64,000 nt of DNA, taken from contig JAWKJA010000002.1 of NCBI GenBank assembly GCA_041394025.1, forward strand, positions 1,454,541-1,518,540. The letters are read 5' to 3'. This stretch comes from Acidimicrobiia bacterium. Lineage in GTDB: Bacteria > Actinomycetota > Acidimicrobiia > IMCC26256 > JAOSJL01. The notes under the pieces are model-generated. The model did not search any database and was not told where the DNA came from. It was given only the letters and a program-made list of their open reading frames with translations. The translations under genes were made by a program, and so were the position numbers. Positions 1 to 64,000 of this stretch are shown here, piece by piece. How positions within the stretch are numbered: the first letter of the stretch is position 1; the number at the start of each line of letters is the position of its first letter.

Positions 1-1
1 A

Positions 2-487
2 CGCGACCGGCGGGCAGGCCTGGAGAACGTCGTCGCCGCCACCGGATTCGGGGCACTCGCAACAGAGCTCTCCGGTCCGGGTCGGCTCGCTTCAGAGCTC
101 GACACCGCACGGGAGCAGACGAGCGCCATCGAGCGCGAAACCTCGTCTGCCGTCGAGGGCGTGACCGTGTTCGGCGACTCCGGCAACCGGCTGGGCACCC
201 TCGTCTGCTTCGGTGTCGAGGGCGTGGAGGCGGAACCGATCCTGTTGGGGCTCGACCAGCGCGGTGTCGCCGCGCACTCGGGGTCGTCGTGCTCGAGCGA
301 GATCCTGGAGCCGTCGCCGGTCCTCGCGGCAATGGGCGTCGACGCCGACCACTCACTGCGTGTCAGCGTCGGCTGGAACACCTCAGACGCCGACGTCGCA
401 CTGTTTCTCGAGGCGTTTCCGATTGTGGTCGACGGTTTGCGGTCACTGCGCCCGCCCTCCCGGCGATCCGACGCCGCCGCCCCCTAG
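2..487 (+). CDS. cysteine desulfurase (NifS/IscS-type), C-terminal part; 5' end outside window
   Basis: Frame is open from the window edge to TAG at 485-487. Translation contains RAGLENV and the active-site Cys loop HSGSSCSSEILEPSPVL, typical of class V aminotransferase cysteine desulfurases. Confidence 0.8.
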   Translation, partial: RDRRAGLENVVAATGFGALATELSGPGRLASELDTAREQTSAIERETSSAVEGVTVFGDSGNRLGTLVCFGVEGVEAEPILLGLDQRGVAAHSGSSCSSEILEPSPVLAAMGVDADHSLRVSVGWNTSDADVALFLEAFPIVVDGLRSLRPPSRRSDAAAP

Positions 488-537
488 CTCGACCTGGCTC
501 CAGGCCGGATCGAGGTCCCCGCTAGCGTGTCCACACG

Positions 538-2814
538 ATGATCCAGCGCAGTGCCGTCGCGGCCCTGATCGCCGTTGTGGCGCTCGTTCTCACTCCCGCC
601 GGTGGTCTCGGAGTGGAAGGGTCGTCCGCACAGGTCGACCGCGTTCTGGTCGTCTCGCTCCCTCACCTCACCTGGGAGGATCTCCGGAACGCCGACACGC
701 CGAACCTCGACGGGCTGATCGACGACTCCGCCATCGCGAACCTGTCGACGCGTGTCACGGGCGGACGGGCGGAACAGGGTGAGGGCTACGCCACCATGGG
801 AGCGGGGGGCCGCGCCGTGGCGCCGCCCGAGATCGCCGGCCAGGCCTACGGACCCGAGGAGCCCTTCGGGGAAGGAACAGCCGGCGACGCCTTCGAACGC
901 CGAACAGGTCGGCCTCTCGACGCAGCTGTCGGCCAGGTGGCGTTCCCGGAGATTCTCAGGGCGAACGACGCAGCCCTCTTCGGCGCCGACCCGGGACTGC
1001 TCGGCTCGGAGCTCGCCGAACACGGCATCGACAGGGCGGTCGTCGCCAACGCCGACCGTCCTTTCTCGAACGCCGGATTCTGGATCGCACATCGCGAGGC
1101 CGCCCTGGCCCTGGTCGACACCGACGGCCTCGTCGCAGGGGGGCGGGTCGACCGCGGGATCCTCGAGCAGTCGCCCGACGCACCCTACGGAGTTCAACTC
1201 GACCCCGACGAAGTCGTGGGTGCGTTCTCCGACGTGTGGACCGGAAACGCGAGCACGATCGTGGTCGAGGCGTCCGACCTGGCTCGTGCCGACGGCTATC
1301 GGATCGTCCTCGACGATGCGCAGAAAGGGTCGATGATGCAGCGGGTGCTGGAGTCGACCGACGACATGGTCGGGTCTCTGCTCGCCGAGGTCGACCCCGC
1401 GACCGACGCCGTGCTCCTCGTCGCGCCCGGTGTGCCGGCGTCGACACCACGCCTCACCGTCTTCGCACTACGCGCGCCGGGCGTCGAGCCCGGGCTTCTG
1501 AGCAGCGCCGTCACGCGGCGCGACGGTTTCGTGACGATCTCCGACGTTGCACCGACGATCCTGGAGCTCTTCGACATCGAACCACCGAGCACGATGGAGG
1601 GACGGCCCGTCGACGTCGGCAACACCGGCGGAACGACCACCCAGCGCGTCGACGATCTCATCGGTGCCGACGCCGACGCACAGTTCCGGGACGACATACT
1701 CGATCCCGTCCTGAGTGTGTTCATCGCCCTCCAGATCGTCCTCGCCGTCGCAGCCGGCATCCTCATCTGGCGACGTCCCCGGCATCCCCGATGGACATCC
1801 GTGGTGCGCTTCAGCGCGCTCGCTGTCCTTGGTGTGGTTCCGGCCACCTACCTGGCCGCGTTCTTTCCGTTCGCCAACTGGGGAACGGCGGCCTACCTGG
1901 GCTTCCTCGCGGTGGTCGCCGCCGCCATCGCGACAGCTGCCCACGCGACACGCGCCCGTGTCGTTGGCCCACTGCTCGTGACTCTCGGTTCGATACTCGC
2001 GGTGGTCGCGCTGTCGGTCGTCGTCCTCGATTCGCAGTTGCAGCTGAGCACGGTGTTCGGTGACTCCCCGATCGTGGCGGGACGGTTCACGGGCGTGAAC
2101 AACGTGACGGCGGCGGCGTTCTTCGCGGCGGCGATCATCGTGGCGGCGCTCCTGGCCCATTGCCTTCCGTCTCCGCGCGGCGCGGTCGCCGCCACGGTGC
2201 TGCTCGGCGCGGTTCTCCTGGTCGACGTCGCGCCCCCCTGGGGCTCCGATGTGGGGGGAATCCTCACCGGGGTGCCCGCGTTCGCGCTGACTGCGGCGCT
2301 CCTGTGGAAGGTCCGCGTGCGTCTGCGGACGGTCGTGATTGCCGTCGTGGCCACCGCGGGCGCCGTGGCTCTCATCGGCGGCCTGGATCTCCTGAGACCT
2401 GCGGCCGATCGCACCCACCTGGGCCGGTTGTTCGAAACCGTCTCGTCCGACGGCTGGGAGAGCTTCGAACTGGTCGTGCGTCGCAAGCTCGACCAGAACC
2501 TCCGAACCCTCACGAACTCCCTCTGGCGTCTCGAGATCCTCGCGGTGGGCGTCTTCTTCGGCGCTCTCGTGATGCGAGCCCGCGACCGACTCGACCGGAT
2601 CGTCGAGCGGATCCCCGAGCTCCGAGCCGCCGCGTGGGGACTGCTGGTCGCAGCGGTCCTGGGCTTCGCCCTCAACGACTCGGGCCTGGCCGTACCGGGG
2701 ATGACGATGGCCGTCGCCAACCCGGTCCTGGTCTTCCTCCTCGTACGCATCGGTGAGGACGAGCGCATCGGTCAGGACGAGCCGGCCCCGTCATTCGCGG
2801 GCCCCGACACCTAG
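538..2814 (+). CDS. large polytopic membrane protein with N-terminal extracytoplasmic domain (function unknown)
   Basis: 758-aa ORF. N-terminal hydrophobic anchor (AVAALIAVVALVLTPAG), then a soluble domain of about 370 aa, then roughly 10 hydrophobic segments. I can name no diagnostic motif. Confidence 0.6.
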   Translation: MIQRSAVAALIAVVALVLTPAGGLGVEGSSAQVDRVLVVSLPHLTWEDLRNADTPNLDGLIDDSAIANLSTRVTGGRAEQGEGYATMGAGGRAVAPPEIAGQAYGPEEPFGEGTAGDAFERRTGRPLDAAVGQVAFPEILRANDAALFGADPGLLGSELAEHGIDRAVVANADRPFSNAGFWIAHREAALALVDTDGLVAGGRVDRGILEQSPDAPYGVQLDPDEVVGAFSDVWTGNASTIVVEASDLARADGYRIVLDDAQKGSMMQRVLESTDDMVGSLLAEVDPATDAVLLVAPGVPASTPRLTVFALRAPGVEPGLLSSAVTRRDGFVTISDVAPTILELFDIEPPSTMEGRPVDVGNTGGTTTQRVDDLIGADADAQFRDDILDPVLSVFIALQIVLAVAAGILIWRRPRHPRWTSVVRFSALAVLGVVPATYLAAFFPFANWGTAAYLGFLAVVAAAIATAAHATRARVVGPLLVTLGSILAVVALSVVVLDSQLQLSTVFGDSPIVAGRFTGVNNVTAAAFFAAAIIVAALLAHCLPSPRGAVAATVLLGAVLLVDVAPPWGSDVGGILTGVPAFALTAALLWKVRVRLRTVVIAVVATAGAVALIGGLDLLRPAADRTHLGRLFETVSSDGWESFELVVRRKLDQNLRTLTNSLWRLEILAVGVFFGALVMRARDRLDRIVERIPELRAAAWGLLVAAVLGFALNDSGLAVPGMTMAVANPVLVFLLVRIGEDERIGQDEPAPSFAGPDT

Positions 2815-2884
2815 AGTCCCTGCACGCGTGCCGAGAATTCCCCGGGAACCACGACCACCGACCACCACAGCGAGGAACACACAC

Positions 2885-3601
2885 ATGGCTGACTGGAACG
2901 CACTCACAACCGAGCTGACGGAGGCGTTGAAGCTGTCGGCACCGCCGATCGCCATCACCTTCTCCGACACGCCACCCGACGGTGTGGAGCCCTTCGAGGA
3001 GCCGATGCCCGAAGCCCTCGACGGTCGCACCGGCCGGGTTCCCGCCGGCTGTGTGTTCTGGATGAAGGGTACGGAGCGCACCTTCTCCACGGTCGCCGAG
3101 GACCACGGCAACTGCTCGGTGGGGAGCCTCACGCACGGCTTCAAGACGCTCGACGAGGTCGCCGGCAACGGTGACGTGGCCACCCTCGTGGAGTCGGGCT
3201 GGGTCACGATGGATGTCGTACCGGAGATCCCGGTCGTGCAGGAGAAGCCGGGCACCGTCACCTACGGACCACTCGCCGAGACACCCGTGGACCCCGACGT
3301 GGTCATGCTGCGGGTGAACGGCAAGCAGCTCATGATCCTCTCCGATGCCATTCCCGGCCTGCGCATCGAGGGCAAGCCCCAGTGCCACATCGTGGCCATC
3401 GCCAAGGAGCAGGGTGAGCCCGCCGCCAGCGTGGGCTGCGCACTCAGTCGGGTCCGCACGGGAATGCCCGCCGCCGAGATGACCTGCACCATTCCGGGGC
3501 CGATGCTGGCCACGGTGGTGCAACAGGTCACCTCCATGGCCGACACCGACACGACGGTGGCGCGCTACGCCGCCCAGGACGCCGCGCGTTTCGAAGCCTG
3601 A
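2885..3601 (+). CDS. DUF169-like protein
   Basis: ATG at 2885, 9 nt after GAGGAA. The track start at 2753 overlaps the upstream gene and encodes an Arg/Pro-rich stretch, so it was rejected. The 238-aa product resembles DUF169/COG2043 proteins from memory. Confidence 0.55.
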   Translation: MADWNALTTELTEALKLSAPPIAITFSDTPPDGVEPFEEPMPEALDGRTGRVPAGCVFWMKGTERTFSTVAEDHGNCSVGSLTHGFKTLDEVAGNGDVATLVESGWVTMDVVPEIPVVQEKPGTVTYGPLAETPVDPDVVMLRVNGKQLMILSDAIPGLRIEGKPQCHIVAIAKEQGEPAASVGCALSRVRTGMPAAEMTCTIPGPMLATVVQQVTSMADTDTTVARYAAQDAARFEA

Positions 3602-3620
3602 GGGACAGGTTCCCGTTTGT

Positions 3621-3661
3621 TCGTCTCGGGCGCCGCAGGATACCTGCGACGCTTACCCTCG
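3621..3661. repeat. GC-rich nested-palindrome intergenic repeat, copy A (partial; inner hairpin 3630-3652 with one mismatch)
   Basis: tcgtctcgggcgccgcaggatacctgcgacgcttaccctcg aligns with the copies at 50634-50691 and 57343-57400. It lies between two convergent stop codons (3601 and 3664). Confidence 0.6.
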
Positions 3662-3663
3662 CC

Positions 3664-4302
3664 TCACTTCTTCGCGGACTCGTAGAAGGGGTTCTCGCCC
3701 GAGGCGTGGTCGGTGACGTCGCGCACACCGATGATCTCGGGGATGGCCTCGGTGAGCGCCACCTCGATGCCCTGCGAGAGCGTCACGGAGGCCATGCCAC
3801 AGCCCTGGCACCCACCGCCCAGGCGGAGGTAGGCGATGCCTTCGTCGACGGCGACGAGCTCCGCAACACCGCCGTGTGAGGCGATGGCGGGGTTGATCTG
3901 CGTGTCGAGGACCTCGATCACCCTCTGGGGGAGCTCACCCGACAGGTCGGGTGGCGGGCCGTCGTAGCCGGCCGACGGCGGGGCCGGGCTGTTCGGGTTG
4001 TTCATGACCATGCCGTTGTTGGTGTAGTCGAGCGTGGCGCCGCGGAGCTTGTCGGCACTACCCGCCCCGATCACGACACTCAGGTCGTCGTTGTGCAGGA
4101 CCGTCTCGGCCTCGCCGGCCTCGGAGAGCGCACGGAAGTACATCTCGTACCGGTAGGTGGCACCGGCGATCCCGCTGACCTCGACCCAGAGCGCGAGGTT
4201 GTCGGCCTCGGGTTCGTCGGCGCGTGCCTCGAGGACCTTCTCGCGGGCCTCGTCGGTGAGCGTCAGCAGCGGCGTGGTCTCGGGTTTCTCGTCACTGGCC
4301 AT
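3664..4302 (-). CDS. NfuA-like Fe-S cluster assembly/carrier protein (A-type-like N-domain plus Nfu C-domain)
   Basis: 212-aa ORF. The C-terminal Nfu motif is LGGGCQGCGMASVTL. The N-terminal part resembles a HesB/IscA-like fold. Confidence 0.8.
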   Translation of the reverse strand: MASDEKPETTPLLTLTDEAREKVLEARADEPEADNLALWVEVSGIAGATYRYEMYFRALSEAGEAETVLHNDDLSVVIGAGSADKLRGATLDYTNNGMVMNNPNSPAPPSAGYDGPPPDLSGELPQRVIEVLDTQINPAIASHGGVAELVAVDEGIAYLRLGGGCQGCGMASVTLSQGIEVALTEAIPEIIGVRDVTDHASGENPFYESAKK

Positions 4303-4390
4303 GGTGTCCTCACGGGGGGGGAGCCGGCCGATCCGATCCGAAAAATGGATCCGGACTCATCGGATCAGCCCGACAACGGCGTCGACAGCC

Positions 4391-5674
4391 ATGATACGAC
4401 CTGTGCCCCGGGTGCTTCTCCTCCTGCCCACAACCACCTACAGAGCCCGCGACTTCCTGGAGGCGGCCGGTTCCCTGGGTGTCGAGGTGGTCGTCGGGTC
4501 CGACGGGCGCCAGGTCCTGGAGGACGTCACCGGGGCGAACACCCTGGTCCTCCCGCTCGGCGATCCCGACGAGAAGGGGGTGCGTGCGGCGGTGGACGCC
4601 ATCGTCGAGGCCAACACCCTCACGCCGTTCGACGCGATCGTCGGGGTCGACGACAGGGGCGTCGTCGCGGCAGCGGCGGCATCCGAGCGGTTGGGGCTCC
4701 CCGGCAATCACGTCGAAGCGGTACGCCGCACTCGTGACAAACGTGAGCAACGTCGCGCTTTCGGCGCTGCCGAGGTGCCACAGCCCGCGTACTCGGTCCT
4801 CGAGCCCGAGGATGTGCGCCGGCTGTGCGCCGGTGAGCACCTCGGCTCGGACGAGCTGGTCTCGTTCCCCGCGGTGATCAAGCCCCTCGGACTCTCCGGG
4901 AGCCAGGGCGTGATCCGTGTCGACCGGGAAGCCGATCTCCCCGCGGTCGCACAGCGGGTCGCACAGGTGGTCACGGGCGCGGAGGGGGGTGAAGCAACGG
5001 ACCCTCCGGAGCCGAGCCCATTGCTGCTCGAGGAGTTCGTGCCCGGACCCGAGGTGGCCGTGGAGGCCGTGGTCCGATCGGGGCAGGTTCGCGTTCTCGC
5101 CGTCTTCGACAAGCCCGACCCGCTCGACGGGCCCTACTTCGAGGAGACGATCTACGTGACCCCCAGTCGCCACTCCGAGGAGGACCTCCGCGACCTGGAA
5201 CGGGTGGTCGGTGCCGGGGTCGGCGCCCTAGGACTCACCGACGGGCCCGTGCACGCCGAGGCGCGGATCAGCGACCGGGGTGTGCGTCTCCTCGAGGTCG
5301 CCGCGCGGTCGATCGGCGGGCTGTGTGCACGTGCGCTGCGCTTCGGGGTGGGTGTCAGCCTCGAGGAGGTGATCCTCCGGCACGCCCTCCAGGACAGGCA
5401 GCCCGTCCTCGTCCCCGAGGGGGCGGCCTCCGGCGTGATGATGCTGCCGATCCCCCGCGCCGGAACCCTGCGTGATGTCCGCGGCGTCGAAGAGGCCCGT
5501 GCCGTGCCGGGTGTCGTGGGCCTCGAGACCACGATCCCGAGAGGCAGCACCGTCGAACCGCTCCCGGAGGGCGGCCGCTACCTCGGATTCGTGTTCGCCC
5601 GCGGAGCGAGCCCCGACGAGGTCGAGTCCACGCTGCGCACCGCCCACGGGAAGCTCACCATCGACATCACCTGA
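4391..5674 (+). CDS. ATP-grasp domain protein (amino-acid-ligase-like)
   Basis: ATG at 4391 (MIRPVPRVLLLLP). The longer track ORF from 4157 overlaps nfuA antisense. Pre-ATP-grasp Rossmann-like N-terminus, then FPAVIKPLGLSGSQGV and LLLEEFVPGPEVAVE blocks typical of ATP-grasp_4-type ligases. Confidence 0.75.
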   Translation: MIRPVPRVLLLLPTTTYRARDFLEAAGSLGVEVVVGSDGRQVLEDVTGANTLVLPLGDPDEKGVRAAVDAIVEANTLTPFDAIVGVDDRGVVAAAAASERLGLPGNHVEAVRRTRDKREQRRAFGAAEVPQPAYSVLEPEDVRRLCAGEHLGSDELVSFPAVIKPLGLSGSQGVIRVDREADLPAVAQRVAQVVTGAEGGEATDPPEPSPLLLEEFVPGPEVAVEAVVRSGQVRVLAVFDKPDPLDGPYFEETIYVTPSRHSEEDLRDLERVVGAGVGALGLTDGPVHAEARISDRGVRLLEVAARSIGGLCARALRFGVGVSLEEVILRHALQDRQPVLVPEGAASGVMMLPIPRAGTLRDVRGVEEARAVPGVVGLETTIPRGSTVEPLPEGGRYLGFVFARGASPDEVESTLRTAHGKLTIDIT

Positions 5675-5728
5675 CACGACGGGTGGCCGGCACCGCCCGA
5701 CGCCGACGGGGGTCGTACGCTGGCCGCG

Positions 5729-7150
5729 ATGCGCGTCCTGGTCCTGTCCACCTACGAGCTCGGTCACCAGCCCGTGCACGCGGCCGCGGCCGCGGCCGTG
5801 CTGCGGGCAGCGGGTCACGATGCCCGGGTGCGCGATCTCGCCGTCGAGGCGTGGGACGACGGCGACGTCGCCTGGGCCGACGCCCTGGCGTGCTCGGTGC
5901 CGATGCACACGGCGCGCCGTCTCGCCTCCGAGGCCACCGGCCGTGCACGGGCGGTGCGCCCCGGGCTACCGGTGTGCTGGTTCGGTCTCTACGCCGTCGC
6001 TGCCACACCGGCACGCGACGGGTCGGTCCACCTGATCGCCGGTGAGTACGGGGACGCACTCCGTGAGTGGGCCGACGACCCGGCAGGCCAGAAGGCACGG
6101 GGGGCCGTCGTCGACATCGGTCGTGCCGGACCGACGGGCACGCCGGTGCCCGACCGGACCGGCCTGCCCGGCCTCGACCGGTACGTGCGCTTCGTCGACC
6201 ATGACGGGGAGCGAACGGTCGCGGCGGTCGAGGCCAGCCACGGGTGCGCCCACCGGTGCCGGCACTGCCCTGTGCCGGTGGTCTACGACGGCCGCACACG
6301 CGCCGTCGCCACCGACACGGTGCTGGCCGACATCGAAGAGCAGGTCGCCGCTGGTGCCCGACACGTGACCTTCGGCGACGCCGACTTCCTCAACCGGCCG
6401 CGGCACTCGCTGGAGATCGTGCGCGAGATGAGACGGCACTTCGAGGGCGCTGCGGGCGGACCGCTGACGTTCGACTGCACCGTCAAGGTGGAGCACATCC
6501 TGCGCCACGCCGACGTGTGGGACGAGATGGTGGCGGCGGGGTGCCGGTTCGTGGTCTCGGCCTTCGAGTCGGTGGACGACCGCACACTCGCCCTCCTCGA
6601 CAAGGGTCACACGGCGGCGCAGGCGGCCGAGGCCGTCGGGCTGCTCCGGGCCCACGGCATCGAGATCCGGCCGTCTTTCCTCCCCTTCCTGCCGTGGACT
6701 CAGATCGAGCACCTCGTCGACCTGCTCGACTTCGTCGCCGACCACGATCTCGTCCCCAACGTGGATCCCGTGCAGTACACGATCCGGCTGCTCCTCCCGC
6801 CCGGATCGCTCCTGCTCGATCTCCCCGAGGTCCGGAAACGCGTCGGGGCGTTCGACGAGGCGGCGCACGCGTGGAGGTGGCGGCCCGACGATCCCGCCCT
6901 CGACGACCTCCAGGCGGAACTCGCGAACATCGTGGAGTCGGGCGCCGCCGAGGCTACCGGCGCCACACCGGGAGCAACGGCCGGCTACCAGCGCGTCCGT
7001 GACGCCGTGTTCGCCGTAGCCGGGCGCCCCGATCCGCGGCCGGCCGTCGATGCGGCAGCCGTCCCGCCGACGAGGCCGCGGCTCACGGAGTCGTGGTACT
7101 GCTGTTCGGAGCCGACCGACGCGCAGTTGAGCGTGCTCGAGGTGCCCTGA
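5729..7150 (+). CDS. radical SAM enzyme with B12-binding-like N-domain and C-terminal CC-S-E-P tail (CUAEP/CCAEP-tail family-like)
   Basis: CxxxCxxC motif is SHGCAHRCRHCPV. The N-terminal flavodoxin/B12-like domain starts MRVLVLSTYELGH. The C-terminal tail is ESWYCCSEPTDAQ, with TGC TGT at 7099-7104. Confidence 0.8.
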   Translation: MRVLVLSTYELGHQPVHAAAAAAVLRAAGHDARVRDLAVEAWDDGDVAWADALACSVPMHTARRLASEATGRARAVRPGLPVCWFGLYAVAATPARDGSVHLIAGEYGDALREWADDPAGQKARGAVVDIGRAGPTGTPVPDRTGLPGLDRYVRFVDHDGERTVAAVEASHGCAHRCRHCPVPVVYDGRTRAVATDTVLADIEEQVAAGARHVTFGDADFLNRPRHSLEIVREMRRHFEGAAGGPLTFDCTVKVEHILRHADVWDEMVAAGCRFVVSAFESVDDRTLALLDKGHTAAQAAEAVGLLRAHGIEIRPSFLPFLPWTQIEHLVDLLDFVADHDLVPNVDPVQYTIRLLLPPGSLLLDLPEVRKRVGAFDEAAHAWRWRPDDPALDDLQAELANIVESGAAEATGATPGATAGYQRVRDAVFAVAGRPDPRPAVDAAAVPPTRPRLTESWYCCSEPTDAQLSVLEVP

Positions 7151-7158
7151 GCCCCCGG

Positions 7159-9432
7159 CTATCCCCGCGACGCCATCGCGTTGAGAGCGGAACCTGCCTT
7201 GAACCACTCGACGTGCTCCGGGGACAGCGTCGTCGTCGTGTCGAACTCGTCGGTGCTGCCGTCGGAATGGTTGAGACGGACGCGCAGCGGTGCGTCGGGC
7301 GCCAGGGTCTCGAGGCCGAGGATGTCGACGGTGTCGTCGACGCGGACCTTGTCGTAGTCGGCGGGGTCGGCGAACGTGAGCGCCAGCACGCCCTGCTTCT
7401 TGAGATTCGCCTCGTGGATCCGTGCGAACGACCGGGCGATCACCACGCGCCCGTTCATGTAGCGGGGCTCCATCGCCGCGTGCTCGCGCGACGACCCCTC
7501 GCCGTAGTTCTCGTCGCCGACCGCCACCCACTCGATGCCGGCCTCCTTGTAGGACCGGGCGAGGTCGGGCAGTGGGACCTCTTCGCCGCTGCGCACGTCG
7601 ATACCGTGACCCGGTTTCTCGGCGAAGGCGTTGTTGACCCCCGTGAAGAGGTTCCCCGAGATGTTGGTGAGGTGGCCGCGGAAGCGCAGCCACGGGCCGG
7701 CCGGGGAGATGTGGTCGGTCGTCGTCTTGCCCTCCGACTTCATCAGGACCCGCATGCCCCGGATGTCCCCGCCGTCCCACGCGGCGAAGGGCTGCAGCAG
7801 CTCCAGTCGGTCCGAGTCGTCGGGAACGACGACCGCCACCGACGACGGGTCGTCGGCCGGCGCGACGAACCCCGACTCGCCCGTGTCGAAGCCGGCGGAG
7901 GGGAGCTCGTCGGCCGACGGTGCTTCCAGCCGCACATCCGTGCCGTCGGGTGCGGTGAGGGTGTCGCGCAGGAAGTCGAAGTCGAGCCGTCCTCCGAGCG
8001 CCAACGCCACGACGGTCTCCGGCGAGCCGATGAACGACAGGGTCTGCGCGTTGCCGTCGTTGCGGCGCGGGAAGTTGCGGTTGAAGCTCGACACGATGGT
8101 GTTGCGCTCGCCCTCCTCGATGTCGTCACGTTTCCACTGGCCGATGCACGGCCCGCAGGCGTTGGCGAGCACCGTGGCGCCGATCGCCTCGAGATCGGCG
8201 AGGAGGCCGTCGCGCTCGATGGTGGCGCGCACCTGCTCCGACCCGGGCGTGATGAGCAGCGGGCTCTGGACCGTGAGACCGGCGGCCGAGGCCTGGCGGG
8301 CCACGTGGGCGGCACGGCCGATGTCCTCGTACGACGAGTTGGTGCACGAGCCGACCAGCGCCGAGGAGATCCGGATCGGGTAGCCCTCGGTCTCCGCCGC
8401 CTCCTTGACCTCGGAGATCGGTCGGTCGAGATCGGGCGTGTGCGGGCCGACGAGGTGGGGCTCCAGGAGGTCGAGGTCGATCTCGATGACCCGGTCGAAG
8501 TACCGCCCGGGGTCGTCGTCGACGTCGGGATCGGCGCAGAGGAACTCGGCGTGGGAGTCGGCGAGCATGGCGAGCTCGCTGCGGCCGGTCGCCGCCAGGT
8601 ACTTCGCCGATCTCCGGTCGTAGGGGAAGATCGACGTCGTGGCGCCGATCTCGGCGCCCATGTTCGTGATCGTGGCCTTGCCCGTGGCGGAGATCGACTC
8701 GACGCCGGGGCCGAAGTACTCGACGACGGCGCCCGTGCCGCCCTTCACGGTGAGGATCCCCGCCACCTGGAGAATCACGTCCTTCGGGGAGGCCCACGCG
8801 GACAGCGCACCGGTGAGGCGAACGCCGATGAGCTCGGGGACACGGGTGTTGAACGGCCGGCCCGCCATCACGTCGACGGCGTCGGCGCCGCCGACGCCGA
8901 TCGCGACCATGCCCAGACCACCCGCGTTCGGAGTGTGGCTGTCGGTGCCGATCATCATTCCGCCCGGAAAGGCGTAGTTCTCCAGCACGACCTGGTGGAT
9001 GATCCCGCTCCCGGGCCGCCAGAAGCCGATCCCGTAGCGCGACGACGCCGTGCGCAGGAACTCGTAGACCTCCTGATTGGTGTCGACCGCCACCTTCAGG
9101 TCGCTCTCGGCGCCCGTGTGGGCCCGGATGAGGTGGTCGCAGTGGACGGTCGTCGGGACCGCCACGGCGGGGAGGCCGGCCAGCATGAACTGCAGGAGCG
9201 CCATCTGCGCGGTGGCGTCCTGCATGGCCACACGGTCGGGGCGATAGTCGGCGTAGTCGACCCCGCGGGACAGTCCGACTGTGTCGACGTCGTCGGCGTG
9301 GGCGAACAGGACCTTCTCGGCGTAGGTGAGCGGCCGGCCCAGGCGCTCGCGCGCCGTGGCCACGGCGCCGGGATACCGCGTGTAGACCGACTCGACGAGC
9401 TCGACGGGGGTGCCGGGAGTGACCTTCGACAT
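7159..9432 (-). CDS. acn: aconitate hydratase, mitochondrial-type (757 aa)
   Basis: ATG at 9430-9432 (MSKVTPGTPVEL). Blocks RPDRVAMQDATAQMALLQF, TVHCDHLI, GTDSHTPNAGGLG and NACGPCIGQW carry the Fe-S ligand cysteines. The track ORF extends to 9969, but that extension is Arg-rich and not credible. Confidence 0.9.
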   Translation of the reverse strand: MSKVTPGTPVELVESVYTRYPGAVATARERLGRPLTYAEKVLFAHADDVDTVGLSRGVDYADYRPDRVAMQDATAQMALLQFMLAGLPAVAVPTTVHCDHLIRAHTGAESDLKVAVDTNQEVYEFLRTASSRYGIGFWRPGSGIIHQVVLENYAFPGGMMIGTDSHTPNAGGLGMVAIGVGGADAVDVMAGRPFNTRVPELIGVRLTGALSAWASPKDVILQVAGILTVKGGTGAVVEYFGPGVESISATGKATITNMGAEIGATTSIFPYDRRSAKYLAATGRSELAMLADSHAEFLCADPDVDDDPGRYFDRVIEIDLDLLEPHLVGPHTPDLDRPISEVKEAAETEGYPIRISSALVGSCTNSSYEDIGRAAHVARQASAAGLTVQSPLLITPGSEQVRATIERDGLLADLEAIGATVLANACGPCIGQWKRDDIEEGERNTIVSSFNRNFPRRNDGNAQTLSFIGSPETVVALALGGRLDFDFLRDTLTAPDGTDVRLEAPSADELPSAGFDTGESGFVAPADDPSSVAVVVPDDSDRLELLQPFAAWDGGDIRGMRVLMKSEGKTTTDHISPAGPWLRFRGHLTNISGNLFTGVNNAFAEKPGHGIDVRSGEEVPLPDLARSYKEAGIEWVAVGDENYGEGSSREHAAMEPRYMNGRVVIARSFARIHEANLKKQGVLALTFADPADYDKVRVDDTVDILGLETLAPDAPLRVRLNHSDGSTDEFDTTTTLSPEHVEWFKAGSALNAMASRG

Positions 9433-9512
9433 GGGGCTCCGGGATCTCGATGCACCCGCGGCGCGGGAGCCTGACGTGAAACGAGGCCCCAGAGTATGCG
9501 TCGGGTGGTGGC

Positions 9513-10349
9513 TCAGGAGGCGTCGGGCGACGAGGCCGGGTACATCCGGCGGACACCGGAAGGAACCGTGTCGCGCATGCGCGTGACCACGTCGAGGAAC
9601 CGCTCGACACCGACCGTGTCGAGACCGCGGGCCCGGACCACCACGTAGTTGCCCCCGAAACCGAACGACCACGGCTCGACCTGGGCTAGCAGGAACCGAC
9701 GCATCGGCTCGTCGAGGAGCTCGGCGGCGAAGGTGTCGTCGGTCGTCATGACGGCGAACGCGTTCGTGAAGTCGTCGCTCGCCCCGCACGTGAAGGCCGT
9801 GCCCCGCTCCAGCGGAAGGGCCGGTCCGTCGGTCGGCGCACCCGTCGGGGTGATCTCGAGCCGGGGCACGTCGGCGTTGAGCTCCGAGACGGAGCACACG
9901 ACGGTGCCACTCGGTGTCGCGCGGCCGTAGACCCAGACGCTGCGGCCGTTGAACGTCCCCCGGGCACATCCGACGAGCGCGTCGAGACCGCTCACATCGT
10001 CACCGTCGGCCACGTCGTCGAGGGCACGGAGCGGGGCGAGGAACTCGTAGCGGAACACGGGTCGGAAGTCCCCCGCTGCGGGGAGGTCGGGCAGGTCCCC
10101 GATCGACCGACGGTCGGTGTCGACGGTCTGGCGCGGAGCGCTCCGTCCGAAGGCCCGGAAGATCCCGGCGCGTGCCAGCAGCCAGATCAGCACGACGAGG
10201 CCCACGATGATGACCAGGGCCGCCACGGGCAGCCGCCTCCTCCCGGGGCCGGTGGCCCCGTCGACCGGGGGCGCCCTCGACCGGCACCCCCACTCCCATC
10301 GGCGCGGCGGCTGGGGACTTTCGGCCGATGGGCCCACATTGTGACGCAA
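9513..10349 (-). CDS. hypothetical membrane-anchored protein
   Basis: ORF with a single TM (LPVAALVIIVGLVVLIWLLA) and a soluble C-domain of about 200 aa. Start is uncertain and may be internal. No recognised motif. Confidence 0.5.
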   Translation of the reverse strand: MRHNVGPSAESPQPPRRWEWGCRSRAPPVDGATGPGRRRLPVAALVIIVGLVVLIWLLARAGIFRAFGRSAPRQTVDTDRRSIGDLPDLPAAGDFRPVFRYEFLAPLRALDDVADGDDVSGLDALVGCARGTFNGRSVWVYGRATPSGTVVCSVSELNADVPRLEITPTGAPTDGPALPLERGTAFTCGASDDFTNAFAVMTTDDTFAAELLDEPMRRFLLAQVEPWSFGFGGNYVVVRARGLDTVGVERFLDVVTRMRDTVPSGVRRMYPASSPDAS

Positions 10350-10422
10350 CGGGGTGGGCGCCCGGGCTCACCGGCTAAATCCGACTTGAGAGGTCGGGAA
10401 TTGGCCGCTACCGTCGGCGCCG

Positions 10423-11208
10423 ATGCCTTCCCCGCCCGACGTGCGGCGTGATGTCCGTTCCCCGCACGCCGTCGACCTGGATCACGTGTCGAAGGTCTTC
10501 GGCCACGGCCCCGATGCCGTCCACGCCCTCGACGACGTCACGCTCCGGGTGTCGCCGGGGGAGTTCGTGTGCCTCGTCGGGGCGTCGGGATGCGGCAAGA
10601 CGACGCTGCTGCACCTCGTGGCCGGGCTGGACACGCCGACGGCGGGCCGGATCGGGGTCCAGGGCGGGCGGGCGACGGTCATGTTCCAGGAGTCGGCGCT
10701 CTTCCCGTGGCTCACCGTGGCCGGCAACGTCGAGTTGGCGCTGACCCTGCGATCGATGTCGGCGACCCACCGGGCGGAGACGGTGGCGGCGCTGCTCGAC
10801 ATGGTCCACCTCACCGATTTTGCCGACAGGCGCCCCCACGAGCTCTCCGGCGGGATGAGCCAGCGGGTGGCCCTCGCCCGGGCTCTCGCCCAGCAGGCCG
10901 AGGTGCTCCTGATGGACGAGCCCTTCGGCGCCCTCGACGCGGTGACCCGCGACGTCCTCCACGAGGAGCTGTGCCGCCTGTGGGCCGACACGGGCCTCAC
11001 CGTGCTCTTCGTCACGCACAACGTGCGTGAGGCCGTCCGCCTGGGCGACCGCGTCGTGCTGCTGTCGAGCCGCCCGGGTCGCATCGTGGAGGAGTTCGAC
11101 GTCGACATCGACCGCCCCCGGAGGATCGAGTCGCACGAGGTCGCCGACCTCTCGGTCGAGATCACCGGGTGCCTCATGGCAGAGGTGAAGCGTCATGTGC
11201 CCCATTGA
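10423..11208 (+). CDS. ABC transporter ATP-binding protein (nitrate/sulfonate/taurine NitT family-like)
   Basis: Walker A GASGCGKTT, signature LSGGMSQRV, Walker B LLMDEPF. Confidence 0.85.
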   Translation: MPSPPDVRRDVRSPHAVDLDHVSKVFGHGPDAVHALDDVTLRVSPGEFVCLVGASGCGKTTLLHLVAGLDTPTAGRIGVQGGRATVMFQESALFPWLTVAGNVELALTLRSMSATHRAETVAALLDMVHLTDFADRRPHELSGGMSQRVALARALAQQAEVLLMDEPFGALDAVTRDVLHEELCRLWADTGLTVLFVTHNVREAVRLGDRVVLLSSRPGRIVEEFDVDIDRPRRIESHEVADLSVEITGCLMAEVKRHVPH

Positions 11209-12112
11209 GCCCGCGACGTCCGTCGACGGCCACTCCGGCAGCCACCGAGACGGTCACTCCGACGACGAGCTCACCGAGGAGCTGGCGGGCCTCGACGCGC
11301 TGGAAGTGGCCGTCCCACCGTCCCCCGGGCGGGCGACGCGCGCCTGGGCCGCCGCGTGGCCGAAACTGGCCGCTGCGCTCGTGGCGCTCGTCGCCTGGCA
11401 GCTGATCGTCTGGTCGGGGTGGCGCTCCACGGACGTCCTGCCCGGGCCCGGCCCGGTGTTCGAGACGCTCTGGGACGACCTGTGGAGCGGAGATCTCATC
11501 CTTGCCACGGCGCTCACGCTTCGTCGGGCCGTCCTCGGATTCGCACTCGGGATCGCCATCGGAACGCCGATCGGGATCGCCGTGGCGCGGGTGCGCGTCG
11601 TGCGGACGGCGGTCGGATCGGTCGTGACGAGTCTCCAGACCATGCCGTCGACCGCGTGGTTCCCGTTCGCGATCCTGCTCTTCTCGCAGTCGGAGACCGC
11701 CATCATGTTCGTGGTCGTGCTCGGCGCGGCTCCGGCCGTCGCCAACGGGCTCGTGGCCGGGATCGACCAGATCCCACCCAACCTCCTGCGTGCGGGACGC
11801 GTGCTCGGCGCGCGCGGGTGGACGGCTCTGCGTTACGTGGTGCTCCCGGCGGCCTACCCCCAGTACGTGGCGGGCCTCAAGCAGGGCTGGGCGTTCGCGT
11901 GGCGGAGCCTCATCGCCGGGGAGTTGATCGTGCAGGTGGCCGGCAGCGAGTCGATCGGTGTCCGGCTCCAGGACGCGCAGCGCAGCGACGACGCCACGGC
12001 GCTGCTCGCCACGATGGTCGTGATCCTCGTGATCGGGATCGCCGTCGACAGCCTCGGGTTCGGGACGCTCGAGCGACGGATCCGCCGCCGCTACGGGCTT
12101 GCGACCTCTTGA
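11195..12112 (+). CDS. ABC transporter permease (SsuC/TauC-like)
   Basis: Overlaps the ATPase gene by 14 nt. Six hydrophobic segments and a BPD_transp_1-like EAA loop region (LLRAGRVLGARGWTALRYVVLP). Its last 105 nt are duplicated at 16087-16191. Confidence 0.85.
   Translation: MCPIEPATSVDGHSGSHRDGHSDDELTEELAGLDALEVAVPPSPGRATRAWAAAWPKLAAALVALVAWQLIVWSGWRSTDVLPGPGPVFETLWDDLWSGDLILATALTLRRAVLGFALGIAIGTPIGIAVARVRVVRTAVGSVVTSLQTMPSTAWFPFAILLFSQSETAIMFVVVLGAAPAVANGLVAGIDQIPPNLLRAGRVLGARGWTALRYVVLPAAYPQYVAGLKQGWAFAWRSLIAGELIVQVAGSESIGVRLQDAQRSDDATALLATMVVILVIGIAVDSLGFGTLERRIRRRYGLATS
11992..12096. repeat. 105-bp direct repeat, left copy (attL-like; permease 3' end)
   Basis: Identical base for base to 16087-16191. 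The flanks diverge immediately on both sides. Confidence 0.85.
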
Positions 12113-12151
12113 GCCCTAGCCCAGCGGGCTCGCCGTGAATGACGTCGGCCC

Positions 12152-12397
12152 TCAGTCGCGCCGGCGGCGTTCTTCGTAGCGCCGCCGCCAGCGATGACCG
12201 ACACCACCCGGGCGGACAAGCCACCAGGTGAACAAGCCAGCACCGATCCCGAACCCAACGCACACGAGCGGGTAGTTGAAGTCGAACTGGAGCATGGAAT
12301 AGACGAAGCCGAACGCTCCGACGATCGAACCCGCTAGCCGCGGGTGTGCTGAAGCCCAGCGATACTCCTTCTCGTCGTACCTCTCGCGCTTCACCAC
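12152..12397 (-). CDS. candidate 2-TM immunity-like small protein (in frame with the RHS ORF; GTG at 12395-12397)
   Basis: VVKRERYDEKEYRWASAHPRLAGSIVGAFGFVYSMLQFDFNYPLVCVGFGIGAGLFTWWLVRPGG...RRRYEERRRRD: two hydrophobic helices and an Arg-rich tail. The stretch just upstream (about 12398-12560) has poor GC3 and Cys/Arg-rich translation, so it may be non-coding spacer. Confidence 0.3.
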   Translation of the reverse strand: MVKRERYDEKEYRWASAHPRLAGSIVGAFGFVYSMLQFDFNYPLVCVGFGIGAGLFTWWLVRPGGVGHRWRRRYEERRRRD

Positions 12398-13696
12398 CGC
12401 TACTTGCCCGACCCTGGGCACCGAACATCGACAAACGCGCCGACGGCGGTGACACCCAGATCCGAAATCGCTGCTGCTCGCGAGGCTCCTGCCGCACCCA
12501 AGGGCCCACCCACAGCTCCTCCAAAAAACGGGCAGCGCTGCCGCGCGTGCTACCCGCTGCCGCTTGCATGGCTTCTCGTCGAGTGCTTCAGAGGTCACGT
12601 TCAGGGCACTCCCCCCAGCTACAAGCGCTAGCCCGGCAGGCGGATTGGCGAACGTGACACCTGTGCCCAGCAAAACTCCACCAGTATCGACGGCCTTTGT
12701 GATCCCGACCCTATTTTCGCCGACCCAGTCGACGGCGTCGTCGAGGCAGTTCCCGAGGTCCCGCCACCCACATCCTCTGAGACCCATCGGGTCGACCAGA
12801 ACGCCGGGGCGGTTTCGGACGTAGGCGTATGACGACACCGACGGGCTGTCCGCAGAAGGTTGCAGTGGGTCGGTGGCGAGGAACCGGCCTGTCGATGGGT
12901 CGTACTGGCGGGCCCGAAGGTTGTAGAGGCCGGTCTCTTCATCAAGGTATTCGCCCGTGAAGCGCATCGGATTCGCCGGTGCTGACGGCTCGAGTTGTTC
13001 CGAACGACGCGCTGCACCGAATGGCTCATAGTCGTAGGAACATCGTGGCGTGCCGTCGGCGGAGGTGACGGCCGCAATGTTGCCGAGGTCGTTGCGGTGG
13101 AAGAACGACTCCCCGCCGGCTGCGCGCATCGAGATCGTGCTTTCGCCGAACACGTAGTCGCGCAACGGCACTCCGCCACCGTCGGACTCGCCAACCAGCT
13201 GTGGTACCGGGGCGTTCCGATCCCACAACGAGTAGGTCGTTCCGGTTTCGGTCGTGGCCGCGAGCCGGTTCCCGTCGGCGTCGTAGCTGTAGGCCACGTC
13301 GGTCGTGTGGGAACCCCCAACGAGTGAGGCGGACCCGGTGACGCCCGTGACGGTCTCCCCGATCTTGGTGACCTGGAGATCCCCATCGGTGATCGTTCCG
13401 TAGGCCTCGTAGTCTACGGCGCCTGACAGGGACAGGCTGACCTCGTCGTTGCCGGCACCGTTGTCGGTGACTGACCAGTCGAGGTTGACGAGTCCGAAGA
13501 AGCTGTAGGTGCTCGTCGCCCCATTCGCGCCGTCGGGTGTGACCTGTCCGAACCAGATCGGCACGGTGACGTCGACGCCAGCCTGTTGGTCGGTGACCCG
13601 AACGCTGCCGAAGTAGACCGGGAACAACCACAACGAGCGCACGTTGAACTCCACGTCGACCACTGAGCCCGTCGCCGGTTTCGACGCGCCCGTCAT
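12152..13696 (-). CDS. RHS repeat-associated core domain protein fragment with C-terminal polymorphic-toxin-like tail
   Basis: Contains YD-type repeats (VAYSYDADGNRLAAT, CSYDYEPFG). The RHS core end reads PMRFTGEYLDEETGLYNLRARQYDPSTGRFLATDP...VLVDPMGL, with DPxGL at 12779-12793. The 208 codons after it look heterogeneous. Only about 300 aa precede the core, so this is probably an orphan or truncated module. Confidence 0.75.
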   Translation of the reverse strand: MTGASKPATGSVVDVEFNVRSLWLFPVYFGSVRVTDQQAGVDVTVPIWFGQVTPDGANGATSTYSFFGLVNLDWSVTDNGAGNDEVSLSLSGAVDYEAYGTITDGDLQVTKIGETVTGVTGSASLVGGSHTTDVAYSYDADGNRLAATTETGTTYSLWDRNAPVPQLVGESDGGGVPLRDYVFGESTISMRAAGGESFFHRNDLGNIAAVTSADGTPRCSYDYEPFGAARRSEQLEPSAPANPMRFTGEYLDEETGLYNLRARQYDPSTGRFLATDPLQPSADSPSVSSYAYVRNRPGVLVDPMGLRGCGWRDLGNCLDDAVDWVGENRVGITKAVDTGGVLLGTGVTFANPPAGLALVAGGSALNVTSEALDEKPCKRQRVARAAALPVFWRSCGWALGCGRSLASSSDFGSGCHRRRRVCRCSVPRVGQVAVVKRERYDEKEYRWASAHPRLAGSIVGAFGFVYSMLQFDFNYPLVCVGFGIGAGLFTWWLVRPGGVGHRWRRRYEERRRRD

Positions 13697-13756
13697 TCGG
13701 TTGGCCAGATCATAGGTATAGGCCGTAGCGCCGGCGGCCGCAGCGCGCGACCAGAC

Positions 13757-13999
13757 CTAACGCCTGCGCCGCCGGTCGCCGAGCAGCAGGGCGGCGATAC
13801 CTGTACCGCACCAAACCGCCACGGCCACCGCAATCTTCCACCGGGCATCTTCTGACGGCCTGGCTTGGCCGAGCACCCAAGCCACCACCAGTGCACCAAG
13901 AGCTCCAGTCAAGAACAAGAAGACGGTACGTACCTTCCTCTCGAGCACGGGGCAATCGAGAGAATGGAAGAAACCCGGACCGCAGGTCTTGCAGCCCAT
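13757..13999 (-). CDS. small 2-TM protein with N-terminal CxxC...C motif (immunity-like)
   Basis: ATG at 13997-13999: MGCKTCGPGFFHSLDCPVLERK, then two TM helices and a tail GDRRRRR. Same architecture as the ORF at 12152-12397. Lower-GC codons. Lies directly upstream of the RHS fragment. Confidence 0.4.
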   Translation of the reverse strand: MGCKTCGPGFFHSLDCPVLERKVRTVFLFLTGALGALVVAWVLGQARPSEDARWKIAVAVAVWCGTGIAALLLGDRRRRR

Positions 14000-14063
14000 G
14001 ACTACTTGCCGCAACTCGGTTCTGGAGGTCCCCCGCTCTGACGGACAGGTTGGGTGTGGGTGA

Positions 14064-14937
14064 TCATGGGGCGTTGGTGGTTTCGTAGTCGAGGGGGCTG
14101 TGTCCGGCGTTGTAGCTGTGCCGGCGGCGGGGGTTGTACCAGGTTACGATCCATTCAGAAGATCGCGTGGGCGAGCTGGTCGCGGGTGTCCCAGTGGTGC
14201 TGGTCCAACAGCTCGCGTTGCAGGCTCGAGAAGAAGACCTCGGCGACGGAGTTGTCATACGCGTCGCCGATGGATCCCATCGATCCGAGCAGGCCGGCGT
14301 TGCGGAGCCGGTTGCCGAACAGCCATGACGTGTAGATCGACCCGTGATCCGAGTGTGCAACGGTTTGGCCTGCTGGAGGTCGCCGCCGCCAGGTAGCCAT
14401 CTGGAGTGCATCCGCGGCGAGCTCTGTGCGGATGTGATCCGCGATGGACCAGCCAACGACCCGGCGGGACCAGGCGTCGACCACAGCGGCGAGGTAGACG
14501 GTGCCTTCATCGGTGCGGTGCTCGGTGACGTCCATCACCCACAGGCGGTCGGGACCTTCGGGGTCGAAGCGTCGCTGCACGAGGTCGGGGTTCGGGTCCG
14601 TGCCGTCGCGGCGGGTGCAACCGTTCTTGCCTCGCCGGGACGGGTAGTGGATCCCCACCGCGCCGCAGTCACGCATCCAGCGTTCCACCTGGGTCTTGGA
14701 GCACCGCCGGCGCATCCCCAAGCGGAGCTCCTGAAGAACCCGAGGTGACCCATACGAGTGCCGAGACATCGTCCAAATGTCGAACACCGTGTTGGCCATC
14801 CAGGCGTCGTCGAGTTCGGCGTCAGTGACCGGTTCGGATCGACGCTGGAAAAAGCCCGCTCTCGACACCCCCATCACACGGCAGCACACCGCGACGGGCA
14901 GATCCGAGCAACGCTCGGCGATGAAGGTGTAGATCAT
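14064..14937 (-). pseudogene. IS3 family transposase OrfB (rve/DDE integrase core) with a 3'-terminal frameshift
   Basis: DDE core blocks LWVMDVTE and HSDHGSIYTS. This frame stops at 14155 after ...QLAHAIF. The conserved tail EWIVTWYNPRRRHSYNAGHSPLDYETTNAP continues in another frame down to 14064, which implies one extra nucleotide near 14155-14160. Confidence 0.8.
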
Positions 14938-15224
14938 TTTGGGAGGACGTTCTCCTGGGCGAAGTACGCCGCCGCAGGCTTGAGGATCTCGTTCTCCATC
15001 TTCGCCACGCGCAACTCACGGCGCAGCTTCACCAGCTCCTCGCGCTCAGCAGTGCTGAGACCACCAGAGCGCCGTCCCTCGTCGAGGTCAGCTTGGTGCA
15101 TCCAGTTCCGCAAGCAGCTGTCGGAGATCCCAAGATCGGTTGCGATCTCCGCCACGGGCTTCTCGCGCAACCGGGCCAACTCCACGGCTCGCTGACGAAA
15201 CTCCGGTGGGTGGGGTGCAGGCAT
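14934..15224 (-). CDS. IS3 family transposase OrfA (HTH)
   Basis: MPAPHPPEFRQRAVELARLREKPVAEIATDLGISDSCLRNWMHQ plus a leucine-zipper-like tail. Ends in CCAAAATGA, overlapping the orfB start. Confidence 0.85.
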   Translation of the reverse strand: MPAPHPPEFRQRAVELARLREKPVAEIATDLGISDSCLRNWMHQADLDEGRRSGGLSTAEREELVKLRRELRVAKMENEILKPAAAYFAQENVLPK

Positions 15225-15356
15225 CTGGACTCCTTCCCGAGACGACCCACAGTCGCCTCAGCATCGGTGTCCGTCAACCCGGGGGACCTCCACCTTCCTG
15301 ACCGGGGTTCGAGGTGACAGATCAGTGGTTCACCCTGGGTTTGATGGAGACTCGGT

Positions 15357-15482
15357 TCATTGGGTTCCAACCGTGTTGTGGTCGGTCTGTTGACCAGCGT
15401 AGAACGCTGCTTCGAGTTCTGCTGGTGGCATGTCGTGGCAGTGGCCGTGGAGACGCTGGTGGTTGATGGGATGAAGGAGCGG
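15357..15482 (-). pseudogene. remnant of a second rve-type transposase C-terminus
   Basis: Minus-strand translation ...PLLHPINHQRLHGHCHDMPPAELEAAFYAGQQTDHNTVGTQ* resembles the YNxxRxH...PAEFE tail of integrase-core transposases. No upstream catalytic domain is present. Confidence 0.35.
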
Positions 15483-15556
15483 GTCCTGCGCTCCTCGTGA
15501 GCCCGGCGTGCATGCTCGGGGGCTCACACCATGTTCACGAGGATGGGAGGGCCCTC

Positions 15557-16086
15557 ATGGCAGGGTACGTTCCGATTGATCTCCATCGCCGCCGTTCGGT
15601 GGTGATGCACATCGACTCCGCCGGTGAGATGCTGGGTTGGAAGCGGGTCGCCAACGAACCGGACGCGCTGGTGGCTGAGGTGCTCTAGCACGGCGAGTCT
15701 CCCGAGGTGGCGATTGAAGCCACCTACGGGTGGTACTGGGCGGTCGACGCGCTCTCGGCAGCCGGGTGCGAGGTGAAGCTGGTCAACGTTGCTGCGGTGC
15801 GCGGGTTCGAGAATCGCCGGGTGAAAAATGACGTGCGGGACTGCGAGCTGTTGGGCCAGTTGATGCGCACGAACACGCTGCCCGAGGCGTGGATGGCCCG
15901 GAGCGAGGTACGCGAGCAGCGGGAGCTGGTCCGCTATCGGGCCAAGCTGGTGGCTGTGCGTACCGGGTCCAAAGCCCAGGTCCACTCGGCGTTCGCCAAG
16001 CTGGGCATCCAGGCTTGCTGGTCGGACATGTTCGGTCCCTCGGGCCGCCAAGAACAGGAACGTGAGCCGTGCCTCGAACGTGAAGG
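15557..16086 (+). pseudogene. IS110 family transposase, N-terminal DEDD domain only (in-frame TAG at 15686-15688; 3' truncated at the repeat)
   Basis: MAGYVPIDLHRRRSVVMHIDSAG...AEVL*HGESPEVAIEATYGWYWAVDALSAAGCEVKLVNVAAVRGFENRRVKNDVRDCELLGQLMRT...LVRYRAKLVAVRT matches the IS110 N-domain pattern. The C-terminal domain is absent. The ORF runs directly into the 105-bp permease repeat. Confidence 0.7.
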
Positions 16087-16191
16087 CGCCACGGCGCTGC
16101 TCGCCACGATGGTCGTGATCCTCGTGATCGGGATCGCCGTCGACAGCCTCGGGTTCGGGACGCTCGAGCGACGGATCCGCCGCCGCTACGG
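16087..16191. repeat. 105-bp direct repeat, right copy (attR-like)
   Basis: Identical to 11992-12096. Followed by ggtctcgccaccccgtag (GLATP*), which is synonymous with but differs from the tail after the left copy. Confidence 0.85.
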
Positions 16192-16225
16192 TCTCGCCAC
16201 CCCGTAGCGCGACGAAACCGCGCCG

Positions 16226-16693
16226 TCAGACTTCCTCGACGACGACCGACTCCATGACGTCGCCGACCTCGATGGCCTGGGCGACGTCGAGACCCTCGGT
16301 GGTGTAGCCGAAGAGGTTGTAGTCCTTCGACAGCTTGCTCGTGCAGTCGTCGATGCAGATGAAGAACTGCGAGCCGTTGGTGTTCGGCCCGGCGTTGGCC
16401 ATGGCCACCGCACCCAGTGTGTACTCACCGGTGACGGGCTCGTCCTCGAACTGGTAGCCGGGGCCGCCCGTGCCGTCGCCGTCGGGGCATCCGCCTTGCA
16501 CGACGAACTCGGGCACGACTCGGTGGAACGTGAGCTTGTCGTAGTAGCCGTCGCGGGCGAGGCCGACGAAGTTGGCGACCGTGCGGGGTGCCAGCGTGGG
16601 GTCGAGATCCATCACGATGTCGCCCTTGCTCGTGGTGACGGTCACGCGGTAGGTGGCGTCCTCGTCGATGGGATGGTTCGTCTGCGGTTCCAC
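16226..16693 (-). CDS. peptidyl-prolyl cis-trans isomerase, cyclophilin type
   Basis: FHRVVPEFVVQGGCP, GAVAMANAGPNTNGSQFFI. Confidence 0.9.
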   Translation of the reverse strand: MEPQTNHPIDEDATYRVTVTTSKGDIVMDLDPTLAPRTVANFVGLARDGYYDKLTFHRVVPEFVVQGGCPDGDGTGGPGYQFEDEPVTGEYTLGAVAMANAGPNTNGSQFFICIDDCTSKLSKDYNLFGYTTEGLDVAQAIEVGDVMESVVVEEV

Positions 16694-16768
16694 GGAAGCT
16701 CCTGGGGCGTCGGAGCCTTCACGCTACCGGGGCGTCGGCACCTGCCTCGACTTGCGAACAGCGATGCG

Positions 16769-17542
16769 TCAGCCTGCAGGAACCGCGGCCCGCGCCTCCT
16801 CGGCGACCTGGCGTACCTGGTCGGCCAGGGGGCCGTCGGGATCGAGCTCGAGGTACCGGTCGAACTCGACGACCGCTCCGGCAGGGTCGTCCATGCCCCG
16901 CAGGAGGATCAATCCCCGGAAGAAGTGGGCGTCGGCGAAGTCGGGATCGAGTGCGACCGCAGCGTCGACGCGTTCCAGGGCCTCGTCGGGGAGGTCGGCC
17001 AGGAACACGATCCACCCGCCGTAGGCGCGCGCTTCGACGTTCGTGGGGTCGAGGGCCACGACCTCGTCGTAGGCCATGAGTGCGGCGGCAGGGTCCGTGG
17101 GCGCCAGGAAGCGCGCCAGCTCGAGATGCGCCTCGGGGTCGTCGGGGTTGCGCTCCACCGCCTCCTCGAGGGCCTCACGCGTCGCTGCGGCGCTGTCTTC
17201 GGCGGTCTGCTCGTTGCCGGTGGCGGTCCCCCCCTCCGTACGATCCCCCAGCGCGTTGGCGAGCAGGATGCCCGCCACGACCGCGAACGCCAGGATGCCG
17301 CCGGCCACGGCGAGCGTTCGCGCGGTGCTGCGCGGACGCTCCGTCGTACCCGGGTCCTCACCGGAACGTTCCGCCGCATCGATGGCCCGCAGTACCGCTG
17401 CAGCACGCGCGGTGTAGTCGTCGCGGAGCCGTTCGTATGTGTCCTCGTCGATGTCGTCGTCGGCACGCTCGCGCTCCAGGTCGTCGAGGGACCGAAGGAG
17501 GAAGTCGCGCTCGTCGTAGAGGTCACCGAGCGCCGGCTGCAC
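16769..17542 (-). CDS. ccmI: c-type cytochrome biogenesis protein CcmI/CycH-like (TM plus TPR)
   Basis: GTG at 17540-17542 chosen, overlapping the ccmH end by 20 nt. Acidic helical N-terminus, one TM (LAVAGGILAFAVVAGILLA), TPR-like repeats, and last position in the ccm operon. The longer track ORF runs antisense-like into ccmH. Confidence 0.6.
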   Translation of the reverse strand: MQPALGDLYDERDFLLRSLDDLERERADDDIDEDTYERLRDDYTARAAAVLRAIDAAERSGEDPGTTERPRSTARTLAVAGGILAFAVVAGILLANALGDRTEGGTATGNEQTAEDSAAATREALEEAVERNPDDPEAHLELARFLAPTDPAAALMAYDEVVALDPTNVEARAYGGWIVFLADLPDEALERVDAAVALDPDFADAHFFRGLILLRGMDDPAGAVVEFDRYLELDPDGPLADQVRQVAEEARAAVPAG

Positions 17543-18008
17543 CGGGGTCCTCCTCCTGTCGGCGCTCGCGCTCGACGAGCTCACGGTCCTCTGCCGTCGG
17601 CGTGTAGCGGGGCTCACGGCGCCACCGCGTGAGCGCGACCACGAGGACTCCCCCACCGACCAGGAGCCCGGCGACCGGCAGGAGCCAGACGAGCAGGCCC
17701 ACACCGCTCCCCGGCGGTTCGAGCAGGATCCACTCGCCGTACCTGTCGACGTACGCCTGGCGGATCTCCTCGTCGGTCTGCCCCTCGTCGATACGGCGTC
17801 GGACGTCGTCGCTGATGGCCCGCGCCGTCGACGACGGGCTGTCGGCCACCGAGAGCCCCTGGCAGGTCGGGCACCGCAACTCCTCCGTGAGGGCCTCGTG
17901 GCGCGCCTCCGGAGACGTGTCTCCCCCGCCCGAATCGCTCCACGCGACGGCGACCGTCGCCACGACGAGAGCGGCGAGCGCCGCCCAGGGCAGCCAGCGG
18001 CGCATCAC
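17523..18008 (-). CDS. ccmH: cytochrome c-type biogenesis protein CcmH
   Basis: LRCPTCQG motif, signal peptide, and a C-terminal TM. Confidence 0.85.
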   Translation of the reverse strand: MMRRWLPWAALAALVVATVAVAWSDSGGGDTSPEARHEALTEELRCPTCQGLSVADSPSSTARAISDDVRRRIDEGQTDEEIRQAYVDRYGEWILLEPPGSGVGLLVWLLPVAGLLVGGGVLVVALTRWRREPRYTPTAEDRELVERERRQEEDPGAAGAR

Positions 18009-18607
18009 CCGATTCCCCGCGCGCGATCGAGCATCGCCTCGAGGTCGTCGACGTCGACCTCGCCGAGCTGCTTGGCGACGACGACGCCGGCGGGATCGAT
18101 GGCGTAGGTCTCGGGTTGCCCCGTGGTGGCGAAGTCGAGCGCGGCCCGAGCACCCGGATCAGACGTGATCGTCCAGTCGACGCCCTTCTCCTCGACCCAT
18201 GCGAGTGCGGCCTCGTCGGTGTCGTCCCGCACGATGCCGACCATCGCGAAGTCCGCGTCCTCGGCGTGCCGGTCGTAGAACTCGGCCAGCGCGTCGTGCT
18301 CCGTACGACACGGGAGGCACCAGGAGTTCCAGAAGTTCACGATCACGGCCTTGCCCGCCAGCGACTCGTTGCTCACGGTCTCCGCGGGCGGCTCTGCGTC
18401 CACCACGGCAGGAGAGAGCACGGGCAGGTCGAACTCCGGCGCGGGCCCACCGAGATCCGGCCCACCCTCGAACGTGGGGTCGGTGTTCACCTGCGTCGCC
18501 AGCACGACGGCCAGGACCACGACGACGACTCCCGCCGCCGACGCCGTCCACAGCACGACCCGCGAGCGGCGTGGCCGACCCTCCGGCGACGGCGCACCGG
18601 TCGTCAC
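18005..18607 (-). CDS. ccmG: thiol:disulfide interchange protein CcmG/DsbE
   Basis: GTG at 18605-18607 forms a GTGA overlap with the ccmF stop. One TM, then a thioredoxin fold with FWNSWCLPCRTEH. Confidence 0.85.
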   Translation of the reverse strand: MTTGAPSPEGRPRRSRVVLWTASAAGVVVVVLAVVLATQVNTDPTFEGGPDLGGPAPEFDLPVLSPAVVDAEPPAETVSNESLAGKAVIVNFWNSWCLPCRTEHDALAEFYDRHAEDADFAMVGIVRDDTDEAALAWVEEKGVDWTITSDPGARAALDFATTGQPETYAIDPAGVVVAKQLGEVDVDDLEAMLDRARGIG

Positions 18608-20673
18608 GCCGGTACCTCCGGTGTCTCGGGGAGTGCGTCCGTTGCCACGTCGGAGCGGCGGACGCGGTGCAGCGCACTCTTCGCCGACGGGCCGACGGCG
18701 ACCAGGGTCCCGAGGAACATCACGCCGCCGCCGATCCAGAGCCACAGGACCATCGGGTTCACGGCCACGCCGAGCGTGACGCGCCCCGACTCGTTGGGCG
18801 ACGAGATCAACGTGAGGTACACGTCGCGCGTGACGCCGGTGCGCACCGAGGGGGTGCCGATACCCTGGGTGCTGTTCGGGAACGTGGAGATCGCAGGCGC
18901 GTAGACACCGAGGTCGTCGCCCCCCCTTTCCACCCGCACACGTGCCGAGCTCGTGGCCTTCTGTGCGGTCGTCGACGTCTCGCTCCCGAGATAGGTGACC
19001 GTGTAGCCCGCCACCGTGGCCGACTCACCCTCGGCGAGCCGGACCTCGCGGCTGGTCGACCAGTGGGCGCCCACCGAGATGGCGAGGGCGACGAGCACCA
19101 CCCCGACGTGCACGACGAGGCCGCCGTACCTGCGCGGGTTGCCGGTGACCGTGCGGAGAAGTGCCGTCGGGACCGCCTCGTCGTGGCCACGGCGACGCGA
19201 CCGCACCGCCACGACGAACTGCTGCACGATCCCGGCGAGGGCGAAGGCGGCGAGGCCGAAGACGAGGATCTGGGCGACGCCGCGGGTGCCGAACAGGACG
19301 GCGACGGCCATGGTGGCCGCCCCGGTCCAGGCCGGCACCCGGAACCGCCGTTGGAGCACGTCACCCGAGGCCGCACGCCACGGCAGAGCGGGGGCGGCGG
19401 CCATGAGGAAGAGGAGCGCCAGCCCGATGGGAAGAGTCATCCGGTCGAAGTACGGCTCACCGACCGACAACTGCCGCTCCTGGAAGGCCTCGACGAGCAG
19501 CGGGAACACGGTGCCGAGCAGCACGACGAAGGCGAACGCCGCGAACAGGAGGTTGTTGGCCAGAAACGCCGACTCGCGCGACACGATGCTGTCGATCCGA
19601 CCCGGCGAGCGCAACAGGTCGCCGCGCCACGCGATGAGCCCGATCCCCACGACGGCGGTGATGCCGAGGAACGCGAGCAGCATCGGCCCGATGCCCGACT
19701 CCGTGAAGGAGTGGACGCTGTTCACCACACCCGAACGCGTGAGGAACGTGCCGAGGATCGTGAGACAGAACGTGGCGATGAGAAGCGACAGGTTCCAGAC
19801 CCGGAGCATCCCCCGGCGCTCCTGCACCATCACGGAGTGGATGTAGGCCGTGCCGGTGAGCCACGGAAGGAGTGACGCGTTCTCGACGGGGTCCCACGCC
19901 CAGTAGCCGCCCCAGCCGAGGACCTCGTAGCTCCACCATCCGCCGAGGACGATCCCCGCTGTGAGAAAACCCCAGGCCAGCACAGCAGCGCGGCGGGTCT
20001 CGATGAGCCAGCCCTCGCCGAGCCGGCCGGTGACGAGCGCCGCCACGGCGAACATGAACGGCACGGTGAAGCCGACGTAGCCCAGGTACAGCATCGGCGG
20101 ATGGACCGCCATGAGAGGGTGGTTCTGGAGCAGCGGGTTCGGTCCCGGGCCGTCGGGGGGAACGACACCCGACACGAGCCGAAACGGGTTGGCGGGACCC
20201 AGGACGAGAAGGAAGAAGAAGAGCGCCACGACGAGACCCGTGATCGTCGCCCACGCGACGAGCGGGTCGGTGGCACGGTCGCGGAACCGCCACGCCGTGT
20301 GGGCCAGGTAGCCGGCGAGGATCAGGACCCACAGGAGGATCGAGCCCTCGAGCGACGCCCACAGGGACGCCACGGTGTAGAAGACCGGCGTGGCGCGCGA
20401 GCCGTTGGCGGCCACGTACTCCAGGGAGAAGTCGTGGCTCAGCAGTGCCCATTCCATGACGAGCGCTGCCACGACCGCGGCCACGAGCACCGCGAACACG
20501 AAGCGGCGCCCCAGCAGCAGGAGGCGGTCGTCGCCGCGGTGCAAACCGACGCCGAGGGCCGTGATGCCGAGAGCACAGGCGGCGGCACCCCACACGAGGG
20601 CGCCGTATCCGATCGCCGCCTTCACCGGCGCAGGCTGGGGGCGCCGGGGCCCCGACGACTCATGGGGCGTCAC
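18604..20673 (-). CDS. ccmF: cytochrome c heme lyase subunit CcmF
   Basis: 689-aa polytopic protein with WWD domain WGGYWAWDPVENASLLPW. The start may be the internal GTG at VKAAIGY. Confidence 0.9.
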   Translation of the reverse strand: MTPHESSGPRRPQPAPVKAAIGYGALVWGAAACALGITALGVGLHRGDDRLLLLGRRFVFAVLVAAVVAALVMEWALLSHDFSLEYVAANGSRATPVFYTVASLWASLEGSILLWVLILAGYLAHTAWRFRDRATDPLVAWATITGLVVALFFFLLVLGPANPFRLVSGVVPPDGPGPNPLLQNHPLMAVHPPMLYLGYVGFTVPFMFAVAALVTGRLGEGWLIETRRAAVLAWGFLTAGIVLGGWWSYEVLGWGGYWAWDPVENASLLPWLTGTAYIHSVMVQERRGMLRVWNLSLLIATFCLTILGTFLTRSGVVNSVHSFTESGIGPMLLAFLGITAVVGIGLIAWRGDLLRSPGRIDSIVSRESAFLANNLLFAAFAFVVLLGTVFPLLVEAFQERQLSVGEPYFDRMTLPIGLALLFLMAAAPALPWRAASGDVLQRRFRVPAWTGAATMAVAVLFGTRGVAQILVFGLAAFALAGIVQQFVVAVRSRRRGHDEAVPTALLRTVTGNPRRYGGLVVHVGVVLVALAISVGAHWSTSREVRLAEGESATVAGYTVTYLGSETSTTAQKATSSARVRVERGGDDLGVYAPAISTFPNSTQGIGTPSVRTGVTRDVYLTLISSPNESGRVTLGVAVNPMVLWLWIGGGVMFLGTLVAVGPSAKSALHRVRRSDVATDALPETPEVPA

Positions 20674-21124
20674 CCTCCGACGTCGCCGCGTCCGACGACG
20701 GCTCCTCGTCGGTGTTCACCTCGGGCGGTGAGTACTCGTTGCCGTGGTTGATGAGGATCCGGTCGGAGCGAAACGTCACGAAGTCGTCGGACCACTCCCC
20801 TTCGGTCACCACGGGGGCGCCCTCGGCGAACAGGTCGGGCGGGTCGCCACGGTGGACGACCTCGACGGTCGCGGTGCCGTCGGTGACCTCGAAGGTGACG
20901 CCGTCGTCGGTCTCGGCAACGGTCCCGGGCACGACCTCACCGGCGAGGCGCACCCGTCCGCTGTCCTGTTCCGCCACGGCCTCCGACACGGTCCGGAAGT
21001 AGACGATGTTGCCGCGCAGGCCTCCGAACACGAGGAAGGCCACCGCGCCCACACAGGCGAGTGCGGCTGCGACGTAGAGCCACCGTCGACCCCGGACGGC
21101 GCGCGGCGAGGCCTGCGACGTCAC
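20660..21124 (-). CDS. ccmE: cytochrome c maturation heme chaperone CcmE
   Basis: GTG at 21122-21124, 6 nt after GGGAGG. TM, then an OB fold. Heme-binding HxxxY is present as NHGNEY. The longer track ORF is Arg-rich upstream. Confidence 0.85.
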   Translation of the reverse strand: MTSQASPRAVRGRRWLYVAAALACVGAVAFLVFGGLRGNIVYFRTVSEAVAEQDSGRVRLAGEVVPGTVAETDDGVTFEVTDGTATVEVVHRGDPPDLFAEGAPVVTEGEWSDDFVTFRSDRILINHGNEYSPPEVNTDEEPSSDAATSEGDAP

Positions 21125-21276
21125 GGGCGCCCCTCCCGCGCCCGGACACGGGTGAGGTCCTCGTCGGTCATCGAGGCGCGGACCCTCCGGAAGCGCCACG
21201 CCATCCACGCGACATACGCGACGAGGACGACCACCGTGACGACGTACCCCGCGAGCACGTACCCCGCATCGCTCAC
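21121..21276 (-). CDS. ccmD: heme exporter protein CcmD (51 aa; below the ORF-track cutoff)
   Basis: VSDAGYVLAGYVVTVVVLVAYVAWMAWRFRRVRASMTDEDLTRVRAREGRP*. Single TM. GGGAGA lies 6 nt upstream. GTGA overlaps with both the ccmC stop and the ccmE start. Confidence 0.6.
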   Translation of the reverse strand: MSDAGYVLAGYVVTVVVLVAYVAWMAWRFRRVRASMTDEDLTRVRAREGRP

Positions 21277-22058
21277 CGGTCGTCTCCCACACCCGCGACC
21301 GCCGGGCCGGCCGACGCGGCGCTGTTCGCCGCACCGGCATCGGCGCTCGCGATCCGATCCGCTATCGCGGCCTCGAGCTCACGCTCGTCGTGGCCCTCCT
21401 CGAGGCGGGCGAGTTGCACCCGACGCGCCATGAGGTAGCCGTAGGCGAGCGTGAAGGCCACGACGGCGAATGCCAGCGTCCAAGCCATCGTCCCCTCGAT
21501 CTGCGCGTCGAGCTCGGGGTTGAACACGGTCGCCTCCTGGTGGAGGGTGCGCCACCAGTTCACCGAGAAGTGCACGATCGGCACGTCGACGAAGGCGATG
21601 AGCGCCGCGATCGCGGCGCGTCGGGCCCGCACGTCGGGATCGGCCGGCACGCGCCGCAGCGCCAGGTAGCCGAGATACAGGAAGAACAGCACCGCGGTGG
21701 TGACGAGCCGGGCGTCCCACACCCACCACGTTCCCCACACGGGACGGCCCCAGAGCGAGCCGAGCACGAGCGTGAGCCCCGTGAACACCACGCCGATCTC
21801 GGCCGACGCACCGGCGAGAAGATCCCAGTCGAGGCGGCGCGTGCGCGGCCAGAGGTAGAGAAGTGACGCCACGGCGGTGACGAAGAACGCCAGGTACGCC
21901 AGCCACGCCGCCGGCACATGGACGTACATGAGCCGTTGCGCGTCGCCCTGCACGGCGTCGGCGGGCGCGACCCCCAGCGCGAGAACGCCGAGGACGAACA
22001 GGGCCAGCAGCGTGACGAGACCCAGGATGTTCACCGCGGGCCGGGCCAGCGAGATCAT
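21273..22058 (-). CDS. ccmC: heme exporter protein CcmC
   Basis: ATG at 22056-22058 (MISLARPAV) forms an ATGA overlap with the ccmB stop. WWD motif WGTWWVWDARL. Acidic/Ala-rich C-terminal extension of about 50 aa. Confidence 0.9.
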   Translation of the reverse strand: MISLARPAVNILGLVTLLALFVLGVLALGVAPADAVQGDAQRLMYVHVPAAWLAYLAFFVTAVASLLYLWPRTRRLDWDLLAGASAEIGVVFTGLTLVLGSLWGRPVWGTWWVWDARLVTTAVLFFLYLGYLALRRVPADPDVRARRAAIAALIAFVDVPIVHFSVNWWRTLHQEATVFNPELDAQIEGTMAWTLAFAVVAFTLAYGYLMARRVQLARLEEGHDERELEAAIADRIASADAGAANSAASAGPAVAGVGDDR

Positions 22059-22729
22059 GCGTCCTCCAACAGGGAGCCGAAGGCGAGAACCCCCAGCCCC
22101 ACGTACAACACGGCGAACAGCCCGAGGAGCTGGACCCACGGCCATGCCTCGGACGGCACGCCGTCGAGCCCCGCCTCGAACGCCCGCGTGGCCCCCAGCA
22201 TGACCGGCGCAACCACGGGAAGCAGCAACAGGGGCACCAGCGTCTCGCGCGTGCGCAGGCCGGCGGCGAGCACCCCGAAGAGCGTACCGGTGGCCGCGAC
22301 GCCGACGGTCGCGGCCAGGGCCGTGAGGGCGAGGATCCCGAGGCTTCGCAGCGCCATGTCGTAGAAGACGACGACACCGACACCGAGCACGACCTCCAGA
22401 GCCAGGAGCTCGATGCTCACGGCGAGCGCCTTGCCGAGGAACACGGACGCACCGTCGATGCCGGAGAGGCGAAGTCCGTCGAGAGCGCCGTGCTCGGTCT
22501 CCAGTGCGAAAGAGCGTGAGACCGCGAGCACCGCGGCCAGCAGTACGGCGACCCAGAACAGCCCGGGGGCCACGACGGGGAGCAGGCCGCGGTCGGGGTC
22601 GAGGGCGAAGGCGAACAGCAGCAGCACGACGGCGCCGAACGGCAGGACCTGGTTGAGCGTGACCCGTGAGCGGGCCTCGATGCGCAGGTCCTTGGCGGCG
22701 ACGAGCCACACCTCACGGACGAGGCTCAT
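22055..22729 (-). CDS. ccmB: heme exporter permease CcmB
   Basis: 224-aa six-TM protein in the ccmB position, with an ATGA overlap with ccmA. Confidence 0.85.
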   Translation of the reverse strand: MSLVREVWLVAAKDLRIEARSRVTLNQVLPFGAVVLLLFAFALDPDRGLLPVVAPGLFWVAVLLAAVLAVSRSFALETEHGALDGLRLSGIDGASVFLGKALAVSIELLALEVVLGVGVVVFYDMALRSLGILALTALAATVGVAATGTLFGVLAAGLRTRETLVPLLLLPVVAPVMLGATRAFEAGLDGVPSEAWPWVQLLGLFAVLYVGLGVLAFGSLLEDA

Positions 22730-23391
22730 GGGCGTGGTCCCGGTGCGTCGCCCGTCGGTGCGGCCGCGACGGGGTGCGCGCGGCCGCCGACGACGCGGAC
22801 CTCGCGGTCCGCCAGCGACCGCACGCGCTCGGTCTCGTGCGAGGCGATGATGACGGTCGTGCCGTGATCGGGCGCCGCGCGCACGATCCCGTCGAGAACG
22901 GCCCGCCCATCAGGGTCGAGCCCGGCGTGGGGCTCGTCGAGGAGCAGCAGCTCGGGGTGGCCGGTGAGCGCCACGGCCAGTGCGAGGCGGCGGCGCTGGC
23001 CGGCCGACAGCTTCTGGTGGGTGACGGCCGCCTGCGCGTCGAGTCCGACCCGCGAGAGATGGTCGTCCGCCGACGAGGCGTCGTTTCCCGCTGCCCGCGC
23101 GGCGAAACGCAGGTTCTCCCGCACGGTCAGGTCGTCGTAGCACAGCGTGTCGTGCGCCATGAGCCCGAGGAGGTGTCGGTGGCTTCGCCGGTCACGGGCA
23201 AGGTCGACACCCAGGACCTCGGCCTCACCCGACCGCAACCGGACGAGGCCGGCCAGCAACCGCAGGATCGTGGTCTTGCCCGCTCCGTTGGGGCCGCTGA
23301 GCAGCACGATCTCGCCTCGGCTCACGTCGAGGTCGGCGCCCGCCAGAGCGGGGAAGCGACCGAGGAGACAGACAGCGGCGCGGAGGCGCAC
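22726..23391 (-). CDS. ccmA: heme exporter ATPase CcmA
   Basis: GTG at 23389-23391 chosen; TTG at 23403 is possible. Walker A GPNGAGKTT, signature LSAGQRRRL, Walker B LLLDEP. The longer track ORF upstream is not credible. Confidence 0.85.
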   Translation of the reverse strand: MRLRAAVCLLGRFPALAGADLDVSRGEIVLLSGPNGAGKTTILRLLAGLVRLRSGEAEVLGVDLARDRRSHRHLLGLMAHDTLCYDDLTVRENLRFAARAAGNDASSADDHLSRVGLDAQAAVTHQKLSAGQRRRLALAVALTGHPELLLLDEPHAGLDPDGRAVLDGIVRAAPDHGTTVIIASHETERVRSLADREVRVVGGRAHPVAAAPTGDAPGPRP

Positions 23392-23566
23392 AGCGAGCGG
23401 CAACGGACCCTCAAGGGCCGGGAAACGGTGCCGAAAGTGTAAGGAGCGCCCCGTGAACCCGTCGAACCGGCATGTGGACGCCGCCGCCGGACCGTGGGAG
23501 GTCGCACGACCCGGTGGTGAGCCGGACTGCCCCGAATGTCCCGGTAGGATTCGCCCCGTGCCCGAG

Positions 23567-24766
23567 ATGGACGACATGCCCGACGAGACCACCGCGTCCG
23601 AGACCACTGCGTCGTCCTCGGCGCCCGTCGCAACGGCGTCGACGGCCACGGCCACCCCGACCACGACGACGGAGCGCCCGGCAGCAGACGGCGACACCGG
23701 CCCCTCCCGGCAGCCGGGGCGCACCGGCGACGGCGGCTCCGGCGGCGACGAGCCTCCCGGGGAGACACCCGACCCCGAATCCGGCTCCTCCCGGCCCCGC
23801 GACACCGGCATCCGGGCGGTGGTCGGCTTCATCGGCCGTGGCCTCATCACGCTCGGAATCCTCGTTCTCCTGTTCGTCGCCTACCAGCTCTGGGGAACAG
23901 CAATCTACGAGGCGCGCGCCCAGAACCAGCTCGAGACCGACTTCGAGCAGCGTCTCCAGGAGGTCGAATCGAACGCCACGGAGAACCAGGCGCCCGACGA
24001 CCTGGGCGGGGCCGAGGGTGAGAACGGATCGTTCCTCGACGAGCCCGTTCCCGCCTCGTCGTTCACCGAGGGTGAGGCCGCCTTCAAGATCGAGATCCCC
24101 GATGCCGGTGTCGACAGGATCGTCGTGCAGGGCGTGTCGATCCCCGACCTGCGCAAGGGCCCGGGCCACTACGAGTTCACCCCGATGCCCGGTGAGATCG
24201 GTAACGCCGCCATCGCCGGTCACCGCACCACCTACGGCCAGCCCTTCCACAACCTCGACAAGCTCGAGCCGGGCGACGAGGTCACCACCACGACCCTCAG
24301 CGGCACCTTCGTCTACGACGTCGTGAAGACCGAGGTCGTCCAACCCACCGACGTCGACGTGCTCGAGCCCCCCGGCAAGAACACCTACGTCGGCGACGAA
24401 ATCCCCGAGGGCGGGGCGATGCTCACGCTCACCACCTGCAACCCGAAGTACTCGGCGGCGGAGCGCCTCGTGGTGTTCGCGGCGCTCAACCCCTCGAAGA
24501 GCCCCGAGGCGCAACCGCCGAGCGTCGACGTCACCCTGGGGGCAGAGCGCACCACGATCGACTCGGCGGGCCTGTCGGGTGAGTCCGGGAGCCGGATGCC
24601 CACCTACGTCTTCGGCCTGGTCGTGGCCGCCGTGGGGGCGCTGTGGTACTTCGCCTTCCGGCGCTGGCGGCACTGGTACACGTGGTTCGCCGGCGCCATT
24701 CCGTTCCTGGCCGTTCTCTTCTTCTTCTACACCTACCTCGAGCGCGTCCTCCCCGGAAACTACTGA
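23567..24766 (+). CDS. class E-like sortase (membrane-anchored transpeptidase)
   Basis: ATG at 23567. Low-complexity N-terminus, one TM, catalytic His (IAGHRTTYG), TLxTC motif MLTLTTCNP, and C-terminal TM segments. Confidence 0.85.
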   Translation: MDDMPDETTASETTASSSAPVATASTATATPTTTTERPAADGDTGPSRQPGRTGDGGSGGDEPPGETPDPESGSSRPRDTGIRAVVGFIGRGLITLGILVLLFVAYQLWGTAIYEARAQNQLETDFEQRLQEVESNATENQAPDDLGGAEGENGSFLDEPVPASSFTEGEAAFKIEIPDAGVDRIVVQGVSIPDLRKGPGHYEFTPMPGEIGNAAIAGHRTTYGQPFHNLDKLEPGDEVTTTTLSGTFVYDVVKTEVVQPTDVDVLEPPGKNTYVGDEIPEGGAMLTLTTCNPKYSAAERLVVFAALNPSKSPEAQPPSVDVTLGAERTTIDSAGLSGESGSRMPTYVFGLVVAAVGALWYFAFRRWRHWYTWFAGAIPFLAVLFFFYTYLERVLPGNY

Positions 24767-24774
24767 GGCAAGGA

Positions 24775-24818
24775 CCCGAGGCGAGGCATGGGAAAGGCGT
24801 CAGCCCCGCATCGGGGCT
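24775..24818. repeat. 44-bp direct repeat, copy 1 (contains hairpin AGCCCCG-cat-CGGGGCT at 24802-24818)
   Basis: cccgaggcgaggcatgggaaaggcgtcagccccgcatcggggct. Copy 2 lies 101 bp downstream and differs at 1 position. Confidence 0.8.
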
Positions 24819-24853
24819 CAGGCGCCGCAGGCGCCGACCCGAGCCGAGGACCA

Positions 24854-24876
24854 GCGGGGCAGGTACCCTGCCCCGC
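24854..24876. repeat. perfect 10-bp-stem hairpin GCGGGGCAGG-tac-CCTGCCCCGC (copy B of the dispersed palindrome family)
   Basis: Same stem sequence as 50651-50673, but the loop is tac rather than ata. Centred in the convergent intergenic region, so it may act as a bidirectional terminator. Confidence 0.7.
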
Positions 24877-24919
24877 CCGAGGCGAGGCATGGGCAAGGCG
24901 TCAGCCCCGCATCGGGGCT
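24876..24919. repeat. 44-bp direct repeat, copy 2 (hairpin CGTCAGCCCCG-cat-CGGGGCTGACG at 24899-24923)
   Basis: cccgaggcgaggcatgggcaaggcgtcagccccgcatcggggct. It overlaps the last 6 codons and the stop of the epimerase gene. Confidence 0.8.
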
Positions 24920-25983
24920 GACGCGAACTCCTCCATCCCCTCCGCCAGGTCGATCCGGGCGCGGAAGCCGAGGTACGTCGCCGCACGCTCGATGGACGCG
25001 AACACGTGGCGGACGTCGCCGGGGCGGTAGCCGCCCACCACCTCGGGGGCGGGTGAGCCCGGGAAGCAGCGGTGGAGTGCCTGCGCCAGGTCGAGCACGG
25101 TTCGCGGCGTCCCGCTGGCGATGTTGAAGACAGCGTGGTCGAGCACGGCCGCCTCCGACCCGGCACCGTCCTCGTGGGTACCGGCAAGAGCGAGCACGTT
25201 GGCGTGAGCCACGTCGCGCACGTGCACGAAGTCGCGCATCTGCCCACCGTCCTCGAACACGCGGGGTGCGGTCCCGTCTTCGTAGGCACTGCGGAAGATC
25301 GACGCCACACCCGCATACGGCGTGTCGTGGGGCATCCTCGGCCCGTAGACGTTGTGGTAGCGCAGGACCGTGAGCTCCGTGTCGTGCTCGCGCGCGAAGG
25401 CGGCGCACAGGTGCTCCTGGTGGACTTTGGTGGCCGCGTACACGTTGCGGGGATCCACCGGTGCCTCCTCGGGGACGGCCTCGGGCACCAGCTCCGAGCC
25501 GCACTCGGGGCACAGCGGCTCCCAGAGACCGGCGTCGAGCCGTTCCCGCGGTCGGGGCCCGGGGCGTACCAGCCCGTGTTCGCCGCACCGGTAGCGGCCC
25601 TCGCCGTAGGCGACCATGCTCCCCGCCAGGACAAGCCGCTCCGGAACATGGGCCGCGTGCATGGCGGCGAGCAGGGAGGCGGTGCCGGCGTCGTTGTGCG
25701 CGACGTAGTGCTCGACGTCGCCGAAGTCGACGCCGAGCCCGACCATCGCCGCCTGGTGGCACACCGCGTCGACACCACCCAGTGCGTCGGCCACCGCGTC
25801 GCGGTCGCGTACGTCGGCGAACCGGTGGTCGACGTCGGGTCGCAGGTCGGCGGGAGGACCGTTGTGGGCGCCCGGATGGAGCAGGTCGAGCACACGCACG
25901 TCGTGGCCCCGCTCACACAGGGCGTCGACGACGTGCGAGCCGATGAACCCGGCTCCGCCGGTGACGAGGACCGATGGCTTCAC
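24901..25983 (-). CDS. NAD-dependent epimerase/dehydratase (SDR) with Cys/His-rich insertion
   Basis: GTG at 25981-25983 forms a GTGA overlap with the kinase stop. VLVTGGAGFIGSH, catalytic YAATK. The insert RYRCGEHG...LCPECGSE sits before the YxxxK. Confidence 0.85.
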   Translation of the reverse strand: MKPSVLVTGGAGFIGSHVVDALCERGHDVRVLDLLHPGAHNGPPADLRPDVDHRFADVRDRDAVADALGGVDAVCHQAAMVGLGVDFGDVEHYVAHNDAGTASLLAAMHAAHVPERLVLAGSMVAYGEGRYRCGEHGLVRPGPRPRERLDAGLWEPLCPECGSELVPEAVPEEAPVDPRNVYAATKVHQEHLCAAFAREHDTELTVLRYHNVYGPRMPHDTPYAGVASIFRSAYEDGTAPRVFEDGGQMRDFVHVRDVAHANVLALAGTHEDGAGSEAAVLDHAVFNIASGTPRTVLDLAQALHRCFPGSPAPEVVGGYRPGDVRHVFASIERAATYLGFRARIDLAEGMEEFASAPMRG

Positions 25984-27323
25984 GCCGTGGCGACCGGGCG
26001 GTGCACATCGCCGCCTCCCGGTGGACCGGGGTCGAGAGGCAGGACAACCGTGAAGCGTGCGCCGCCGTTGTCGTTGCGCACCTCGATGTGTCCGCCGTGG
26101 GCCTCGACGAGGCCGCGGGCGATGGTGAGCCCGAGGCCCGCGCCACCGTCGGCCGGGCGCGCCGGATCGGCGCGGTACGCGGTGTCGAAGACCCTGTCGA
26201 GATCGGCCTCGGGGATCCCGCCACCGTCGTCGCAGACCGACACCCACGCGGCGGGGACGTCGCCCCCGCCGTCGACCGACGCGGCGGAGACGCCGGCACC
26301 GTTGCCCGCCTCGACGACGACGGTGCCGTCGACGGGCGTGTGACGAATGGCGTTCTCCAAGAGGTTGCGCAGCACACGCAGCACATCGACCGGCGAGCAC
26401 CGCAGCTCCGGCGGGGTCCCGACCATCCGACCCTCCACCTGGACACCCTTCGCCGCCGCCACGCCCTCCACACCGGCGAGAGCGTCCGAGACGAGATCGG
26501 CCAGGGGCACCTGCTCCCGCTCCGGGCGGACGACACCGGCCTCCACCCTGCTCAGCTCGAAGAGGTCGTCGACCAGCTCGGCGAGCCGGTCGGCCTGCGT
26601 CCGGACGGTCGTGTGGTACTCGGCGACGACTCCCGGGTCGGTGACCACGCCGTCCTCGAGGGCCTCCGCCAGGGCGCGGATCCCGGCCAGTGGTGTCCGG
26701 AGGTCGTGGCTCACCCACGCCACGAGCTCGCGTCGCGACTGCTCCATCGCCTGCTCACGCTCCCGCGACTCCCGGAGCCGCTGCGACATGTCGTCGAGCT
26801 CACGTGCGAGGCGTGCCCACTCCCCCGGTCCGACCGACCGTGCCGGGGCGTCCCCGGCCTCCACCGCGACGCCGTCGCCGATTCGGCGCGTGCGCTCGGC
26901 CAGTGCGTGGCTGGCGCGGGACACACGGTTGCCGAGGAGCACGGCGGCCGCCACACCGACGGTTCCGGCGGCGACGAGCACGACGTCGAGTGCGGCCGCG
27001 TCGGCGTTGGAGATGAACATCCGCCGCGCGGCCGACCAGGCTCCGAGCCCTGCGGCACCCACCGCCGTCAACGTGACGATCGTGACCTGTACGCCGATCG
27101 GGCGCCGGCGGGCCAGGCCCAGCGCGAGAGTCCCGAGGGCTCCGGCGACCAGGGCCGCTCCGGCGGCGATCACGAGCAGCTCGAAGAAGTGCGAACGCGA
27201 CATCGACCGCGCCGAGGCGACGAGCGCTGTCAGGAACGCGCCGACGAGGAGCGTTCCCCCGACGAGAAGCAGCGTCCGCCGGGTGCCCGGGACGGTCTCG
27301 TGTGTGGTCGTCGTCACGCTCAT
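25980..27323 (-). CDS. sensor histidine kinase
   Basis: ATG at 27321-27323 after GAGGGAAG. Several TMs and a HAMP-like linker. H-box WVSHDLRTPL, N-box LRNLLENAIRHTP, G-boxes DDGGGIP and GAGLGLTIA. Confidence 0.85.
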   Translation of the reverse strand: MSVTTTTHETVPGTRRTLLLVGGTLLVGAFLTALVASARSMSRSHFFELLVIAAGAALVAGALGTLALGLARRRPIGVQVTIVTLTAVGAAGLGAWSAARRMFISNADAAALDVVLVAAGTVGVAAAVLLGNRVSRASHALAERTRRIGDGVAVEAGDAPARSVGPGEWARLARELDDMSQRLRESREREQAMEQSRRELVAWVSHDLRTPLAGIRALAEALEDGVVTDPGVVAEYHTTVRTQADRLAELVDDLFELSRVEAGVVRPEREQVPLADLVSDALAGVEGVAAAKGVQVEGRMVGTPPELRCSPVDVLRVLRNLLENAIRHTPVDGTVVVEAGNGAGVSAASVDGGGDVPAAWVSVCDDGGGIPEADLDRVFDTAYRADPARPADGGAGLGLTIARGLVEAHGGHIEVRNDNGGARFTVVLPLDPGPPGGGDVHRPVATA

Positions 27324-27339
27324 GGTTCTTCCCTCGTCC

Positions 27340-28029
27340 TCACGCGTCGAACCGGTAGCCGACACCCCACACGGTCGAGATCCTGGTCGGGTTCGACGGC
27401 TCGTCCTCGATCTTCTCGCGCAACCGGCGGATGTGCACGGTCACCGTCGACGCGTCGCCGTAGCTGTAGCCCCACACCCTCTCCAGGAGCTCGTCGCGTC
27501 GGAAGGCAACCCCCGGATGGGTGGTGAGGAAGGCCAGGAGGTCGAACTCCCGTGCGGTGAGTGGGACCTCCGCACCGCCGCGCTCCACCGTGCGGGCACC
27601 CGTGTCGATCACCAGGTCGCCGAACGTGACGGGTTCCACCGGATCGGGAGTGGGCGCGTGGGTGCGGCGCAGGACGGCCCTGATGCGGGCCATGAGCTCC
27701 CGGGGTGAGAACGGCTTCGTCACGTAGTCGTCGGCGCCGTACTCGAGCCCGCACAGACGGTCCTCCTCCTCGCCCTTGGCCGTGAGTATGACGACAGGAA
27801 CCGGGCCGGCGTCACGGAGGCGGCGACACACCTCCAGACCATCCATGTCGGGGAGCATGAGGTCGAGCACGGCGAGGTCGGGGCGACGGGCGTCGGCCTC
27901 CCTCACGGCGGCCTCACCGCTGTCGAGGGCGCACACGTCGTATCCATCGCGTTCGAGATACCGCACGACGACCTCCGAGACCGTCGGGTCGTCCTCGACG
28001 ACGAGCACGCGGCGGGTCGGCGTGGTCAT
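27340..28029 (-). CDS. OmpR-family response regulator
   Basis: ATG at 28027-28029. RVLVVEDD, LDLMLPDMDG, winged-helix tail STVWGVGYRF. Confidence 0.9.
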   Translation of the reverse strand: MTTPTRRVLVVEDDPTVSEVVVRYLERDGYDVCALDSGEAAVREADARRPDLAVLDLMLPDMDGLEVCRRLRDAGPVPVVILTAKGEEEDRLCGLEYGADDYVTKPFSPRELMARIRAVLRRTHAPTPDPVEPVTFGDLVIDTGARTVERGGAEVPLTAREFDLLAFLTTHPGVAFRRDELLERVWGYSYGDASTVTVHIRRLREKIEDEPSNPTRISTVWGVGYRFDA

Positions 28030-28031
28030 GG

Positions 28032-29471
28032 TCACCACCGGGTCCGGATCCCGGTCTGTACGGCGAGGGCAACGAGCGCCTGTGCTGCGAGCCATCCCCG
28101 CAGCACCGCGGCCCGCGGCACGCGTCCGATGAGGGCGGAGGCCGCCGGGAGGAGCCAGACGGCGAACGGCAGCCAGATCCGCTCCACCTCCCCCTTCGAG
28201 AAGCCCGAGAGGTCGGCGACGGCGACAGCAGCCAGCGCTCCTCCCACGAGCAGCCAGAGCTTGCGGTCGCCCAGGCACGCCAGTCCTGCGGCGGTGGCGG
28301 GGCCCACCACCAGGCCGAGGGCGGCGATGTTGGCCCAGAGGAAATAGCCGTAGGGCCGGGTCGAGGCCACGCTCTCGTAGTACTCGGCACGCGACGTCGA
28401 CCACCCGTCGAGATACGAGAAGCCGGCCAGCCAGAAGACGCCGAGGACCAGCAGTGCTCCCGCAGTCGCCACGAACAGGGGCCGCGGCCGGCGGCGCGCC
28501 GCCGCCACGCCGGTAGGGACGAGCGCGACGAGCGCCACGCCGTACGACAGCATCAGGGCCGCACCGAAGAGCAGTCCCCCTGAGGCGCTCGCGATGTCGG
28601 AGCGACGCCCGGACCGGCCCGTACCCACGATCACCGCTGCCACGGCGGCGGCCGAGACACCGGCGATCAGGGCATCGGCGCTCGTGGCGATCCACACCGC
28701 TACCGGAGCCAGAACGAGGAACGGTGCCGCCGCGCGTGCCCGCTGCTCGCCCGCTACCTCCCGGACCGCCACGAGGACGGCGGGGACGGCCAGCGCGCCA
28801 CCGGCGATGAACAGCACGGCGGCCCAAGCCCGGCCTCCGAGGCCCACTTCGTCGAGCGACCAGAGAGTGAGCAGTGTGCCCGGCGGATGTGAGCGGACGT
28901 GGGTGACGTAGCTGTCGATGTCGTCGGTGAAGCCCGACAGGAAGTCGCCGGGCGAGCCGACCCGGTCGACGTCGAGCAGGTACTCGTCGCCCGGAAGCGT
29001 CGTGGGGTCCGTGATGCCGTCGAGACCGTCGGTGAACGCCAGCGCCACCGCCCAGACGGCCGCGGCGATCGCCGCCGCGGCGAGGAGTGTGCGCCACGGC
29101 AGCGCGCGAACCGCACGCGGCGCACCGACGATGACAGCCAGGGCCACGGCAACCGGCACGACGACACGCACGCCGAGGCGGAGGTCGTCCCACCCCACGA
29201 TCGGAGGTGCGCTGAGCCGCAGCGCCTCGCGACCGAGGTCATCGATGAGGTGCTGTCCCCACAGCCGGGCGGCCACGATCAGGAGACCCCACGCCACCAC
29301 GGCGGCGGTGGCGCGGTAGGCCGGCCGGGACCACCACGGGCGCGCCGGCGACACGGCGGACGAGCCCGGCGGGCCCTCGTGCTCGGCGGTCCGGACGGGC
29401 GTGTCGCCCTCCGCCGCCCCGGCGGAGCTCTCGGAGTGGACCCCAGGGGTCGACACGTCTGTGCGGGGCAC
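28032..29471 (-). CDS. polytopic membrane protein, GT-C-fold glycosyltransferase-like
   Basis: About 10-12 hydrophobic segments. An acidic first loop (FTDGLDGITD, DEYLLDVD) is followed by VRSHPPGTLL, resembling the DE...HPPL signature of PMT/ArnT-type enzymes. Context includes a GT2 polyprenyl-P-sugar synthase-like gene. Confidence 0.55.
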   Translation of the reverse strand: MPRTDVSTPGVHSESSAGAAEGDTPVRTAEHEGPPGSSAVSPARPWWSRPAYRATAAVVAWGLLIVAARLWGQHLIDDLGREALRLSAPPIVGWDDLRLGVRVVVPVAVALAVIVGAPRAVRALPWRTLLAAAAIAAAVWAVALAFTDGLDGITDPTTLPGDEYLLDVDRVGSPGDFLSGFTDDIDSYVTHVRSHPPGTLLTLWSLDEVGLGGRAWAAVLFIAGGALAVPAVLVAVREVAGEQRARAAAPFLVLAPVAVWIATSADALIAGVSAAAVAAVIVGTGRSGRRSDIASASGGLLFGAALMLSYGVALVALVPTGVAAARRRPRPLFVATAGALLVLGVFWLAGFSYLDGWSTSRAEYYESVASTRPYGYFLWANIAALGLVVGPATAAGLACLGDRKLWLLVGGALAAVAVADLSGFSKGEVERIWLPFAVWLLPAASALIGRVPRAAVLRGWLAAQALVALAVQTGIRTRW

Positions 29472-29584
29472 GTCGGAAATCTACCGGCCACCACCGTTCC
29501 GGACGCCCGCGCGCCGGAGTTGTTTCGCGAATCGTAAGCAGATCCGCAGACATCCCCGGTGGTGCTCTCGGTACGGTTCACGGC

Positions 29585-30226
29585 GTGCCCGATGTCGTGC
29601 TGCCCGTCCTCGACGAAGTGGCGGCGCTGCCGCGGGTTCTCGGGTCGATGCCTGTGGGCTACCGGCCGATCGTCGTCGACAACGGGTCGACCGACGGCTC
29701 GGCCTCGGTCGCAGAAGACCTCGGCGCGTTCGTCGTCCACGAGCCGCGCCGCGGTTTCGGAGCCGCGTGTTTCGCCGGACTGACGGCGGCCTCCGACGAC
29801 GTCGTGTGCTTCATGGACTGCGACGGCTCGCTCGACCCCACGCAACTGCCACGCGTCGCCGACCCCGTCGCCAAGGGTGTGGCCGATCTCGTGCTGGGTG
29901 CTCGCGACGCCGCACGCGGCGCCTGGCCGCTGCACGCCCGCCTCGGCAACCGCGCCGTCACGCGGACGATCCGGAAGCGCTACGGCGTGCGCCTGCGCGA
30001 CCTCGGGCCGATGCGTGCCGCGCACCGCAGCGAGCTCGTCGCCCTCGATCTCCGCGACCGCCGGTTCGGGTGGCCACTCGAGATGGTGGTGCGCGCCCTC
30101 GAGGCCGGGTGGCGCGTCGACGAGGTCGACGTGACCTATGCGCCCCGCGACGGGCGCTCCAAGGTCACGGGAACCGTGCGCGGGACCGCCCGTACCATCC
30201 GCGACATGCGGCGGGTCCTCGCATGA
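29585..30226 (+). CDS. glycosyltransferase family 2 (polyprenyl-phosphate sugar synthase-like)
   Basis: GTG start. VVLPVLDE, VVDNGSTDGS, FMDCDGS (DxD). Confidence 0.85.
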   Translation: MPDVVLPVLDEVAALPRVLGSMPVGYRPIVVDNGSTDGSASVAEDLGAFVVHEPRRGFGAACFAGLTAASDDVVCFMDCDGSLDPTQLPRVADPVAKGVADLVLGARDAARGAWPLHARLGNRAVTRTIRKRYGVRLRDLGPMRAAHRSELVALDLRDRRFGWPLEMVVRALEAGWRVDEVDVTYAPRDGRSKVTGTVRGTARTIRDMRRVLA

Positions 30227-30882
30227 CGGCACCTCCGGCCACCCTGATCGTGATCGCCAAGGAACCACGACCCGGTCGCGTGAAGACCCGGCTGTGCCCA
30301 CCGTGCACCCCGGAGCAGGCAGCCGACCTGGCCGCCGCCGCCCTCTCCGACACGCTGATGGCGGTCGCCACGACGCCCGCGAATCGCCGGATCCTGGCGC
30401 TCGACGGCACAGCGGGTCCGTGGCTACCCGATGGCTTCGATGTGGTTCCCCAGTGCGGCGGTGCCCTCGGCGAGCGGCTGTCGGATGCCTTCTCCCACGC
30501 CGACGGTCCGGCGCTGCTCGTGGGGATGGACACGCCCCAGATCGACCCGCCGCTGCTCAGTGAGGCCCTCGGGCGCCTCTGCGAGCCCGCCGGGACGGCT
30601 CCCGACGCCGTCCTGGGCCGCGCCCTCGACGGTGGCTGGTGGGCGCTCGGGCTCCGCCGCCCCGATCTCCCGGTCTTCGACGGGGTCCCCATGAGCACCG
30701 ACCACACGTACCCCGACCAGGTCCGCCGTTTCGAGGAGCTCGGCCTCCGCCATGGCGATCTCCCCTCGCTCATGGACGTCGACACCTTCGACGACGCCAC
30801 GGCGGTCGCCGCCACCGCTCCCGGCACGGCATTCGCGGGTGCGGTGGCGAAGGTCGCCGCCCTGCTGGAGTCGACGCCGTGA
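30223..30882 (+). CDS. DUF2064 / TIGR04282-like glycosyltransferase-fold protein
   Basis: ATGA overlap with the upstream GT2. LIVIAKEPRPGRVKTRL, LVGMDTPQ, DGGWWALG blocks, recalled for DUF2064. Confidence 0.7.
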   Translation: MTAPPATLIVIAKEPRPGRVKTRLCPPCTPEQAADLAAAALSDTLMAVATTPANRRILALDGTAGPWLPDGFDVVPQCGGALGERLSDAFSHADGPALLVGMDTPQIDPPLLSEALGRLCEPAGTAPDAVLGRALDGGWWALGLRRPDLPVFDGVPMSTDHTYPDQVRRFEELGLRHGDLPSLMDVDTFDDATAVAATAPGTAFAGAVAKVAALLESTP

Positions 30883-31604
30883 GACCGCACACGACGGAAG
30901 CGCCGTTGCACGGTGTGCCCACCGCGCTGCTGCGCGGGGAGTGCGGGACGCCCTTCGTGCCGCCCGACAACCGCTGGGCCACGCCGGCCGACGACGCCGA
31001 GCGTGCCTTCGTCGAGCTCGTCGTCGAGCTCGACGTCGCGCCTGTCCTCGACGTCGGGTGCGGACCGGGCCGCCACGTCGTCGCCCTCGCCGAACGCGGG
31101 ATCCCGGCGCTCGGCATCGACGTGTGCGAGCGGGCCCTCGACGTGGCACGCAACCGGGGGGCGTCGGTCCTCCACCGTTCCGTCTTCGACAGAGTCCCCG
31201 CCGCCGGCCGGTGGGGAAGCGCCCTGCTCCTCGACGGCAACATCGGGATCGGGGCCGATCCCGTCCGGCTGATGCGTCGTGTCGCTGCACTGCTGCGCCC
31301 CGGCGGGCGCCTGCTCGTGGAGCTCGACCCGCCGGGAACCGCCGCCGACGTGCGCCGCGTCCGCCTCGAGATCGTCGCCGGGCACGGTCCGGGCACCGTC
31401 GGCGTGGGGCCGTGGTTCGACTTCGGGCGGCTGCCCGCTGATCAGGCCGAGGCGAGCGTGGCGCATGCCGGTCTCGACGTCGTCGACATCTGGTCGGACC
31501 GCGGGCGGCACCTGGCGCTGCTCGTCGTCCCCGCCCGCGTCGACGCAGGTTCGGCCGCCGATGTCGACGACACGGTTCGGCCCCCGGCCGGGCCCGGGTC
31601 ATGA
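30879..31604 (+). CDS. class I SAM-dependent methyltransferase
   Basis: GTGA overlap. Motif I VLDVGCGPGRH, and post-I ALGIDV. Confidence 0.75.
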   Translation: MRPHTTEAPLHGVPTALLRGECGTPFVPPDNRWATPADDAERAFVELVVELDVAPVLDVGCGPGRHVVALAERGIPALGIDVCERALDVARNRGASVLHRSVFDRVPAAGRWGSALLLDGNIGIGADPVRLMRRVAALLRPGGRLLVELDPPGTAADVRRVRLEIVAGHGPGTVGVGPWFDFGRLPADQAEASVAHAGLDVVDIWSDRGRHLALLVVPARVDAGSAADVDDTVRPPAGPGS

Positions 31605-32785
31605 GGCTCCGCTGGCCGCCCCGCCCCACCGTCGGGCCGTTCCGCGACGGCGCCTTCTCCGGTCGCCTCCACGACGAGCGCACGGCCGCCGTCCTCGGGG
31701 TGGCGCTCGGTGTCGGCTTCACGGTCTGCTTCGCCACGGGCGTGCTGTCGCACCTGATCCAGAACCCACCGAGTTGGTTTCTCTGGACGTCGCGCCCGGC
31801 CGGTCTCTACCGGCTCACGCAGGGAACACACGTGGCGCTGGGCCTCGCGCTGATCCCGGTGCTGCTTGCCAAGCTGTGGGTGGTCTACCCGAAGTTCTTC
31901 GACTGGCCGCCCTTCGGGTCGTTTCCCCACTTCGTCGAGCGCGTCACCATCCTGCCGCTCGTGGGCGGCGGCCTGTTCCTCACGTTCACCGGTCTGGGCA
32001 ACATCAACGTCTGGCGTCCCTGGAACTTCGGTTTCCGGCCCGGCCACTACTGGGCGGCGTGGATCACCATCGGCGCGCTGGTGATCCACGTCTTCGCCAA
32101 GTACGCCACGACGCGCGACGCCCTGTGGCGCAGCGGCGGGCACGCCGCGGCGAAGGACCTCGACGCCACGGGCGACAACGGGTCCGCCGGGATGTCACGA
32201 CGGGGCTTTCTCGCCACCACGTTCGGTGCCTCGGCGGCCGTGGCCCTCTTCACCGTCGGACAGAGCTTCGAGCCACTCCGGACAGTGGCCTACCTGGCGC
32301 CCCGCCGGCCCGACTCGGGCCCTCAGGGACTGCCGGTCAACCGCACCGCCGCCTCGGTCGGCCTCACCGACGTCGACGTCGCCGACTACCGCCTCACCGT
32401 GGAGGGACCCGCAGCCACCGACCCCTTCGAGCTCACCTACGACGAGCTGCGGGCCCTGCCGCAACGAACCGTCGAACTGCCGATCGCGTGCGTCGAGGGC
32501 TGGAGCGCCAACGCCACGTGGACGGGTGTTCCCGTGAGCGATCTCCTCGAACGCGCGGGCGCGCCGAACGACTGCGAGGCGCGTGCGATTTCGATGCAGG
32601 ACAGCCCGCGGCAACGCTCGTCCGACCTGAACAGGCTGCACGCCCACGACCGTGACACGCTGCTCGCGCTCGAGGTCAACGGTGAGACACTCGACGCCGA
32701 CCACGGGTTCCCGGTGCGCCTCATCGGGCCCAACCGGCCCGGGGTCATGCAGACCAAGTGGGTCTCCCGCCTGGAGGCACGGTGA
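31601..32785 (+). CDS. membrane-anchored molybdopterin-dependent oxidoreductase (sulfite oxidase/YedY fold fused to an N-terminal 4-TM domain)
   Basis: ATGA overlap. Four N-terminal TMs, an internal Tat-like SRRGFLATT, then IACVEGWSANATWTGVP and HGFPVRLIGPNRPGVMQTKWVSRLE, typical of the oxidoreductase molybdopterin-binding domain. Confidence 0.75.
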   Translation: MRLRWPPRPTVGPFRDGAFSGRLHDERTAAVLGVALGVGFTVCFATGVLSHLIQNPPSWFLWTSRPAGLYRLTQGTHVALGLALIPVLLAKLWVVYPKFFDWPPFGSFPHFVERVTILPLVGGGLFLTFTGLGNINVWRPWNFGFRPGHYWAAWITIGALVIHVFAKYATTRDALWRSGGHAAAKDLDATGDNGSAGMSRRGFLATTFGASAAVALFTVGQSFEPLRTVAYLAPRRPDSGPQGLPVNRTAASVGLTDVDVADYRLTVEGPAATDPFELTYDELRALPQRTVELPIACVEGWSANATWTGVPVSDLLERAGAPNDCEARAISMQDSPRQRSSDLNRLHAHDRDTLLALEVNGETLDADHGFPVRLIGPNRPGVMQTKWVSRLEAR

Positions 32786-33243
32786 ACGGCTCCGGCGATC
32801 CCTCCCCCGCGGACAACACCTACGGCGCTCGCTTCTGGGTCGGTGTCGTCATCGGCGGCGCCGTGATGGCCTACGGCGCGATCGGGCTGATCCGGAACCT
32901 CTCGGGTGACGCCCTCGTGAGCTGGGGCCTGTTCTTCATCGGCGCGGACCTCCTCCACGATTCCCTGTTCGCTCCTGCGGCGTTCCTCGCCGGCGCCGTG
33001 CTGGCTCGCCTGTTGCCCGTGCCGTGGCGGACGCCGGTCATGGCGGGGTGCATCATCAGTGCATCCGTCCTCCTGGTCGTCCTCCCGCCTCTGATCGGTC
33101 TCGGAGGAAACCCGGGTAACCCGACGCTGCACCCGATCGACTACACGACGTCGACCATCACGGCCCTGGCGATCGTCTGGGGTGCGGTGGGTGCAGTGAG
33201 CCTGGTGGCGGCTCGCGGGGAGAGACGCTCCTCGAGCTCCTGA
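32782..33243 (+). CDS. small 4-TM membrane protein
   Basis: GTG at 32782 forms a GTGA overlap with the molybdoenzyme stop. Four hydrophobic segments. No motif recognised. Confidence 0.5.
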   Translation: MNGSGDPSPADNTYGARFWVGVVIGGAVMAYGAIGLIRNLSGDALVSWGLFFIGADLLHDSLFAPAAFLAGAVLARLLPVPWRTPVMAGCIISASVLLVVLPPLIGLGGNPGNPTLHPIDYTTSTITALAIVWGAVGAVSLVAARGERRSSSS

Positions 33244-33330
33244 TCGCTGCGGTGACGGCTTCGACGACATTGACGGCGTCAACGCGCCCTGATTGGATAC
33301 AGCCCGACCGAACAGGGGGGACCGGACTCG

Positions 33331-34674
33331 ATGGGTCGCAGGCGGGGGCCGCTCGCGGTCGCGGCGTTGATGGCTGCGGCCGCCCTGTTGGCCGCAGCCT
33401 GCGACAACGGCGACAGTTCGGGAAGCGGATCTGGAAGCGGTTCGGGGACCGACGGGTCCGGCGCCTCCGACGGTGGCCCCGTGGTGGAGCAGTTCGCCGG
33501 CACCGAGATGTCGATCGGTGTCATTCCCGACGCTCCCACAGAGGCAACGGGCGAGCCGATCCCCGTCGGTCTCCTGAACCAGGAGGACACGCCGCTGGGC
33601 TCGTTCCCCGAGGTTCGACTCGGCGCCGAGACCGCCGTCCAGTTCCTCAACGAGGAGATGGGGGGCGTCGACGGGCGACCGATCGAACTCCACACCTGCA
33701 TCACCGACTTCTCGCCGGAGCAGTCGTCGGCCTGCGCGCAGGAAATGGTCCAGAGCGACGTCGTGGCCGTTCTCGGGGGCATCGACCTGGCCAGCGCCGG
33801 ATCGATGCCGATCTTCGAGCAGAACGAGATCCCCTACGTGGGCGGTATCCCGGCCAACTTCGAGGAGGCCCAGAGCCCGGTGTCGTTCCAGTTCAGCGGC
33901 GGCACGTGGGGCGCCATGACGGCCTTCGCGTACTGGGCCGCCGAGGAGGTGGGCGCCGAGAAGGTCGCCATCGCCTACGGCGAGTTCCCACCCATCTCCG
34001 ACGCCGCCATCCAGTACGGCGAGGCCGTCCTGGAGGCCCGGGGTGTCGACGACGTCGACCTCGTCGCCTTCCCGATCGACACGACCGACTTCCTCCCGGT
34101 CGTCACACGTGCCATGGAGGGAAATCCCGACGCCATCTTCTGGGGCACCGCCGACGCCGGCTGCCAGTCCGTGATGCAGTCGTCGTTCGACCTCGGCGTG
34201 AGCGCGCAGTTGTTCATGACGGGCGCGTGCGCGGCGCCGCGCATCGTCGAGGAGGTCGGTCCGGGTGCGGAAGGGGTCCTGTTCAACATCGAGGGCGTCG
34301 CCAAGGCCGACGTGCCCAACCCGGAGGTCGACCTCTTCACCGCCGTCGCGGACCGCTACGGCGAGGGGGCCTTCGATCCCCAGAGCGCTGCTACCGTCTC
34401 GTTCCGCTCGACGATGAACCTCTACGCCCTCATGACGGAGCTGGGTGCCGACAACATCTCCACCGCGACGATCATGGAGGGACTCCGCACAGCCGTCGAC
34501 GTCCCGAGCTTCGACGGGCATCCCTACACCTGTGACGGAGAACAGATCCCGGACCTTCCCGCGATGTGTTCACCTCAGGAGAATCTCGTCGTCTGGGACG
34601 GCACCGAGCTGTCGCAGGTGAACGACGACTGGATCCAGGTTCCCGAGATCCTGCGTGAGGCGGGTGTCGGCTGA
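33331..34674 (+). CDS. ABC transporter substrate-binding lipoprotein (LivJ/K branched-chain amino acid type)
   Basis: Lipobox LLAAAC followed by a Gly/Ser linker. Type I periplasmic binding fold blocks (VGGIPANFEE, AIAYGEFPP). Confidence 0.85.
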   Translation: MGRRRGPLAVAALMAAAALLAAACDNGDSSGSGSGSGSGTDGSGASDGGPVVEQFAGTEMSIGVIPDAPTEATGEPIPVGLLNQEDTPLGSFPEVRLGAETAVQFLNEEMGGVDGRPIELHTCITDFSPEQSSACAQEMVQSDVVAVLGGIDLASAGSMPIFEQNEIPYVGGIPANFEEAQSPVSFQFSGGTWGAMTAFAYWAAEEVGAEKVAIAYGEFPPISDAAIQYGEAVLEARGVDDVDLVAFPIDTTDFLPVVTRAMEGNPDAIFWGTADAGCQSVMQSSFDLGVSAQLFMTGACAAPRIVEEVGPGAEGVLFNIEGVAKADVPNPEVDLFTAVADRYGEGAFDPQSAATVSFRSTMNLYALMTELGADNISTATIMEGLRTAVDVPSFDGHPYTCDGEQIPDLPAMCSPQENLVVWDGTELSQVNDDWIQVPEILREAGVG

Positions 34675-34697
34675 ACAGCCGAGAGTCCCGATCCTGA

Positions 34698-36733
34698 CCG
34701 ACCCACGAGACCGACGAGGCGACCATCGAGGCCCACGTCCAGTTCCTGCTCCTGGGCCTCGGCGGCGGCGCCGTCATCGGCGCCCTCGCACTCGGGCTCG
34801 TTCTCACGTACCGGGCGTCGGGGGTCATCAACTTCGCGCACGCGGCGATCGGCATGTACATCGCGTTCGCCTACTACGAGCTCCGCGGTACGGGTGACCT
34901 CGTCCTCCCCGTACTCGGCCTTCCAGACCGGCTCCACGTCATGGACGATCCACCCACGTGGGTTGCGTTCGCGGTGGCCATCCTCCTGGCGGCCGCCATC
35001 GGCGTGCTCCTGTACGCCGTCGTCTTCCGGCCCCTGCGCCACGCGCCGCTTCTCGGCCGTGTGGTTGCATCCCTCGGAATCTTTCTCTACGCCCAGTCGC
35101 TGGTTAGCCTCCGCTTCCCCACGATCGGCGCCGCCGTCAGCACGATCGAGCCCCTGTTCCCGACCGAGCCCGTCACCGTCCTCGGGGCGGTGATCCCCCG
35201 CGACCGGATCTGGCTGGCGGCCGTCGTGCTCCTGGCCTCGGCCGCTCTCGCGGCCGCCTACAAGTGGACACGGTTCGGGATCGCCACACGCGCCGCGTCC
35301 GAGAGCGAGAAGGGCGCGCTCCTCATCGGCCTGTCGCCCGACCGTGTCGCCGTCGTGAACTGGGACTCGCCACGGTGTCGGCAGGAGTGGCGATGATCCT
35401 CATCGCACCGATCGCCCGGCTCGATCCCGTCACGAGCAGTCTTCTGGTGGTCCCGGCCCTGGCCGCCGCTCTCCTCGGCGGGTTCCGCTCGTTCCTGATC
35501 GCTGCCACCGCAGGGCTCGCCATCGGGATGCTCGAGTCGGAGCTCCTCAAGCTCCAGGCCGACCACGGGTGGCTCCCCGACGGAATCCAGCAGGGCGTGC
35601 CCTTTCTCCTGGTCATCCTCGTCATGGCCCTGCGGGGCCGGAGCCTGCCCACCCGTGGCGACCTGATCCAGCGTCTCCTGCCGCGGTCACCGACCCCCCA
35701 CCACGCAGGTGTCACCACGCTCGTCCTCGCGGCGGGGGCGGTCGCGGGACTCCTGACGCTCGGGAGCGTGTGGCGACAGGGGATCATCACCACGACCATC
35801 GCCACACTCCTGTGCCTGTCGATCGTCGTCCTCACGGGCTACGTGGGTCAGATCTCGCTCGCGCCGATGGCCTTCGCCGGCTTCGGAGGGTTCGCCGTCA
35901 TCAAGTTCACAGAGGCCTACGGAATCCCGTTTCCCCTCGCCCCCGTACTCGCCGCCGCCGCGGCCGTTGCACTGGGTCTGCTCACAGGCCTGCCGGCTGT
36001 GCGCGTCCGCGGCATGAGCCTCGCTCTGGTCACGCTGGCGGCGGCGCTCGCCGTGGAGGAGATCGTCTTCCGGTGGGGTTGGCTCACCGGCGGCCTCGGT
36101 GGAACGGATGTGCCCCCACCGGAGATCTTCGGGATGGACCTGGGAATCGCAGCGCGTGGCACCGGCTTCCCGAGACCCGCTTTCGGGATCCTGTGTGTCA
36201 TCGTCACAGCTCTCGCGGGTCTTCTCGTGGCCAACTACCGGAGGTCCTTGACCGGGCTCCGTTTCCTCGCTGTTCGCGCCAACGAGCGCGCGGCGGCCGC
36301 GGCGGGGATCGACGTGGCGCGTACGAAGCTCACGGCCTTCGCCATCTCGTCCTTCCTGGCGGGCCTCGCCGGCTGTCTCCTCGCCTACCAGCGCCAGACG
36401 ATCTCGGGCGACAGCTTCCTCGTGTTCCTGTCACTCTCCTTCCTCGCCCTCACCTACCTCGGGGGAATCGCGGGTGTCAGCGGCGCCGTGATCGCCGGGC
36501 TGCTCGCACAGGGCGGGCTCGTCACCGTCGCGCTCGACCAGACCGGTGGTGACGCCGCGGAGTACCAGTTCGCGATCAGTGGAGTGGTGCTCGTGGTCGT
36601 CGCCGTGGCCTACCCCGACGGCATCGCCGGGGCTGTTCGGTCGGCCTGGGAGCGCCTCACACGGATCGTGCGTCCCGGCGGATCCACCGGCCGGGCGCAG
36701 ACCGCCGGAAGGGCCGGTACCGTCGCTTCATGA
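34698..36733 (+). pseudogene. fused LivH-LivM-type ABC permease, apparently disrupted (no canonical start; -1 frameshift at the G-run 35362-35364)
   Basis: The frame opens after TGA at 34695, with no ATG/GTG/TTG before the conserved N-terminus VQFLLLGLGGGAVIGALALGLVLTYRASGVINFAH. The reading VAVVNW|GLATVSAGVAMILIAP requires one extra G. The LivH part runs without a stop into the LivM part (LTGYVGQISLAPMAFAGFGG). Confidence 0.6.
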
Positions 36734-36899
36734 CGGCGACGGAATGCTCCACGGTATGTGGATCGATAGCGGGCAGATGGTGAACCGGCGCCCCGAGCGC
36801 GGCACACGGTTCGGCGTGATGGACCGTGGCGGGGAACCGACGATGTGCGCTGGTTCCGCACGGATGCCGGACCTCACCTGACCTGCGGCAGGCCTTCGT

Positions 36900-37706
36900 T
36901 CAGCGTCCTGTGAAATCGGGAGGACGCTTCTCGGCGAACGCCTCCATGCCGACGCGTACGTCGTTGCTCGAAAAGGCGCGCTCCTCGTCGGCATCGATGG
37001 CGGCGATGGCGTCGTCGTCGACACCGGGAACGAGACCTCCGCGCTCGGCGATGAGCTCGAGGGCCCGCTTGTGGCCCGCCACGGTGAGGGGTGCGAGCTG
37101 CGCGATCTCGTCGGCCATCTCCAGGGCCGTGTCGAGCGGGTTGTCGCTCCGTCGGCTCACGAGTCCCATCCGGTCCGCCTCGTCGACACCGACCGTCCGG
37201 CTCGTGATGAGCAGGTCCCGGGCATTCCCGGGACCCACGAGATCGGCGAGCCGCTGGATGTTGGTCCAGTGCAGATGGATGCCGAGCCGTCCCGCGGGGA
37301 TCCCGAAGGTGGCGTCACGACCCGCCACGCGCAGATCACATGCGACCGCGAGCTGCGTCCCGGCACCGATCGCGGGACCATGAACCGCTGCGATGACCGG
37401 TGCCGGAAGCGCGCCCATGGCGTCGAGCAGCTCCTCGAAGGCGGGCCGAAACGTGTCGCGGCGCTGCTCGCGCCACTCGCCGCCGGGCTCGTGGGAGTCG
37501 TCGGTGGAGGGCGCGAACCTCGTGCCCAGATCGGCGCCGGCGCAGAATGCCGAGCCCGCGCCGGTGAGCACGACAGCGCGCACGTCGTCGGCGTCCTCGA
37601 GGTGTGCGCGCAGCTGATCGCAACCCTGTGCGTGGAGGGCGTTGCGCCGGTCGGGGCGGTCGAGCGTCGCGACCACGACGTGCCCTCGGGCCTCCCAGCG
37701 GATCAC
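36900..37706 (-). CDS. enoyl-CoA hydratase/isomerase (crotonase family)
   Basis: GTG start. LDRPDRRNAL, VLTGAGSAFCAGADL, AAVHGPAIGAG. Confidence 0.85.
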   Translation of the reverse strand: MIRWEARGHVVVATLDRPDRRNALHAQGCDQLRAHLEDADDVRAVVLTGAGSAFCAGADLGTRFAPSTDDSHEPGGEWREQRRDTFRPAFEELLDAMGALPAPVIAAVHGPAIGAGTQLAVACDLRVAGRDATFGIPAGRLGIHLHWTNIQRLADLVGPGNARDLLITSRTVGVDEADRMGLVSRRSDNPLDTALEMADEIAQLAPLTVAGHKRALELIAERGGLVPGVDDDAIAAIDADEERAFSSNDVRVGMEAFAEKRPPDFTGR

Positions 37707-37712
37707 GGCGTC

Positions 37713-37931
37713 TCAGGACTCGTCGATGAGGGCGATCAGGTCTCCGTCGCAGACCTGCTGGTGGAGATCGACGTGGATCTCCCGGACGACGCCGGGCTCG
37801 CGAGTGGTCACCGGCACGTCGGTTCCCGCCGACTCGAGGACGGCAACGACCTCACCTTCGGCGATCATCGTTCCGAGCTCCGCAGGGAGGTCACGGACAT
37901 TTCCGCCCACAGGGCTTCTGATCTCCTGCAC
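37713..37931 (-). CDS. biotin/lipoyl-attachment-domain-like protein lacking the modifiable lysine (72 aa)
   Basis: GTG at 37929-37931. VQEIRSPVGGNV...IAEGEVVAVLESAGTDVPVTTREPGVVREIHVDLHQQVCDGDLIALID aligns to the BCCP hairpin pattern, with ESAGTD in place of EAMKME. Confidence 0.6.
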   Translation of the reverse strand: MQEIRSPVGGNVRDLPAELGTMIAEGEVVAVLESAGTDVPVTTREPGVVREIHVDLHQQVCDGDLIALIDES

Positions 37932-37971
37932 GGCGCGGGAGCGTAGTGCAGCGCACTCCGGACGTCGTGTC

Positions 37972-39306
37972 TCAGGCGTCGCGCGACCGGCGACGGCCAC
38001 CACGGGTCGTCGAACCCTCCGGGCGGTCCTCGAGACGGCCGTCGTCCCCGAGGACCTGCTCGAGCGCACCGAGCGCGCTGGTGCCGAACATGTATGCAGG
38101 ACCCGAGTACATCCGCTCCAGCGCCAGGGCTGCGCGTCCGTCGTCACCCCGGGTCAGCTCCTCGTAGGTGACGGCGACCCGGAGAGCGGCGGCGCCGGGC
38201 GGGTCGGGATAGCGACGCGCATCGGAGGGTTCCGGTCGCGGGCGCCGGTGGGGACGGGCCGCGGCCCACACGACGGCTCCGACACGGTCGAGACGGTCGT
38301 CGGCGGCCAGGATGTGTGCCGTGGCGTCCGCCTCGTCTGTTCGCGCTGCCGCTCGACGGTGCGCACGCCAACGGTCGGTGTGCCGTTCCACGTCGGTGGC
38401 GACGTCGGCGTCGAGGCACACGCTGCCCAGTCGGTGGAGACGGGCGGCAGCCTCCAGATCCTCGAGGGCCGCGAGATCGAGGTCCAGGCTCTCGCCCACC
38501 GCGCGCGACAGTTCGGTGACACGGTCCGTACTCCCTGGAGCGACGTGGCCGCCCAGCTCCGGAGCCGCGGCCAGGGCGTCGATGGTCTCGGTGTAGTTCC
38601 GGCGTGCACGGCGAACGAGGTGGTCGGCCGCCAGCGCAGCGACGAGCGGGACGGCCAGGAGCAGGGCGCTCCACCGGCCCGGACCGGGCCGGCCGTCCAC
38701 CCCCGTCGAGACGAGAGCCATCAAGACGCCGCTCGTGGCAACGGCCAGGGCGGCTGCGCGCCCGGCGGGCCGGCGTGATCGGTGCCCGATGCGGTGGGAG
38801 CCGATCGGAGCCCCCCGGGTCGCGTCGGGCAGCTCCGGGAGCCACGCGCCGCCACGGAACCGGAACACGAGCTCGTCGGCGACCATCTGGATCAACGCTG
38901 CCGCGCCCAGCGACGCGAGGACCCAGGGTGCGGTGCCGGCGGGGGCGAGAGCGAGGACCGCGTGGTAGGCGCCCAGTGCCGTACACGCCGTGGCCAGCCG
39001 GAATGCGACGCGTCGGCGCTCGGTCAACGGGGCACCGCTCCCGCGCAGCCACGCTGCCACCGGGAACGCGACCGCGCACACCGCGAGGAACTCAGGCACG
39101 GCCAGGTTCCTCATCGTCACCAGAACGACCGCGTGCGATGCCGGGACGCGGGGCGCGCCCAGCGGGTGGAGAACGAGCAGGTCCCCGACGACGACCCCGA
39201 GCGTGAGGAGCACGATGTCGGGAGCCGAGCCACCGAGCACGAACGAGACACCGAGCGCGCACACCCCGGCACAGATCACGACGACGACCCGTGACGACCG
39301 GCTCAC
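37972..39306 (-). CDS. membrane protein with degenerate HD-type C-terminal domain (HD replaced by HR)
   Basis: GTG start with a GTGA overlap with the upstream gene. About 7 TMs. The C-domain TDRVTELSRAVGESLDLD...AARLHRLGSV is collinear with the HD-GYP-like neighbour but lacks the HD dyad. Confidence 0.55.
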   Translation of the reverse strand: MSRSSRVVVVICAGVCALGVSFVLGGSAPDIVLLTLGVVVGDLLVLHPLGAPRVPASHAVVLVTMRNLAVPEFLAVCAVAFPVAAWLRGSGAPLTERRRVAFRLATACTALGAYHAVLALAPAGTAPWVLASLGAAALIQMVADELVFRFRGGAWLPELPDATRGAPIGSHRIGHRSRRPAGRAAALAVATSGVLMALVSTGVDGRPGPGRWSALLLAVPLVAALAADHLVRRARRNYTETIDALAAAPELGGHVAPGSTDRVTELSRAVGESLDLDLAALEDLEAAARLHRLGSVCLDADVATDVERHTDRWRAHRRAAARTDEADATAHILAADDRLDRVGAVVWAAARPHRRPRPEPSDARRYPDPPGAAALRVAVTYEELTRGDDGRAALALERMYSGPAYMFGTSALGALEQVLGDDGRLEDRPEGSTTRGGRRRSRDA

Positions 39307-40859
39307 GCGCCCGCCTCGGCCAGGTCGCCGAGCCCGGCCGACCCCGTTCCCATCACGGGCGGTGACACCGGGAACCTCTCGACAGCGGGAGGGGCGCCCG
39401 CGGCGCGCAGTATCGCGTCGGAGACCGTGTCCTCTCTCCCGAGGGAGACGTCACGCGCTCGCCACTGGAGTGCGCGCTCGAGTGCCTCGACACAGAGCGG
39501 GTGGAACTGACTCCCGGCGCAGCGACGCAGCTCGTCGAGCGCCACGTCCCTGCCCAGCGCGCGTCGGTAGGGGCGCGTCGAGGTCATGGCGTCGAATGCG
39601 TCGGCCACGTGAACGATGTGGGGCTCGAGGAGAGCCGCCCGCTTCCCGCGTCGAGGTCCCGTCCTGCGGATGTCAACCGAGTCGGCGCGCCGGTCCCTGT
39701 CGGGCGGAGTCCCGGGTGCGGCGCCAATCGGGTCGGCGCCGTCATAGCGCGAATGGGTACTCGAGGCACTGGGGGCGACGTCGCGCAGGAAGCTGATTCG
39801 CTCCAGGATCTCCACCGACACCTCCTCGTGCCGGTGAACGAGGTGGAACTCCTCCGATGTCAGCCGACCCGGCTTGTTCAGCAACTCGCTGGGCACGGCG
39901 AGCTTGCCGACATCGTGCATGAGGGCCGCGCATCGGAGACGGTCCAGCCGTGCGGGCGACAGGCCGAGCTCCTCGCCGATGAGCCGGGCGTACACGGCGA
40001 CCCGCCGCACGTGCCGGGCGGTCGCTCCGTCCTTTGCCTCGAGGGCGCGCAGCAGCGTCTCGAGAGTCGCCTCGTGCGCGCGGCGGAGCTCCTCGTACGC
40101 GTGGAACGTGCGGTGGGCGACCACGACCGGGACGATGAACAGCGGCAGCGTCGCGGCGCCGTACTCCACCCACACGGAGCCCATGACCAGGCCGAGCACC
40201 GTGAACGGCACGACCTGCCACGACCCCGGGCGGAAGCGGCGGAGGCACCACCGGACCGACCGACCGCCCGCCAGCGTCATGGCGACAGCGACGAGGAGAT
40301 CGTTGAGGACGAGGTCGACGAGCGCGACGGGCACAGCCAGGACGAGAAGCGCGAGGCCCGTGACACCCGTGACGGCCGCGAGCGCGGCGTACGTGACGGA
40401 GACGACGAGCGTGGCGAAGCCGTAGCTACCGGCGTTGAAGGCGATGCGCGGGACGTCGTGACGCCGCAGGGCCGGAAGGTAGAGGGCGCCGCACATCGAG
40501 ACGATCATCGCCCCCGCCGGCGCACCCTGCGCGTGGAACACGACGACCGCCGCCATGACCGGCACACTGCTGGCTGACATCGTCGTGCCGTCGGGGAACG
40601 CGACGGAGCGGTTCTCCGTGAAGGCGACGAGGCCCCCGAAGACCACGAGCGGCCCCACGGCCGGGGCTCCGCCGGTCACGCAGAGCACCGCGGCAACAGC
40701 GAACGCACCGACCCCGAGCACGACGCCGAAGATCCCGAAGCGCCGCGACGTCCGTCGGCGGGCACCCGCCGGCGCCCCGCCGGAACACGCGGAGCGGGCG
40801 GGTGACGACTCCCTGCTCGAAGACGGTCTCGTGCTCGACATGGCTGCTCGTCGGTGCAC
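39303..40859 (-). CDS. membrane-bound HD-GYP-related phosphohydrolase
   Basis: N-terminal polytopic domain. HVRRVAVYARLIG, AALMHDVGKLAVP, HRHEEVS, DAFDAMTSTRPYRRAL. The HHExxDGxGYP box reads THSRYDGADPIG and is followed by an insert of about 40 aa. Confidence 0.75.
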   Translation of the reverse strand: MHRRAAMSSTRPSSSRESSPARSACSGGAPAGARRRTSRRFGIFGVVLGVGAFAVAAVLCVTGGAPAVGPLVVFGGLVAFTENRSVAFPDGTTMSASSVPVMAAVVVFHAQGAPAGAMIVSMCGALYLPALRRHDVPRIAFNAGSYGFATLVVSVTYAALAAVTGVTGLALLVLAVPVALVDLVLNDLLVAVAMTLAGGRSVRWCLRRFRPGSWQVVPFTVLGLVMGSVWVEYGAATLPLFIVPVVVAHRTFHAYEELRRAHEATLETLLRALEAKDGATARHVRRVAVYARLIGEELGLSPARLDRLRCAALMHDVGKLAVPSELLNKPGRLTSEEFHLVHRHEEVSVEILERISFLRDVAPSASSTHSRYDGADPIGAAPGTPPDRDRRADSVDIRRTGPRRGKRAALLEPHIVHVADAFDAMTSTRPYRRALGRDVALDELRRCAGSQFHPLCVEALERALQWRARDVSLGREDTVSDAILRAAGAPPAVERFPVSPPVMGTGSAGLGDLAEAGA

Positions 40860-40923
40860 CGACGCGTCGCCACCGGCGGGCGGGGTTCGGGCGGGACCCC
40901 GTCGTCAGCCGTTCCGCTCCGCT

Positions 40924-41019
40924 CTAGTACCAGAAGCCACGGCGGGTTCCACCCACGAGGAGCAGTCCTGCCGCGGCCGTCGCAAGGACGGTCAGTCGGA
41001 CAGACAGGGTTTGCACCAT
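40924..41019 (-). CDS. candidate 31-aa hydrophobic small protein
   Basis: GAAGGAGGG sits 7 nt before the ATG. Product MVQTLSVRLTVLATAAAGLLLVGGTRRGFWY*. Lies 65 nt upstream of the HD-GYP-like gene on the same strand. Below the ORF-track cutoff. Confidence 0.35.
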   Translation of the reverse strand: MVQTLSVRLTVLATAAAGLLLVGGTRRGFWY

Positions 41020-41409
41020 CGCACACCCTCCTTCGTGCGAATCGACGGCCCGCGACCCGTGCCCGGGCCGCGGCGGCAATCCGCTCCGCTGAGGTGGCTG
41101 ATCGTGCGGGATCCCGCCGGGACCCGGTCCGGTCCGGCGGCTGCGTCGTGCTCTCGGCTCTCCTCGGTCGGGTCGATCGGTCCCGGGTCGTCACACCCGG
41201 TGTTCAGCCTGGGGAATCCGCCCGCCTGGCCCCGTCCACCCGGACCGTCAGGAAGGGGCGGAGCCGGGGTCACCGCCCCGCCCCGTGCCCCTTCGTGACT
41301 CACAGGAGTCTCGTTGATTAACACGAACAACACAAGCACCAATTTCTCCGAGTTTGGTACCCCCCGGGCCTCACCACGCATAGTGTTCACCGCAGGGGAG
41401 GACGCACCC

Positions 41410-42123
41410 GTGAACGATCCCGATCTGCAAGGGCTGGAGCGCGAGCTCACGCGTCTGCCCGATGTCTCGATCGCGCGGGTTGTGGCGGATCCGTCGGGCG
41501 GTGTGGCCGAGATCCACATCGTCGCACTCCCCGGGAAGCCACCGAAGCAGATCGTGCGCGATGTGGAGTCGGTGGCGGTGGCATCCTTCGGGCTCCGTCT
41601 CGACCGGCGCGCCGTCTCGGTCGTGCAGCCGGCGCCCGGGGAGGCCCCGACGGCCCACACCCCCGGCAGCGGGACGGCCTCGCCGGGGAGATCCCGCCCT
41701 GTCGCGACGCCTGCCGCATCTTCCGCGCCGGAGGGGACGTACCGCCCGGTCCTGACGGGAGTGGACGAGCTCAGCACGGGTGGCCACACGCACGTGACCG
41801 TCACACTCGACGACCGGGGCCGGGAACTCCGCGGGACAGCGGAGGGCTCCATCGCCTCGGTCGCCCACGGGCGCATCGTGGCCGAAGCCGTCCTCGACGC
41901 CCTCGGCGGCGCGACGCCCGCCGTCGCCGCGCTCGCGGTCGACACGGCCCACGTGATCCCGGTCGGTCGCTCCCACGTGGCCATCGTGACCCTCGCCCAT
42001 GTCGACCCTCCGGCCGAGCACCAGCTGTCGGGCACAGCGGTGGTGCGGGCCGGCCGCCACGCCGATGCCCTGGCGCGCGCCGTGCTCGACGCCACCAACC
42101 GCCGCCTCGGCATCCCCGCCTGA
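41410..42123 (+). CDS. hypothetical two-domain protein
   Basis: GTG at 41410, 8 nt after GGGGAGGA. The track start at 41314 lies in an AT-rich non-coding-looking patch. Two alpha/beta-like domains are joined by a Pro/Ala/Ser linker. No family recognised. Confidence 0.55.
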   Translation: MNDPDLQGLERELTRLPDVSIARVVADPSGGVAEIHIVALPGKPPKQIVRDVESVAVASFGLRLDRRAVSVVQPAPGEAPTAHTPGSGTASPGRSRPVATPAASSAPEGTYRPVLTGVDELSTGGHTHVTVTLDDRGRELRGTAEGSIASVAHGRIVAEAVLDALGGATPAVAALAVDTAHVIPVGRSHVAIVTLAHVDPPAEHQLSGTAVVRAGRHADALARAVLDATNRRLGIPA

Positions 42124-42147
42124 CACCAGGCTCGGTACGCTCCGTCC

Positions 42148-43221
42148 GTGGCGAGGCGGGCGGTGATCGTGTCGTACCGGCTCGGCGGTACCGACGGCGT
42201 GTCGGTCGAGGCCACCAAGTGGTCGTGGGCCCTCACGGAGCTCGGGTTCACGGTGCGCCGCGTGGCCGGCGAGATCCTCGACGACGGCAAACACTCCGAT
42301 GTCGTTCTACCGGGCCTCGCCATCGACGCCACCGTCGGGCCCGACCCGGTCGAGGTCGGCGACGCTCTCGGAGACGACGACCTGGTGGTGGTCGAGAACC
42401 TCTGCTCCCTCCCGCTGCACGAGGCCGCCTCCCGTGTCGTGGGTGACGTGCTGCAACGTCGCGGAGGGCGCGTCCTCCTGCACCACCACGACCTCCCGTG
42501 GGAGCGACGGCGCTTCGAGCACGTGCGCGGCATCCCGCCCGACATCGACGGAGCGCTCCACGTCACGATCAACGAACGCGCCTGGTCGAGGCTGACCGTG
42601 CACGGGATCCGAGCCGTCAGGATTCCCAACCTGTTCGACCCACGTGAGCCGGGAGGCGACCGCGAGGGTACGCGGTCGCTCGCGGGAATCGAGCCCGACG
42701 ATGTACTCCTCCTCCAGCCCACGCGCGCCATCGAGCGCAAGAACCTCCCGGCCGGTCTCCGGTTCGGCGCTGTCCTCGACACGCTCACCGACCGCACGGT
42801 GCGCTACTGGATCACAGGGCCGCCCGAGGAGGGCTACGGCAAGACATGGGCGGCCCTGCTCAACGCCTCGCCGCTGGAATGCTTGACGGGACGGGCGAGA
42901 TCCGTCGCCGACGCCTATGCAGCGGCGGACGCCGTCGTCTTCCCCTCCACCGTCGAGGGCTTCGGGAACCCGATCGTCGAAGCCGCTCTGGCCCGCCGTC
43001 CCCTGGTCGTCGGATCGGTCGGCCTGCACCGGGAGCACTACGACGCGGGCCTGCAGATGTTCACAGTGGGGAATCCCGAGGGCGTCGCGGCATGGCTCGC
43101 CGACCCCGAACCTTTCTTCCTGGAGCGGAACCGCGAGGCGGCGATCGCCGCCTACAGCCTCACCACGCTCCCCGATCGGATCACCGACGCCTTCCGCGGG
43201 GCAGGATGGACGGAGTGGTGA
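42148..43221 (+). CDS. glycosyltransferase (GT-B fold, GT4-like)
   Basis: The C-terminal half has VFPSTVEGFGNPIVEAAL, the E-x7-E-type motif of retaining GT4 enzymes. Confidence 0.75.
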   Translation: MARRAVIVSYRLGGTDGVSVEATKWSWALTELGFTVRRVAGEILDDGKHSDVVLPGLAIDATVGPDPVEVGDALGDDDLVVVENLCSLPLHEAASRVVGDVLQRRGGRVLLHHHDLPWERRRFEHVRGIPPDIDGALHVTINERAWSRLTVHGIRAVRIPNLFDPREPGGDREGTRSLAGIEPDDVLLLQPTRAIERKNLPAGLRFGAVLDTLTDRTVRYWITGPPEEGYGKTWAALLNASPLECLTGRARSVADAYAAADAVVFPSTVEGFGNPIVEAALARRPLVVGSVGLHREHYDAGLQMFTVGNPEGVAAWLADPEPFFLERNREAAIAAYSLTTLPDRITDAFRGAGWTEW

Positions 43222-43259
43222 GAGCAGCAGCAGGGCGAGGCAGAAGCGGTGAGAACGGA

Positions 43260-43547
43260 ATGGTGAACGACGGCGATCGCGCCACACCGGAGAGCGACCC
43301 GATCCTCGCCCGTCGGGCACAGCTCGCCCGGTGGGTGTCGATCGGCCAACGCGTCGGCTACCTGGCGCTCGTGGTGTCGATCGTGGTGTTCGTGATCGCC
43401 TTCGCTCTGGACTTTCCGGGATGGGCCGTCACGACGGTCATCGTGTCGCTGCTCACGGCCATCGTCGTGCTGCCGGTGCCTATCGTGATGGGCTACGGGC
43501 TCAAGGCGGCGGAACGGGCCGACAGGGGCCTGCCCGACGGCCACTGA
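43260..43547 (+). CDS. small 2-TM membrane protein
   Basis: ATG at 43260. GYLALVVSIVVFVIAFAL and VTTVIVSLLTAIVVLPVPIVMGY. The longer track ORF overlaps the GT4 gene in another frame. Confidence 0.5.
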   Translation: MVNDGDRATPESDPILARRAQLARWVSIGQRVGYLALVVSIVVFVIAFALDFPGWAVTTVIVSLLTAIVVLPVPIVMGYGLKAAERADRGLPDGH

Positions 43548-43663
43548 CGGGCGGCCGCGGAGCCTGCCCGGCTACCGAACGACTCTGCCCTCCCGGTAGA
43601 TTGCAGCCGGAGTCTCCACGGCGCACACCACGACACCCCACCCACGACACGAGGAGCCGCACC

Positions 43664-44770
43664 ATGCCGAAGGCCGCTGTCTGCGATGAGATCGGGAGCC
43701 CCATCACGGTCCAGGACGTGGACCTGGACGATCCCCGGGCCGGGGAGCTGCGTATACGTACGGCCGCCGCCGGTGTCTGCCACTCCGACCTCTCGGTCCA
43801 GAACGGCACGCTGCTCCAGCCCATCCCCGCCGTGCTCGGCCACGAGGGCGCCGGAGTCGTCGAGCAGATCGGTGAGGGCGTCACGGGTTTCGACGTGGGC
43901 GACCACGTCGTCGTGTCGTGGGTTCCCCAGTGCGGACAGTGCTTCTACTGCGCCCACGGCCAGCCCGAGTTGTGCGAGGTCGGGCTCACCGCGCTCGTGA
44001 CCGGCGGCCAGCTCGACGGGACACCCCGGTTCAGCCGTGATGGCGAGCCGCTGCTCCAGATGGCTTCAGCGGGTCTCTTCTCCGAGGAGACGGTCATCCC
44101 CGCCATCGGTGCCGTGAAGATCAACAAGGAGCTGCCGCTGGCGTCGGCTGCGCTCATCGGCTGTGGAGTGCTCACGGGCTTCGGTGCCGCCGTCAACACT
44201 GCCGACATCAAGCCCGGCGACTCCGTGGCCGTTCTCGGCTGCGGTGGCGTCGGCCTCAACACGATCCAGGGCGCGGTCCACGCCGGCGCCGACCGCGTCA
44301 TCGGGATCGACATGCTCGACACCAAGCTCGCGATGGCCGAGGAGTTCGGTGCCACCCACATCATCAACCCCCGCCACGGTGACGCCACCGAGCAGGTGAT
44401 GGAGCTCACCGACGGTCGTGGCGCTGACGTGGCCTTCGAGGTCATCGGGCTCCCCGCCACCATCGAGCAGACGGTCGCGATGACCCGGCGCGGTGGGCAG
44501 GCGGTCCTCGTCGGTGTCCCCAACATGGAGTCCACGGTCGAGTTCAACGCCGCGATGGAGTTCCTCGTGGCCGAGAAGCAGCTCCGTGGCTGCTGGTACG
44601 GATCCTCCACGACGCATCGCGACGTCCCGATGCTCGCCGACCTCTACAAGGACGGGAAACTCAAGCTCGACGAGCTGATCTCCGCCGAGATCGACCTCGA
44701 CGGCGTCAACGAGGCATTCACGGCGATGGAGAACGGCGAGGTCGCCCGCTCGGTCATCATCTTCGACTGA
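43664..44770 (+). CDS. zinc-dependent alcohol dehydrogenase (class III / mycothiol-dependent formaldehyde dehydrogenase-like)
   Basis: ATG at 43664 after GAGGAG. GVCHSD, GHEGAGVV, the CGQCFYCAHGQPELC structural Zn site, and GCGGVG. Confidence 0.9.
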   Translation: MPKAAVCDEIGSPITVQDVDLDDPRAGELRIRTAAAGVCHSDLSVQNGTLLQPIPAVLGHEGAGVVEQIGEGVTGFDVGDHVVVSWVPQCGQCFYCAHGQPELCEVGLTALVTGGQLDGTPRFSRDGEPLLQMASAGLFSEETVIPAIGAVKINKELPLASAALIGCGVLTGFGAAVNTADIKPGDSVAVLGCGGVGLNTIQGAVHAGADRVIGIDMLDTKLAMAEEFGATHIINPRHGDATEQVMELTDGRGADVAFEVIGLPATIEQTVAMTRRGGQAVLVGVPNMESTVEFNAAMEFLVAEKQLRGCWYGSSTTHRDVPMLADLYKDGKLKLDELISAEIDLDGVNEAFTAMENGEVARSVIIFD

Positions 44771-44828
44771 GCCGCCGGCACGACGGGCAGCGACGATCCA
44801 CCGGCCGTCCGCGGGAGGAGGCAACGCT

Positions 44829-45836
44829 ATGCGCTACCGCAGGCTCGGAGACACAGACCTCGAGGTGTCGGAGGTCGGCTTCGGAACCTGGACGATGGCA
44901 AGCGACTGGTGGGGCGTCGTCGACGACAAGCAGGGTCTCCTGCACGCCGCGCTCGATGCGGGCATCAACTTCCTCGACACCGCGCCGGTCTACGGTGAGG
45001 CCGGCGTCGGCGAGACGCTCCTGGCCGACGTGCTGTCGTCCGACCGTGACGACATCGTCCTCACGACCAAGTGCGGCTACGACATCGCCGCCGAGCGGCC
45101 GGGTGGGCAACGCGAGCGCCCCCAGGACTGGCGCCCGGAGAGTGTGCGCGAGCAGCTCGAGGGCTCGCTGCGCCGCCTGGGAACCGACCGCGTCGACCTG
45201 TACCAACTCCACAACGCACGTCTCGACGCCATCGAGAGCGACGACCTCTTCGCCACGCTCGCCGACGTCCGCGCCGAGGGCAAGATCCGCGAGATCGGGG
45301 TTGCTCTCGGTCCCGCCATCGGGTGGGTCGACGACGGCCTCTATGCGCTCCGGGAACGGCCGATCGCCACGATCCAGACCGTTTTCAACGTCCTCGAACA
45401 GGAGCCCGGCCTCACCTTCGCGGCCGAACCGGCCGTGGCCGACGGCCGGTGCAGCATCATCTCGCGCGTCCCCCACGCCTCCGACACGCTGTCGGGCAGG
45501 GTCACACCCGACACGCGGTTCCCCAAGGGCGACCACCGGGCGCACCGCAACCGCGACAACATGCTCGACAACTTCGAGAAGGCCGAGACCCTGTCCTTTC
45601 TGTGGGCGCCCGAGACGGACCGCACCATCGGCCAGGCAGCTGTGGCGGGGATCCTGGCCAACCCGGCGTTCGCGACGGTGCTCCCCACGGTCACCGACGC
45701 CGACGAGATACGCGAGTACGCGTCGGCCTCCGATCGCCCGCTCTCAGCCGATGAGAAGACACGGCTCGACGAGCTCTGGTCCCGTAACTTCGACCACGAG
45801 GACCGCTTCGAGATGCCGATGAAGGTCAGCCGCTAG
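44829..45836 (+). CDS. aldo/keto reductase
   Basis: GFGTW, INFLDTAPVYG, DLYQLHN. Confidence 0.85.
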   Translation: MRYRRLGDTDLEVSEVGFGTWTMASDWWGVVDDKQGLLHAALDAGINFLDTAPVYGEAGVGETLLADVLSSDRDDIVLTTKCGYDIAAERPGGQRERPQDWRPESVREQLEGSLRRLGTDRVDLYQLHNARLDAIESDDLFATLADVRAEGKIREIGVALGPAIGWVDDGLYALRERPIATIQTVFNVLEQEPGLTFAAEPAVADGRCSIISRVPHASDTLSGRVTPDTRFPKGDHRAHRNRDNMLDNFEKAETLSFLWAPETDRTIGQAAVAGILANPAFATVLPTVTDADEIREYASASDRPLSADEKTRLDELWSRNFDHEDRFEMPMKVSR

Positions 45837-46422
45837 GCAGGTCGTCCGAGCGGACACCGCGCAGGCCGAACCACGCCATCTCGGACAGCCACGTTGCGAG
45901 CCGTTCGGGGCTGTGCTCGGCGTCGGGGTCGTTGAGCGCGCGGCGCGCTGTCGCCTCCGAGACCCCCACGAGGGCGTGTGCGAGCACGCGCCGGTGCTCG
46001 GAGGTCGCGTCGATCTCGATGAACCCGGAGATGGCCTCGGCGATCTGCTCGATCACACGCTCCACGACACGGGCGAAGTCCTCGTCGTTTCGGACGCTCG
46101 CGCCGAAGAGCAGGCGGAACGACATCCGGTTGCTCATCACGTATCCGAAGTAGGCCCCGAAGCCCGCCTCCACGCGCCGACGCCCTCCCGAGACCCCACC
46201 GGCCGCCGCAGCGATGGCCGCCAGGAGTTCCTCGCCCACCGTCTCGAGCAACTCGATGTACAGCGCGCGCTTCGACGTGAAGTGCTGGTAGAGCACCGGC
46301 TTGGTGACGCCCGCAGCCACGGCCACGTCGTCCATCGACGTGGCGTGGAAGCCCTTGGCGGCGAAGACGTCGCGGGCGACGCCGACCAGCTGGTGGCGCC
46401 GGTCGGGCGCGGCCAGTCTCAT
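45826..46422 (-). CDS. TetR family transcriptional regulator
   Basis: HTH TSMDDVAVAAGVTKPVLYQHFTSK. Confidence 0.85.
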   Translation of the reverse strand: MRLAAPDRRHQLVGVARDVFAAKGFHATSMDDVAVAAGVTKPVLYQHFTSKRALYIELLETVGEELLAAIAAAAGGVSGGRRRVEAGFGAYFGYVMSNRMSFRLLFGASVRNDEDFARVVERVIEQIAEAISGFIEIDATSEHRRVLAHALVGVSEATARRALNDPDAEHSPERLATWLSEMAWFGLRGVRSDDLPSG

Positions 46423-46467
46423 GTGCCAAGGCTAGCGGTGGCGCGCCGTACCGGCGCGTGGCGCCCG

Positions 46468-47676
46468 CTACTTGATGTGAACGCCCGAGATCGCCCGTGC
46501 CACGACGAGGCGCTGGATCTCCGAGGTCCCCTCGAAGAGGGTGTAGATCTTCGAGTCGCGGTGCCACTGCTCCACCGGGAACTCCCGGATGTAGCCGTAG
46601 CCGCCGAGGATCTGGATCGCCTGCTCGGTGGCCCACACGGCGACCTCACCGGCCTTGAGCTTCGACATCGAGCCCTCTCCGTTCTCGAAGGGCTTGCCGT
46701 TGGCGGCCATCCAGCACGCCCGCCACACGAGGAGCCGGGCGGCGTCGATCTCCATCTTCATGTCGGCCAACTTGAAGGCGATGGCCTGGTTCTCGATGAT
46801 CGCCCGGCCGAACTGCTCCCGTTCCTTGGCGTAGTCGAGGGAGTACTCGTAGGCCGCGCGGGCGATACCGAGCGCCTGCGCCCCGACGAGGGGGCGGCTG
46901 GCCTCGAAGGTGCTCATGGCAGCCTGTGTCTTGTTGCTCTTGCCCTCCCGGGCACGGGCCAGGCGGCTCTCGAGCTTCTCCTCGCCGCCGAGGAGGTTCT
47001 CGCTCGGGACGCGGACGTCGTCGAGCAGCACCCCACCCGTGTGGGAGGCGCGGATACCCATCTTCTTTTCCTTCTTGCCCGCCTCGAGCCCGGGCGTGTC
47101 GGGGCCGATCACGAACGAGGCATGGCCGCGCGAGCCCAGCTCGGGGTCGACACTCGCCACGATGACGTGGACATCGGCGATGCCCCCGTTGGTGATGAAC
47201 GTCTTCTCGCCGTTGAGGACCCAGTCGTCGCCGTCCTTCTTTGCGGTCGTGCGGAGGCTCGACACGTCGGACCCTGCTCCGGGCTCGGTGACGGCGAAGG
47301 CCGCGAGCTTGATGTCCTCGGGGGTGCCGAAGCACTGCGGGACCCACTCGTTGATCTGTTCGGGTGTCCCGTTGCCGACGATCCCGGACACGCCGAGCGT
47401 GGTGCCGAAGATCGCGAGGGCGATGCCGGCGTCGCCCCAGCACAGCTCCTCACTGACGATCGGGAAGGTGAGCCCCGTGGGGTCGCCGAAGAACTGGGCG
47501 ACGGCCTCATAGGAGTAGAGGCCGATCTTGGCCGCCTCCTCGATGACGGGCCAGGGTGTCTCCTCGCTCTCGTCGTACTCGGGGGCGGCGGGCCGCACGA
47601 CGTCCTCGGCGAAGTCGTGGACCCACTTCTGGATCTGGAGCTGGTCCTCGTTGAGATCGAGCGAGAACTCCGACAT
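46468..47676 (-). CDS. acyl-CoA dehydrogenase
   Basis: AFAVTEPGAGSD, FITNGG, QILGGYGY. Confidence 0.9.
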   Translation of the reverse strand: MSEFSLDLNEDQLQIQKWVHDFAEDVVRPAAPEYDESEETPWPVIEEAAKIGLYSYEAVAQFFGDPTGLTFPIVSEELCWGDAGIALAIFGTTLGVSGIVGNGTPEQINEWVPQCFGTPEDIKLAAFAVTEPGAGSDVSSLRTTAKKDGDDWVLNGEKTFITNGGIADVHVIVASVDPELGSRGHASFVIGPDTPGLEAGKKEKKMGIRASHTGGVLLDDVRVPSENLLGGEEKLESRLARAREGKSNKTQAAMSTFEASRPLVGAQALGIARAAYEYSLDYAKEREQFGRAIIENQAIAFKLADMKMEIDAARLLVWRACWMAANGKPFENGEGSMSKLKAGEVAVWATEQAIQILGGYGYIREFPVEQWHRDSKIYTLFEGTSEIQRLVVARAISGVHIK

Positions 47677-47772
47677 GGCTGCCTCCCTGCACGGCCGGTG
47701 ATCGGACCGGCGCTTCGGTGCCCGGGCTCCTGGTCGCCGCCGTTCGGGTGGTCGACCGGAAACCCCGGTGCG

Positions 47773-47792
47773 TTGTTACTACTCGGTAACCA
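47773..47792. promoter_or_regulatory. candidate operator: imperfect inverted repeat ttGTTAC-tactcg-GTAACca
   Basis: Seen about 100 nt upstream of the acyl-CoA dehydrogenase start, in the divergent intergenic region. A TetR gene lies directly downstream of that gene. Confidence 0.25.
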
Positions 47793-47874
47793 CAGGATAG
47801 CCCCTGTGGGGGGCTGCCGCGGCACCCTGCGCTGCACTTTGCGATACGCCAGATTGTCGATCTAGTTTTCTTGT

Positions 47875-48270
47875 ATGAGCGAGTTTCGGATCGGACAGGC
47901 AGCAGAGCTCCTGGGGGTCAGCGCCGACACGGTGCGCCGACACGCCGACGAGGGGCGGCTCCCGTCGCGGCGGACCCCCGGCGGCCACCGGGTGGTCGAC
48001 GGGGCCGCGCTCGCCGAACTGGCCGTGGAGACGGCGGACTCCCCCGAACCCGGGCGCATCGTCGGCGCGTCGGCCCGGAACCGCTTCACCGGCCTCGTCA
48101 CGCGTGTCGTGCGCGACGGGGTGATGGCACAGGTGGAGATCCAGGCGGGGCCCCACAGGATCGTCTCACTGATGACCCGCGAGGCGGCCGACGAGCTGGA
48201 GCTCGAGCCGGGCGCCCTCGCGGTCGCGGTCGTGAAGGCCACCACCGTGATCGTCGAGGTTCCCGGCTGA
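47875..48270 (+). CDS. molybdate-responsive regulator-like protein (excisionase/MerR-type HTH plus single Mop/TOBE domain)
   Basis: N-terminus IGQAAELLGVSADTVRRHADEGRL. C-terminus SARNRFTGLVTRVVRDGVMAQVEIQAG...AVAVVKATTVIVE, typical of the molybdenum-pterin-binding (Mop) domain. Lies directly upstream of modABC. Confidence 0.75.
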   Translation: MSEFRIGQAAELLGVSADTVRRHADEGRLPSRRTPGGHRVVDGAALAELAVETADSPEPGRIVGASARNRFTGLVTRVVRDGVMAQVEIQAGPHRIVSLMTREAADELELEPGALAVAVVKATTVIVEVPG

Positions 48271-49052
48271 TGGTCCACCGCCATCGCCGGCACACCCGAA
48301 TGCGGCGCGCTGAACGTGCGACGATCGGAATCGTCATGTCGGCGGTGCTCGTGCTGTCGAGCGGCGTCGGGTGCGGCGGGTCGTCGCCCGGCGACGTCAC
48401 CGTCTTCGCCGCCTCCTCCCTCACCGAGGGCTTCGAGCAGATCTCCCGCGTCTACGACCGGTCGAACGACGCCGATGTCGCTCTCGACTTCGACGGATCC
48501 GCGCGCCTCGCCACCCAGATCGCCCAGGGCGCACCGGCCGACGTGTTCGCGAGCGCAGACCGGCGCACGATGGACGACGTCGTCGAGTCCGTGGGAGCGC
48601 GTCGCGGTCCGGAGGTGTTCGCCCTCAACGAGCTCACCATCGTCGTGGAGCGCGGCAACCCCACCGGGATCACCGGGCTGGCTGATCTCGCACGCGGCGA
48701 TCTCCGGGTGGCGCTGGCAGATCCAGCGGTTCCGGCGGGGGCCTACGCCGCCGACGTCCTCGACCGGGCGGGCGTCGTGGTCGACCCCGCCACCCTCGAG
48801 GGCAACGTCCGGGGTGTGGTCACGAAGGTCAGTCTCGGAGAAGCGGATGCAGGAATCGTGTACGTCACCGATGTCGCGGCGACCGATGACGCGCTCGAGA
48901 CCGTCGCGATCCCTCGCGCCGACAACGTCACTGCCGAGTACCTGATCGCGGTGCTGGAGGACGCGCCCGACGGGGCCGACGAGTTCGCCGATCTCGTGCT
49001 CGGGCCCGAGGGCCGCGCCATCCTGAGAGCACAGGGGTTCGGGCTCCCGTGA
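48270..49052 (+). CDS. modA: molybdate ABC transporter substrate-binding lipoprotein
   Basis: Lipobox LSSGVGC. VFAASSLTEGF, VFASAD, GIVYVTD. The start may instead be the ATG at 48300. Confidence 0.85.
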   Translation: MVHRHRRHTRMRRAERATIGIVMSAVLVLSSGVGCGGSSPGDVTVFAASSLTEGFEQISRVYDRSNDADVALDFDGSARLATQIAQGAPADVFASADRRTMDDVVESVGARRGPEVFALNELTIVVERGNPTGITGLADLARGDLRVALADPAVPAGAYAADVLDRAGVVVDPATLEGNVRGVVTKVSLGEADAGIVYVTDVAATDDALETVAIPRADNVTAEYLIAVLEDAPDGADEFADLVLGPEGRAILRAQGFGLP

Positions 49053-49897
49053 CCTCGGCGCCGGTGACCGCCGACCCGCCACCGCGCGCGCGCCGAGGGC
49101 CCCGCGACCGGCGTACCGGGCCCGGTCGCCCACCGGTCGGGGTGGTCCCGCTGGCCCTTCTCGCGCTGCTGTTCATCGCCCTGCCCGTGGTCGCTCTGCT
49201 CGTACGGGCACCGTGGTCGGGCCTCGTCGACGACCTCACCTCTCGCACCTCCCTGGACGCACTCCGGCTCTCCCTCGTCACGTCGGCCGCAGCCGCCGCG
49301 TCGGCCACACTGCTCGGCGTCCCGCTGGCGATCCTCCTCACGCGGGGAGCGTTCGCCGGCCGCAGGGTTCTCCAGGCACTGGTGCTCCTGCCGATGGTGC
49401 TCCCGCCCGTCGTCGTGGGGGTCGCTCTCCTGCTCGCCTTCGGCCGGAACAGCGTCGTCGGCACCCTCCTCGACGACGCGTTGGGTCTTCGGCTTCCCTT
49501 CACGACAGCCGGGGTCGTCGTGGTGCAGACGTTCGTGGCGCTGCCGTTCGTCGTGGTGACGGTGAGCGCGGCACTGCGGGGCATGGACCGCCGGGCCGAG
49601 GAGGCCGCCGCGACCCTCGGGGCCGGTCCCTGGACGGTGCTGCGACGTGTCACGCTCCCCGCCGTCGCCCCGGCGATCGCTGCGGGGTCGGCGCTGGCGT
49701 GGGCACGGGCGCTCGGCGAGTTCGGCGCCACGATCACGTTCGCCGGGAGCCTGCCCGGCGAGACGCGGACCCTGCCCCTCGCCCTCTTCAACGAACTCCA
49801 GACCTCACTCGACGGCGCCGTGTCACTGGCCGTTCTCATGCTGGCGGTGTCGGCGGCCGTCCTCATCGGGCTACGCGGGCGATGGCTGGCCCGGTGA
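49049..49897 (+). CDS. modB: molybdate ABC transporter permease
   Basis: GTGA overlap with modA. EAA loop region EEAAATLGAGPWTVLRRVTLP. Confidence 0.85.
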   Translation: MTSAPVTADPPPRARRGPRDRRTGPGRPPVGVVPLALLALLFIALPVVALLVRAPWSGLVDDLTSRTSLDALRLSLVTSAAAAASATLLGVPLAILLTRGAFAGRRVLQALVLLPMVLPPVVVGVALLLAFGRNSVVGTLLDDALGLRLPFTTAGVVVVQTFVALPFVVVTVSAALRGMDRRAEEAAATLGAGPWTVLRRVTLPAVAPAIAAGSALAWARALGEFGATITFAGSLPGETRTLPLALFNELQTSLDGAVSLAVLMLAVSAAVLIGLRGRWLAR

Positions 49898-50676
49898 GCC
49901 GCGGGGAACTGTCGGTCCGCGGCCGGGTGGAGTACCCGGCGTTTTCGCTCGACGTCGATCTCTCGGTCGGTGCGGGCGAGCTCGTCGCGATCGTCGGCCC
50001 GAACGGCTCCGGCAAGACAACGTTGCTGCGCGTGGTGGCGGGCCTCACCCCTCTCACCGCGGGCTCGGTCACACTCGACGGGGTGTGTGTCGACGACCCG
50101 GGACTCGGCCGGTGGAAACCCCCCGAGAAGAGGGCGGCGGGGTTCGTCTTCCAGGACCATCGCCTGTTCCCCCGCGGCGACGTCATCGCCAACGTCGCGT
50201 TCGGCCTCCGGGCGGGCGGCACCCGAGCGGGCCCGGCCCGGCGGCGCGCGCTCGAATGGCTCGAGCGCATGGGGGCCGACCACCTGGCGGCTCGCTCGAC
50301 ACCGACGCTCTCCGCGGGGGAGGCGCAGCGGGTGGCGCTGGCCCGTGCCCTCGCGCCCGAACCGTCGATCCTGCTCCTCGACGAGCCCTTCGCGAACCTC
50401 GACGATCCCACCCGCCGCTGGATGCACCTGATCGTCACCGGCAGCGACGGGCCCGACGGCGCCGAGGGTCCTCCGGCACGTCTCGTCGTGACACACGAGC
50501 CGACCGAGGCACTCACCCTCGCACGCCGCGTGATCGTCCTCGAGAACGGGCGGATCGTCCAGGACGACGAGCCCGACGCCATCACCGCACGACCTGCCTC
50601 CGAGTACGCCGCGGCCCTGAGGACAGACAACTCCCCGAGTCGTCGCTCGGGCGGGGCAGGATACCTGCCCCGCTGA
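49894..50676 (+). CDS. modC: molybdate ABC transporter ATPase (no C-terminal TOBE domain)
   Basis: GTGA overlap with modB. GPNGSGKTT, LSAGEAQRV, LLLDEPF. The last 14 codons are encoded by the palindromic repeat. Confidence 0.85.
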   Translation: MSRGELSVRGRVEYPAFSLDVDLSVGAGELVAIVGPNGSGKTTLLRVVAGLTPLTAGSVTLDGVCVDDPGLGRWKPPEKRAAGFVFQDHRLFPRGDVIANVAFGLRAGGTRAGPARRRALEWLERMGADHLAARSTPTLSAGEAQRVALARALAPEPSILLLDEPFANLDDPTRRWMHLIVTGSDGPDGAEGPPARLVVTHEPTEALTLARRVIVLENGRIVQDDEPDAITARPASEYAAALRTDNSPSRRSGGAGYLPR

Positions 50677-50691
50677 CCCTCGACTCCGACG
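50634..50691. repeat. GC-rich nested-palindrome repeat, copy C (inner hairpin 50651-50673)
   Basis: cccgagtcgtcgctcgggcggggcaggatacctgccccgctgaccctcgactccgacg. Matches 57343-57400 at 55 of 58 positions. Spans the modC stop and ends 5 nt before the PPK2 ATG. Confidence 0.85.
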
Positions 50692-50695
50692 GGTA

Positions 50696-51475
50696 ATGTC
50701 CCGCCGCATGGGGCGCCTCGACGACGTCGACCTCACGCTTCGCCTGAAGCGTGCCGCCGAGGCCGAGAGGCTCGAGGCCGCGCAACAACGTCTTCTGCAG
50801 CTTCGCCTCACGCTGGCCGGGCTCCTCGGGTCGCAGGGCCTCGGTCCCCCGGTGTGCATCCTCGTCGAGGGCTGGGACGCCTCGGGCAAGGGTGGTGCGA
50901 TCCGCCGGCTCGTGGCACGTCTCGATCCGCGCCACGTGCGCGTCGTGTCGTTCTCGGCCCCCACGGCCGACGAGCTCCGCCACAACTGGCTCCGCCGCTT
51001 CTGGCCGGCGCTGCCGGGATGGGGCGGCATGGCGGTCCTCGACCGGTCGTGGTACGGGCGCGTGCTCGTGGAGCGGGTCGAGGGTTTTGCTACCCGGGAG
51101 GAGTGGGACCGCTCCTACGGCGAGATCGTGGACTTCGAGGAGATGCTCGCCCACGACGGCACCGTGCTGCTGAAGTTCTGGCTCCACATCTCCCACGAGG
51201 AGCAGGCGCGACGCTTCGAGCGACGCCAGGCCGATCCGCTCAAGCGCTGGAAGCTCACCGAGGAGGACTGGCGGAACCGGCGAAAGCGCGCCGAGTACGA
51301 AACCGCGGTCGAGGACATGCTCGAGCGCACCGACGTGCCGACAGCGCCGTGGTTCGTCGTTCCCGCCGAGTCCAAGCGGTGGGCACGGGTCGAGGTGATC
51401 GAGACGGTTGTCACCTCCATCGAGGAGGCTCTCGGTGCGCGCGGCGTCGCGGTGCCGAGTGTGGAACCGGACTGA
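50696..51475 (+). CDS. polyphosphate kinase 2 family protein
   Basis: EGWDASGKGG (Walker A-like), WLRRFWPALPGWGGMAVLDRSWY, KRW. Confidence 0.85.
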   Translation: MSRRMGRLDDVDLTLRLKRAAEAERLEAAQQRLLQLRLTLAGLLGSQGLGPPVCILVEGWDASGKGGAIRRLVARLDPRHVRVVSFSAPTADELRHNWLRRFWPALPGWGGMAVLDRSWYGRVLVERVEGFATREEWDRSYGEIVDFEEMLAHDGTVLLKFWLHISHEEQARRFERRQADPLKRWKLTEEDWRNRRKRAEYETAVEDMLERTDVPTAPWFVVPAESKRWARVEVIETVVTSIEEALGARGVAVPSVEPD

Positions 51476-51523
51476 GGAGCCCGGCGCCGGGGCCGTCGCA
51501 CCCGGCAACTACGCTCCGGCGCT

Positions 51524-52723
51524 GTGTCTCCCGACGAGCTGACAGTGCCTACTCGCTACGCGGGTCGCGCCGCCGTCGCCGGGATCGCCGAGACCGACTA
51601 CATGCGGGGCTCACCCCGCCTGCCCGTGGAGCTCATGCTGGAGGCCGCCGCCGGGGCCCTCGACGACGCCGGGCTCTCCCGCAGCGACATCGACGGGGTC
51701 ATCCCTCCCCCGGGCTACACGACCGTCGAGGAGCTCGCCGCCAACCTCGGGCTGGGCGACGTCCGCTTCTCCTCCACCGTGCACATGGGCGGCGCCAGCC
51801 CGACCGCGTCGTTGCAGCACGCGGCCATGGCCGTGTCATCGGGCGTGGCCGACGCCGTGCTGGTCGTGGCCGGCTGGAACGGCTACTCGGCGTTCCGGCC
51901 ACGCGACGACGTGCCGCGGCCCCGACGCGGGCTCGACCCGAACGCGGTTCTCGACACCGTTGTCGACTTCTACGTCCCCTACGGAGCGGCGTCGGCGGCG
52001 CAGTACTACGGCTGGATCGCCACCCGCTACATCCACACCTACGACATCCGTCCCACCGATGCAGGAGAGGTTGCGCTGGCCTTCCGCGCGCACGCGCAGA
52101 ACAACGACAGGGCACTCATGCGGGGCCGACGTCTCACGATGGACGAGTACCTGGCGGCCCCGTGGGTCAGTGAGCCGTTCCGAAGATACGACTGCTGTCT
52201 CGAAACCGACTGTGCCGCGGCTGTCGTGGTCACGAGCACCGAACGCGCCCACGACCTGGCACAGCCGCCGGTCGTGATCCTCGGGGCGGCCGAGGGGCAC
52301 CCGGCCCCCGCCGACGACCTCACCAACCGCGACGACCTCTTCCACATCGGGCTCACCGACGCTGCGCCCCGCGCGCTCGCCATGGCGGGCGTCGCCATCG
52401 GCGATCTCGACGTCCTGGGGGTGTACGACGCTTTCACGTACACGGTGCTGCTCCAGCTCGAGGCGCTCGGGGTGTGCGGTGCGGGCGAGGCCGGAGCGTT
52501 CGTCCGTGGGGGCACGCTCGCGCCCGGCGGGGCGCTTCCCACCAACACACACGGCGGCCACCTCTCCCAGGGCCACATGTGGGGGTTCAACCACGTCGTG
52601 GAGATGACGCGGCAACTGAGGGGCCAGGCAGGTGAGGCCCAGGTCGACGACGCCGAGGTGGGGCTCGTCACCGGCTGGGGCGACTTCGGCGACGGCAGCC
52701 TCGTCGTGTTGGGCGCGCCCTGA
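51524..52723 (+). CDS. thiolase-fold lipid-transfer-protein-like enzyme (SCP-x type)
   Basis: GTG start. Thiolase-like fold blocks, with C-terminal [11 protein letters not shown]. Paired with a DUF35 gene. Confidence 0.8.
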
Positions 52724-53154
52724 TGCCCGACACGCCCCCGCCCGAGCGCGGAGTGGAGCGGACGCTCCCCGAGGCGGTCGGCCTCAACGCGGAATTCTAC
52801 GGGCACTGCGCCACCGGGCGGCTCCACATCCAGCGCTGCTCCGACTGTGCGGCATGGCGCCACCCGCCGCGCTACCGGTGCCCCGAATGCGGGTCTGACG
52901 CATGGACCTGGGAGCCGTCGTCGCAGCGGGGCCGCGTCTACACGTGGACCATCACACACCGGGCCGTCGACCCGTTCTTCGCCGACAGGATCCCCTACGC
53001 GGTCGTCGTAGTCGAGACCGAGGAGGGAGTCCGGCTCGTCGGAAACACGTCCGGCATCGGCAACGACGACCTCGCACTCGACCTGCCCGTTCGCATCCAT
53101 CTCGTACCGGTCGACGACAGGGTGGCCCTGCTCGAGTTCGGGCCTGGCTCGTGA
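52723..53154 (+). CDS. DUF35 OB-fold / zinc-ribbon protein
   Basis: TGATG junction with the thiolase gene. CSDC...CPEC rubredoxin-like ribbon followed by an OB fold (YAVVVVETEEGVRLVG). Confidence 0.8.
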   Translation: MPDTPPPERGVERTLPEAVGLNAEFYGHCATGRLHIQRCSDCAAWRHPPRYRCPECGSDAWTWEPSSQRGRVYTWTITHRAVDPFFADRIPYAVVVVETEEGVRLVGNTSGIGNDDLALDLPVRIHLVPVDDRVALLEFGPGS

Positions 53155-53933
53155 CCGGCGCCCTCCACCCGCCCGGTGATGAGCCCGTGGATCTCACCGT
53201 CGTCATGCCGGCCCACGACGAGGCCGACTACCTCGAGGACTCCGTGAACGAGATCGTCGAAGGGCTGCGGAAGCGACACCGGAGCTTCACCGTCCTCATC
53301 GTCGAGAACGGCTCGTCCGACGGGACCCCCGACATCGCGCGTGCCCTGGCGCAGAGCGTCCCGGAGGTGGGCACCACGTCGCTGCCGGCCGCCGACTACG
53401 GGGCCGCCCTGCGCCACGGCCTGCTCGAGGCCAAGAGCCCTCTCGTCGTCACGTTCGACGTCGACTACTTCTCCCTCACCTTCCTCGACGATGCCCTGAC
53501 GCGCCTCGACACCGAGCCGGATCTGGCGGTCGTGGTCGCATCGAAGCGATCGCCCGACGCCGACGACCGCCGGCCGTGGACGCGTCGGGCCGTCACGGCG
53601 GGCTTCTCTGCGATCCTCCGCGTCGGCTTCGGGCTCGAGACGACCGACACCCACGGCATGAAGGCGCTGCGCCGACAGGCCGTGGAGCCACTCGCCCGTG
53701 CCTGCGCTTCAGGGGCCGACCTGTTCGACACCGAGCTCGTGATCCGCACCGAGCGCTCGGGCCTGGGGGTGTCGGCACTCGGGGTCACCGTCGAGGAACG
53801 TCGGCCTTCACGGACGCCTGTGCTCACGCGTGTCCCGCGGACGCTCGTGGGCCTCGCCCGGCTCCGCCACCGGCTCGGTGGACCTCGCCACGCGGGCGGA
53901 ACCGGCACCGGCGGGTACCGCGGGCGCCCTTGA
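53151..53933 (+). CDS. glycosyltransferase family 2
   Basis: GTGA overlap with DUF35. TVVMPAHDE, VENGSSDGT, FDVDY (DxD). Confidence 0.75.
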   Translation: MTGALHPPGDEPVDLTVVMPAHDEADYLEDSVNEIVEGLRKRHRSFTVLIVENGSSDGTPDIARALAQSVPEVGTTSLPAADYGAALRHGLLEAKSPLVVTFDVDYFSLTFLDDALTRLDTEPDLAVVVASKRSPDADDRRPWTRRAVTAGFSAILRVGFGLETTDTHGMKALRRQAVEPLARACASGADLFDTELVIRTERSGLGVSALGVTVEERRPSRTPVLTRVPRTLVGLARLRHRLGGPRHAGGTGTGGYRGRP

Positions 53934-53951
53934 CAGACACGTCCCACGCGG

Positions 53952-54146
53952 GTGACATGGTCACGTACCAGGAACCGGACACCGGGAGCGGAGCCCGTGC
54001 TCGTATTGCTCGCCCTGGCCTTCGCGGCGTTGGCCGTCGTGGGCTGCTGGCAATTCGTCGGATACATCGCAGACCGTCGACGGGCGCGCCGCCGTCGACG
54101 CGAGATCGAGACCCTCGAGAGCCTCTACGACAGCTCCGACGACTGA
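53952..54146 (+). CDS. possible small single-TM protein
   Basis: TM LVLLALAFAALAVVGCWQFVGYI, then a basic stretch and an acidic tail. A more likely start is the GTG at 53997 after GGGAGCGGAG. Confidence 0.3.
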   Translation: MTWSRTRNRTPGAEPVLVLLALAFAALAVVGCWQFVGYIADRRRARRRRREIETLESLYDSSDD

Positions 54147-54188
54147 CGCCCCGCAGCGAACCGACCGTCGACGAGCGCCTCCCTCCCC

Positions 54189-54899
54189 ATGACCGACCCG
54201 ACACGCCCTGACCGTCCCGCGGACCAGACCGCGCCACCACCGGGTCCGTACTCGGACCCGCCGCCGACCGAGCCGGCCGGTTCGACCCCGCCGCCCACGA
54301 CGCCGATGCCGCCGGCCGGAGGCGGTGACATCCCACCACCTCCCGGTGGACCGGGCGCGGTGGCTCCCGACGGCGACGACGACGGTGACGGCGGCGGGCT
54401 CCCCCCGTGGGCCCCGTGGGTGCTGGGCGCCGTCGGTGTGGTCATGGCCGTCACGATCGCCGTGCTGCTGACGCTTCTTCTCACGAAGGACGACGGCGGT
54501 GAGGTCGCCGACGACACCACGACGACCGAGGAGGAGACCACCACGACGTCGTCGCCCAGCACCACCACGAGCACGACCGAGCCGGCCCCCGAGCCGACCG
54601 ACCCACCCGTCGGTCCCGACATCCCGGAGCCGGGCGACGGGACCGCCGAGGGGGCCATCGCCACGTGGGCCATCGACCAGGACTTCATCTACGTCGGTGA
54701 CTGCGCTGCGGCATCGCCGTCGGAGGACGTGATCCTCTGCTCGACGTTCTGGGAGGAGGGTGGCGACAGCGTGGTCTACGGCCTCGGCCCGCCGGCCTCG
54801 GAGATCGCCATCTGGGTCCTGCTCGCCCCGGGGCCCACAGGCGGTCTCGAGGTCATCGACAGCGCGGACGCCTTCGAGTTCCCGACGCCGCCGTTCTAG
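54189..54899 (+). CDS. Pro/Thr-rich membrane-anchored protein
   Basis: Pro-rich N-terminus, one TM (WVLGAVGVVMAVTIAVLLTLLL), a Thr/Glu-rich linker, and a globular C-domain of about 90 aa. Confidence 0.55.
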   Translation: MTDPTRPDRPADQTAPPPGPYSDPPPTEPAGSTPPPTTPMPPAGGGDIPPPPGGPGAVAPDGDDDGDGGGLPPWAPWVLGAVGVVMAVTIAVLLTLLLTKDDGGEVADDTTTTEEETTTTSSPSTTTSTTEPAPEPTDPPVGPDIPEPGDGTAEGAIATWAIDQDFIYVGDCAAASPSEDVILCSTFWEEGGDSVVYGLGPPASEIAIWVLLAPGPTGGLEVIDSADAFEFPTPPF

Positions 54900-54934
54900 G
54901 GACACCCGGCCCGGACCCGGCCGAGACACGACGC

Positions 54935-55996
54935 TCAGCGCATCAGGTGGCGACCGGGGATAAGCGGGAGGTCGAGGGACGAGAGCAGCCCCGGGTCGGC
55001 CTCGACCACGGCGGGGATGGCGTTGAGCACCCGCATGGCGGTTGCGAGAACCCCGCCCGTGTTGTGGTCGCCGTCCTCGCCCTCGAGCGTGAGCTCGCAC
55101 CGGAGCGACGGCGACCCGTCGACGGTGATCACGTAGCCGCCGCCACGAGGTGGCTGCGGCCAGTCGGGAGCCTGGTCGTCACGGAGCCGTGTCCAGTGCT
55201 CCACGATGATGGCGTCGCGGCCGTCGACCACCCCGATGACCTGGAAGTGCAACGCGGCGGTCGTGCCCTCCTCCACCACACCTGACGCGATGGTGAAGGT
55301 CTCCGTGGCGGGGAGACGCTCGTGGACCTCACGGATCTCGTCGAGATCGACGTCGAGGGCGGCGGCGATCATGTGCACGACGCCACCCCACCCGAGAGTG
55401 AGCGAGCCGGGGAGGAGCAGCAGCGGCTCGGCGTCGAGCGGCTTCCCGAAACCCATGGTCTCGAAGAGGACCTCACCCTGGTCGTAGGTGTCGTAGTTGA
55501 GGATCTCCTGTACCCGCACCGCGTCGACGCGCTCGGTGAAGCCCGTGAGGAGAATGGGCAGGAGCTCGTTGGCGAAGCCCGGGTCGATGCCGTTGGTGAA
55601 CGCAGAGGTCCCACCCTTCTGGCATGCATCCTCCAGGAGCGCGCGCAGCCGCGGATCGTAGGACGGTGGGTAGACGAGCGAGACGACCGACGTGGACACG
55701 ACGTTCTTGCCGGACTCGAGGGCTCTGCACATGTCGGCGACCGCGTCGTCGGGGCGGAGGTCGCCGGTGGCCATGTAGCTCACGACGTCGGCGTCGAGGG
55801 CCAACGCCGTATCGACGTCGTCGGTGGCGACCACGCCGGTGGCCGGGAGCCCGCAGAGGTCGCCGGCGTCGCGCCCGACCTTGTCGGCGCTGTGGACGAT
55901 GACACCCACGAGCTCGAGATCGGGGTGCCGGATGATGGCCGGCAGGGCGGCTGCACCCACGTTCCCGGTTGCCCACTGGATGACCCTGTGCTTCAT
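54935..55996 (-). CDS. NAD(P)-binding dehydrogenase, DapB-N-terminal-like (amine dehydrogenase-like family)
   Basis: ATG at 55994-55996 (MKHRVIQWATGNVG). The remainder of the 824-aa track ORF is antisense to the CoA-transferase gene. Confidence 0.7.
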   Translation of the reverse strand: MKHRVIQWATGNVGAAALPAIIRHPDLELVGVIVHSADKVGRDAGDLCGLPATGVVATDDVDTALALDADVVSYMATGDLRPDDAVADMCRALESGKNVVSTSVVSLVYPPSYDPRLRALLEDACQKGGTSAFTNGIDPGFANELLPILLTGFTERVDAVRVQEILNYDTYDQGEVLFETMGFGKPLDAEPLLLLPGSLTLGWGGVVHMIAAALDVDLDEIREVHERLPATETFTIASGVVEEGTTAALHFQVIGVVDGRDAIIVEHWTRLRDDQAPDWPQPPRGGGYVITVDGSPSLRCELTLEGEDGDHNTGGVLATAMRVLNAIPAVVEADPGLLSSLDLPLIPGRHLMR

Positions 55997-56086
55997 GGCG
56001 AGACAGCCTAGGTTCTCCCCCTCCGAGGTGCACCGGCCCTGCGCCGCGGGCCAGCCTGTGACGATCCACGAACCCCCGAGGTCCAC

Positions 56087-57328
56087 ATGCCTGCCACAAC
56101 CCGCCTGCTCGACGGCGTCCGCGTGATCGAGAGCTCGCTTCTCGGCCCCGGCGCCATCACGACACATCTCGCCGACATGGGGGCCGACATCATCAAGGTC
56201 GAGCCGCCGGCGGGCGACTACATCCGTCAGATGACATGGCCCATCGTGCAGGGGAACTCGCTGCTCCACCTCCACGTGAGCCGCGGGAAGAAGAGCCTCG
56301 TGCTCGACCTCAAGAGACCCGAGGCCGTGGAGGTCTACCTCGACCTCGTGCGCGGGGCCGACGCCGTCGTGGAGGCGATGCGCCCCGGCGCGCTGGAACG
56401 TCGTGGGCTGGGCTACGAGCAGCTGAAGGCTGTGAACCAGGCCATTGTGTTCTGCACCGTGTCGGGCTACGGCGCCACCGGCCCCTACCGCGACCTGCCG
56501 AGCCACGGCATCGCCTACGACACCTGGGCGGGCCTCGTGAACCCCGAGACCGACGAGGAGGGGTTCACGGTCATCCCGGAGCACCCGTCGATGGGGATGC
56601 ACGCCGGCCCCCTCTTCGGGGCGCTCGGCATCCTCGCCGGCATCGTGCACGCCCGCGCGACGGGGGACGGGACCCAGATGGAGGTGGCGCAGTCGGACGC
56701 GGCCGCCTACATGGACTGGTACCGCTCCGAGACCTGGCGTGCCTACGAGCGGCCCGAGTCGGAGGTCACGGGGAACGCCGCCGACAACTACGAACGTCGC
56801 GCGCCCGGAACCGCCGGGATGCGCTCCGGTGTGCGCTACCAGATCTACGACTCGTCCGACGGCTACGTGCTCTTCATGGCGTCGGAGCAGGCCTTCTGGA
56901 AGAACTTCTGCGAGGGTGTGGGACGCGAGGAGCTCTTCGAGAGGTACCCGGGGTCCAAGTACGCCGACCACGCCCCGGGGAACCGCGAGCTGCAGGCGCA
57001 GCTGAAGGAGATCTTCGCCGAACGGTCGAGTCGCGGCTGGATCGACTTCGGTCTCGAGCACAACGTGCCGATCGCGCCGGTCAACACGCCGCAGACGATC
57101 GCCGACGACCCCCAGTTCCAGGACCGCTTCCCGTGGATCCCGCGGGAGCGCCTCGACGCCGAGCAGCTGCCGTTCCCGGTGAAGATCGTCGACGGTGAAC
57201 ACCCGGTGCCGACGCGCGCGCCTGATGTGGGCGAGCACACCGAGGCGGTGCTCACCGAGGTCCTCGGCTACGACAGCGACCGGATCGACAACCTGCGCTC
57301 TACCGGCGCGCTGGGCCCAACGGAGTAG
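56087..57328 (+). CDS. CoA transferase family III (CaiB/BaiF)
   Basis: LDGVRVIE, GADIIKVEPP, the following catalytic-Asp region, and SGYG. Confidence 0.85.
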   Translation: MPATTRLLDGVRVIESSLLGPGAITTHLADMGADIIKVEPPAGDYIRQMTWPIVQGNSLLHLHVSRGKKSLVLDLKRPEAVEVYLDLVRGADAVVEAMRPGALERRGLGYEQLKAVNQAIVFCTVSGYGATGPYRDLPSHGIAYDTWAGLVNPETDEEGFTVIPEHPSMGMHAGPLFGALGILAGIVHARATGDGTQMEVAQSDAAAYMDWYRSETWRAYERPESEVTGNAADNYERRAPGTAGMRSGVRYQIYDSSDGYVLFMASEQAFWKNFCEGVGREELFERYPGSKYADHAPGNRELQAQLKEIFAERSSRGWIDFGLEHNVPIAPVNTPQTIADDPQFQDRFPWIPRERLDAEQLPFPVKIVDGEHPVPTRAPDVGEHTEAVLTEVLGYDSDRIDNLRSTGALGPTE

Positions 57329-57342
57329 GGCCCAGCGCGTTT

Positions 57343-57400
57343 CCCGAGTCGTCGCTCGGGCGGCGCAGGATACCTGCGCCGCTGATCCTCGACTCCGACG
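57343..57400. repeat. GC-rich nested-palindrome repeat, copy D (inner hairpin 57360-57382)
   Basis: cccgagtcgtcgctcgggcggcgcaggatacctgcgccgctgatcctcgactccgacg. Lies between the convergent stops of the CoA-transferase and DMT genes. Confidence 0.85.
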
Positions 57401-57442
57401 ACAGCCCACGACACGAACGATTCGGGACGCAGGCTCCCCGCC

Positions 57443-58285
57443 TCACCCGACGGCGATGAGGACGAGGCCTGTGAGAGCGATGGCGAGGCCCGCGACCTGA
57501 CTGCGCCCCATGCGCTCGCTGAGCACGACGCGCGCCAGGAGCACGGTGACGGCAGGATACAGACCCGACACGGGAGCCACGAGGCTGATCAGGCCTCGGC
57601 GGAACGCCAGGAGCTGAAAGGCGTTGGCACTGAGCTCGAGGAGAGCGCCGCCGATCGACAACGGGTAGTCCCGGCTCGTAAGGCGCTTCGGGAGGCGGGC
57701 GACGACGACGATCACGAGGAGAATCGGGAGACTGAAGCACCGCGAGAGGAACACCGGCCAGAAGCCCGCGTGGTCACCCGTCTCGGAGAAGAAGATGAAG
57801 GCCACCCCGAATCCGATTCCGGCACCCGCGGCGACGAGCAGCTCCCGGACCCGCGACCCTCCCTCGAACGGCTGGGCCTCGGGCCCGCGCGCAACGAGCA
57901 CGATGGCCACGAGGGCTGCCACGATGCCCACCACGGCGACCACCGACGGCCTCTCACCCGTCAGGATCCCCCACAGAACCGGAATCACGGAGCTGCCCAC
58001 GGCACTGATCGGGGCCACGACGCTCATCCGCCCGATCGACAGACCGGTGAAGAGCAGCCCGAGCCCGGCGGTCCCGATGATCCCGACACCTGCCGACAGG
58101 AGCACGACCCTCGTCCCCGGGAACGGCTCGGGGAACAGCACGAGCAGGAGGGGCGACACCAGGAACCCCGTGGCGAGCGTCGTGACGAGCACAGCCGTGA
58201 CCGCGTTGCGACGCGTGACGAAGCCACCGAGGAAGTCCGAGCTACCGAAGGCGCCGGCGGTGAGGAGTCCGAGCAGGAAGGCCAA
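57443..58285 (-). CDS. DMT superfamily (EamA-like) transporter
   Basis: 280 aa with about 10 TMs arranged as two EamA-like halves. Confidence 0.8.
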   Translation of the reverse strand: MAFLLGLLTAGAFGSSDFLGGFVTRRNAVTAVLVTTLATGFLVSPLLLVLFPEPFPGTRVVLLSAGVGIIGTAGLGLLFTGLSIGRMSVVAPISAVGSSVIPVLWGILTGERPSVVAVVGIVAALVAIVLVARGPEAQPFEGGSRVRELLVAAGAGIGFGVAFIFFSETGDHAGFWPVFLSRCFSLPILLVIVVVARLPKRLTSRDYPLSIGGALLELSANAFQLLAFRRGLISLVAPVSGLYPAVTVLLARVVLSERMGRSQVAGLAIALTGLVLIAVG

Positions 58286-58426
58286 GCCGCACAGGCTATG
58301 ACCGCCGGGGTCGTCGCCCCTTCTCTTCGTCGCGAGAACTGCGCCCGTCTTTCGGCGTCAGCCGGTCCGGTGCACTCCTGTCGGTGACGGATCGATAGAT
58401 TCCTGGCTCATGTCCAGGAGGCCACG

Positions 58427-59215
58427 ATGATTCTCGACCGCTTCGACCTCAACGGAAAGGTGGCTGTTGTCACCGGAGCCGGGCGCGGAATCGGTGAGCG
58501 CTCGGCAACCGCGCTCGCCGAGATCGGCGCCGACGTGGTGTGCGCGGCACGCTCGCAGGATCAAATCGACGACACGGTGGCCCAGATCGTCGACCGGGGG
58601 CGGCGGGGTCTGGCCGTTCCGACCGACGTGAACCAACGCGCCGACCTGGAAGGCCTCATCGACGCCACGATGGAGGAGTTCGGCCGCATCGACGTTCTCG
58701 TGAACAACGCGGGTGGATGGCCGCCCCAGGAGTTCCTGAACACGAGCGACTCCGACTTCGAAGAGGCGTTCCACTTCAACGTCACGACGGCGTTCCTGCT
58801 CACACGTCTCGCCGCGCCGAAGATGGCGGAGTCCGACGGAGGCGCCGTCGTGAACATCTCGTCGCGCACGGCAAGCATCATCCTGCGGGGCTTCGTCGCC
58901 TACGGCACCGCCAAGGCCGCGCTGTCCTTCATGACGAGAAGCCTCGGTGCCGAGCTGGCCCCGAAGGTACGGGTCAACGCGATCGAGGTGGGGGCGGTGG
59001 CCACTTCCGCTCTCGAATACGTCAAGACCGACGAAGCCATCGAACGGCAGCTCGTCGACACAACGCCGATGGGGCGCATCGGTGAGGTCGACGACGTCGC
59101 CGCCATGCTCGTCTACCTGGCGAGCCCCGCTTCGCAGTGGGTCACCGGGAAGATCATGCAGGTCGACGGAGGCGTCGAGACACAGCAGTTCGAGTTTCCT
59201 CCGGCCGACCTCTGA
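58427..59215 (+). CDS. SDR family oxidoreductase (FabG-like)
   Basis: VTGAGRGIG, NNAG, YGTAKAA. Confidence 0.9.
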   Translation: MILDRFDLNGKVAVVTGAGRGIGERSATALAEIGADVVCAARSQDQIDDTVAQIVDRGRRGLAVPTDVNQRADLEGLIDATMEEFGRIDVLVNNAGGWPPQEFLNTSDSDFEEAFHFNVTTAFLLTRLAAPKMAESDGGAVVNISSRTASIILRGFVAYGTAKAALSFMTRSLGAELAPKVRVNAIEVGAVATSALEYVKTDEAIERQLVDTTPMGRIGEVDDVAAMLVYLASPASQWVTGKIMQVDGGVETQQFEFPPADL

Positions 59216-59296
59216 GCCGACCCGCCCGGGCCCGGAGGCGGCGGGTGCCCGTCCCGGGGCACAATGACGTCACATTGACCGCCGCCCGGAGCAAAC

Positions 59297-60388
59297 GTGC
59301 CTGAGTCACTCCCCACCGCGAGTCCCCGGGGCCGCAGCGCCGACGACGTCGAACCACGTCTCTCGGCGTGGCTCGCCGAGCGCGAATCGACGAGCCCACC
59401 CACCGTCACGGTCGAGCCGATGTCGGGCTCCAGCGGGATGTCGAGCGAAACCGTCCTGTTCGAGGCGGCATGGGCAGACGGGCGACCGCCGGAACGACTC
59501 GTCGCGCGCATGGAGCCCGACGACCCCGTTCCCGTCTTCCCCCACTACGACATGGAGCTCCAGTTCCGCTGCCTCGAGACCGTGCAGGAGCACACGTCGG
59601 TTCCCGTCCCACGGCCCCGCTGGTTCGAGCCGGACGGCGCCGTGCTCGGCGCTCCCTTCTTCGTGATGGACCGCGTCGACGGGCAGGTTCCTCCCGACCT
59701 GCCCCCCTACACGTTCGAGGGCTGGGTGTACGACGCCGACACGGAGGACCAGGAGCGGCTCTGGCTGTCGTCCATCGACGTGCTCGCCGGAGTCCACACC
59801 CTCAATCCCCGGGACCACGACCTGACGTTTCTCGACCGCGGTGGGGACGGCGACGACGACCTCGGCCGCTACCTGAACCGCGAGCGCGACTTCCTGGCGT
59901 GGGCATGTGACGTCGGGAGGTATCCGACCATCACCGCCGCGCTCGACTGGCTCGTGGAGAACAGGCCACCGGATCCCGGCCCGTCGGTCATGAACTGGGG
60001 CGATGCACGACTCGGCAACATCATGTTCCGCGACTTCACCCCGGTGGCCGTCTTCGACTGGGAGATGGCCGCCCTGGGCCCCCGCGAGACCGATGTGGGG
60101 TGGTCACTGTTCCTGCACCGCTTCTTCGTGGAGGTGGCCGACCAGCTCGGCATCGAGCCGGGGGTCCACGTCCCCGACCGCGACGCCACGATCGACCACT
60201 ACGAACACGTAGCGGGTGCGCGTCTGTACGATCTCGAGTGGTACGAGGCGTTCGCCGGATACCGGTTCTCGGCCATCATCACCCGAACCGACGCCCGAAC
60301 GGTCGCCTCGGGCCAGACCGAGCCGCCCGACAACCCCGAGGACACGATCCACCCGCTGCCGCTCCTCCGGAAGATCACCGGGCTCTGA
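59297..60388 (+). CDS. phosphotransferase enzyme family protein (APH-like kinase fold)
   Basis: GTG start. FFVMDRVDG, NWGDARLGNIMF, DWEMA. Confidence 0.8.
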   Translation: MPESLPTASPRGRSADDVEPRLSAWLAERESTSPPTVTVEPMSGSSGMSSETVLFEAAWADGRPPERLVARMEPDDPVPVFPHYDMELQFRCLETVQEHTSVPVPRPRWFEPDGAVLGAPFFVMDRVDGQVPPDLPPYTFEGWVYDADTEDQERLWLSSIDVLAGVHTLNPRDHDLTFLDRGGDGDDDLGRYLNRERDFLAWACDVGRYPTITAALDWLVENRPPDPGPSVMNWGDARLGNIMFRDFTPVAVFDWEMAALGPRETDVGWSLFLHRFFVEVADQLGIEPGVHVPDRDATIDHYEHVAGARLYDLEWYEAFAGYRFSAIITRTDARTVASGQTEPPDNPEDTIHPLPLLRKITGL

Positions 60389-60397
60389 GAGGACTCC

Positions 60398-61618
60398 GTG
60401 ACGGCACCCGCGCGCACACCCCTCGTCTACGACCCGTTCGACTACGGGATCGACGCGGACCCGCACCCGGTGTGGAGGCGAATGCGCGACGAGGCTCCGC
60501 TGTACAGGAACGACGAGCACGACTTCTGGGCGCTCAGCCGCTTCGCCGACGTCCTCGAGGCCTCGCTCGACTGGCGCACGTACTCGTCGGCGCACGGCAC
60601 GGTGCTCGATCTCATGACCGAGGAGGAGCAGACCGACGCCTCCATGATCTTCACGGACCCACCCGAGCACGACGAGCTCCGGCACCTCGTGTCGGGAGCG
60701 TTCACACCGAAACGAATCAGCGCGCTGGAGGGGCGTGCCCGTACCATCGCGTCGGGCCTCCTCGACAGCGTCGTCGAGGGGTCCGCGGGCCGTTCGGCCA
60801 CGACCTTCGACTTCGTCCAGGACTTCGGGGCCCGTCTGCCGACCGCGGTGATCTCCTCTCTGCTCGGCGTTCCCGAGAACGACCAGGACCGGCTGCGCCA
60901 CCTGACCGACACGATGCTCTACCGCGGACCCGACGGCGAGGTTCCCGGTGAGTCCACGCTGGACGCCATGGCGGAACTCGGCGCCTACATCCTCGACCTG
61001 ATCGACGAGCGGAGAGAGAGTCCCGGCGACGATCTCGTGTCCGTTCTCCTCGCCGCCGAGCTGAAGCATCCCGACGGCACCGGGCGCCGGCTCACGCGCC
61101 GCGAGATCCACGACTTCACCGTGCTCCTGTTTGCCGCCGGCAACGAGACCGTCGCACGCCTCCTCGGCAACGCCGCCGTGATCCTGGCCGAGTACGCCGA
61201 CCAGCGGGCACGGCTCGCCGCCGACCCGACGGGGATCCCCAACGCCGTCGAGGAGCTGCTGCGCTTCGAGGCCCCGTCACCCGTTCAGGGTCGCTGGACG
61301 ACCCGCGACGTGGAGCTGCACGGCGCGACCGTTCCCGCCGGCTCCCGGATGCTCCTGCTCACGGGGAGCGCCGGCCGCGACGAGCGCGAGTACGACGACC
61401 CCGACACGTTCGACATCTCGCGTGTGTTCTCGCGCCACGTCACGTTCGGCTACGGGATCCACTTCTGCCTGGGAGCGTCGCTCGCCCGGCTCGAGGCGCG
61501 CGTGGCCCTCGAGGAGGTGCTGTCACGATTCCCCGAGTGGCAGATCGACACGCCCGGCCTCGAGCGCGTCCACACCAGTAACGTGCGGGGATTCCACCGG
61601 GTGCCCGTCTCCGTCTGA
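60398..61618 (+). CDS. cytochrome P450
   Basis: I-helix AGNETV, EXXR (ELLRFE), heme loop FGYGIHFCLG. Confidence 0.9.
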   Translation: MTAPARTPLVYDPFDYGIDADPHPVWRRMRDEAPLYRNDEHDFWALSRFADVLEASLDWRTYSSAHGTVLDLMTEEEQTDASMIFTDPPEHDELRHLVSGAFTPKRISALEGRARTIASGLLDSVVEGSAGRSATTFDFVQDFGARLPTAVISSLLGVPENDQDRLRHLTDTMLYRGPDGEVPGESTLDAMAELGAYILDLIDERRESPGDDLVSVLLAAELKHPDGTGRRLTRREIHDFTVLLFAAGNETVARLLGNAAVILAEYADQRARLAADPTGIPNAVEELLRFEAPSPVQGRWTTRDVELHGATVPAGSRMLLLTGSAGRDEREYDDPDTFDISRVFSRHVTFGYGIHFCLGASLARLEARVALEEVLSRFPEWQIDTPGLERVHTSNVRGFHRVPVSV

Positions 61619-61659
61619 GCGACGCCCGGGAGAGGCCGACCGACCGGAAGGAACGAGCC

Positions 61660-61938
61660 GTGTGCCTTGTCGTCCTGGTGGGTGCCTTCGCACCCCGATT
61701 CGCGATCTTCCTCGTCTGGCTGTTCAGCAATCGCATGGCGCTGGCGTTCGACAGCTTCTGGATCGCCCTGGCCGGGTTCGTCTTCCTGCCGTTCACCACG
61801 CTGCTCTACGCCATCGCCTACCAGCCCATCGTCGGTGTGAGCGGCTTCGGCTGGTTCCTCGTGGGCATGGGCTTCGTGCTCGACATCGCCAACTGGTTGG
61901 GTGGCGCTCGCCAGAGAGACCAGCGCCGCTACGACTGA
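61660..61938 (+). CDS. small 3-TM membrane protein
   Basis: GTG start. Hydrophobic 92-aa product with a basic tail. Confidence 0.5.
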   Translation: MCLVVLVGAFAPRFAIFLVWLFSNRMALAFDSFWIALAGFVFLPFTTLLYAIAYQPIVGVSGFGWFLVGMGFVLDIANWLGGARQRDQRRYD

Positions 61939-61973
61939 CAGCAGGCCTCGCGTCGGCTGCCGGCCCGGAGTCG

Positions 61974-63272
61974 TCAGACCTCGGAGTGGGTGACGGGCTC
62001 CTCGCCCATCCACTCGCGCAGCGTGTTCTTCAGCTTCGTCTGTTGGATGAACAAATCGTGCTCCGGAGGAAGGTCGGTCGCCGTGTCGGGCGACTTGAAG
62101 TAGAAGCTCAACCACTCCTGCACACCCGATTCACCGGCACGTGCGGACAGATCGAGGAACAGTGCGAGGTCGAGCACGATCGGTGCCGCCAGGATCGAGT
62201 CGCGGCAGAGGAAGTTGATCTTGATCTGCATCGGGTAGCCGAGCCAGCCTGAGATGTCGATGTTGTCCCAGCCCTCCTTGTTGTCGCCGCGTGGCGGGTA
62301 GTAGTTGATCCTCACGACGTGGTCGATGTCTCCGTAGAGCTCCGGGTACACGTCGGGCTGGAGGATCGTGTCGAGCACCCCGAGCTTCGAGACCTCCTTG
62401 GTCTTGAAGTTCTCGGGGTCGTCGAGCACTTCGCCGTCGCGGTTGCCGAGGATGTTCGTGGAGTACCACCCGTCGATGCCGAGCATCCGCGCCTTGAGGC
62501 CCGGCGTGAGGGTCGTCTTCATCCAGGTCTGGCCGGTCTTGAAGTCCTTGCCGGCGATCGGGATGCCCCGCCTCTTCGCCAACTCCACCAGGGCCGGGAC
62601 GTCGCACGAGAGGTTGGGTGCGCCGTTGGCGAACGGCACGCCGGACATCAGCGCCGCGTAGAGGTAGATCTGGCTGGGAGCGATGTCGACGTCGTCACGG
62701 CGCAGCCCCTGCTCGAACGCCTCGATGCTCTGGTGAACGTCGCTGATCTCCTGGTAGGCCTCGGTGGAGCCACACCACACCATCACCAGTCGGTCGCAGT
62801 CGTTGTCGGCGCGGAACCGCTCGATGTCGTCGATGAGTGCCTCGGCCTGTGCCAGCTTCCCTCTCACCGCCTTCACACGCCGGCCGTCGAGCCGTTTCAC
62901 CCACTCGCTGTCGAAGACGGCGTCCATGGCGACGATCCCTTCGAGCTCGGCCGAGATCGGGCCGAGATCCTCGTCGCTCAGCACACCCGCCGTGCGGGCC
63001 GCCTCGAGAGCGTTGGGTGAGATGGGGTCCCACGCGCCGAAGACGAGGTCATCGAGGTCAGCCAGCGGAACGAAGTCACGGATCAGCGGATTGCGGCCCT
63101 CGTCACGCCCGCCGAGGCGGATGTGGGCCATCTGGGACAGGGAGCCGACCGGCGCGGACAGCCCGTTGCGGATTGAGAGAACGCCGGCGATGAAGGTGGA
63201 CGCCACGGCGCCGAGCCCGGGCGTGAGCACGCCCAGGCGGCCTGAGGCAGGTGTGATCTGTGTGGAGGTCAT
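61974..63272 (-). CDS. ino1: inositol-3-phosphate synthase
   Basis: 432 aa with blocks LVMVWCGSTE, PFANGAPNL, GKDFKTGQT and LGNRDG, typical of bacterial MIPS. Confidence 0.9.
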   Translation of the reverse strand: MTSTQITPASGRLGVLTPGLGAVASTFIAGVLSIRNGLSAPVGSLSQMAHIRLGGRDEGRNPLIRDFVPLADLDDLVFGAWDPISPNALEAARTAGVLSDEDLGPISAELEGIVAMDAVFDSEWVKRLDGRRVKAVRGKLAQAEALIDDIERFRADNDCDRLVMVWCGSTEAYQEISDVHQSIEAFEQGLRRDDVDIAPSQIYLYAALMSGVPFANGAPNLSCDVPALVELAKRRGIPIAGKDFKTGQTWMKTTLTPGLKARMLGIDGWYSTNILGNRDGEVLDDPENFKTKEVSKLGVLDTILQPDVYPELYGDIDHVVRINYYPPRGDNKEGWDNIDISGWLGYPMQIKINFLCRDSILAAPIVLDLALFLDLSARAGESGVQEWLSFYFKSPDTATDLPPEHDLFIQQTKLKNTLREWMGEEPVTHSEV

Positions 63273-63304
63273 GCCTCACCCTGCCACACGGACGGGTCGG
63301 TGGC

Positions 63305-64000
63305 TCAGGCCGGGGCCCCGACCGGAGCGGTCGGGGTGAACCTGACCGGCAGCGACTCGAAACCGCTGATGAAGCTGGACGCCCGGCGCGGGAGGTCCGT
63401 GTAGGGAACTGCCAACTCGACATCGGGTATCCGGGCCAGCAGCTGCTCGAACAGGACGCGGAGCTCCAGGCGGGCCAGGGCGCTCCCCATGCAGAAGTGC
63501 GGCCCGAAACCGAAAGCCAGGTGCAGGTTCGGGCTCCGGTGGATGTCGAAGGTGTGCGGGTCGTCGAACACCTCCTCGTCGCGGTTGGCCGACGGGTACA
63601 GCATGAGGACGTCATCGCCGGCTCTGAGTCGCTGACCTCGCAGCTCGACATCCCGCGTGACTCGGCGGTTCATGTTCTTGACCGGCGACACCCACCGCAG
63701 CATCTCGTCCACGGCCGACTTCATGAACGACGGATCGGCAGCGAGCTCGTCGCGCTGGTCGGGGTGGTGGCACAGCTCCGCCAGGCCCCCGCTGATGACG
63801 TGCCGCGTGGTCTCGTCACCGCCGATGAGGATGAGGAGTGACTCCCACACGAGCGAGTCGTCGTCGAGGGAGTCGCCGTCGACCTCCGCGTGCACGAGGA
63901 CCGAGATGAGGTCGTCGGCCGGGCATCCACGTCGTTCCTCGATAGCGGCCGTCTGGTGCCCCCAGAAGCCCTCCATGGCGCCGGCGGCCTCGAGCAGCGC
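63305..64000 (-). CDS. cytochrome P450, C-terminal part; 5' end outside window
   Basis: Frame is open to the window edge. I-helix GGDETT, heme loop FGFGPHFCMG. Confidence 0.85.
   Translation of the reverse strand, partial: ALLEAAGAMEGFWGHQTAAIEERRGCPADDLISVLVHAEVDGDSLDDDSLVWESLLILIGGDETTRHVISGGLAELCHHPDQRDELAADPSFMKSAVDEMLRWVSPVKNMNRRVTRDVELRGQRLRAGDDVLMLYPSANRDEEVFDDPHTFDIHRSPNLHLAFGFGPHFCMGSALARLELRVLFEQLLARIPDVELAVPYTDLPRRASSFISGFESLPVRFTPTAPVGAPA

Follow-up and report, generated by a model that had tools for sequence, protein, structure and literature searches.

Closest described systems

The nearest studied relative of the radical SAM enzyme (rSAM) encoded at the locus described here is ArsL, which acts in the synthesis of the antibiotic arsinothricin. 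ArsL cleaves SAM into methylthioadenosine (MTA) and a 3-amino-3-carboxypropyl (ACP) unit, as a radical or Fe-C species, and joins the ACP unit to arsenic, the As(III) being bound by all three Cys of a Cys-rich C-terminal motif. In vitro, ArsL is active without cobalamin. To our knowledge, it is so far the sole PF04055 enzyme known for an ACP radical and a carbon-metalloid bond. ArsL and the rSAM of this locus share a Rossmann-type N-terminal domain, a CxxxCxxC core, a Cys-rich C-terminal tail with an aligned CC pair and, as usual companion, an ATP-grasp of the L-amino-acid-ligase (LAL) type. They differ in the tail, which reads RCCLKC with three Cys in ArsL but C-C/U-[A/S]-E-P-T..Q here, where the motif has two thiol/selenol groups and lies about 50 residues more distal. 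They also differ in genomic context, as none of the ArsL neighbours ArsM, ArsQ/MFS, ArsR, aquaporin and ArsN was found near the locus, where the partners are an NfuA-type carrier and a DUF169 protein.

Other described systems resemble single parts of the locus. AprD4 (PDB 6fd2), which needs no cobalamin, was the best structural match of the rSAM (Foldseek E 3.7e-17, TM 0.64, only 17% identity), but it lacks a Cys-rich tail, follows canonical 5'-deoxyadenosyl (5'-dA) chemistry and acts on an aminoglycoside. If the pathway proposed below holds, Dph2 of diphthamide synthesis would be a further parallel, as it likewise transfers ACP from SAM via a [4Fe-4S] cluster, although it lies outside PF04055, lacks the CxxxCxxC motif and targets a protein histidine. 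In the arms of MerA, HgcB and thioredoxin reductase, vicinal Cys or Cys-Sec residues serve to bring redox equivalents or a soft metal atom to the active site; these proteins likewise have a flexible C-terminal CC/CU pair, on unrelated folds, so that the resemblance is one of principle only. For the ligase, BL00235 (PDB 3vot) and BacD/YwfE of bacilysin synthesis have the three-domain LAL architecture in common with the protein encoded here, and BL00235 favours Met or Leu as N-terminal substrate. The ATP-grasp of this locus is distant from both in sequence, and its linked genes encode an rSAM and an Fe-S carrier, not a bacilysin-type pathway.

Organization of the locus

The window, i.e. the whole 64,000-nt stretch of Acidimicrobiia DNA that was analysed, contained a conserved three-gene module made of an NfuA-type Fe-S cluster carrier, an LAL-type ATP-grasp and an rSAM with a CCSEP tail. 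The ATP-grasp gene (4391..5674, + strand; 427 aa; ATG at 4391, stop codon at 5672-5674) preceded the rSAM gene (5729..7150, + strand; 473 aa; ATG at 5729, stop codon at 7148-7150), both in the same direction and 54 nt apart (5675-5728), exactly as a preliminary description of the pair had stated. The start of the ATP-grasp was backed by an identical 427-aa homologue (P0121), and that of the rSAM by homologous enzymes beginning with MRVL.VSTYELGHQP. The NfuA-type carrier (3664..4302, - strand; 212 aa) was divergent from the ATP-grasp gene, the 88-nt intergenic region between them (4303..4390) presumably holding the promoters. Further upstream were a DUF169 protein (2885..3601, + strand; 238 aa; Pfam PF02596, 4.2e-23) and, cut by the window edge so that only its 3' part was present, a class-V aminotransferase of the NifS/cysteine-desulfurase type (2..487, + strand; Pfam Aminotran_5, 1e-10).

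The non-coding stretches at the pair were limited to the 88-nt intergenic region, the 54-nt gap, in which a precursor-peptide gene would not fit, and 8 nt downstream of the rSAM (7151-7158). At gathering thresholds, Rfam gave no match across the whole window, neither riboswitch nor leader, and aligning the nfuA/ATP-grasp intergenic regions was uninformative, the region boundaries being imprecise. The surroundings of the module consisted of housekeeping genes (aconitase, NifS, cytochrome c maturation), and the ORFs scanned up to ~49 kb included neither a methyltransferase nor an exporter, nor any ars, mer or sel gene.

The radical SAM enzyme and its tail

Based on the NCBIfam models, the top match of the rSAM was NF040546, the CUAEP/CCAEP-tail radical SAM (seleno)protein family that had been named in the preliminary description (491.8 bits, E 1.8e-147). 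The match was full length, residues 3-467 spanning model positions 1-466 of 468, and fell 8 bits short of the curated 500-bit cutoff. Members from other lineages pass this cutoff, namely L002 (554.7 bits), L095 (563.3 bits) and the Thermomicrobium roseum protein (764.6 bits). A homologue 70% identical to the rSAM (P0002) carries only the NCBI name "radical SAM protein", while relatives bearing the CUAEP/CCAEP-tail name are 53-57% identical. The only other strong match was NF040542 (ArsL), with 224.5 bits (E 2.6e-66, residues 3-405) against a cutoff of 450 bits, and the next rSAM family reached only 45.8 bits. Whole-length identity between ArsL proteins and the CUAEP/CCAEP-tail clade was 27-34%. 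From these profile matches and alignments, the rSAM can be placed as a Cys-type (CCSEP) member of the CUAEP/CCAEP-tail clade, a sister family to ArsL. Literature searches on CUAEP and CCAEP, and on an ACP radical with selenium, returned no functional study of the family, in line with the earlier statement that no established substrate or pathway is known for it.

The Pfam Radical_SAM domain was detected at 2e-16, and the rSAM carries EASHGCAHRCRHCPVP around the [4Fe-4S] motif (C173 A H R C177 R H C180; 6245..6268, + strand, as read from the sequence). The three Cys were invariant in both alignments (A1 and A2), and G12, Q14 and P15 were invariant across the CUAEP and ArsL families in A2. The N-terminal Rossmann-type, cobalamin-domain-like domain (5729..6118, + strand; ~residues 1-130) holds the conserved STYELGHQP loop. 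Its earlier label as B12-domain-like stood at the level of the fold, the AlphaFold model (pLDDT 91) having its best Foldseek matches in AprD4, OxsB, MgmA and TsrM, all rSAMs with an N-terminal cobalamin-type Rossmann domain, but not at the level of Pfam, where B12-binding (PF02310) scored 17.6 bits on residues 4-112 versus a cutoff of 32.1. No ArsL or DUF169 structure was found in the PDB by sequence.

The C-terminus of the rSAM is TESWYCCSEPTDAQLSVLEVP, in which the tail reads SWYCCSEPT. The C458-C459-S-E-P motif (7100..7114, + strand) is encoded with the Cys codons TGC (7100-7102) and TGT (7103-7105); the vicinal codons of the preliminary description were thus present, one base downstream of the 7099-7104 it gave. 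C458 and C459 were invariant in alignment A1, aligned with the CC of the ArsL motif RCCLKC, and belonged to a tail motif conserved among relatives, RPRLTEPWFC[C/U][A/S]EPT..Q, from which the SWYCCSEP of this rSAM departs by Ser for Ala and Tyr for Phe, in the Cys rather than the Sec form. The Ser variant (CCSEP) occurred in 9 of the best 120 homologues. Selenocysteine at the second position (459), which the earlier description had held to be possible in the family, was found in 47 of these 120 (~39%): the 47 proteins end early at ...W[FY]C, reading through the TGA restores the conserved AEPT..Q, and a SECIS-like hairpin with 3 compensatory pairs lies beyond the AEPT..Q of the Sec-type homologues. 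C-terminal vicinal Cys and Cys-Sec arms are also treated in the Haft preprint.

The ATP-grasp ligase and the NfuA-type carrier

The ATP-grasp protein exceeded the Pfam cutoffs for ATPgrasp_N (44.9 bits), ATP-grasp_4 (95.6 bits) and LAL_C2 (69.3 bits), and stayed under every NCBIfam equivalog cutoff. Its best solved relative was the ligase BL00235 (E 2.2e-32), followed by BacD (E 1.9e-10). By this architecture and these characterised relatives, it is assigned to the LAL type.

The NfuA-type carrier combines a Cys-less A-type N-terminal domain with an Nfu domain whose CQGC is its sole Cys pair. Pfam gave NifU at 2.8e-21 (residues 129-193) and, just under the cutoff, Fe-S_biosyn at 4e-05 (residues 13-104). 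With 103.3 bits to TIGR03341 (NfuA) against an equivalog cutoff of 269, the protein classes as NfuA-like and not as an equivalog.

Conservation of the gene linkage

Neighbours were called in 86 loci through tblastn of the window proteins and a GC3-filtered gene call; clustering of stop-to-stop ORFs was abandoned, as it was swamped by spurious antisense ORFs in the 70% GC DNA. The linkage counts refer to the 50 informative metagenome loci, i.e. those with at least 1.4 kb upstream. A single-protein search of genome contigs gave two loci, one of them the alphaproteobacterial SAG L002.

The ligase was present in 38 of the 50 informative loci and directly upstream of the rSAM in 36, and when starting from ATP-grasp orthologues the trio was recovered in all three reverse look-ups, in otherwise unrelated surroundings; co-occurrence of the pair is widespread. 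The ligase-carrying loci came from two phyla and differed in gene order, of which at least four types were seen. The observed orders included NfuA< AG> rSAM>, DUF169> AG> rSAM> NfuA>, Nfu> rSAM> AG> and NfuA< rSAM> (AG, ATP-grasp), the third being that of the alphaproteobacterial SAG (38% identity), whose neighbourhood held Nfu, Rrf2 and SufBCDS. The trio also occurred in Egibacteraceae in different surroundings, and one natural ATP-grasp::rSAM fusion (850 aa, a single sequence) adjoined NifU. The NfuA-type carrier adjoined the pair in most loci and in several orientations, making it a constant third partner of the module. The pairing of ligase and rSAM is not due to chance.

About a quarter of the loci (12/50) lacked the ligase. 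One subclade had an alpha/beta-hydrolase and a DrrA-type ABC exporter in its place, and in T. roseum neither partner was found beside the rSAM. Most loci belonged to one class, Acidimicrobiia, with conserved microsynteny; since the module lies amid housekeeping genes, synteny within this class is partly inherited. A frequent fourth neighbour was DUF169, in several orders including DUF169>ATPgrasp>rSAM>NfuA> and rSAM>DUF169>, and a NifS-DUF169-NfuA block, to which the truncated aminotransferase of the window belongs, was syntenic in close relatives (L003, L004, L006, L009, L037, L041, L055, L056, L060 and L073). The literature on DUF169 offered weak hints only, a single case of proximity to HgcAB-like genes and a single list of co-occurrence with selenium. 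The relationship to ArsL, the constant NfuA-type carrier and the frequent DUF169 had all escaped the preliminary description.

A comparable pairing was found in ArsL clusters. Of 36 plasmids that encode an ArsL-type rSAM, 35 had an LAL-type ATP-grasp within ~5 kb of it, and in Pantoea this ATP-grasp shares an operon with ArsM and an MFS transporter. Overall, the pairing of ArsL-type rSAM and LAL-type ligase spanned five lineages, and the identity matrix of the ATP-grasps mirrored that of the rSAMs. As the ATP-grasps of ArsL clusters are only 22-26% identical to the one encoded here, the parallel may reflect convergent recruitment. Searching the literature on arsinothricin with ATP-grasp gave no functional study of the ligase in ArsL clusters.

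Proposed pathway and alternative readings

Because its nearest studied relative builds a carbon-arsenic bond, the module is likely to produce an unusual amino acid from SAM and to couple it into a dipeptide. If the rSAM works as ArsL does, its [4Fe-4S] cluster, installed or repaired by the NfuA-type protein, would cleave the C(gamma)-S bond of SAM to give methylthioadenosine and an ACP radical or Fe-C species. The flexible tail would present a thiophilic atom held by its Cys-Cys pair (Cys-Sec in many relatives), and joining of the ACP unit to this atom would yield a 2-amino-4-(heteroatom)butanoate, a methionine- or glutamate-like amino acid. The ATP-grasp would then activate the amino-acid carboxylate and couple the rSAM product to a second amino acid, forming a dipeptide. 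ArsL being the sole informative relative (others <46 bits), transfer of ACP to a tail-bound atom would be expected rather than generic radical chemistry. Given the context of Fe-S and sulfur-trafficking genes, without ars genes, S, Se or some other soft element is a more likely acceptor atom than arsenic. The preliminary description had proposed ligation followed by radical chemistry; since LAL enzymes ligate free amino acids, the reverse order, rSAM first and ligase second, is likely.

This specific reading, ArsL-like ACP alkylation of a tail-held thiophilic atom and subsequent ligation of the amino acid so formed, is put forward tentatively, with confidence somewhat short of even. Counted against it were the two tail Cys versus the three As(III)-binding Cys of ArsL, the lack of an ars/mer/sel context, the absence of the ligase from about a quarter of the loci, the low identity to the ATP-grasps of ArsL clusters, the NF040546 score 8 bits under the cutoff, and the fact that the MerB fusion (see below) and the ATP-grasp fusion are single sequences each. 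At 27-34% identity, the chemistry of the rSAM could also differ from that of ArsL.

A canonical reaction is the first alternative and, in our estimate, a rather unlikely one: a 5'-deoxyadenosyl radical would modify a small molecule, possibly the dipeptide made by the ligase (through rearrangement, dehydration or methylation), and the Cys-Cys/Cys-Sec pair of the tail, comparable to the GCUG arm of thioredoxin reductase, would serve for redox or H-atom donation, not as a substrate holder. Nearly all PF04055 enzymes make 5'-dA according to the literature, and the best structural matches (the diol dehydratase AprD4, which works without cobalamin, OxsB, MgmA and TsrM) are of the canonical type and share the two-domain layout. 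The two Cys of the tail and the missing metalloid genes also fit, as does the ligation-first order of the preliminary description. However, ArsL is the sole strong relative at the family level (224.5 bits versus <46 for all class-B-type families), the tail CC aligns with the substrate-binding CC of ArsL, and LAL-type ligases accompany ArsL too, whose product is a free amino acid.

It is improbable, to a greater degree, that the module runs a sulfur or selenium version of the ArsL reaction, in which a cysteine desulfurase would load a persulfide (or selenide) on the tail, ACP would be transferred, the vicinal Cys/Sec would resolve the mixed disulfide to release (seleno)homocysteine or a related thiol, and the ligase would build a low-molecular-weight thiol or dipeptide. 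The neighbours are suggestive of sulfur handling (NifS-type desulfurase, DUF169 and NfuA in Acidimicrobiia; Nfu, Rrf2 and SufBCDS in the alphaproteobacterial SAG), a vicinal resolving Cys/Sec would fit persulfide chemistry, and a core metabolite is suggested by surroundings that look housekeeping-like and non-mobile. On the other hand, homocysteine made from SAM would bring no metabolic gain, NfuA alone could account for the adjacency of NifS and Suf, and the persulfide loading is itself conjectural; the reading amounts to a sub-case of the ArsL-like one with a specified acceptor.

That the adjacency is inherited synteny only, with the enzymes acting in unrelated pathways, is very improbable. 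It would agree with the dominance of Acidimicrobiia loci in housekeeping microsynteny and with the 12 of 50 loci lacking the ligase, but gene order was shuffled while adjacency was kept, the trio recurred in different surroundings in Egibacteraceae and an alphaproteobacterium, the two genes are naturally fused in one case, and the same pairing was found in the ArsL sister family across five lineages, so this reading is largely refuted. Maturation of a ribosomal precursor peptide by the ATP-grasp and the rSAM, a pairing known from some RiPP clusters, has next to no likelihood and was rejected: the 88-, 54- and 8-nt gaps leave no space for a precursor gene (none had been seen in the preliminary description either), gaps in relatives are similarly short, the ligase has the LAL architecture with LAL_C2, typical of enzymes that use free amino acids, and neither NCBIfam nor Pfam gave a SPASM or RiPP-recognition domain match.

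Significance and distribution

An orphan family, often of selenoproteins, is thus accompanied by a dedicated Fe-S carrier and an amino-acid ligase, of a kind that ArsL clusters carry as well. This linkage gives a testable pathway hypothesis, from the SAM bond cleaved and the tail-bound element to the amino acid and the dipeptide produced. If true, the ArsL-like reading would bring new elements within the reach of noncanonical radical SAM chemistry and point to organo-element metabolites not yet known in Actinomycetota that are abundant and uncultured; otherwise, the family would consist of canonical rSAMs with an unusual redox tail, a more modest result. More speculatively, and in our judgement doubtful as a whole, the module may be a second natural ArsL-type pathway, in which ACP would be bonded to Se, S, Hg, Sb or Te on a Cys-Sec/Cys-Cys arm and the amino acid built into a new dipeptide metabolite, the ligase in most ArsL clusters likewise implying undescribed arsinothricin-containing peptides.

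One metagenomic rSAM of the clade was fused to a MerB-like organometal-lyase domain, a weak lead that stays single because none of the other fetched loci contained a MerB-like gene. The module occurred widely among environmental Acidimicrobiia and also in other phyla. Together with ArsL, the sister family comprised 726 clusters at 50% identity with E<=1e-30, and hundreds of family matches originated in soil, peat and water metagenomes.

Gene pair and family assignment

Both ORFs were found where the preliminary description had placed them, with the ATP-grasp gene at 4391-5674 (+ strand; ATG at 4391, stop codon at 5672-5674, 427 aa) and the radical SAM gene at 5729-7150 (+ strand; ATG at 5729, stop codon at 7148-7150, 473 aa). 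The radical SAM protein possessed the cluster motif GCAHRCRHC (nt 6245-6268, + strand; C173/C177/C180) and ended in ...TESWYCCSEPTDAQLSVLEVP. Its two vicinal cysteine codons, as read from the + strand, are TGC (7100-7102) and TGT (7103-7105), one base away from the positions first assigned to them. Non-coding DNA flanking the pair amounted to 88 nt (4303-4390), 54 nt between the two genes and 8 nt (7151-7158), gaps too small for a separate precursor-peptide gene, as the initial failure to see such an ORF had indicated. The GC content of the window was ~70%. A protein identical to the window ATP-grasp (P0121) was encoded in an Acidimicrobiia MAG, and the closest relatives of the radical SAM protein likewise belonged to Acidimicrobiia.

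The CUAEP/CCAEP-tail radical SAM (seleno)protein family, which the preliminary description had suggested, was recovered by the HMM search: NF040546 aligned end to end with 491.8 bits, narrowly below its curated cutoff of 500 bits, which accounts for the bare NCBI name 'radical SAM protein' of a relative with 70% identity. Some members exceeded the cutoff, namely those of a single-cell genome of an alphaproteobacterium, of Egibacteraceae and of Thermomicrobium roseum. The second match was NF040542 (ArsL, the radical SAM protein with an RCCLKC tail in arsinothricin biosynthesis; 224.5 bits, E 2.6e-66), and all remaining radical SAM families scored below 46 bits. Judged by its sequence, the window protein belongs, as a slightly divergent representative of the Cys type, to a catalogued, functionally uncharacterised family, which together with ArsL comprised 726 clusters (50% identity, E<=1e-30). 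Pfam recognised the Radical_SAM core; its B12-binding match stayed below threshold. The AlphaFold model (36 homologues; pLDDT 91, pTM 0.91) best matched AprD4, OxsB, MgmA and TsrM, radical SAM enzymes that begin with a Rossmann domain of the cobalamin type, among which AprD4 uses no cobalamin. No ArsL structure was found in the PDB.

The C-terminal tail and selenocysteine

Among the best 120 homologues, the consensus tail was RPRLTEPWFC[C/U][A/S]EPT..Q, with CCAEP in 64 and CCSEP, the window type, in nine. The other 47 of the 120 are database proteins that end at ...W[FY]C; in the DNA of such loci a TGA codon comes next, and a conserved AEPTEGQF continues in frame behind it. A hairpin lies ~15 nt 3' of the in-frame UGA, its pairing kept by compensatory changes at three pairs, and is conserved as GAGGGCC-AGUUC-GGCCCUC in Sec-type relatives (loci L008, L010, L016, L018, L021, L022, L026, L034, L047, L059, L061, L064, L076, L081, L088 and L090), where it likely represents a SECIS element. 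The TGA codon, the in-frame extension and the compensatory hairpin therefore identify these relatives as true selenoproteins of the Cys-Sec form; the window protein is, by its codons, the Cys-Cys form of this Cys-Sec/Cys-Cys family. The one paper that mentions the family in the literature searched terms it uncharacterised and places CU motifs elsewhere in proteins handling heavy-metal atoms. The window gene itself showed a weaker hairpin at the equivalent site (~7116-7140), which may be a relic or a simple consequence of the conserved peptide.

Linkage of the radical SAM gene with a ligase and an NfuA-type carrier

The upstream protein possessed a complete L-amino-acid ligase (LAL) architecture (ATPgrasp_N, ATP-grasp_4, LAL_C2), its nearest solved relatives being the LAL BL00235 (E 2.2e-32) and then BacD of bacilysin synthesis; it reached none of the NCBIfam equivalog cutoffs. 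The next gene upstream encodes an NfuA-type carrier (3664-4302) with a Cys-less A-type domain and an Nfu domain bearing CQGC, a partner no less constant than the ligase, and is preceded by a DUF169 protein gene (2885-3601), also a frequent neighbour.

A profile-guided scan of metagenome contigs yielded 80 loci, of which 50 extended 1.4 kb or more upstream of the radical SAM gene and were counted. The ligase was present in 38 of them, directly upstream and on the same strand in 36, and absent from 12. Gene arrangements were surveyed in 33 loci with generous flanks (> and < give orientation; AG, ATP-grasp; rSAM, radical SAM): NfuA< AG> rSAM> occurred in ten, the window arrangement NifS> DUF169> NfuA< AG> rSAM> Acn< in eight and DUF169> AG> rSAM> NfuA> in two, and NfuA< rSAM> was also found. 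The single-cell genome of the alphaproteobacterium (38% identity) had the genes arranged as Nfu> rSAM> AG>, with Rrf2 and SufBCDS coming next. Reverse look-up of three ATP-grasp orthologues on long contigs returned NifU< AG> rSAM> in all three, within otherwise unrelated neighbourhoods that included transposases. An 850-aa ATP-grasp::rSAM fusion with the tail ...AWFCCAAPTS, seen in a single genome and possibly due to sequencing error, adjoined a divergent NifU gene (L099, 8001-10553; GCA_004366215.1). The pairing first described from this window thus recurs in more than one phylum. Since gene order is shuffled with adjacency kept, across phyla and up to gene fusion, we argue for a functional module of carrier, ligase and radical SAM protein rather than inherited synteny. 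The window holds an ordinary representative of this module, whose interest is at the family level.

Eleven loci (L061, L062, L068, L069, L070, L072, L077, L078, L079, L082 and L085) formed a radical SAM subclade arranged as PDH-E1< alpha/beta-hydrolase< rSAM> DrrA-type ABC ATPase> ABC-2 permease>, with ligase and NfuA absent; the ABC genes hint at export of a small-molecule product. In Thermomicrobium roseum the radical SAM gene is flanked by the genes for an aminotransferase and an MFS transporter.

A matching ligase in ArsL clusters

ArsL converts SAM into methylthioadenosine and a 3-amino-3-carboxypropyl (ACP) radical, or an Fe-C organometallic species, and forms a C-As bond with As(III) held on three C-terminal cysteines; it is active in vitro without cobalamin. 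It shared 27-34% identity over its whole length with the window radical SAM clade, and the CC of its RCCLKC tail aligned with that of the window CCSEP tail, which is preceded by ~50 extra residues in the window clade.

ArsL-type radical SAM genes were found on 36 plasmids (including loci L092, L093, L094 and L098), and 35 of these carried an LAL-type ATP-grasp gene within ~5 kb (Bacillus 20, Priestia 7, Pantoea 6, Alicyclobacillus 1, Klebsiella 1), to be counted as five lineages, as many Bacillus plasmids are near-identical. The sole exception was the arsQ-arsL-arsM cluster of Pseudomonas amygdali. In Pantoea, a single operon encoded the ArsL-type radical SAM protein, a small protein, the ATP-grasp, an MFS protein, ArsM, a GTPase and an aquaporin. 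The ArsL-cluster ligases had the same LAL architecture as the window ligase and the same top matches in the PDB and NCBIfam, but only 22-26% identity to it, and the identity matrices of ligase and radical SAM protein mirrored one another. Pairing with an LAL is a property common to the entire ArsL/CUAEP clade. Because the ArsL product is a free amino acid, action of the ligase on the radical SAM product is the natural reading, and the LAL-type gene beside ArsL suggests undescribed arsinothricin-derived peptides; no discussion of this ligase was found in the literature searched. Small CMD-like or hypothetical proteins beside the ArsL-cluster ligase also ended in a vicinal-Cys tail (...SSCCS or ...SSCCK). 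Arsinothricin biosynthesis is the nearest characterised system, and differs from the module in tail, partners and context.

To our knowledge, and within the literature searched, the conserved module of radical SAM protein, LAL ligase and NfuA-type carrier, the ATP-grasp::rSAM fusion and the matching ligase in ArsL clusters are new.

Proposed chemistry

By homology, we tentatively propose an ArsL-like ACP transfer to an atom held by the tail, followed by ligation. The window radical SAM protein would cleave the same SAM bond as ArsL and attach the ACP group to a thiophilic atom that its Cys-Cys (Cys-Sec) arm holds out; the product, a 2-amino-4-(heteroatom)butanoate, would be condensed by the ligase with another amino acid, and the NfuA-type protein would supply or repair the radical SAM cluster. 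The main rival, canonical 5'-deoxyadenosyl chemistry with the tail serving as a redox pair, is rated only a little less likely. As for the acceptor, no ars, mer or sel genes were found within the portion of the window scanned and the neighbours are Fe-S and sulfur-trafficking genes (NifS, NfuA, Suf), which disfavours arsenic and leaves sulfur, selenium or another soft element as candidates; restriction of the ArsL-like reaction to sulfur or selenium is improbable. RiPP maturation and 'mere synteny' can both be largely discarded as explanations.

A 695-aa protein forming a singleton cluster (P0254; JGI metagenome contig, 8.3 kb) combined a CCAEP-tail radical SAM protein with a MerB-like (alkylmercury lyase) domain fused at the C-terminal end, and its contig carried a second, stand-alone MerB gene. 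No MerB-like gene was found in the other fetched loci, and this one sequence gives a weak hint of carbon-metal chemistry. The family-level hypothesis for the CUAEP/CCAEP-tail module is directly testable.

Other features of the window

A 758-aa multi-pass membrane protein without Pfam match (538-2814) lies between the NifS-type and DUF169 genes, which are adjacent in close relatives (L003, L004 and L006). Further downstream lies an insertion of ~4.1 kb (11987-16201; GC down to 0.65), with a 120-nt direct repeat on either side (11987-12106 and 16082-16201; 96% identity between the two) duplicating the 3' end of an ABC permease gene. It contains a 514-aa ORF (12152-13696, - strand) with an RHS-like ...DPMGL... 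core end and no Pfam match, and an IS110-family transposase fragment (15689-16207); in L003 and L006, where the insertion is absent, the ABC transporter is directly followed by the PPIase. ARAGORN predicted a 93-nt tRNA-Gly(ACC) inside the ABC permease ORF (11731-11823), probably a false positive, and a tRNA-Ser(CGA) (42640-42725, - strand) overlapping the 5' part of a glycosyltransferase stop-to-stop ORF, whose true start is therefore probably downstream of 42725.

Follow-up and report, generated by a model that had tools for sequence, protein, structure and literature searches.

Phage 21 and the e14 element are inserted at the 3' end of a protein gene, E. coli icd (icdC pseudogene), which then consists of a native 5' part and an element-supplied 3' end, slightly different from the native one; in e14 the differences lie along the duplicated 163 bp (PMC6379469, PMC13626634). 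Homology-facilitated illegitimate recombination is an established route by which foreign DNA is trapped, and one that has also been suggested for orphan Rhs and effector-immunity arrays (PMC5361080, PMC6382021).

The locus described here resembles each of these systems in part. As in e14 at icd, the insert lies at the 3' end of a protein gene, the incoming near-synonymous end keeps the gene intact, and the native 3' fragment forms a direct repeat at the far end. However, e14 has an integrase and site-specific excision, whereas the island has no integrase and its far boundary lies inside a dead IS110; and the e14 repeat differences are spread over 163 bp, whereas both copies of the island block are host DNA with only the last 16 nt foreign. 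With homology-facilitated and double illegitimate recombination, as described in Acinetobacter, S. pneumoniae and P. stutzeri, the island shares one homologous and one non-homologous joint, the lack of a dedicated recombinase, and RHS-type cargo with possible orphan immunity genes. The homology-facilitated cases mostly replace or delete recipient DNA, but the island duplicates 105 bp and carries no donor markers upstream. Like orphan rhs-CT/immunity arrays next to IS elements, it has a core ending in DPxGL with a unique C-terminal region, small membrane ORFs alongside and IS debris nearby; unlike them, it has no full-length rhs gene within the 64-kb window, the whole stretch of DNA that was analysed. 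Pfam and NCBIfam scans gave no family match backing a toxin or immunity function for the island ORFs.

Results

The features of the locus are collected in Table 1. As reported in the initial annotation, the two copies of the direct repeat are identical over all 105 nt, at a spacing of 4095, and apart from this repeat the island shows no similarity to the remainder of the window. A permease ORF that matches the NCBI protein of this MAG (P0001) at 100% has the left copy as its in-frame 3' end. This gene is now a hybrid, resident up to 12096 and foreign from 12097 to 12112 (...RRRYGLATS*). The right copy stands in frame behind an IS110 (DEDD) fragment, in an ORF (15707-16207) annotated by NCBI as a 166-aa 'transposase' (P0160). 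Beyond the copies the tails are different, the left one being GGGCTTGCGACCTCTTGA (GLATS*) and the right one GGTCTCGCCACCCCGTAG (GLATP*), with 7 of 18 codon-aligned nt differing, and the working permease terminates in a foreign replacement end, as had been proposed. The native tail is separated from the cyclophilin gene by 18 bp, as in relatives.

Table 1 Coordinates of the island, the repeat copies and the flanking genes in the window
Feature	Position	Strand	Basis
NitT/TauT-type ABC transporter permease (BPD_transp_1, 305 aa)	11195..12112	+	ORF, PF00528
Left copy of 105-bp repeat, resident sequence	11992..12096	+	Repeat search, comparison with resident allele
Inserted foreign DNA, 3,990 bp	12097..16086		Absent from L085-L089, L084, L082, L081; low GC and GC3
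RHS repeat-associated core ORF, 514 aa (NCBI: 503 aa)	12152..13696	-	TIGR03696, NF041261
85-aa ORF with two predicted hydrophobic segments, just upstream of RHS ORF	13757..14014	-	ORF list
IS3-family element, 1,270 bp	14023..15292	-	Inverted repeats, NF033516, PF00665, PF01527
264-bp spacer, IS3 to IS110 start codon	15293..15556		No HMM, no Rfam match
IS110-family (DEDD) transposase gene, N-terminal ~177 codons	15557..16086	+	PF01548, NF033542
Right copy of 105-bp repeat, part of displaced native permease 3' end	16087..16191	+	16087-16387 100% identical to L085
Native permease tail (...GLATP*)	16192..16207	+	Empty-site and relative comparison; P0121 ends in GLATP
Cyclophilin-type peptidyl-prolyl isomerase, native convergent neighbour of permease	16226..16693	-	PF00160; synteny L001, L065, L067, L081, L082, L084

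Conspecific short-read contigs from several public samples (L085-L089) join 10911-12096 directly to 16192-16387 at 100% identity. This is the predicted empty site, in which the permease ends in GLATP* and is followed by 18 bp and the cyclophilin gene. The same adjacency was observed in related species (L084, L082, L081) and in more distant relatives (L001, L065, L067), and the protein P0121 is identical to the permease except for its GLATP end. The flanks of the island show 0 substitutions from the empty-site allele over 1,487 bp. The genes of the island occur only in the source MAG, the empty allele in several samples. Among the matches listed, neither such an element nor the duplication occurred in six close relatives or at some 80 further loci. 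The empty site in L085-L089 and the relatives indicates that the island is a recent, strain-specific insertion between the permease and cyclophilin genes, and that the native permease 3' end was displaced and is now the right copy with GLATP*. The proposal of about 4 kb of foreign DNA thus holds as a genuine insertion. In other relatives, different inserts are present at the same spot (L083; L006, L008, L022).

The composition of the island (12115-16086) is distinct, with a GC content of 64.7% versus 70.5-70.6% in the flanks, and it is the lowest-GC 4-kb stretch of the window. GC3 of the island ORFs is 0.70-0.82 versus 0.85-0.93 in the neighbouring genes. The lower GC noted initially was therefore right in direction but overstated in size, the permease having 71.7% and not about 75%. 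The first 16 nt of the insert are the final 16 nt of a diverged orthologous permease gene, and its right end falls within the IS110 gene.

Of the contents listed in the initial annotation, the RHS core, IS3 and IS110 were recovered, but the 'rve remnant' (about 15357-15527) had no HMM match, its sole basis being a YNHxRxH-like motif. The RHS ORF scored 76 bits with TIGR03696 (cut-off 32.5). Its core domain (aa 223-306) ends in DPMGL and is followed by a C-terminal region of about 208 aa with no family or homologues, the arrangement of a core ending in PxxxxDPxGL and a variable C-terminal domain found in RHS/YD-repeat polymorphic toxins; the last ~80 aa (12152-12394) resemble two TM helices. 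Of the 1261 positions of the RHS_core model NF041261, the ORF matches only 1159-1261, and a full YD-repeat shell (about 1,200 residues or more, with an N-terminal delivery domain) is absent from it. P0123 matches this ORF at 100%; the homologue ranked next shares 51% identity across roughly one third. The neighbouring 85-aa ORF may be an orphan immunity gene; it has no exact copy on record and no likeness to the other 2-TM segment, and the 2-TM ORFs had no family match in Pfam and NCBIfam scans.

The IS3 element is bounded by 25-nt inverted repeats (14023-14047 and 15268-15292) and scored 221 bits with NF033516, covering positions 91-344 of 369. OrfA lies at 14934-15224 and OrfB at 14155-14937, where a 1-nt frameshift moves the last ~30 codons into ORF 14064-14157. 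No clean target-site duplication was found at the IS3 flanks (TTC vs CCT). The spacer that follows gave no match in Rfam and is possibly the left non-coding end of IS110 or an rve-like C-terminal remnant on the minus strand. IS110-family transposases normally have roughly 340-400 residues. In the island gene the C-terminal half is missing and the reading frame is interrupted by a TAG at 15686-15688; homology is clear as far as about 16051, beyond which the origin of the final 35 nt (to 16086) is uncertain. The frameshifted IS3 and the truncated, stop-containing IS110 are the only recombinase genes of the island. In Pfam and NCBIfam scans of all island ORFs we found no integrase or fragment of one, as had been stated before, no tyrosine or serine integrase or remnant next to either repeat, and no plasmid or replication genes.

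We examined the origin of the repeat copies by comparison with the resident allele and with relatives. Neither 105-bp copy differs from the resident allele at a single position, yet the left tail, compared with each known tail, has 6-9 differences in 18 positions, a divergence as between species; pairs of relatives with at least 6 tail differences have 9-22 differences in the 105-bp block. In the G-L-A codons of the tail, 3 of 3 synonymous third positions are changed, and in the block 0 of 35 codons. A block identical to the resident allele next to a diverged tail indicates that 12096/12097 is the recombination joint, and that the repeat is duplicated host DNA rather than an att copy carried by an element. 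At this joint resident sequence gives way to foreign sequence directly after the ATCCGCCGCCGCTACGG patch, which is conserved among relatives, and the frame is kept, as for one in-register joint at short or homeologous homology. There are no donor-type substitutions upstream of 12097, so homologous exchange, if any, would have been resolved at the very end of the homology. At the right joint (16086/16087), the IS110 interior (about residue 177) meets permease position 11992, and no sequence similarity exists upstream of this joint.

The initial annotation read the locus as the signature of an integrative element. The foreign insertion, the native right end and the replacement tail agree with this, but the reading of the repeats as attL/attR of a site-specific element is not supported. 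The repeats were rejected as true element ends, the right repeat abutting the truncated interior of IS110. An element-derived origin of one copy (attP core) was rejected as well: a reciprocal att x att or Campbell exchange leaves one incoming copy of the block, so about 9-22 differences are expected, and both copies equal the resident allele. Recurrent occupancy of an att site by related elements was not observed among the matches listed, the island proteins being without close homologues, and no second such element at the permease gene was present in relatives or databases among the matches listed. An attB-type empty site is present in relatives, but this is expected for any kind of insertion.

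Discussion

The locus is probably, though by no means certainly, the scar of a recent, strain-specific and non-site-specific insertion of about 3,990 bp, taken from a related species at the orthologous locus, and the 105-bp repeat is most likely a copying scar of this insertion and not a pair of attachment sites. We infer a donor, a route of DNA uptake and an enzymology for the two joints. The DNA would stem from the corresponding locus in a different, though related, lineage of Acidimicrobiia, whose orthologous permease gene was closely followed by an RHS- and IS-rich region; no donor sequence was found in protein databases or exact metagenome scans. Entry would have been by illegitimate, short-homology recombination or by template switching. 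The left joint would have arisen inside the conserved ...ATCCGCCGCCGCTACGG patch of the permease gene end, and for this reason it would be in frame and the permease would end in the donor codons GLATS*. The right joint would be illegitimate, leading from an arbitrary point in an already dead IS110 to permease position 11992, 105 bp upstream of the left joint. Since the host sequence is re-entered upstream of the exit point, 105 bp of it would be present twice, a target duplication of the kind that a template switch at a broken fork, or joining to two sister chromosomes, should produce. By the time it arrived the cargo would already have decayed, and it would not be self-mobile.

Some points weigh against such an insertion. 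The donor context is read from 16 nt of tail, and both junctions are known from one MAG assembly only. Classical homology-facilitated illegitimate recombination usually deletes rather than duplicates recipient DNA, so the sister-chromosome or template-switch version would be needed, for which no literature precedent was found.

We consider it unlikely that the island is a decayed site-specific integrative element which, in the manner of e14 or phage 21 at icd, underwent attP recombination with the permease 3' end through an integrase and brought a replacement tail. Its integrase and attR-proximal DNA would later have been lost through IS activity and deletion. Neither an integrase nor a fragment of one is left, and the right boundary lies inside the IS110 ORF. 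The topology is that of e14 at icd, with a native 5' part, an element 3' end and the displaced native fragment at the far end (PMC6379469, PMC13626634), but the e14 differences are spread along the duplicated 163 bp, unlike the island repeat. The 105-bp identity would have to be the att core, or have become uniform through gene conversion; an element-borne block should show 9-22 differences, whereas both copies match the resident allele, and 0 substitutions over the 1,487-bp flanks leave little time for an intact element to decay and undergo gene conversion in place. The foreign tail, homologous to the permease tail, implies that the DNA once adjoined a permease gene, and the different inserts at the same spot in other relatives (L083; L006, L008, L022) are also in favour of such an element, although no second instance exists among the matches listed. 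An undescribed mobile element at the permease 3' end, without a tyrosine or serine integrase, making a target duplication of unusual length (105 bp) and carrying its own replacement gene end, is extremely improbable; its mechanism could be, for example, replicative or RNA-guided of the IS110 type.

Campbell-type RecA integration of a circle (a plasmid or an excised circle) bearing a short permease 3' fragment is quite improbable. A single crossover would give direct repeats around the insert, as seen, and the IS110/permease joint could be the closure point of the circle. However, heteroduplex repair toward the host would have to correct all block differences in both copies and leave the adjacent tail untouched on both sides; 105 bp of roughly 90% identity are a poor RecA substrate, and the insert has no plasmid or replication genes. 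It is highly improbable that the contig is an assembly artefact joining reads of two strains or species into a genome that does not exist. An overlap-based assembler would not make the IS110-permease joint, which has no sequence overlap, and re-entry into the same locus only 105 bp upstream of the exit is what real insertions, rather than chimeric joins, typically show. The reading frame is kept across the left joint, at an orthologous position, and the contig spans 1.6 Mb, against which stands that both junctions and all island genes occur in this one MAG and that same-species short-read assemblies show the empty site only.

The finding changes no general concept. It gives a caution, as a long perfect direct repeat, a low-GC island and a replacement gene end together mimic attL/attR, and comparison with the empty-site allele and relatives points instead to a target duplication. 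The main consequence at present is that RecA, by recombining the two 105-bp repeats, would remove the island and leave the native gene exactly as it was. The states before and after the event are both preserved, with flanks 100% identical: the joint that lies at a conserved gene end keeps the permease intact, the other is arbitrary, and a 105-bp host duplication is left. The locus would be a clean but ordinary case of non-mobile foreign DNA fixed in the chromosome of an uncultured member of the Acidimicrobiia.

The permease gene end is duplicated with two different tails

Sequence comparison within the window showed that positions 11992-12096 and 16087-16191 are identical at all 105 nt, with a spacing of 4,095 bp, so the exact duplication described in the initial annotation was confirmed by computed identity. 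Apart from this repeat (hereafter the block), self-comparison found nothing elsewhere in the 64-kb window that resembles the island region. The left copy forms the 3' end of an ABC permease gene, and 3,990 bp of inserted DNA (12097-16086) separate it from the right copy, which is read in frame after the N-terminal portion of an IS110 (DEDD) transposase. This IS110-permease fusion appears in the NCBI annotation of the source MAG as a 166-aa 'transposase' (protein P0160). Divergence begins immediately past the block: the left tail of the permease gene is GGGCTTGCGACCTCTTGA (GLATS*), the right tail is GGTCTCGCCACCCCGTAG (GLATP*), and the two differ at 7 of 18 codon-aligned positions.

Features in and around the insert
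Feature	Position	Strand	Size	Details
ABC ATPase gene	10423-11208			just upstream of permease
NitT/TauT-type ABC permease	11195-12112		305 aa	PF00528
RHS-core ORF	12152-13696	minus	514 aa	TIGR03696, 76 bits, aa 223-306, ending DPMGL
85-aa ORF	13757-14014	minus	85 aa	two hydrophobic segments
IS3-family element	14023-15292	minus	1,270 bp	25-nt inverted repeats; OrfA and OrfB
Spacer	15293-15556		264 bp	between IS3 and IS110
IS110 transposase fragment	15557-16086	plus	about 177 codons	in-frame TAG at 15686-15688; C-terminal half absent

Composition and contents of the insert

The computed GC content was 64.7% between the copies and 70.5% in both flanks, which makes this the lowest-GC 4-kb stretch of the window; GC3 was 0.70-0.82 in island ORFs and 0.85-0.93 in neighbouring genes. 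Earlier hand counts (57-67% against about 75%) had the direction of this contrast right and overstated its size. A second, milder dip (about 67.6-67.8% in 4-kb windows) was observed at 58400-64000, where the genes encode an SDR, an APH-family kinase, two P450s and inositol-1-phosphate synthase, and mobile-element genes are absent.

In the HMM scan, the RHS-core ORF, a single 503-aa protein in the NCBI annotation (P0123), aligned to the full RHS core model over just its final ~100 positions. Its C-terminal 208 aa had no homologues in the protein search and finish in a two-helix hydrophobic segment. At 12152-12394 on the minus strand, the frame stays open through an Arg/Cys-rich, seemingly out-of-frame stretch into this segment and then an Arg-rich tail, and this part of the ORF may hold a toxin/immunity pair that is fused or frameshifted. 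HMM scans gave no family match for the 85-aa ORF. The two 2-TM segments were compared as candidate paralogous immunity genes, and there was no homology between them. Together with the two small membrane ORFs, the RHS-core ORF may form an orphan toxin/immunity set, though family scans supported neither a toxin nor an immunity function.

The IS3 element has no clean target-site duplication at its flanks, and a 1-nt frameshift in OrfB (14150-14160, minus strand) displaces the last ~30 codons. This frameshift and the IS110 stop codon are either real decay or, if the MAG was built from noisy long reads, consensus errors. HMM scans did not bear out an 'rve remnant' previously placed in the spacer. 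Family scans of the island ORFs found no integrase, and an Rfam scan of 11000-17000 found no family. ARAGORN called a tRNA-Gly(ACC) at 11731-11823 (plus strand), which was rejected as an att target, lying 170 bp upstream of the repeat; given its unusual length (93 nt), its anticodon and the conserved permease CDS around it, the call is most likely a false positive.

The empty site is present in the same species

In the source, an uncultured Acidimicrobiia MAG, the permease (P0001, MEZ5170428.1), encoded on a 1.6-Mb contig, is 100% identical to the window gene. P0121, a protein of the same 90% cluster, is identical to the window permease except for its GLATP end and is encoded on short-read (Logan) contigs of several sequencing runs. 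Contigs L085-L089, from different runs, match the window at 100% over 10911-12096 and 16087-16387, and since both stretches overlap in the block, these contigs are exactly the window minus 12097-16191. The flanks showed 0 substitutions from this empty-site allele over 1,487 bp. All of the contigs start at 10911 and end within 15 bp of one another (16372-16387), which suggests shared graph branch points at both ends, for example from strain variation or from conserved ATPase/cyclophilin motifs.

Close relatives were taken from the protein search and a cluster listing; a contig scan with the permease gave family-level synteny only, with a best identity of 62% among the at least 600 matches listed. 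In the loci of related species, L084 (89% aa identity), L082 and L081 (84-86%), the permease stop is 18 bp from, or overlaps, the convergent cyclophilin gene, and the order ATPase, permease, cyclophilin, TPR, CcmH, TlpA is kept in the more distant Acidimicrobiia L001, L065 and L067. The predicted empty site was thus found precisely in L085-L089, with the same adjacency in the close relatives. Because of this empty site in the same species and the permease-cyclophilin adjacency in relatives, the insertion is, as judged from sequence, derived, strain-specific and recent. By the same comparison the native end of the gene, now displaced, is the right copy with GLATP*. This copy also has the tail closest to that of the nearest relative, L084.

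Relatives differ at the permease-cyclophilin intergenic spot: in L083 it is occupied by a 144-aa multi-TM ORF without a Pfam family (2699-3285), and L006 (2674-3547), L008 (2764-3587) and L022 (10838-11667) carry a minus-strand gene of ~275 aa that looks DUF2236/MpaB-like by eye; no duplicated permease end was found with any of these four inserts. Downstream of cyclophilin, the window holds a cytochrome c maturation cluster (16769-24800, minus strand: TPR, CcmH, TlpA/ResA-like thioredoxin, CcmF, CcmE, CcmC, CcmB, CcmA), syntenic with L081 3626-10272 at about 76% DNA identity.

Both copies of the block are resident sequence

Pairwise comparison of relatives showed fair conservation of the block and variation in the last codons, with the numbers of differences in the two rising together: pairs with three in the tail had 3-8 in the block, and pairs with six or more had 9-22. 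The left tail of the window departs from all known tails, the resident one among them, at 6-9 positions, yet the block preceding it matches the resident allele throughout. In the G-L-A codons, each of the three synonymous third positions is changed, against none in the preceding 35 codons. Since the tail has diverged while the block is identical to the resident allele, 12096/12097 is a joint at which recombination linked resident to foreign DNA.

Resident sequence makes up the whole of the right copy as well. Reciprocal exchange, either integrase-mediated (attP x attB) or by a RecA single crossover with a circle, gives two repeats that hold one host and one element copy. With both copies being host sequence, the repeat has the character of a target duplication that arose when host DNA was copied, and its two copies are unlikely to be att sites.

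The donor of the insert was not found in protein databases or exact metagenome scans. Protein searches and exact-protein look-ups found no island genes outside this MAG, and the two scans, one covering the left joint on its foreign side and the other the right joint, gave 0 matches each. Exact look-ups of the cyclophilin, the permease, the 85-aa ORF and IS3 OrfA also found 0, which carries little weight as the index does not include this MAG. The protein search for an intact copy of the island IS110 gave a best match of 65% identity. Protein P0122 (locus L090), which also ends in GLATS, was rejected as donor: its tail is 6 of 18 nt off the left tail, with another serine codon and another stop codon.

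Proposed mechanism and alternative explanations

The explanation to which we give a little better than even chances is an illegitimate insertion of foreign DNA with target duplication and short homology at the left joint, and we infer its steps as follows. The foreign tail reads G-L-A-T-S-stop in register and would thus derive from a permease orthologue, and the inserted DNA would formerly have lain directly downstream of that orthologue in another lineage. The motif ATCCGCCGCCGCTACGG, immediately before the left joint, is conserved even in distant relatives; it may be the short identity where foreign and resident DNA could pair, and such pairing would account for the joint being in frame. The other end of the incoming DNA, inside the dead IS110, would have become attached at permease position 11992, a point 105 bp further upstream than the left joint, and no similarity between the IS110 interior and the permease is visible upstream of the right joint. 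If the host template was left at 12096 and re-entered at 11992, the 105 bp between them would be duplicated. Template switching at a broken replication fork would be expected to give this result, as would the joining of the ends to different sister chromosomes. Such an event would belong, as a variant, to homology-facilitated or double illegitimate recombination, which is documented to trap foreign DNA, though rarely, and has been suggested as the origin of orphan Rhs and effector-immunity arrays (PMC5361080, PMC6382021).

The initial annotation had regarded the repeats as attL/attR-like ends of a decayed integrative element supplying a replacement 3' end. The replacement itself was correct, as the permease now ends in foreign GLATS*. 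The integrative element was not supported by the tests applied, and a decayed e14-like element is unlikely: both block copies are host sequence, no integrase remnant is present, and the right boundary lies inside the IS110 gene. In e14/icd, the best-known case of an element supplying a replacement gene end, the icd-icdC differences are scattered along a 163-bp duplicate and the integrase is present (PMC6379469, PMC13626634), whereas here the block copies are identical and there is no integrase. A related element at this site is not known from any other genome. In-place decay of an intact element would need two IS gains, integrase loss, truncation, a nonsense codon, a frameshift and gene conversion, and flanks identical to the empty allele leave little time for it. 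Insertion of IS110 was rejected as the source of the right joint, because this joint falls within the N-terminal half of the transposase gene and not at an IS end. Campbell-type integration followed by heteroduplex correction is improbable, since every donor difference in both block copies would have to be corrected to host sequence and the adjoining tail left untouched. Slightly less probable again is an assembly artefact, as the right joint offers no overlap for an assembler and the path rejoins the locus that it had left, at a point 105 bp upstream.

Consequences of the insertion

The permease keeps its full length, the only change being Pro to Ser at the last residue, and the displaced 3' fragment fused to the IS110 remnant is most likely non-functional. 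Taken as an illegitimate insertion of foreign IS/RHS-rich DNA with target duplication, the feature is a fresh instance of a known event. The 105-bp perfect repeats make the insert unstable, as a RecA crossover between them would delete it and exactly regenerate the GLATP allele, so some 'empty' cells in the population could be revertants.

Follow-up and report, generated by a model that had tools for sequence, protein, structure and literature searches.

An orphan rhs fragment from an uncultured Acidimicrobiia bacterium as the probable remnant of a decaying polymorphic-toxin array

The rhs locus described here is probably what is left of an Rhs polymorphic-toxin array, a silent orphan rhs-CT/immunity remnant in decay (CT, C-terminal region). 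It lies in a 64,000-nt stretch of Acidimicrobiia DNA, analyzed as a whole and referred to below as the window, in which a 514-codon open reading frame (ORF) is listed at 12152-13696 on the minus strand. In the NCBI annotation this position has one 503-aa "RHS repeat-associated core domain-containing protein"; a more apt description of that public protein is a truncated orphan cassette to which a small membrane-protein gene is probably fused. An earlier note, made from the letters of the sequence, had proposed an orphan or displaced rhs C-terminal module. This proposal held up, as the fragment is truncated at its 5′ end, corresponds to the last ~245 residues of a shell of >1100 aa, has no full-length counterpart among the ORFs of the window, and sits in an insertion riddled with insertion sequences (IS). 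Beyond annotation the significance is small. Remnants of this kind are ordinary, and the toxin tip of this one has no known match. The features of the locus are collected in Table 1.

Table 1. Features of the rhs locus and of the insertion that contains it (positions are those of the window; TM, transmembrane).
Feature	Position	Strand	Basis or remark
Left repeat copy, 3′ end of intact ABC permease gene	11987..12106	+	Differs from the right copy by synonymous changes in its last four codons
mini2, last 82 codons of the ORF, tail RWRRRYEERRRRD	12152..12400	-	Two hydrophobic segments; candidate cognate immunity gene, fused in frame
Cys/Arg-rich middle stretch, 53 codons	12401..12559	-	Non-coding-like in codon usage
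Terminator-like GC hairpin and T6 run (about 12528), directly followed by GGAGGAG	12516..12544	-	Consensus scan and fold; inside the middle stretch
Proximal CT, ~73 aa, RGCGWRDLGNCLDDAVDW...GGVLLGTGVTFANPPAGLALVAGGSALNVTSEALDEKPCKRQ	12560..12778	-	Candidate toxin tip; no homologues
DPMGL, end of PxxxxDPxGL	12779..12793	-	Sequence reading; PDB and NCBIfam alignments all end at residue 325/326
5′-truncated rhs fragment, degenerate YD repeats and RHS-associated core	12779..13756	-	Profiles, homologues, PDB, AF2, codon usage
mini1, CxxC...C, two predicted TM helices, tail DRRRRR	13757..14014	-	80 aa (ATG 13999) or 85 aa (TTG 14014)
IS3-family element	14023..15292	-	25-nt terminal inverted repeats 14023-14047 and 15268-15292; HTH_Tnp_1 and rve matches
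IS110-family (DEDD) transposase remnant	15497..16081	+	DEDD_Tnp_IS110, E 5e-12, profile positions 54-150 only
Right repeat copy, detached permease 3′ end	16082..16201	+	Contiguous with the native downstream cyclophilin gene

The TIGR03696 profile of the RHS-associated core matches aa 243-326 of the stop-to-stop translation at 76.1 bits (cutoff, 32.5; E 2e-21), the YD_repeat_2x profile also matches, and PGVLVDPMGL (aa 317-326) fits the PxxxxDPxGL consensus; RARQYDPSTGRF is found in the rhs fragment as well. Read from the sequence, DPMGL marks the Rhs self-cleavage boundary, where the variable C-terminal region begins, and the textbook RHS core end seen in the earlier note was thereby borne out, with ~306 aa up to the end of the motif when counted from the ATG and ~326 aa from the upstream stop. 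Homologues of the core are 45-53% identical; the closest non-self protein in a protein database search shares 53% identity across 32% of the query, and there is no close paralogue. The AF2 model is confident on aa 150-348 only. Codon usage is strongest in the upstream part of the fragment (log-likelihood ratio [LLR] of 0.47 and GC3 of 0.85 for 13052-13756, against 0.03 and 0.68 for 12779-13051), and since the LLR falls to -0.29 inside the proven Rhs core, a low codon score alone is not proof that a stretch is non-coding.

The ORF is, on its sequence, 5′ truncated, because YD-repeat homology is found upstream of its first ATG. This ATG lies at 13696, while the frame stays open further upstream to a TAG at 13757-13759, which in the same frame is also the stop codon of the small upstream ORF mini1. 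The YD motif AYTYDLANRMT precedes the ATG and aligns to a YD repeat of the homologue P0008, and the homology extends to the truncation point. No Shine-Dalgarno-like motif was found before ATG 13696 or GTG 13663. Solved Rhs shells in the PDB align to the fragment only over their last ~100-245 residues, namely residues 908-1151 of the 1152-aa chain 8h8a and residues 1019-1121 of the Tse5 shell (which covers aa 217-326 at E 4e-9), and the fragment falls short of a long, toxin-encapsulating YD-repeat shell of ~1000 aa or more. A search for an N-terminal secretion or trafficking region (signal peptide, PAAR, LXG, etc.) gave no domain match, the frame being closed by the TAG, and no ORF within the window is long enough for a full-length Rhs protein (>1000 aa). 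Whole-ORF relatives were absent from GTDB species genomes and JGI metagenome contigs; the earlier note had allowed that the 514-aa product might be conserved as one protein in other genomes, and it was found nowhere else. A search with the N-terminal 131 aa was empty, yet it also missed the identical protein P0001 and is a weak negative. Because the N-terminal delivery region, most of the shell, and recognizable translation-start signals are all missing, the fragment could not be exported as a toxin, and at most it is a recombination reservoir.

Beyond DPMGL, 208 residues follow in the ORF. The codon usage of the proximal CT (LLR -0.04, GC3 0.67) is the same as that of the proven Rhs core, and AF2 places a helix at aa 331-348, with low confidence beyond it and aa 350-524 unstructured in the model. 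An exhaustive phmmer search with the CT and mini2 among 1.84 billion (1.84e9) representative proteins yielded no true homologue and returned only the protein itself besides artefacts, the matches to P0102 and P0103 having been rejected as products of internal repeats in those proteins. The CT had gone unrecognized in the earlier note, and it matches no known domain; neither it, its sub-segments, mini1, nor mini2 matched a known toxin or immunity domain in Pfam (down to E 5), NCBIfam, or PDB sequence searches; local BLAST against the CTs of ~50 Rhs homologues returned nothing significant. By phmmer and local BLAST, then, the orphan CT is not related to any CT on full-length Rhs proteins. The suggestion that the CT begins as a glycine-zipper-like, membrane-active toxin was not supported statistically: the first 75 CT residues hold one copy (GVLLGTGVT) of the motif ((G/A/S)xxxGxxxG or GxxxGxxx(G/S/T)), 41% of shuffles reach the same count, so that the motif is not enriched, and the KD19 maximum of 1.41 makes the proximal CT weakly hydrophobic, below TM grade.

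After the CT comes a gene-like, 82-codon, 2-TM segment (mini2), but in the same open frame, past 53 non-coding-like codons. The earlier note had described this middle stretch as Cys/Arg-rich with poor GC3. Its codon score does collapse (LLR -0.58, typical of off-frame DNA), and Arg and Cys make up 27% of its residues, which resembles off-frame translation, but its GC3 of 0.66 is not below that of its neighbors (0.67-0.68). Probably the stretch was once an intergenic spacer, or it is decayed sequence that has stayed open in frame; from base composition 53 codons would stay open by chance with a P of about 0.25. No frame across 12400-12600 is gene-like, frame +2 scoring best at about -0.03, and a frameshift model, in which a gene from ATG 12569 or GTG 12509 shifts into mini2, has evidence neither for nor against it. 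An intrinsic terminator at 12544-12523 was considered and dropped: the consensus fits, but neither the number of such sites (5 found versus 2.4 ± 1.9 expected) nor the fold energy (z-score, -0.36) is exceptional.

The codon usage of mini2 is host-like, its LLR of 0.31 and GC3 of 0.78 placing it at the 98th percentile of small ORFs. The description of mini2 as a clean 2-TM protein survives in its two hydrophobic segments, strong codon usage, and tail (read as RRRYEERRRRD), but the first segment is weak (about KD 1.2, for a KD19 maximum of 1.72), and AF2 was not confident of mini2 in the fusion context. GTG codons at 12398 and 12395 are possible starts; an isolated start or a clear Shine-Dalgarno sequence is missing from mini2. 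Fusion in frame by accident has a prior probability of about 0.08, the product of 0.25 for an open spacer and 1/3 for a shared frame. A match of mini2 to the CT of P0047 (46% identity over 26 aa) reached E 8e-4 only in a 50-sequence database and was set aside as chance.

At the other end of the rhs fragment, mini1 has the architecture first read from it, an N-terminal CxxC...C, two TM segments, and an Arg tail. It contains two strongly hydrophobic 19-mers (KD19 peaks of 2.3 and 2.2) and is modeled by AF2 as a two-helix hairpin (helices 17-45 and 52-79; pLDDT 71). It is the best of the six frames, yet its codon LLR is borderline at -0.01, and composition gives open frames of at least 85 codons with a P of about 0.11. 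The architecture of two hydrophobic segments is more than chance: of the 226 stop-to-stop frames of the window that are 70-130 codons long, only 2 show it, namely mini1 and one well-scoring membrane-protein gene. No homologue of mini1 was found in a word-indexed protein search (which did not return mini1 itself either) or in a scan of metagenome contigs. Membership of the SLATT_3 family was rejected (Pfam, 15.5 bits versus a cutoff of 26.3, E 0.02; NCBIfam, 13.7 versus 45). The two small proteins, said in the earlier note to be similar, have a common architecture but no sequence similarity (BLASTP E 2.4). Mini-ORFs with no conservation or coding signal would have counted against the earlier note, and here a coding or architectural signal was seen. 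None of the three (CT, mini1, and mini2) has a homologue, so that none can be supported as a functional gene by conservation. In our view mini1 is a candidate for the immunity gene of an upstream module now lost.

The layout of homologous actinobacterial loci (L081, L083, L084, and L085) is rhs, a small 2- to 3-TM ORF, an orphan rhs fragment, and a small TM ORF. In L081, a 75-aa 2-TM ORF follows an rhs gene with a hydrophobic CT, and in L085 a 189-aa 3-TM ORF follows rhs. L083, the contig with P0032, runs from rhs through a 101-aa 3-TM ORF, a 361-aa orphan, and a 126-aa 3-TM ORF to another orphan; L084, the contig of GCA_040961345.1 with P0043 and P0034, has rhs, a 160-aa ORF with two TM segments, and a 379-aa orphan. 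The arrays of L083 and L084 are like the present locus in their homologous Rhs cores (29-44% identity overall, higher in the core), in orphan rhs fragments of ~360-380 aa between small TM ORFs, and in several CTs that are Gly/Ala-rich and hydrophobic. Unlike the present locus, they keep a long main rhs gene and separate immunity-type ORFs, and they have no sequence similarity to the CT, mini1, or mini2 described here.

We propose that the ancestral array consisted of rhs-CT, immunity, orphan rhs-CT, and immunity. In such an array, mini1 would be the immunity gene of the preceding module, which an IS3-associated deletion may have removed, and the orphan tip would have its own cognate immunity gene in mini2, a small membrane-protein gene joined to it only because the ~53-codon spacer happens to contain no in-frame stop in GC-rich DNA. 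The array is reconstructed and not seen, since no main rhs gene was found. A toxin/immunity array with fusion by decay had been suggested in the earlier note; the layout of homologous loci, by analogy, and the non-coding-like spacer speak for it, but mini1 and mini2 are not homologous to each other. Both mini1 and mini2 might still give immunity.

In Enterobacteriaceae, orphan rhs-CT/rhsI modules known as "silent cassettes" lie downstream of rhs genes; they lack initiation signals and keep core sequence ahead of DPxGL (Poole et al. 2011, PMC3150448), and orphan rhs has been described in Salmonella (PMC7043789). The locus studied here resembles these modules in a 5′-truncated rhs with core upstream of PxxxxDPxGL and no evident translation-start signals, followed by a variable CT and a small ORF, with another small ORF just upstream. 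It differs in that no full-length rhs is adjacent or elsewhere in the window, with IS3 in its place, in that the CT is unrelated to the CTs of full-length Rhs proteins, and in the in-frame fusion of the putative immunity ORF. Its host, an uncultured member of the Acidimicrobiia (a Gram-positive lineage), contrasts with the proteobacteria bearing a type VI secretion system (T6SS) in which orphan modules are known. With this locus, the orphan rhs-CT/immunity layout that is familiar from Proteobacteria would be extended to uncultured Acidimicrobiia.

Among Rhs effectors, Tse5 (RhsP1) of Pseudomonas aeruginosa is a pore-former whose Rhs-delivered CT depolarizes membranes and itself contains TM regions, and two TM regions are predicted in Tsi5, its immunity protein (PMC9637101, PMC10684867). 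Our locus is comparable in having an Rhs core that ends in a cleavage motif, a CT without a predicted enzymatic domain, and candidate immunity proteins that may have two TM helices. Unlike Tse5/Tsi5, it shows no sequence similarity in CT or immunity protein, its proximal CT is weakly hydrophobic (KD19 1.41), it has no PAAR, VgrG, or T6SS context, and the fragment is truncated and probably not expressed. Our guess is that the tip, if active, would be a membrane-directed toxin of the Tse5/Tsi5 type, because both putative immunity proteins would be membrane located. Were the tip toxic, this membrane-targeting class would gain a further CT and 2-TM immunity pair of unique sequence. It is a tentative and rather unlikely extension of this idea that the tip (the ~73-aa proximal part or all 208 aa) and its small Arg-tailed 2-TM partner represent an undescribed family of Rhs-delivered membrane toxins and membrane immunity proteins in Actinobacteria, of which the Gly/Ala-rich CT and small multi-TM loci (L081, L083, L084, and L085) would be sequence-divergent members of the same functional class. 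A full-length YD/Rhs-family polymorphic toxin of Gram-positive bacteria is WapA, which has a signal peptide, a wall-binding region, and a downstream immunity gene. The present fragment likewise belongs to the YD/Rhs family of polymorphic toxins in a Gram-positive lineage and has a candidate immunity gene downstream; its signal peptide and wall-binding parts are missing.

The rhs fragment sits in an insertion of ~4.1 kb between the genes for an ABC permease and a cyclophilin (PPIase), with a GC content of 0.65 versus 0.70-0.73 in its surroundings. The permease gene is followed by the PPIase gene in four relatives from the Acidimicrobiia or Actinomycetota, 36 bp apart in one of them (L001) and with a gap of about 700-830 bp in the others (L006, L008, and L022). 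A 120-nt direct repeat flanks the insertion, 106 nt of it identical and with synonymous variants beyond. The IS3 element adjoins mini1, has no target-site duplication (its flanks being TTC and CCT), and has an extra T at about 14157, a 1-nt frameshift late in orfB that splits the rve_2 match over two frames. The frame of the IS110 remnant is interrupted by a TAG at 15686-15688, and the remnant ends abruptly at the right-hand repeat. At least three genes within the insertion are damaged. A minus-strand ORF at 15357-15527, considered as a further transposase fragment, had no Pfam support.

That the ORF encodes a one-piece toxin is improbable in our judgment. All 208 residues would then form a single CT, the mini2 part would be a membrane-inserting hydrophobic helical hairpin, as in Tse5-CT with its TM regions (PMC9637101), and the downstream immunity gene would have been lost or would be mini1. 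The reading frame is indeed unbroken to 12152, NCBI calls one protein, mini2 has no convincing start or ribosome-binding site of its own, and the low prior for a chance in-frame fusion (about 0.08) points the same way. The middle 53 codons, however, are Cys/Arg-rich and score -0.58, versus -0.04 and +0.31 on either side, a terminator-like hairpin and GGAGGAG lie inside them, AF2 finds no structure for aa 350-524, and homologous loci have separate small TM ORFs after the rhs stop. Discarding both small ORFs seems to us likewise improbable: only the rhs fragment would be real, mini1 and mini2 would be accidental frames in GC-rich DNA, the sequence past about residue 400 would be decayed or non-coding, and no immunity genes would be left. 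Two strongly hydrophobic segments in just 2/226 small ORFs, the AF2 hairpin of mini1, the gene-like codon score of mini2 (98th percentile), and small TM ORFs at the same positions in homologous loci all argue against such accidents, even though neither mini1 nor mini2 has a homologue, mini1 may be absent from the protein collection (it did not return itself), its codon LLR is -0.01 with open frames of at least 85 codons expected at a P of about 0.11, and at least three genes in the insertion are damaged.

The decaying orphan cassette remains our preferred reading, and it must also be set against an artefact of assembly. The source is a metagenome-assembled genome (MAG), and indel errors or a chimeric join could be present in its assembly. 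The 4.1-kb insertion might thus be a chimeric join made via the repeated permease 3′ end and copies of the IS elements, with the rhs fragment belonging elsewhere and some frameshifts being sequencing errors. The 106 identical repeat bases with strain-like synonymous differences just beyond them, the IS elements at the joins, and the single-base frameshift and nonsense lesions in IS3 and IS110 would suit such an origin, which we nevertheless consider very improbable, given that the contig is 1.6 Mb long and the genes around the insertion are intact and syntenic with those of relatives. Even if the insertion were chimeric, the rhs fragment would still be 5′ truncated and would still lie beside mini1 and IS3.

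The rhs ORF is identical to P0001, an NCBI protein annotated as an "RHS repeat-associated core domain-containing protein" (503 aa, GTG start, 1.6-Mb contig), and derives from an Acidimicrobiia MAG with a window GC of 0.68 to 0.74. Its stop-to-stop frame, translated to 534 aa, begins right after a TAG (13757-13759) that doubles, in the same frame, as the stop codon of the small upstream ORF mini1. The 20 codons preceding the first rhs ATG (VWSRAAAAGATAYTYDLANR) contain a YD-repeat motif and align to a repeat of a homologue. Rhs-homologous coding sequence therefore reaches beyond every codon that could serve as a start, which makes this a 5'-truncated gene. Within the translation, TIGR03696 (RHS-associated core, NCBIfam) matches at aa 243 to 326 (76.1 bits; cutoff, 32.5), and the PGVLVDPMGL motif ends at 12779. 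Solved Rhs/Tc-toxin shells among PDB sequences match the fragment through their last 100 to 245 residues only (908 to 1151 of 1152 for 8h8a, 1019 to 1121 of 1121 for the Tse5 shell), all alignments ending at query residue 325 or 326. AlphaFold2 (AF2; 64-sequence alignment) was confident for aa 150 to 348 only, comprising shell-end β-strands and one helix, with a pLDDT of 30 to 40 at residues 29 to 148 and 350 to 524. No ORF long enough for a full-length Rhs occurs within the window, and the best non-self database protein is 53% identical across 32% of the query. The observation in the earlier note is accurate, and its reading as an orphan RHS core module is well supported. Residues 29 to 148 have a strong coding signal, yet Rhs homologues align across them only with long gaps; this segment may be an insert or degenerate YD repeats; in line with the latter, phmmer aligned the sequence from aa 67 on with the 8h8a shell.

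The fragment lies in ~4.1 kb of lower-GC DNA (0.65 versus 0.70 to 0.73) bounded by a 120-nt direct repeat, an ABC permease 3' end present in two copies. The copies share 106 identical nt, and the left one has synonymous variants as its final four codons (GLATS* versus GLATP*). The repeat pair resembles attL/attR of an integrative element that restores a gene end; no integrase remains. In four relatives carrying all or part of the order aconitase/ABC ATPase/permease/cyclophilin/TPR/CcmH, cyclophilin follows the permease after 36 bp (contig L001) or ~700 to 830 bp (L006, L008, and L022), which marks the segment as an insertion specific to this lineage. It contains the rhs fragment, mini1, and two damaged mobile elements. 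The IS3-family element has no target-site duplication (flanks TTC and CCT); one extra T near 14157 shifts the last ~30 orfB codons out of frame, and the rve_2 match is divided between two frames by this one-base lesion. The C-terminal half of the IS110-family remnant is missing, cut away where the right-hand repeat begins. IS110 elements carry a guide (bridge) RNA in their upstream non-coding region. ARAGORN called two tRNAs, a tRNA-Ser(cga) at 42640-42725 and, within the permease gene (11731-11823), a 93-nt tRNA-Gly(acc) that is probably spurious; at the Rfam gathering threshold, the entire window yielded no hit to any family, tRNA included. AT skew is strongly positive (0.19 to 0.33) in 1-kb windows at 19000-24000, 28000-29000, and 40000-41000, far above the window remainder.

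Features of the rhs island, with codon log-likelihood score (LLR) and GC3
Feature	Coordinates	LLR	GC3	Remarks
Left direct repeat	11987-12106			
Island between repeats	12107-16081			
rhs ORF	12152-13696(-)			514 codons; frame opens at 13756
rhs 5' part	13052-13756	0.47	0.85	
Segment aa 29-148	13303-13690			
Rhs core	12779-13051	0.03	0.68	homology-proven
First 73 tip residues	12560-12778	-0.04	0.67	
Middle stretch	12401-12559	-0.58	0.66	
mini2	12152-12400	0.31	0.78	last 82 codons of rhs ORF
mini1	13757-13999/14014(-)			
IS3-family element	14023-15292			25-nt inverted repeats, TG...CA ends
Non-coding region upstream of IS110	15293-15557			
IS110-family DEDD transposase remnant	15497-16081			in-frame TAG 15686-15688; cut off at right-hand repeat
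Right direct repeat	16082-16201			

Gly/Ala-rich, hydrophobic C-terminal tips (CTs) occur in roughly ten of ~50 Rhs homologues, and the contigs of several of these (L081, L083, L084, L085, and L086) were read. Database protein P0008 is followed by a 75-aa two-TM ORF in L081 and P0035 by a 189-aa three-TM ORF in L085; the downstream ORF in L086 is soluble. L083 runs from P0032 through a 101-aa three-TM ORF, a 361-aa orphan rhs fragment, and a 126-aa three-TM ORF to another orphan fragment, and L084 from P0043 through a 160-aa ORF with two TM segments to a 379-aa orphan (P0034). From these layouts, the order in the window, with an orphan rhs fragment between two TM ORFs, is the normal one for arrays in this Rhs clade. 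The small proteins and CTs of these loci have no detectable similarity to the CT, mini1, or mini2 of the window. In the actinobacterial loci L083 (1-7524) and L084 (1-6560) the main rhs gene is split into two or three ORFs, with arrays of small multi-TM ORFs and 360- to 380-aa orphan rhs fragments downstream; a short rhs scrap (AYTYDQNGNE...) lies between modules of L083 at 4834-5142.

The 208 CT residues after DPMGL matched nothing in Pfam, NCBIfam, or PDB sequences, even at E 5, and exhaustive phmmer against 1.84 billion representative proteins returned only self and two artefactual matches, both produced by repeats inside the subject proteins, leaving the tip without a match to a known toxin domain or a known non-toxic domain. 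The glycine zipper proposed earlier was not borne out: the motif occurs once, as frequently as in shuffles, and hydrophobicity peaks at only 1.41. Putative toxin and immunity roles are plausible. Codon LLR, trained on 37 kb of confident window genes (30-codon windows; in-frame mean 0.49 ± 0.31, off-frame mean -0.59 ± 0.58), makes the ORF a mosaic, in which the proximal CT scores like the attached Rhs core, mini2 like a real gene, and the Cys/Arg-rich middle stretch like off-frame DNA, none of its other frames being clearly coding. As weak evidence, this stretch also has a terminator-like hairpin and T6 run ahead of a GGAGGAG. It is unlikely that the CT is a one-piece 208-aa toxin ending in a hydrophobic hairpin. 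The 514-aa product was nowhere found conserved as a unit. Because 53 open codons arise by chance at P ~0.25 (from base composition), accidental in-frame fusion between the CT and a small gene lying downstream of it is plausible, without being the default (~0.08 including frame match). At ~13052, inside the ORF, GC3 of 0.85 and host-like codons switch sharply to 0.68 from the core domain onward, as expected had core and tip been swapped in as a cassette.

Could the rhs fragment alone be real and the small ORFs accidental? The mini1 frame is the best of six at an LLR of only -0.01, and neither a word-indexed protein search nor a metagenome contig scan found homologues, a negative to be read with caution, as are others from short queries, since the protein search, queried with the first 131 aa, missed the identical P0001. 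The search also missed mini1 itself, which may therefore be absent from the protein collection. Two 19-residue windows of mini1 reach hydrophobicity (KD) scores of 2.3 and 2.2, and its AF2 model is a helical hairpin (helices 17-45 and 52-79; mean pLDDT, 71). Two such segments occur in only 2 of 226 stop-to-stop ORFs of 70 to 130 codons in the six frames of the window, mini1 and a well-scoring membrane-protein gene; the mini1 architecture is therefore unlike that of spurious GC-rich ORFs here, and we consider accidental ORFs improbable. Of the two hydrophobic segments in the mini2 product, one is good (1.72) and the other weaker (~1.2). The similarity claimed between the mini-proteins holds for architecture and Arg-rich tail and fails for sequence (E 2.4). 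A chimeric assembly, or indel errors within the MAG, would be compatible with the other readings and seem more improbable still.

We consider it probable, with moderate confidence, that the locus is what remains of an rhs-CT/immunity array, now silent and decaying. The main rhs gene would have been lost, plausibly through an IS3-associated deletion, given the IS3 element without target duplication. The orphan rhs fragment bears a unique tip. On this reading, mini1 would be the immunity gene of a lost upstream module and mini2 that of the unique tip, now joined in frame through a stop-less spacer. The locus matches orphan rhs-CT/rhsI cassettes as defined in PMC3150448, except on two points: it has no full-length rhs nearby, and no full-length Rhs carries a counterpart of its tip. 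In the Tse5/Tsi5 pair, the Rhs tip of Tse5 is membrane-depolarising, and Tsi5 is predicted to have two TM regions (PMC9637101; see also PMC12744356). The likeness, that both putative immunity proteins here are membrane-located, is a functional analogy only; tests of sequence membership and of motifs failed. The locus adds a new instance, unique in sequence, to a known kind of element, and most likely does not work as a toxin. Unlinked to this rhs remnant, a 118-codon ORF at 61582-61938(+) encodes another small Arg-tailed membrane protein (three hydrophobic segments, tail ARQRDQRRYD rich in Arg, a strong codon score of 0.62, no Pfam match).
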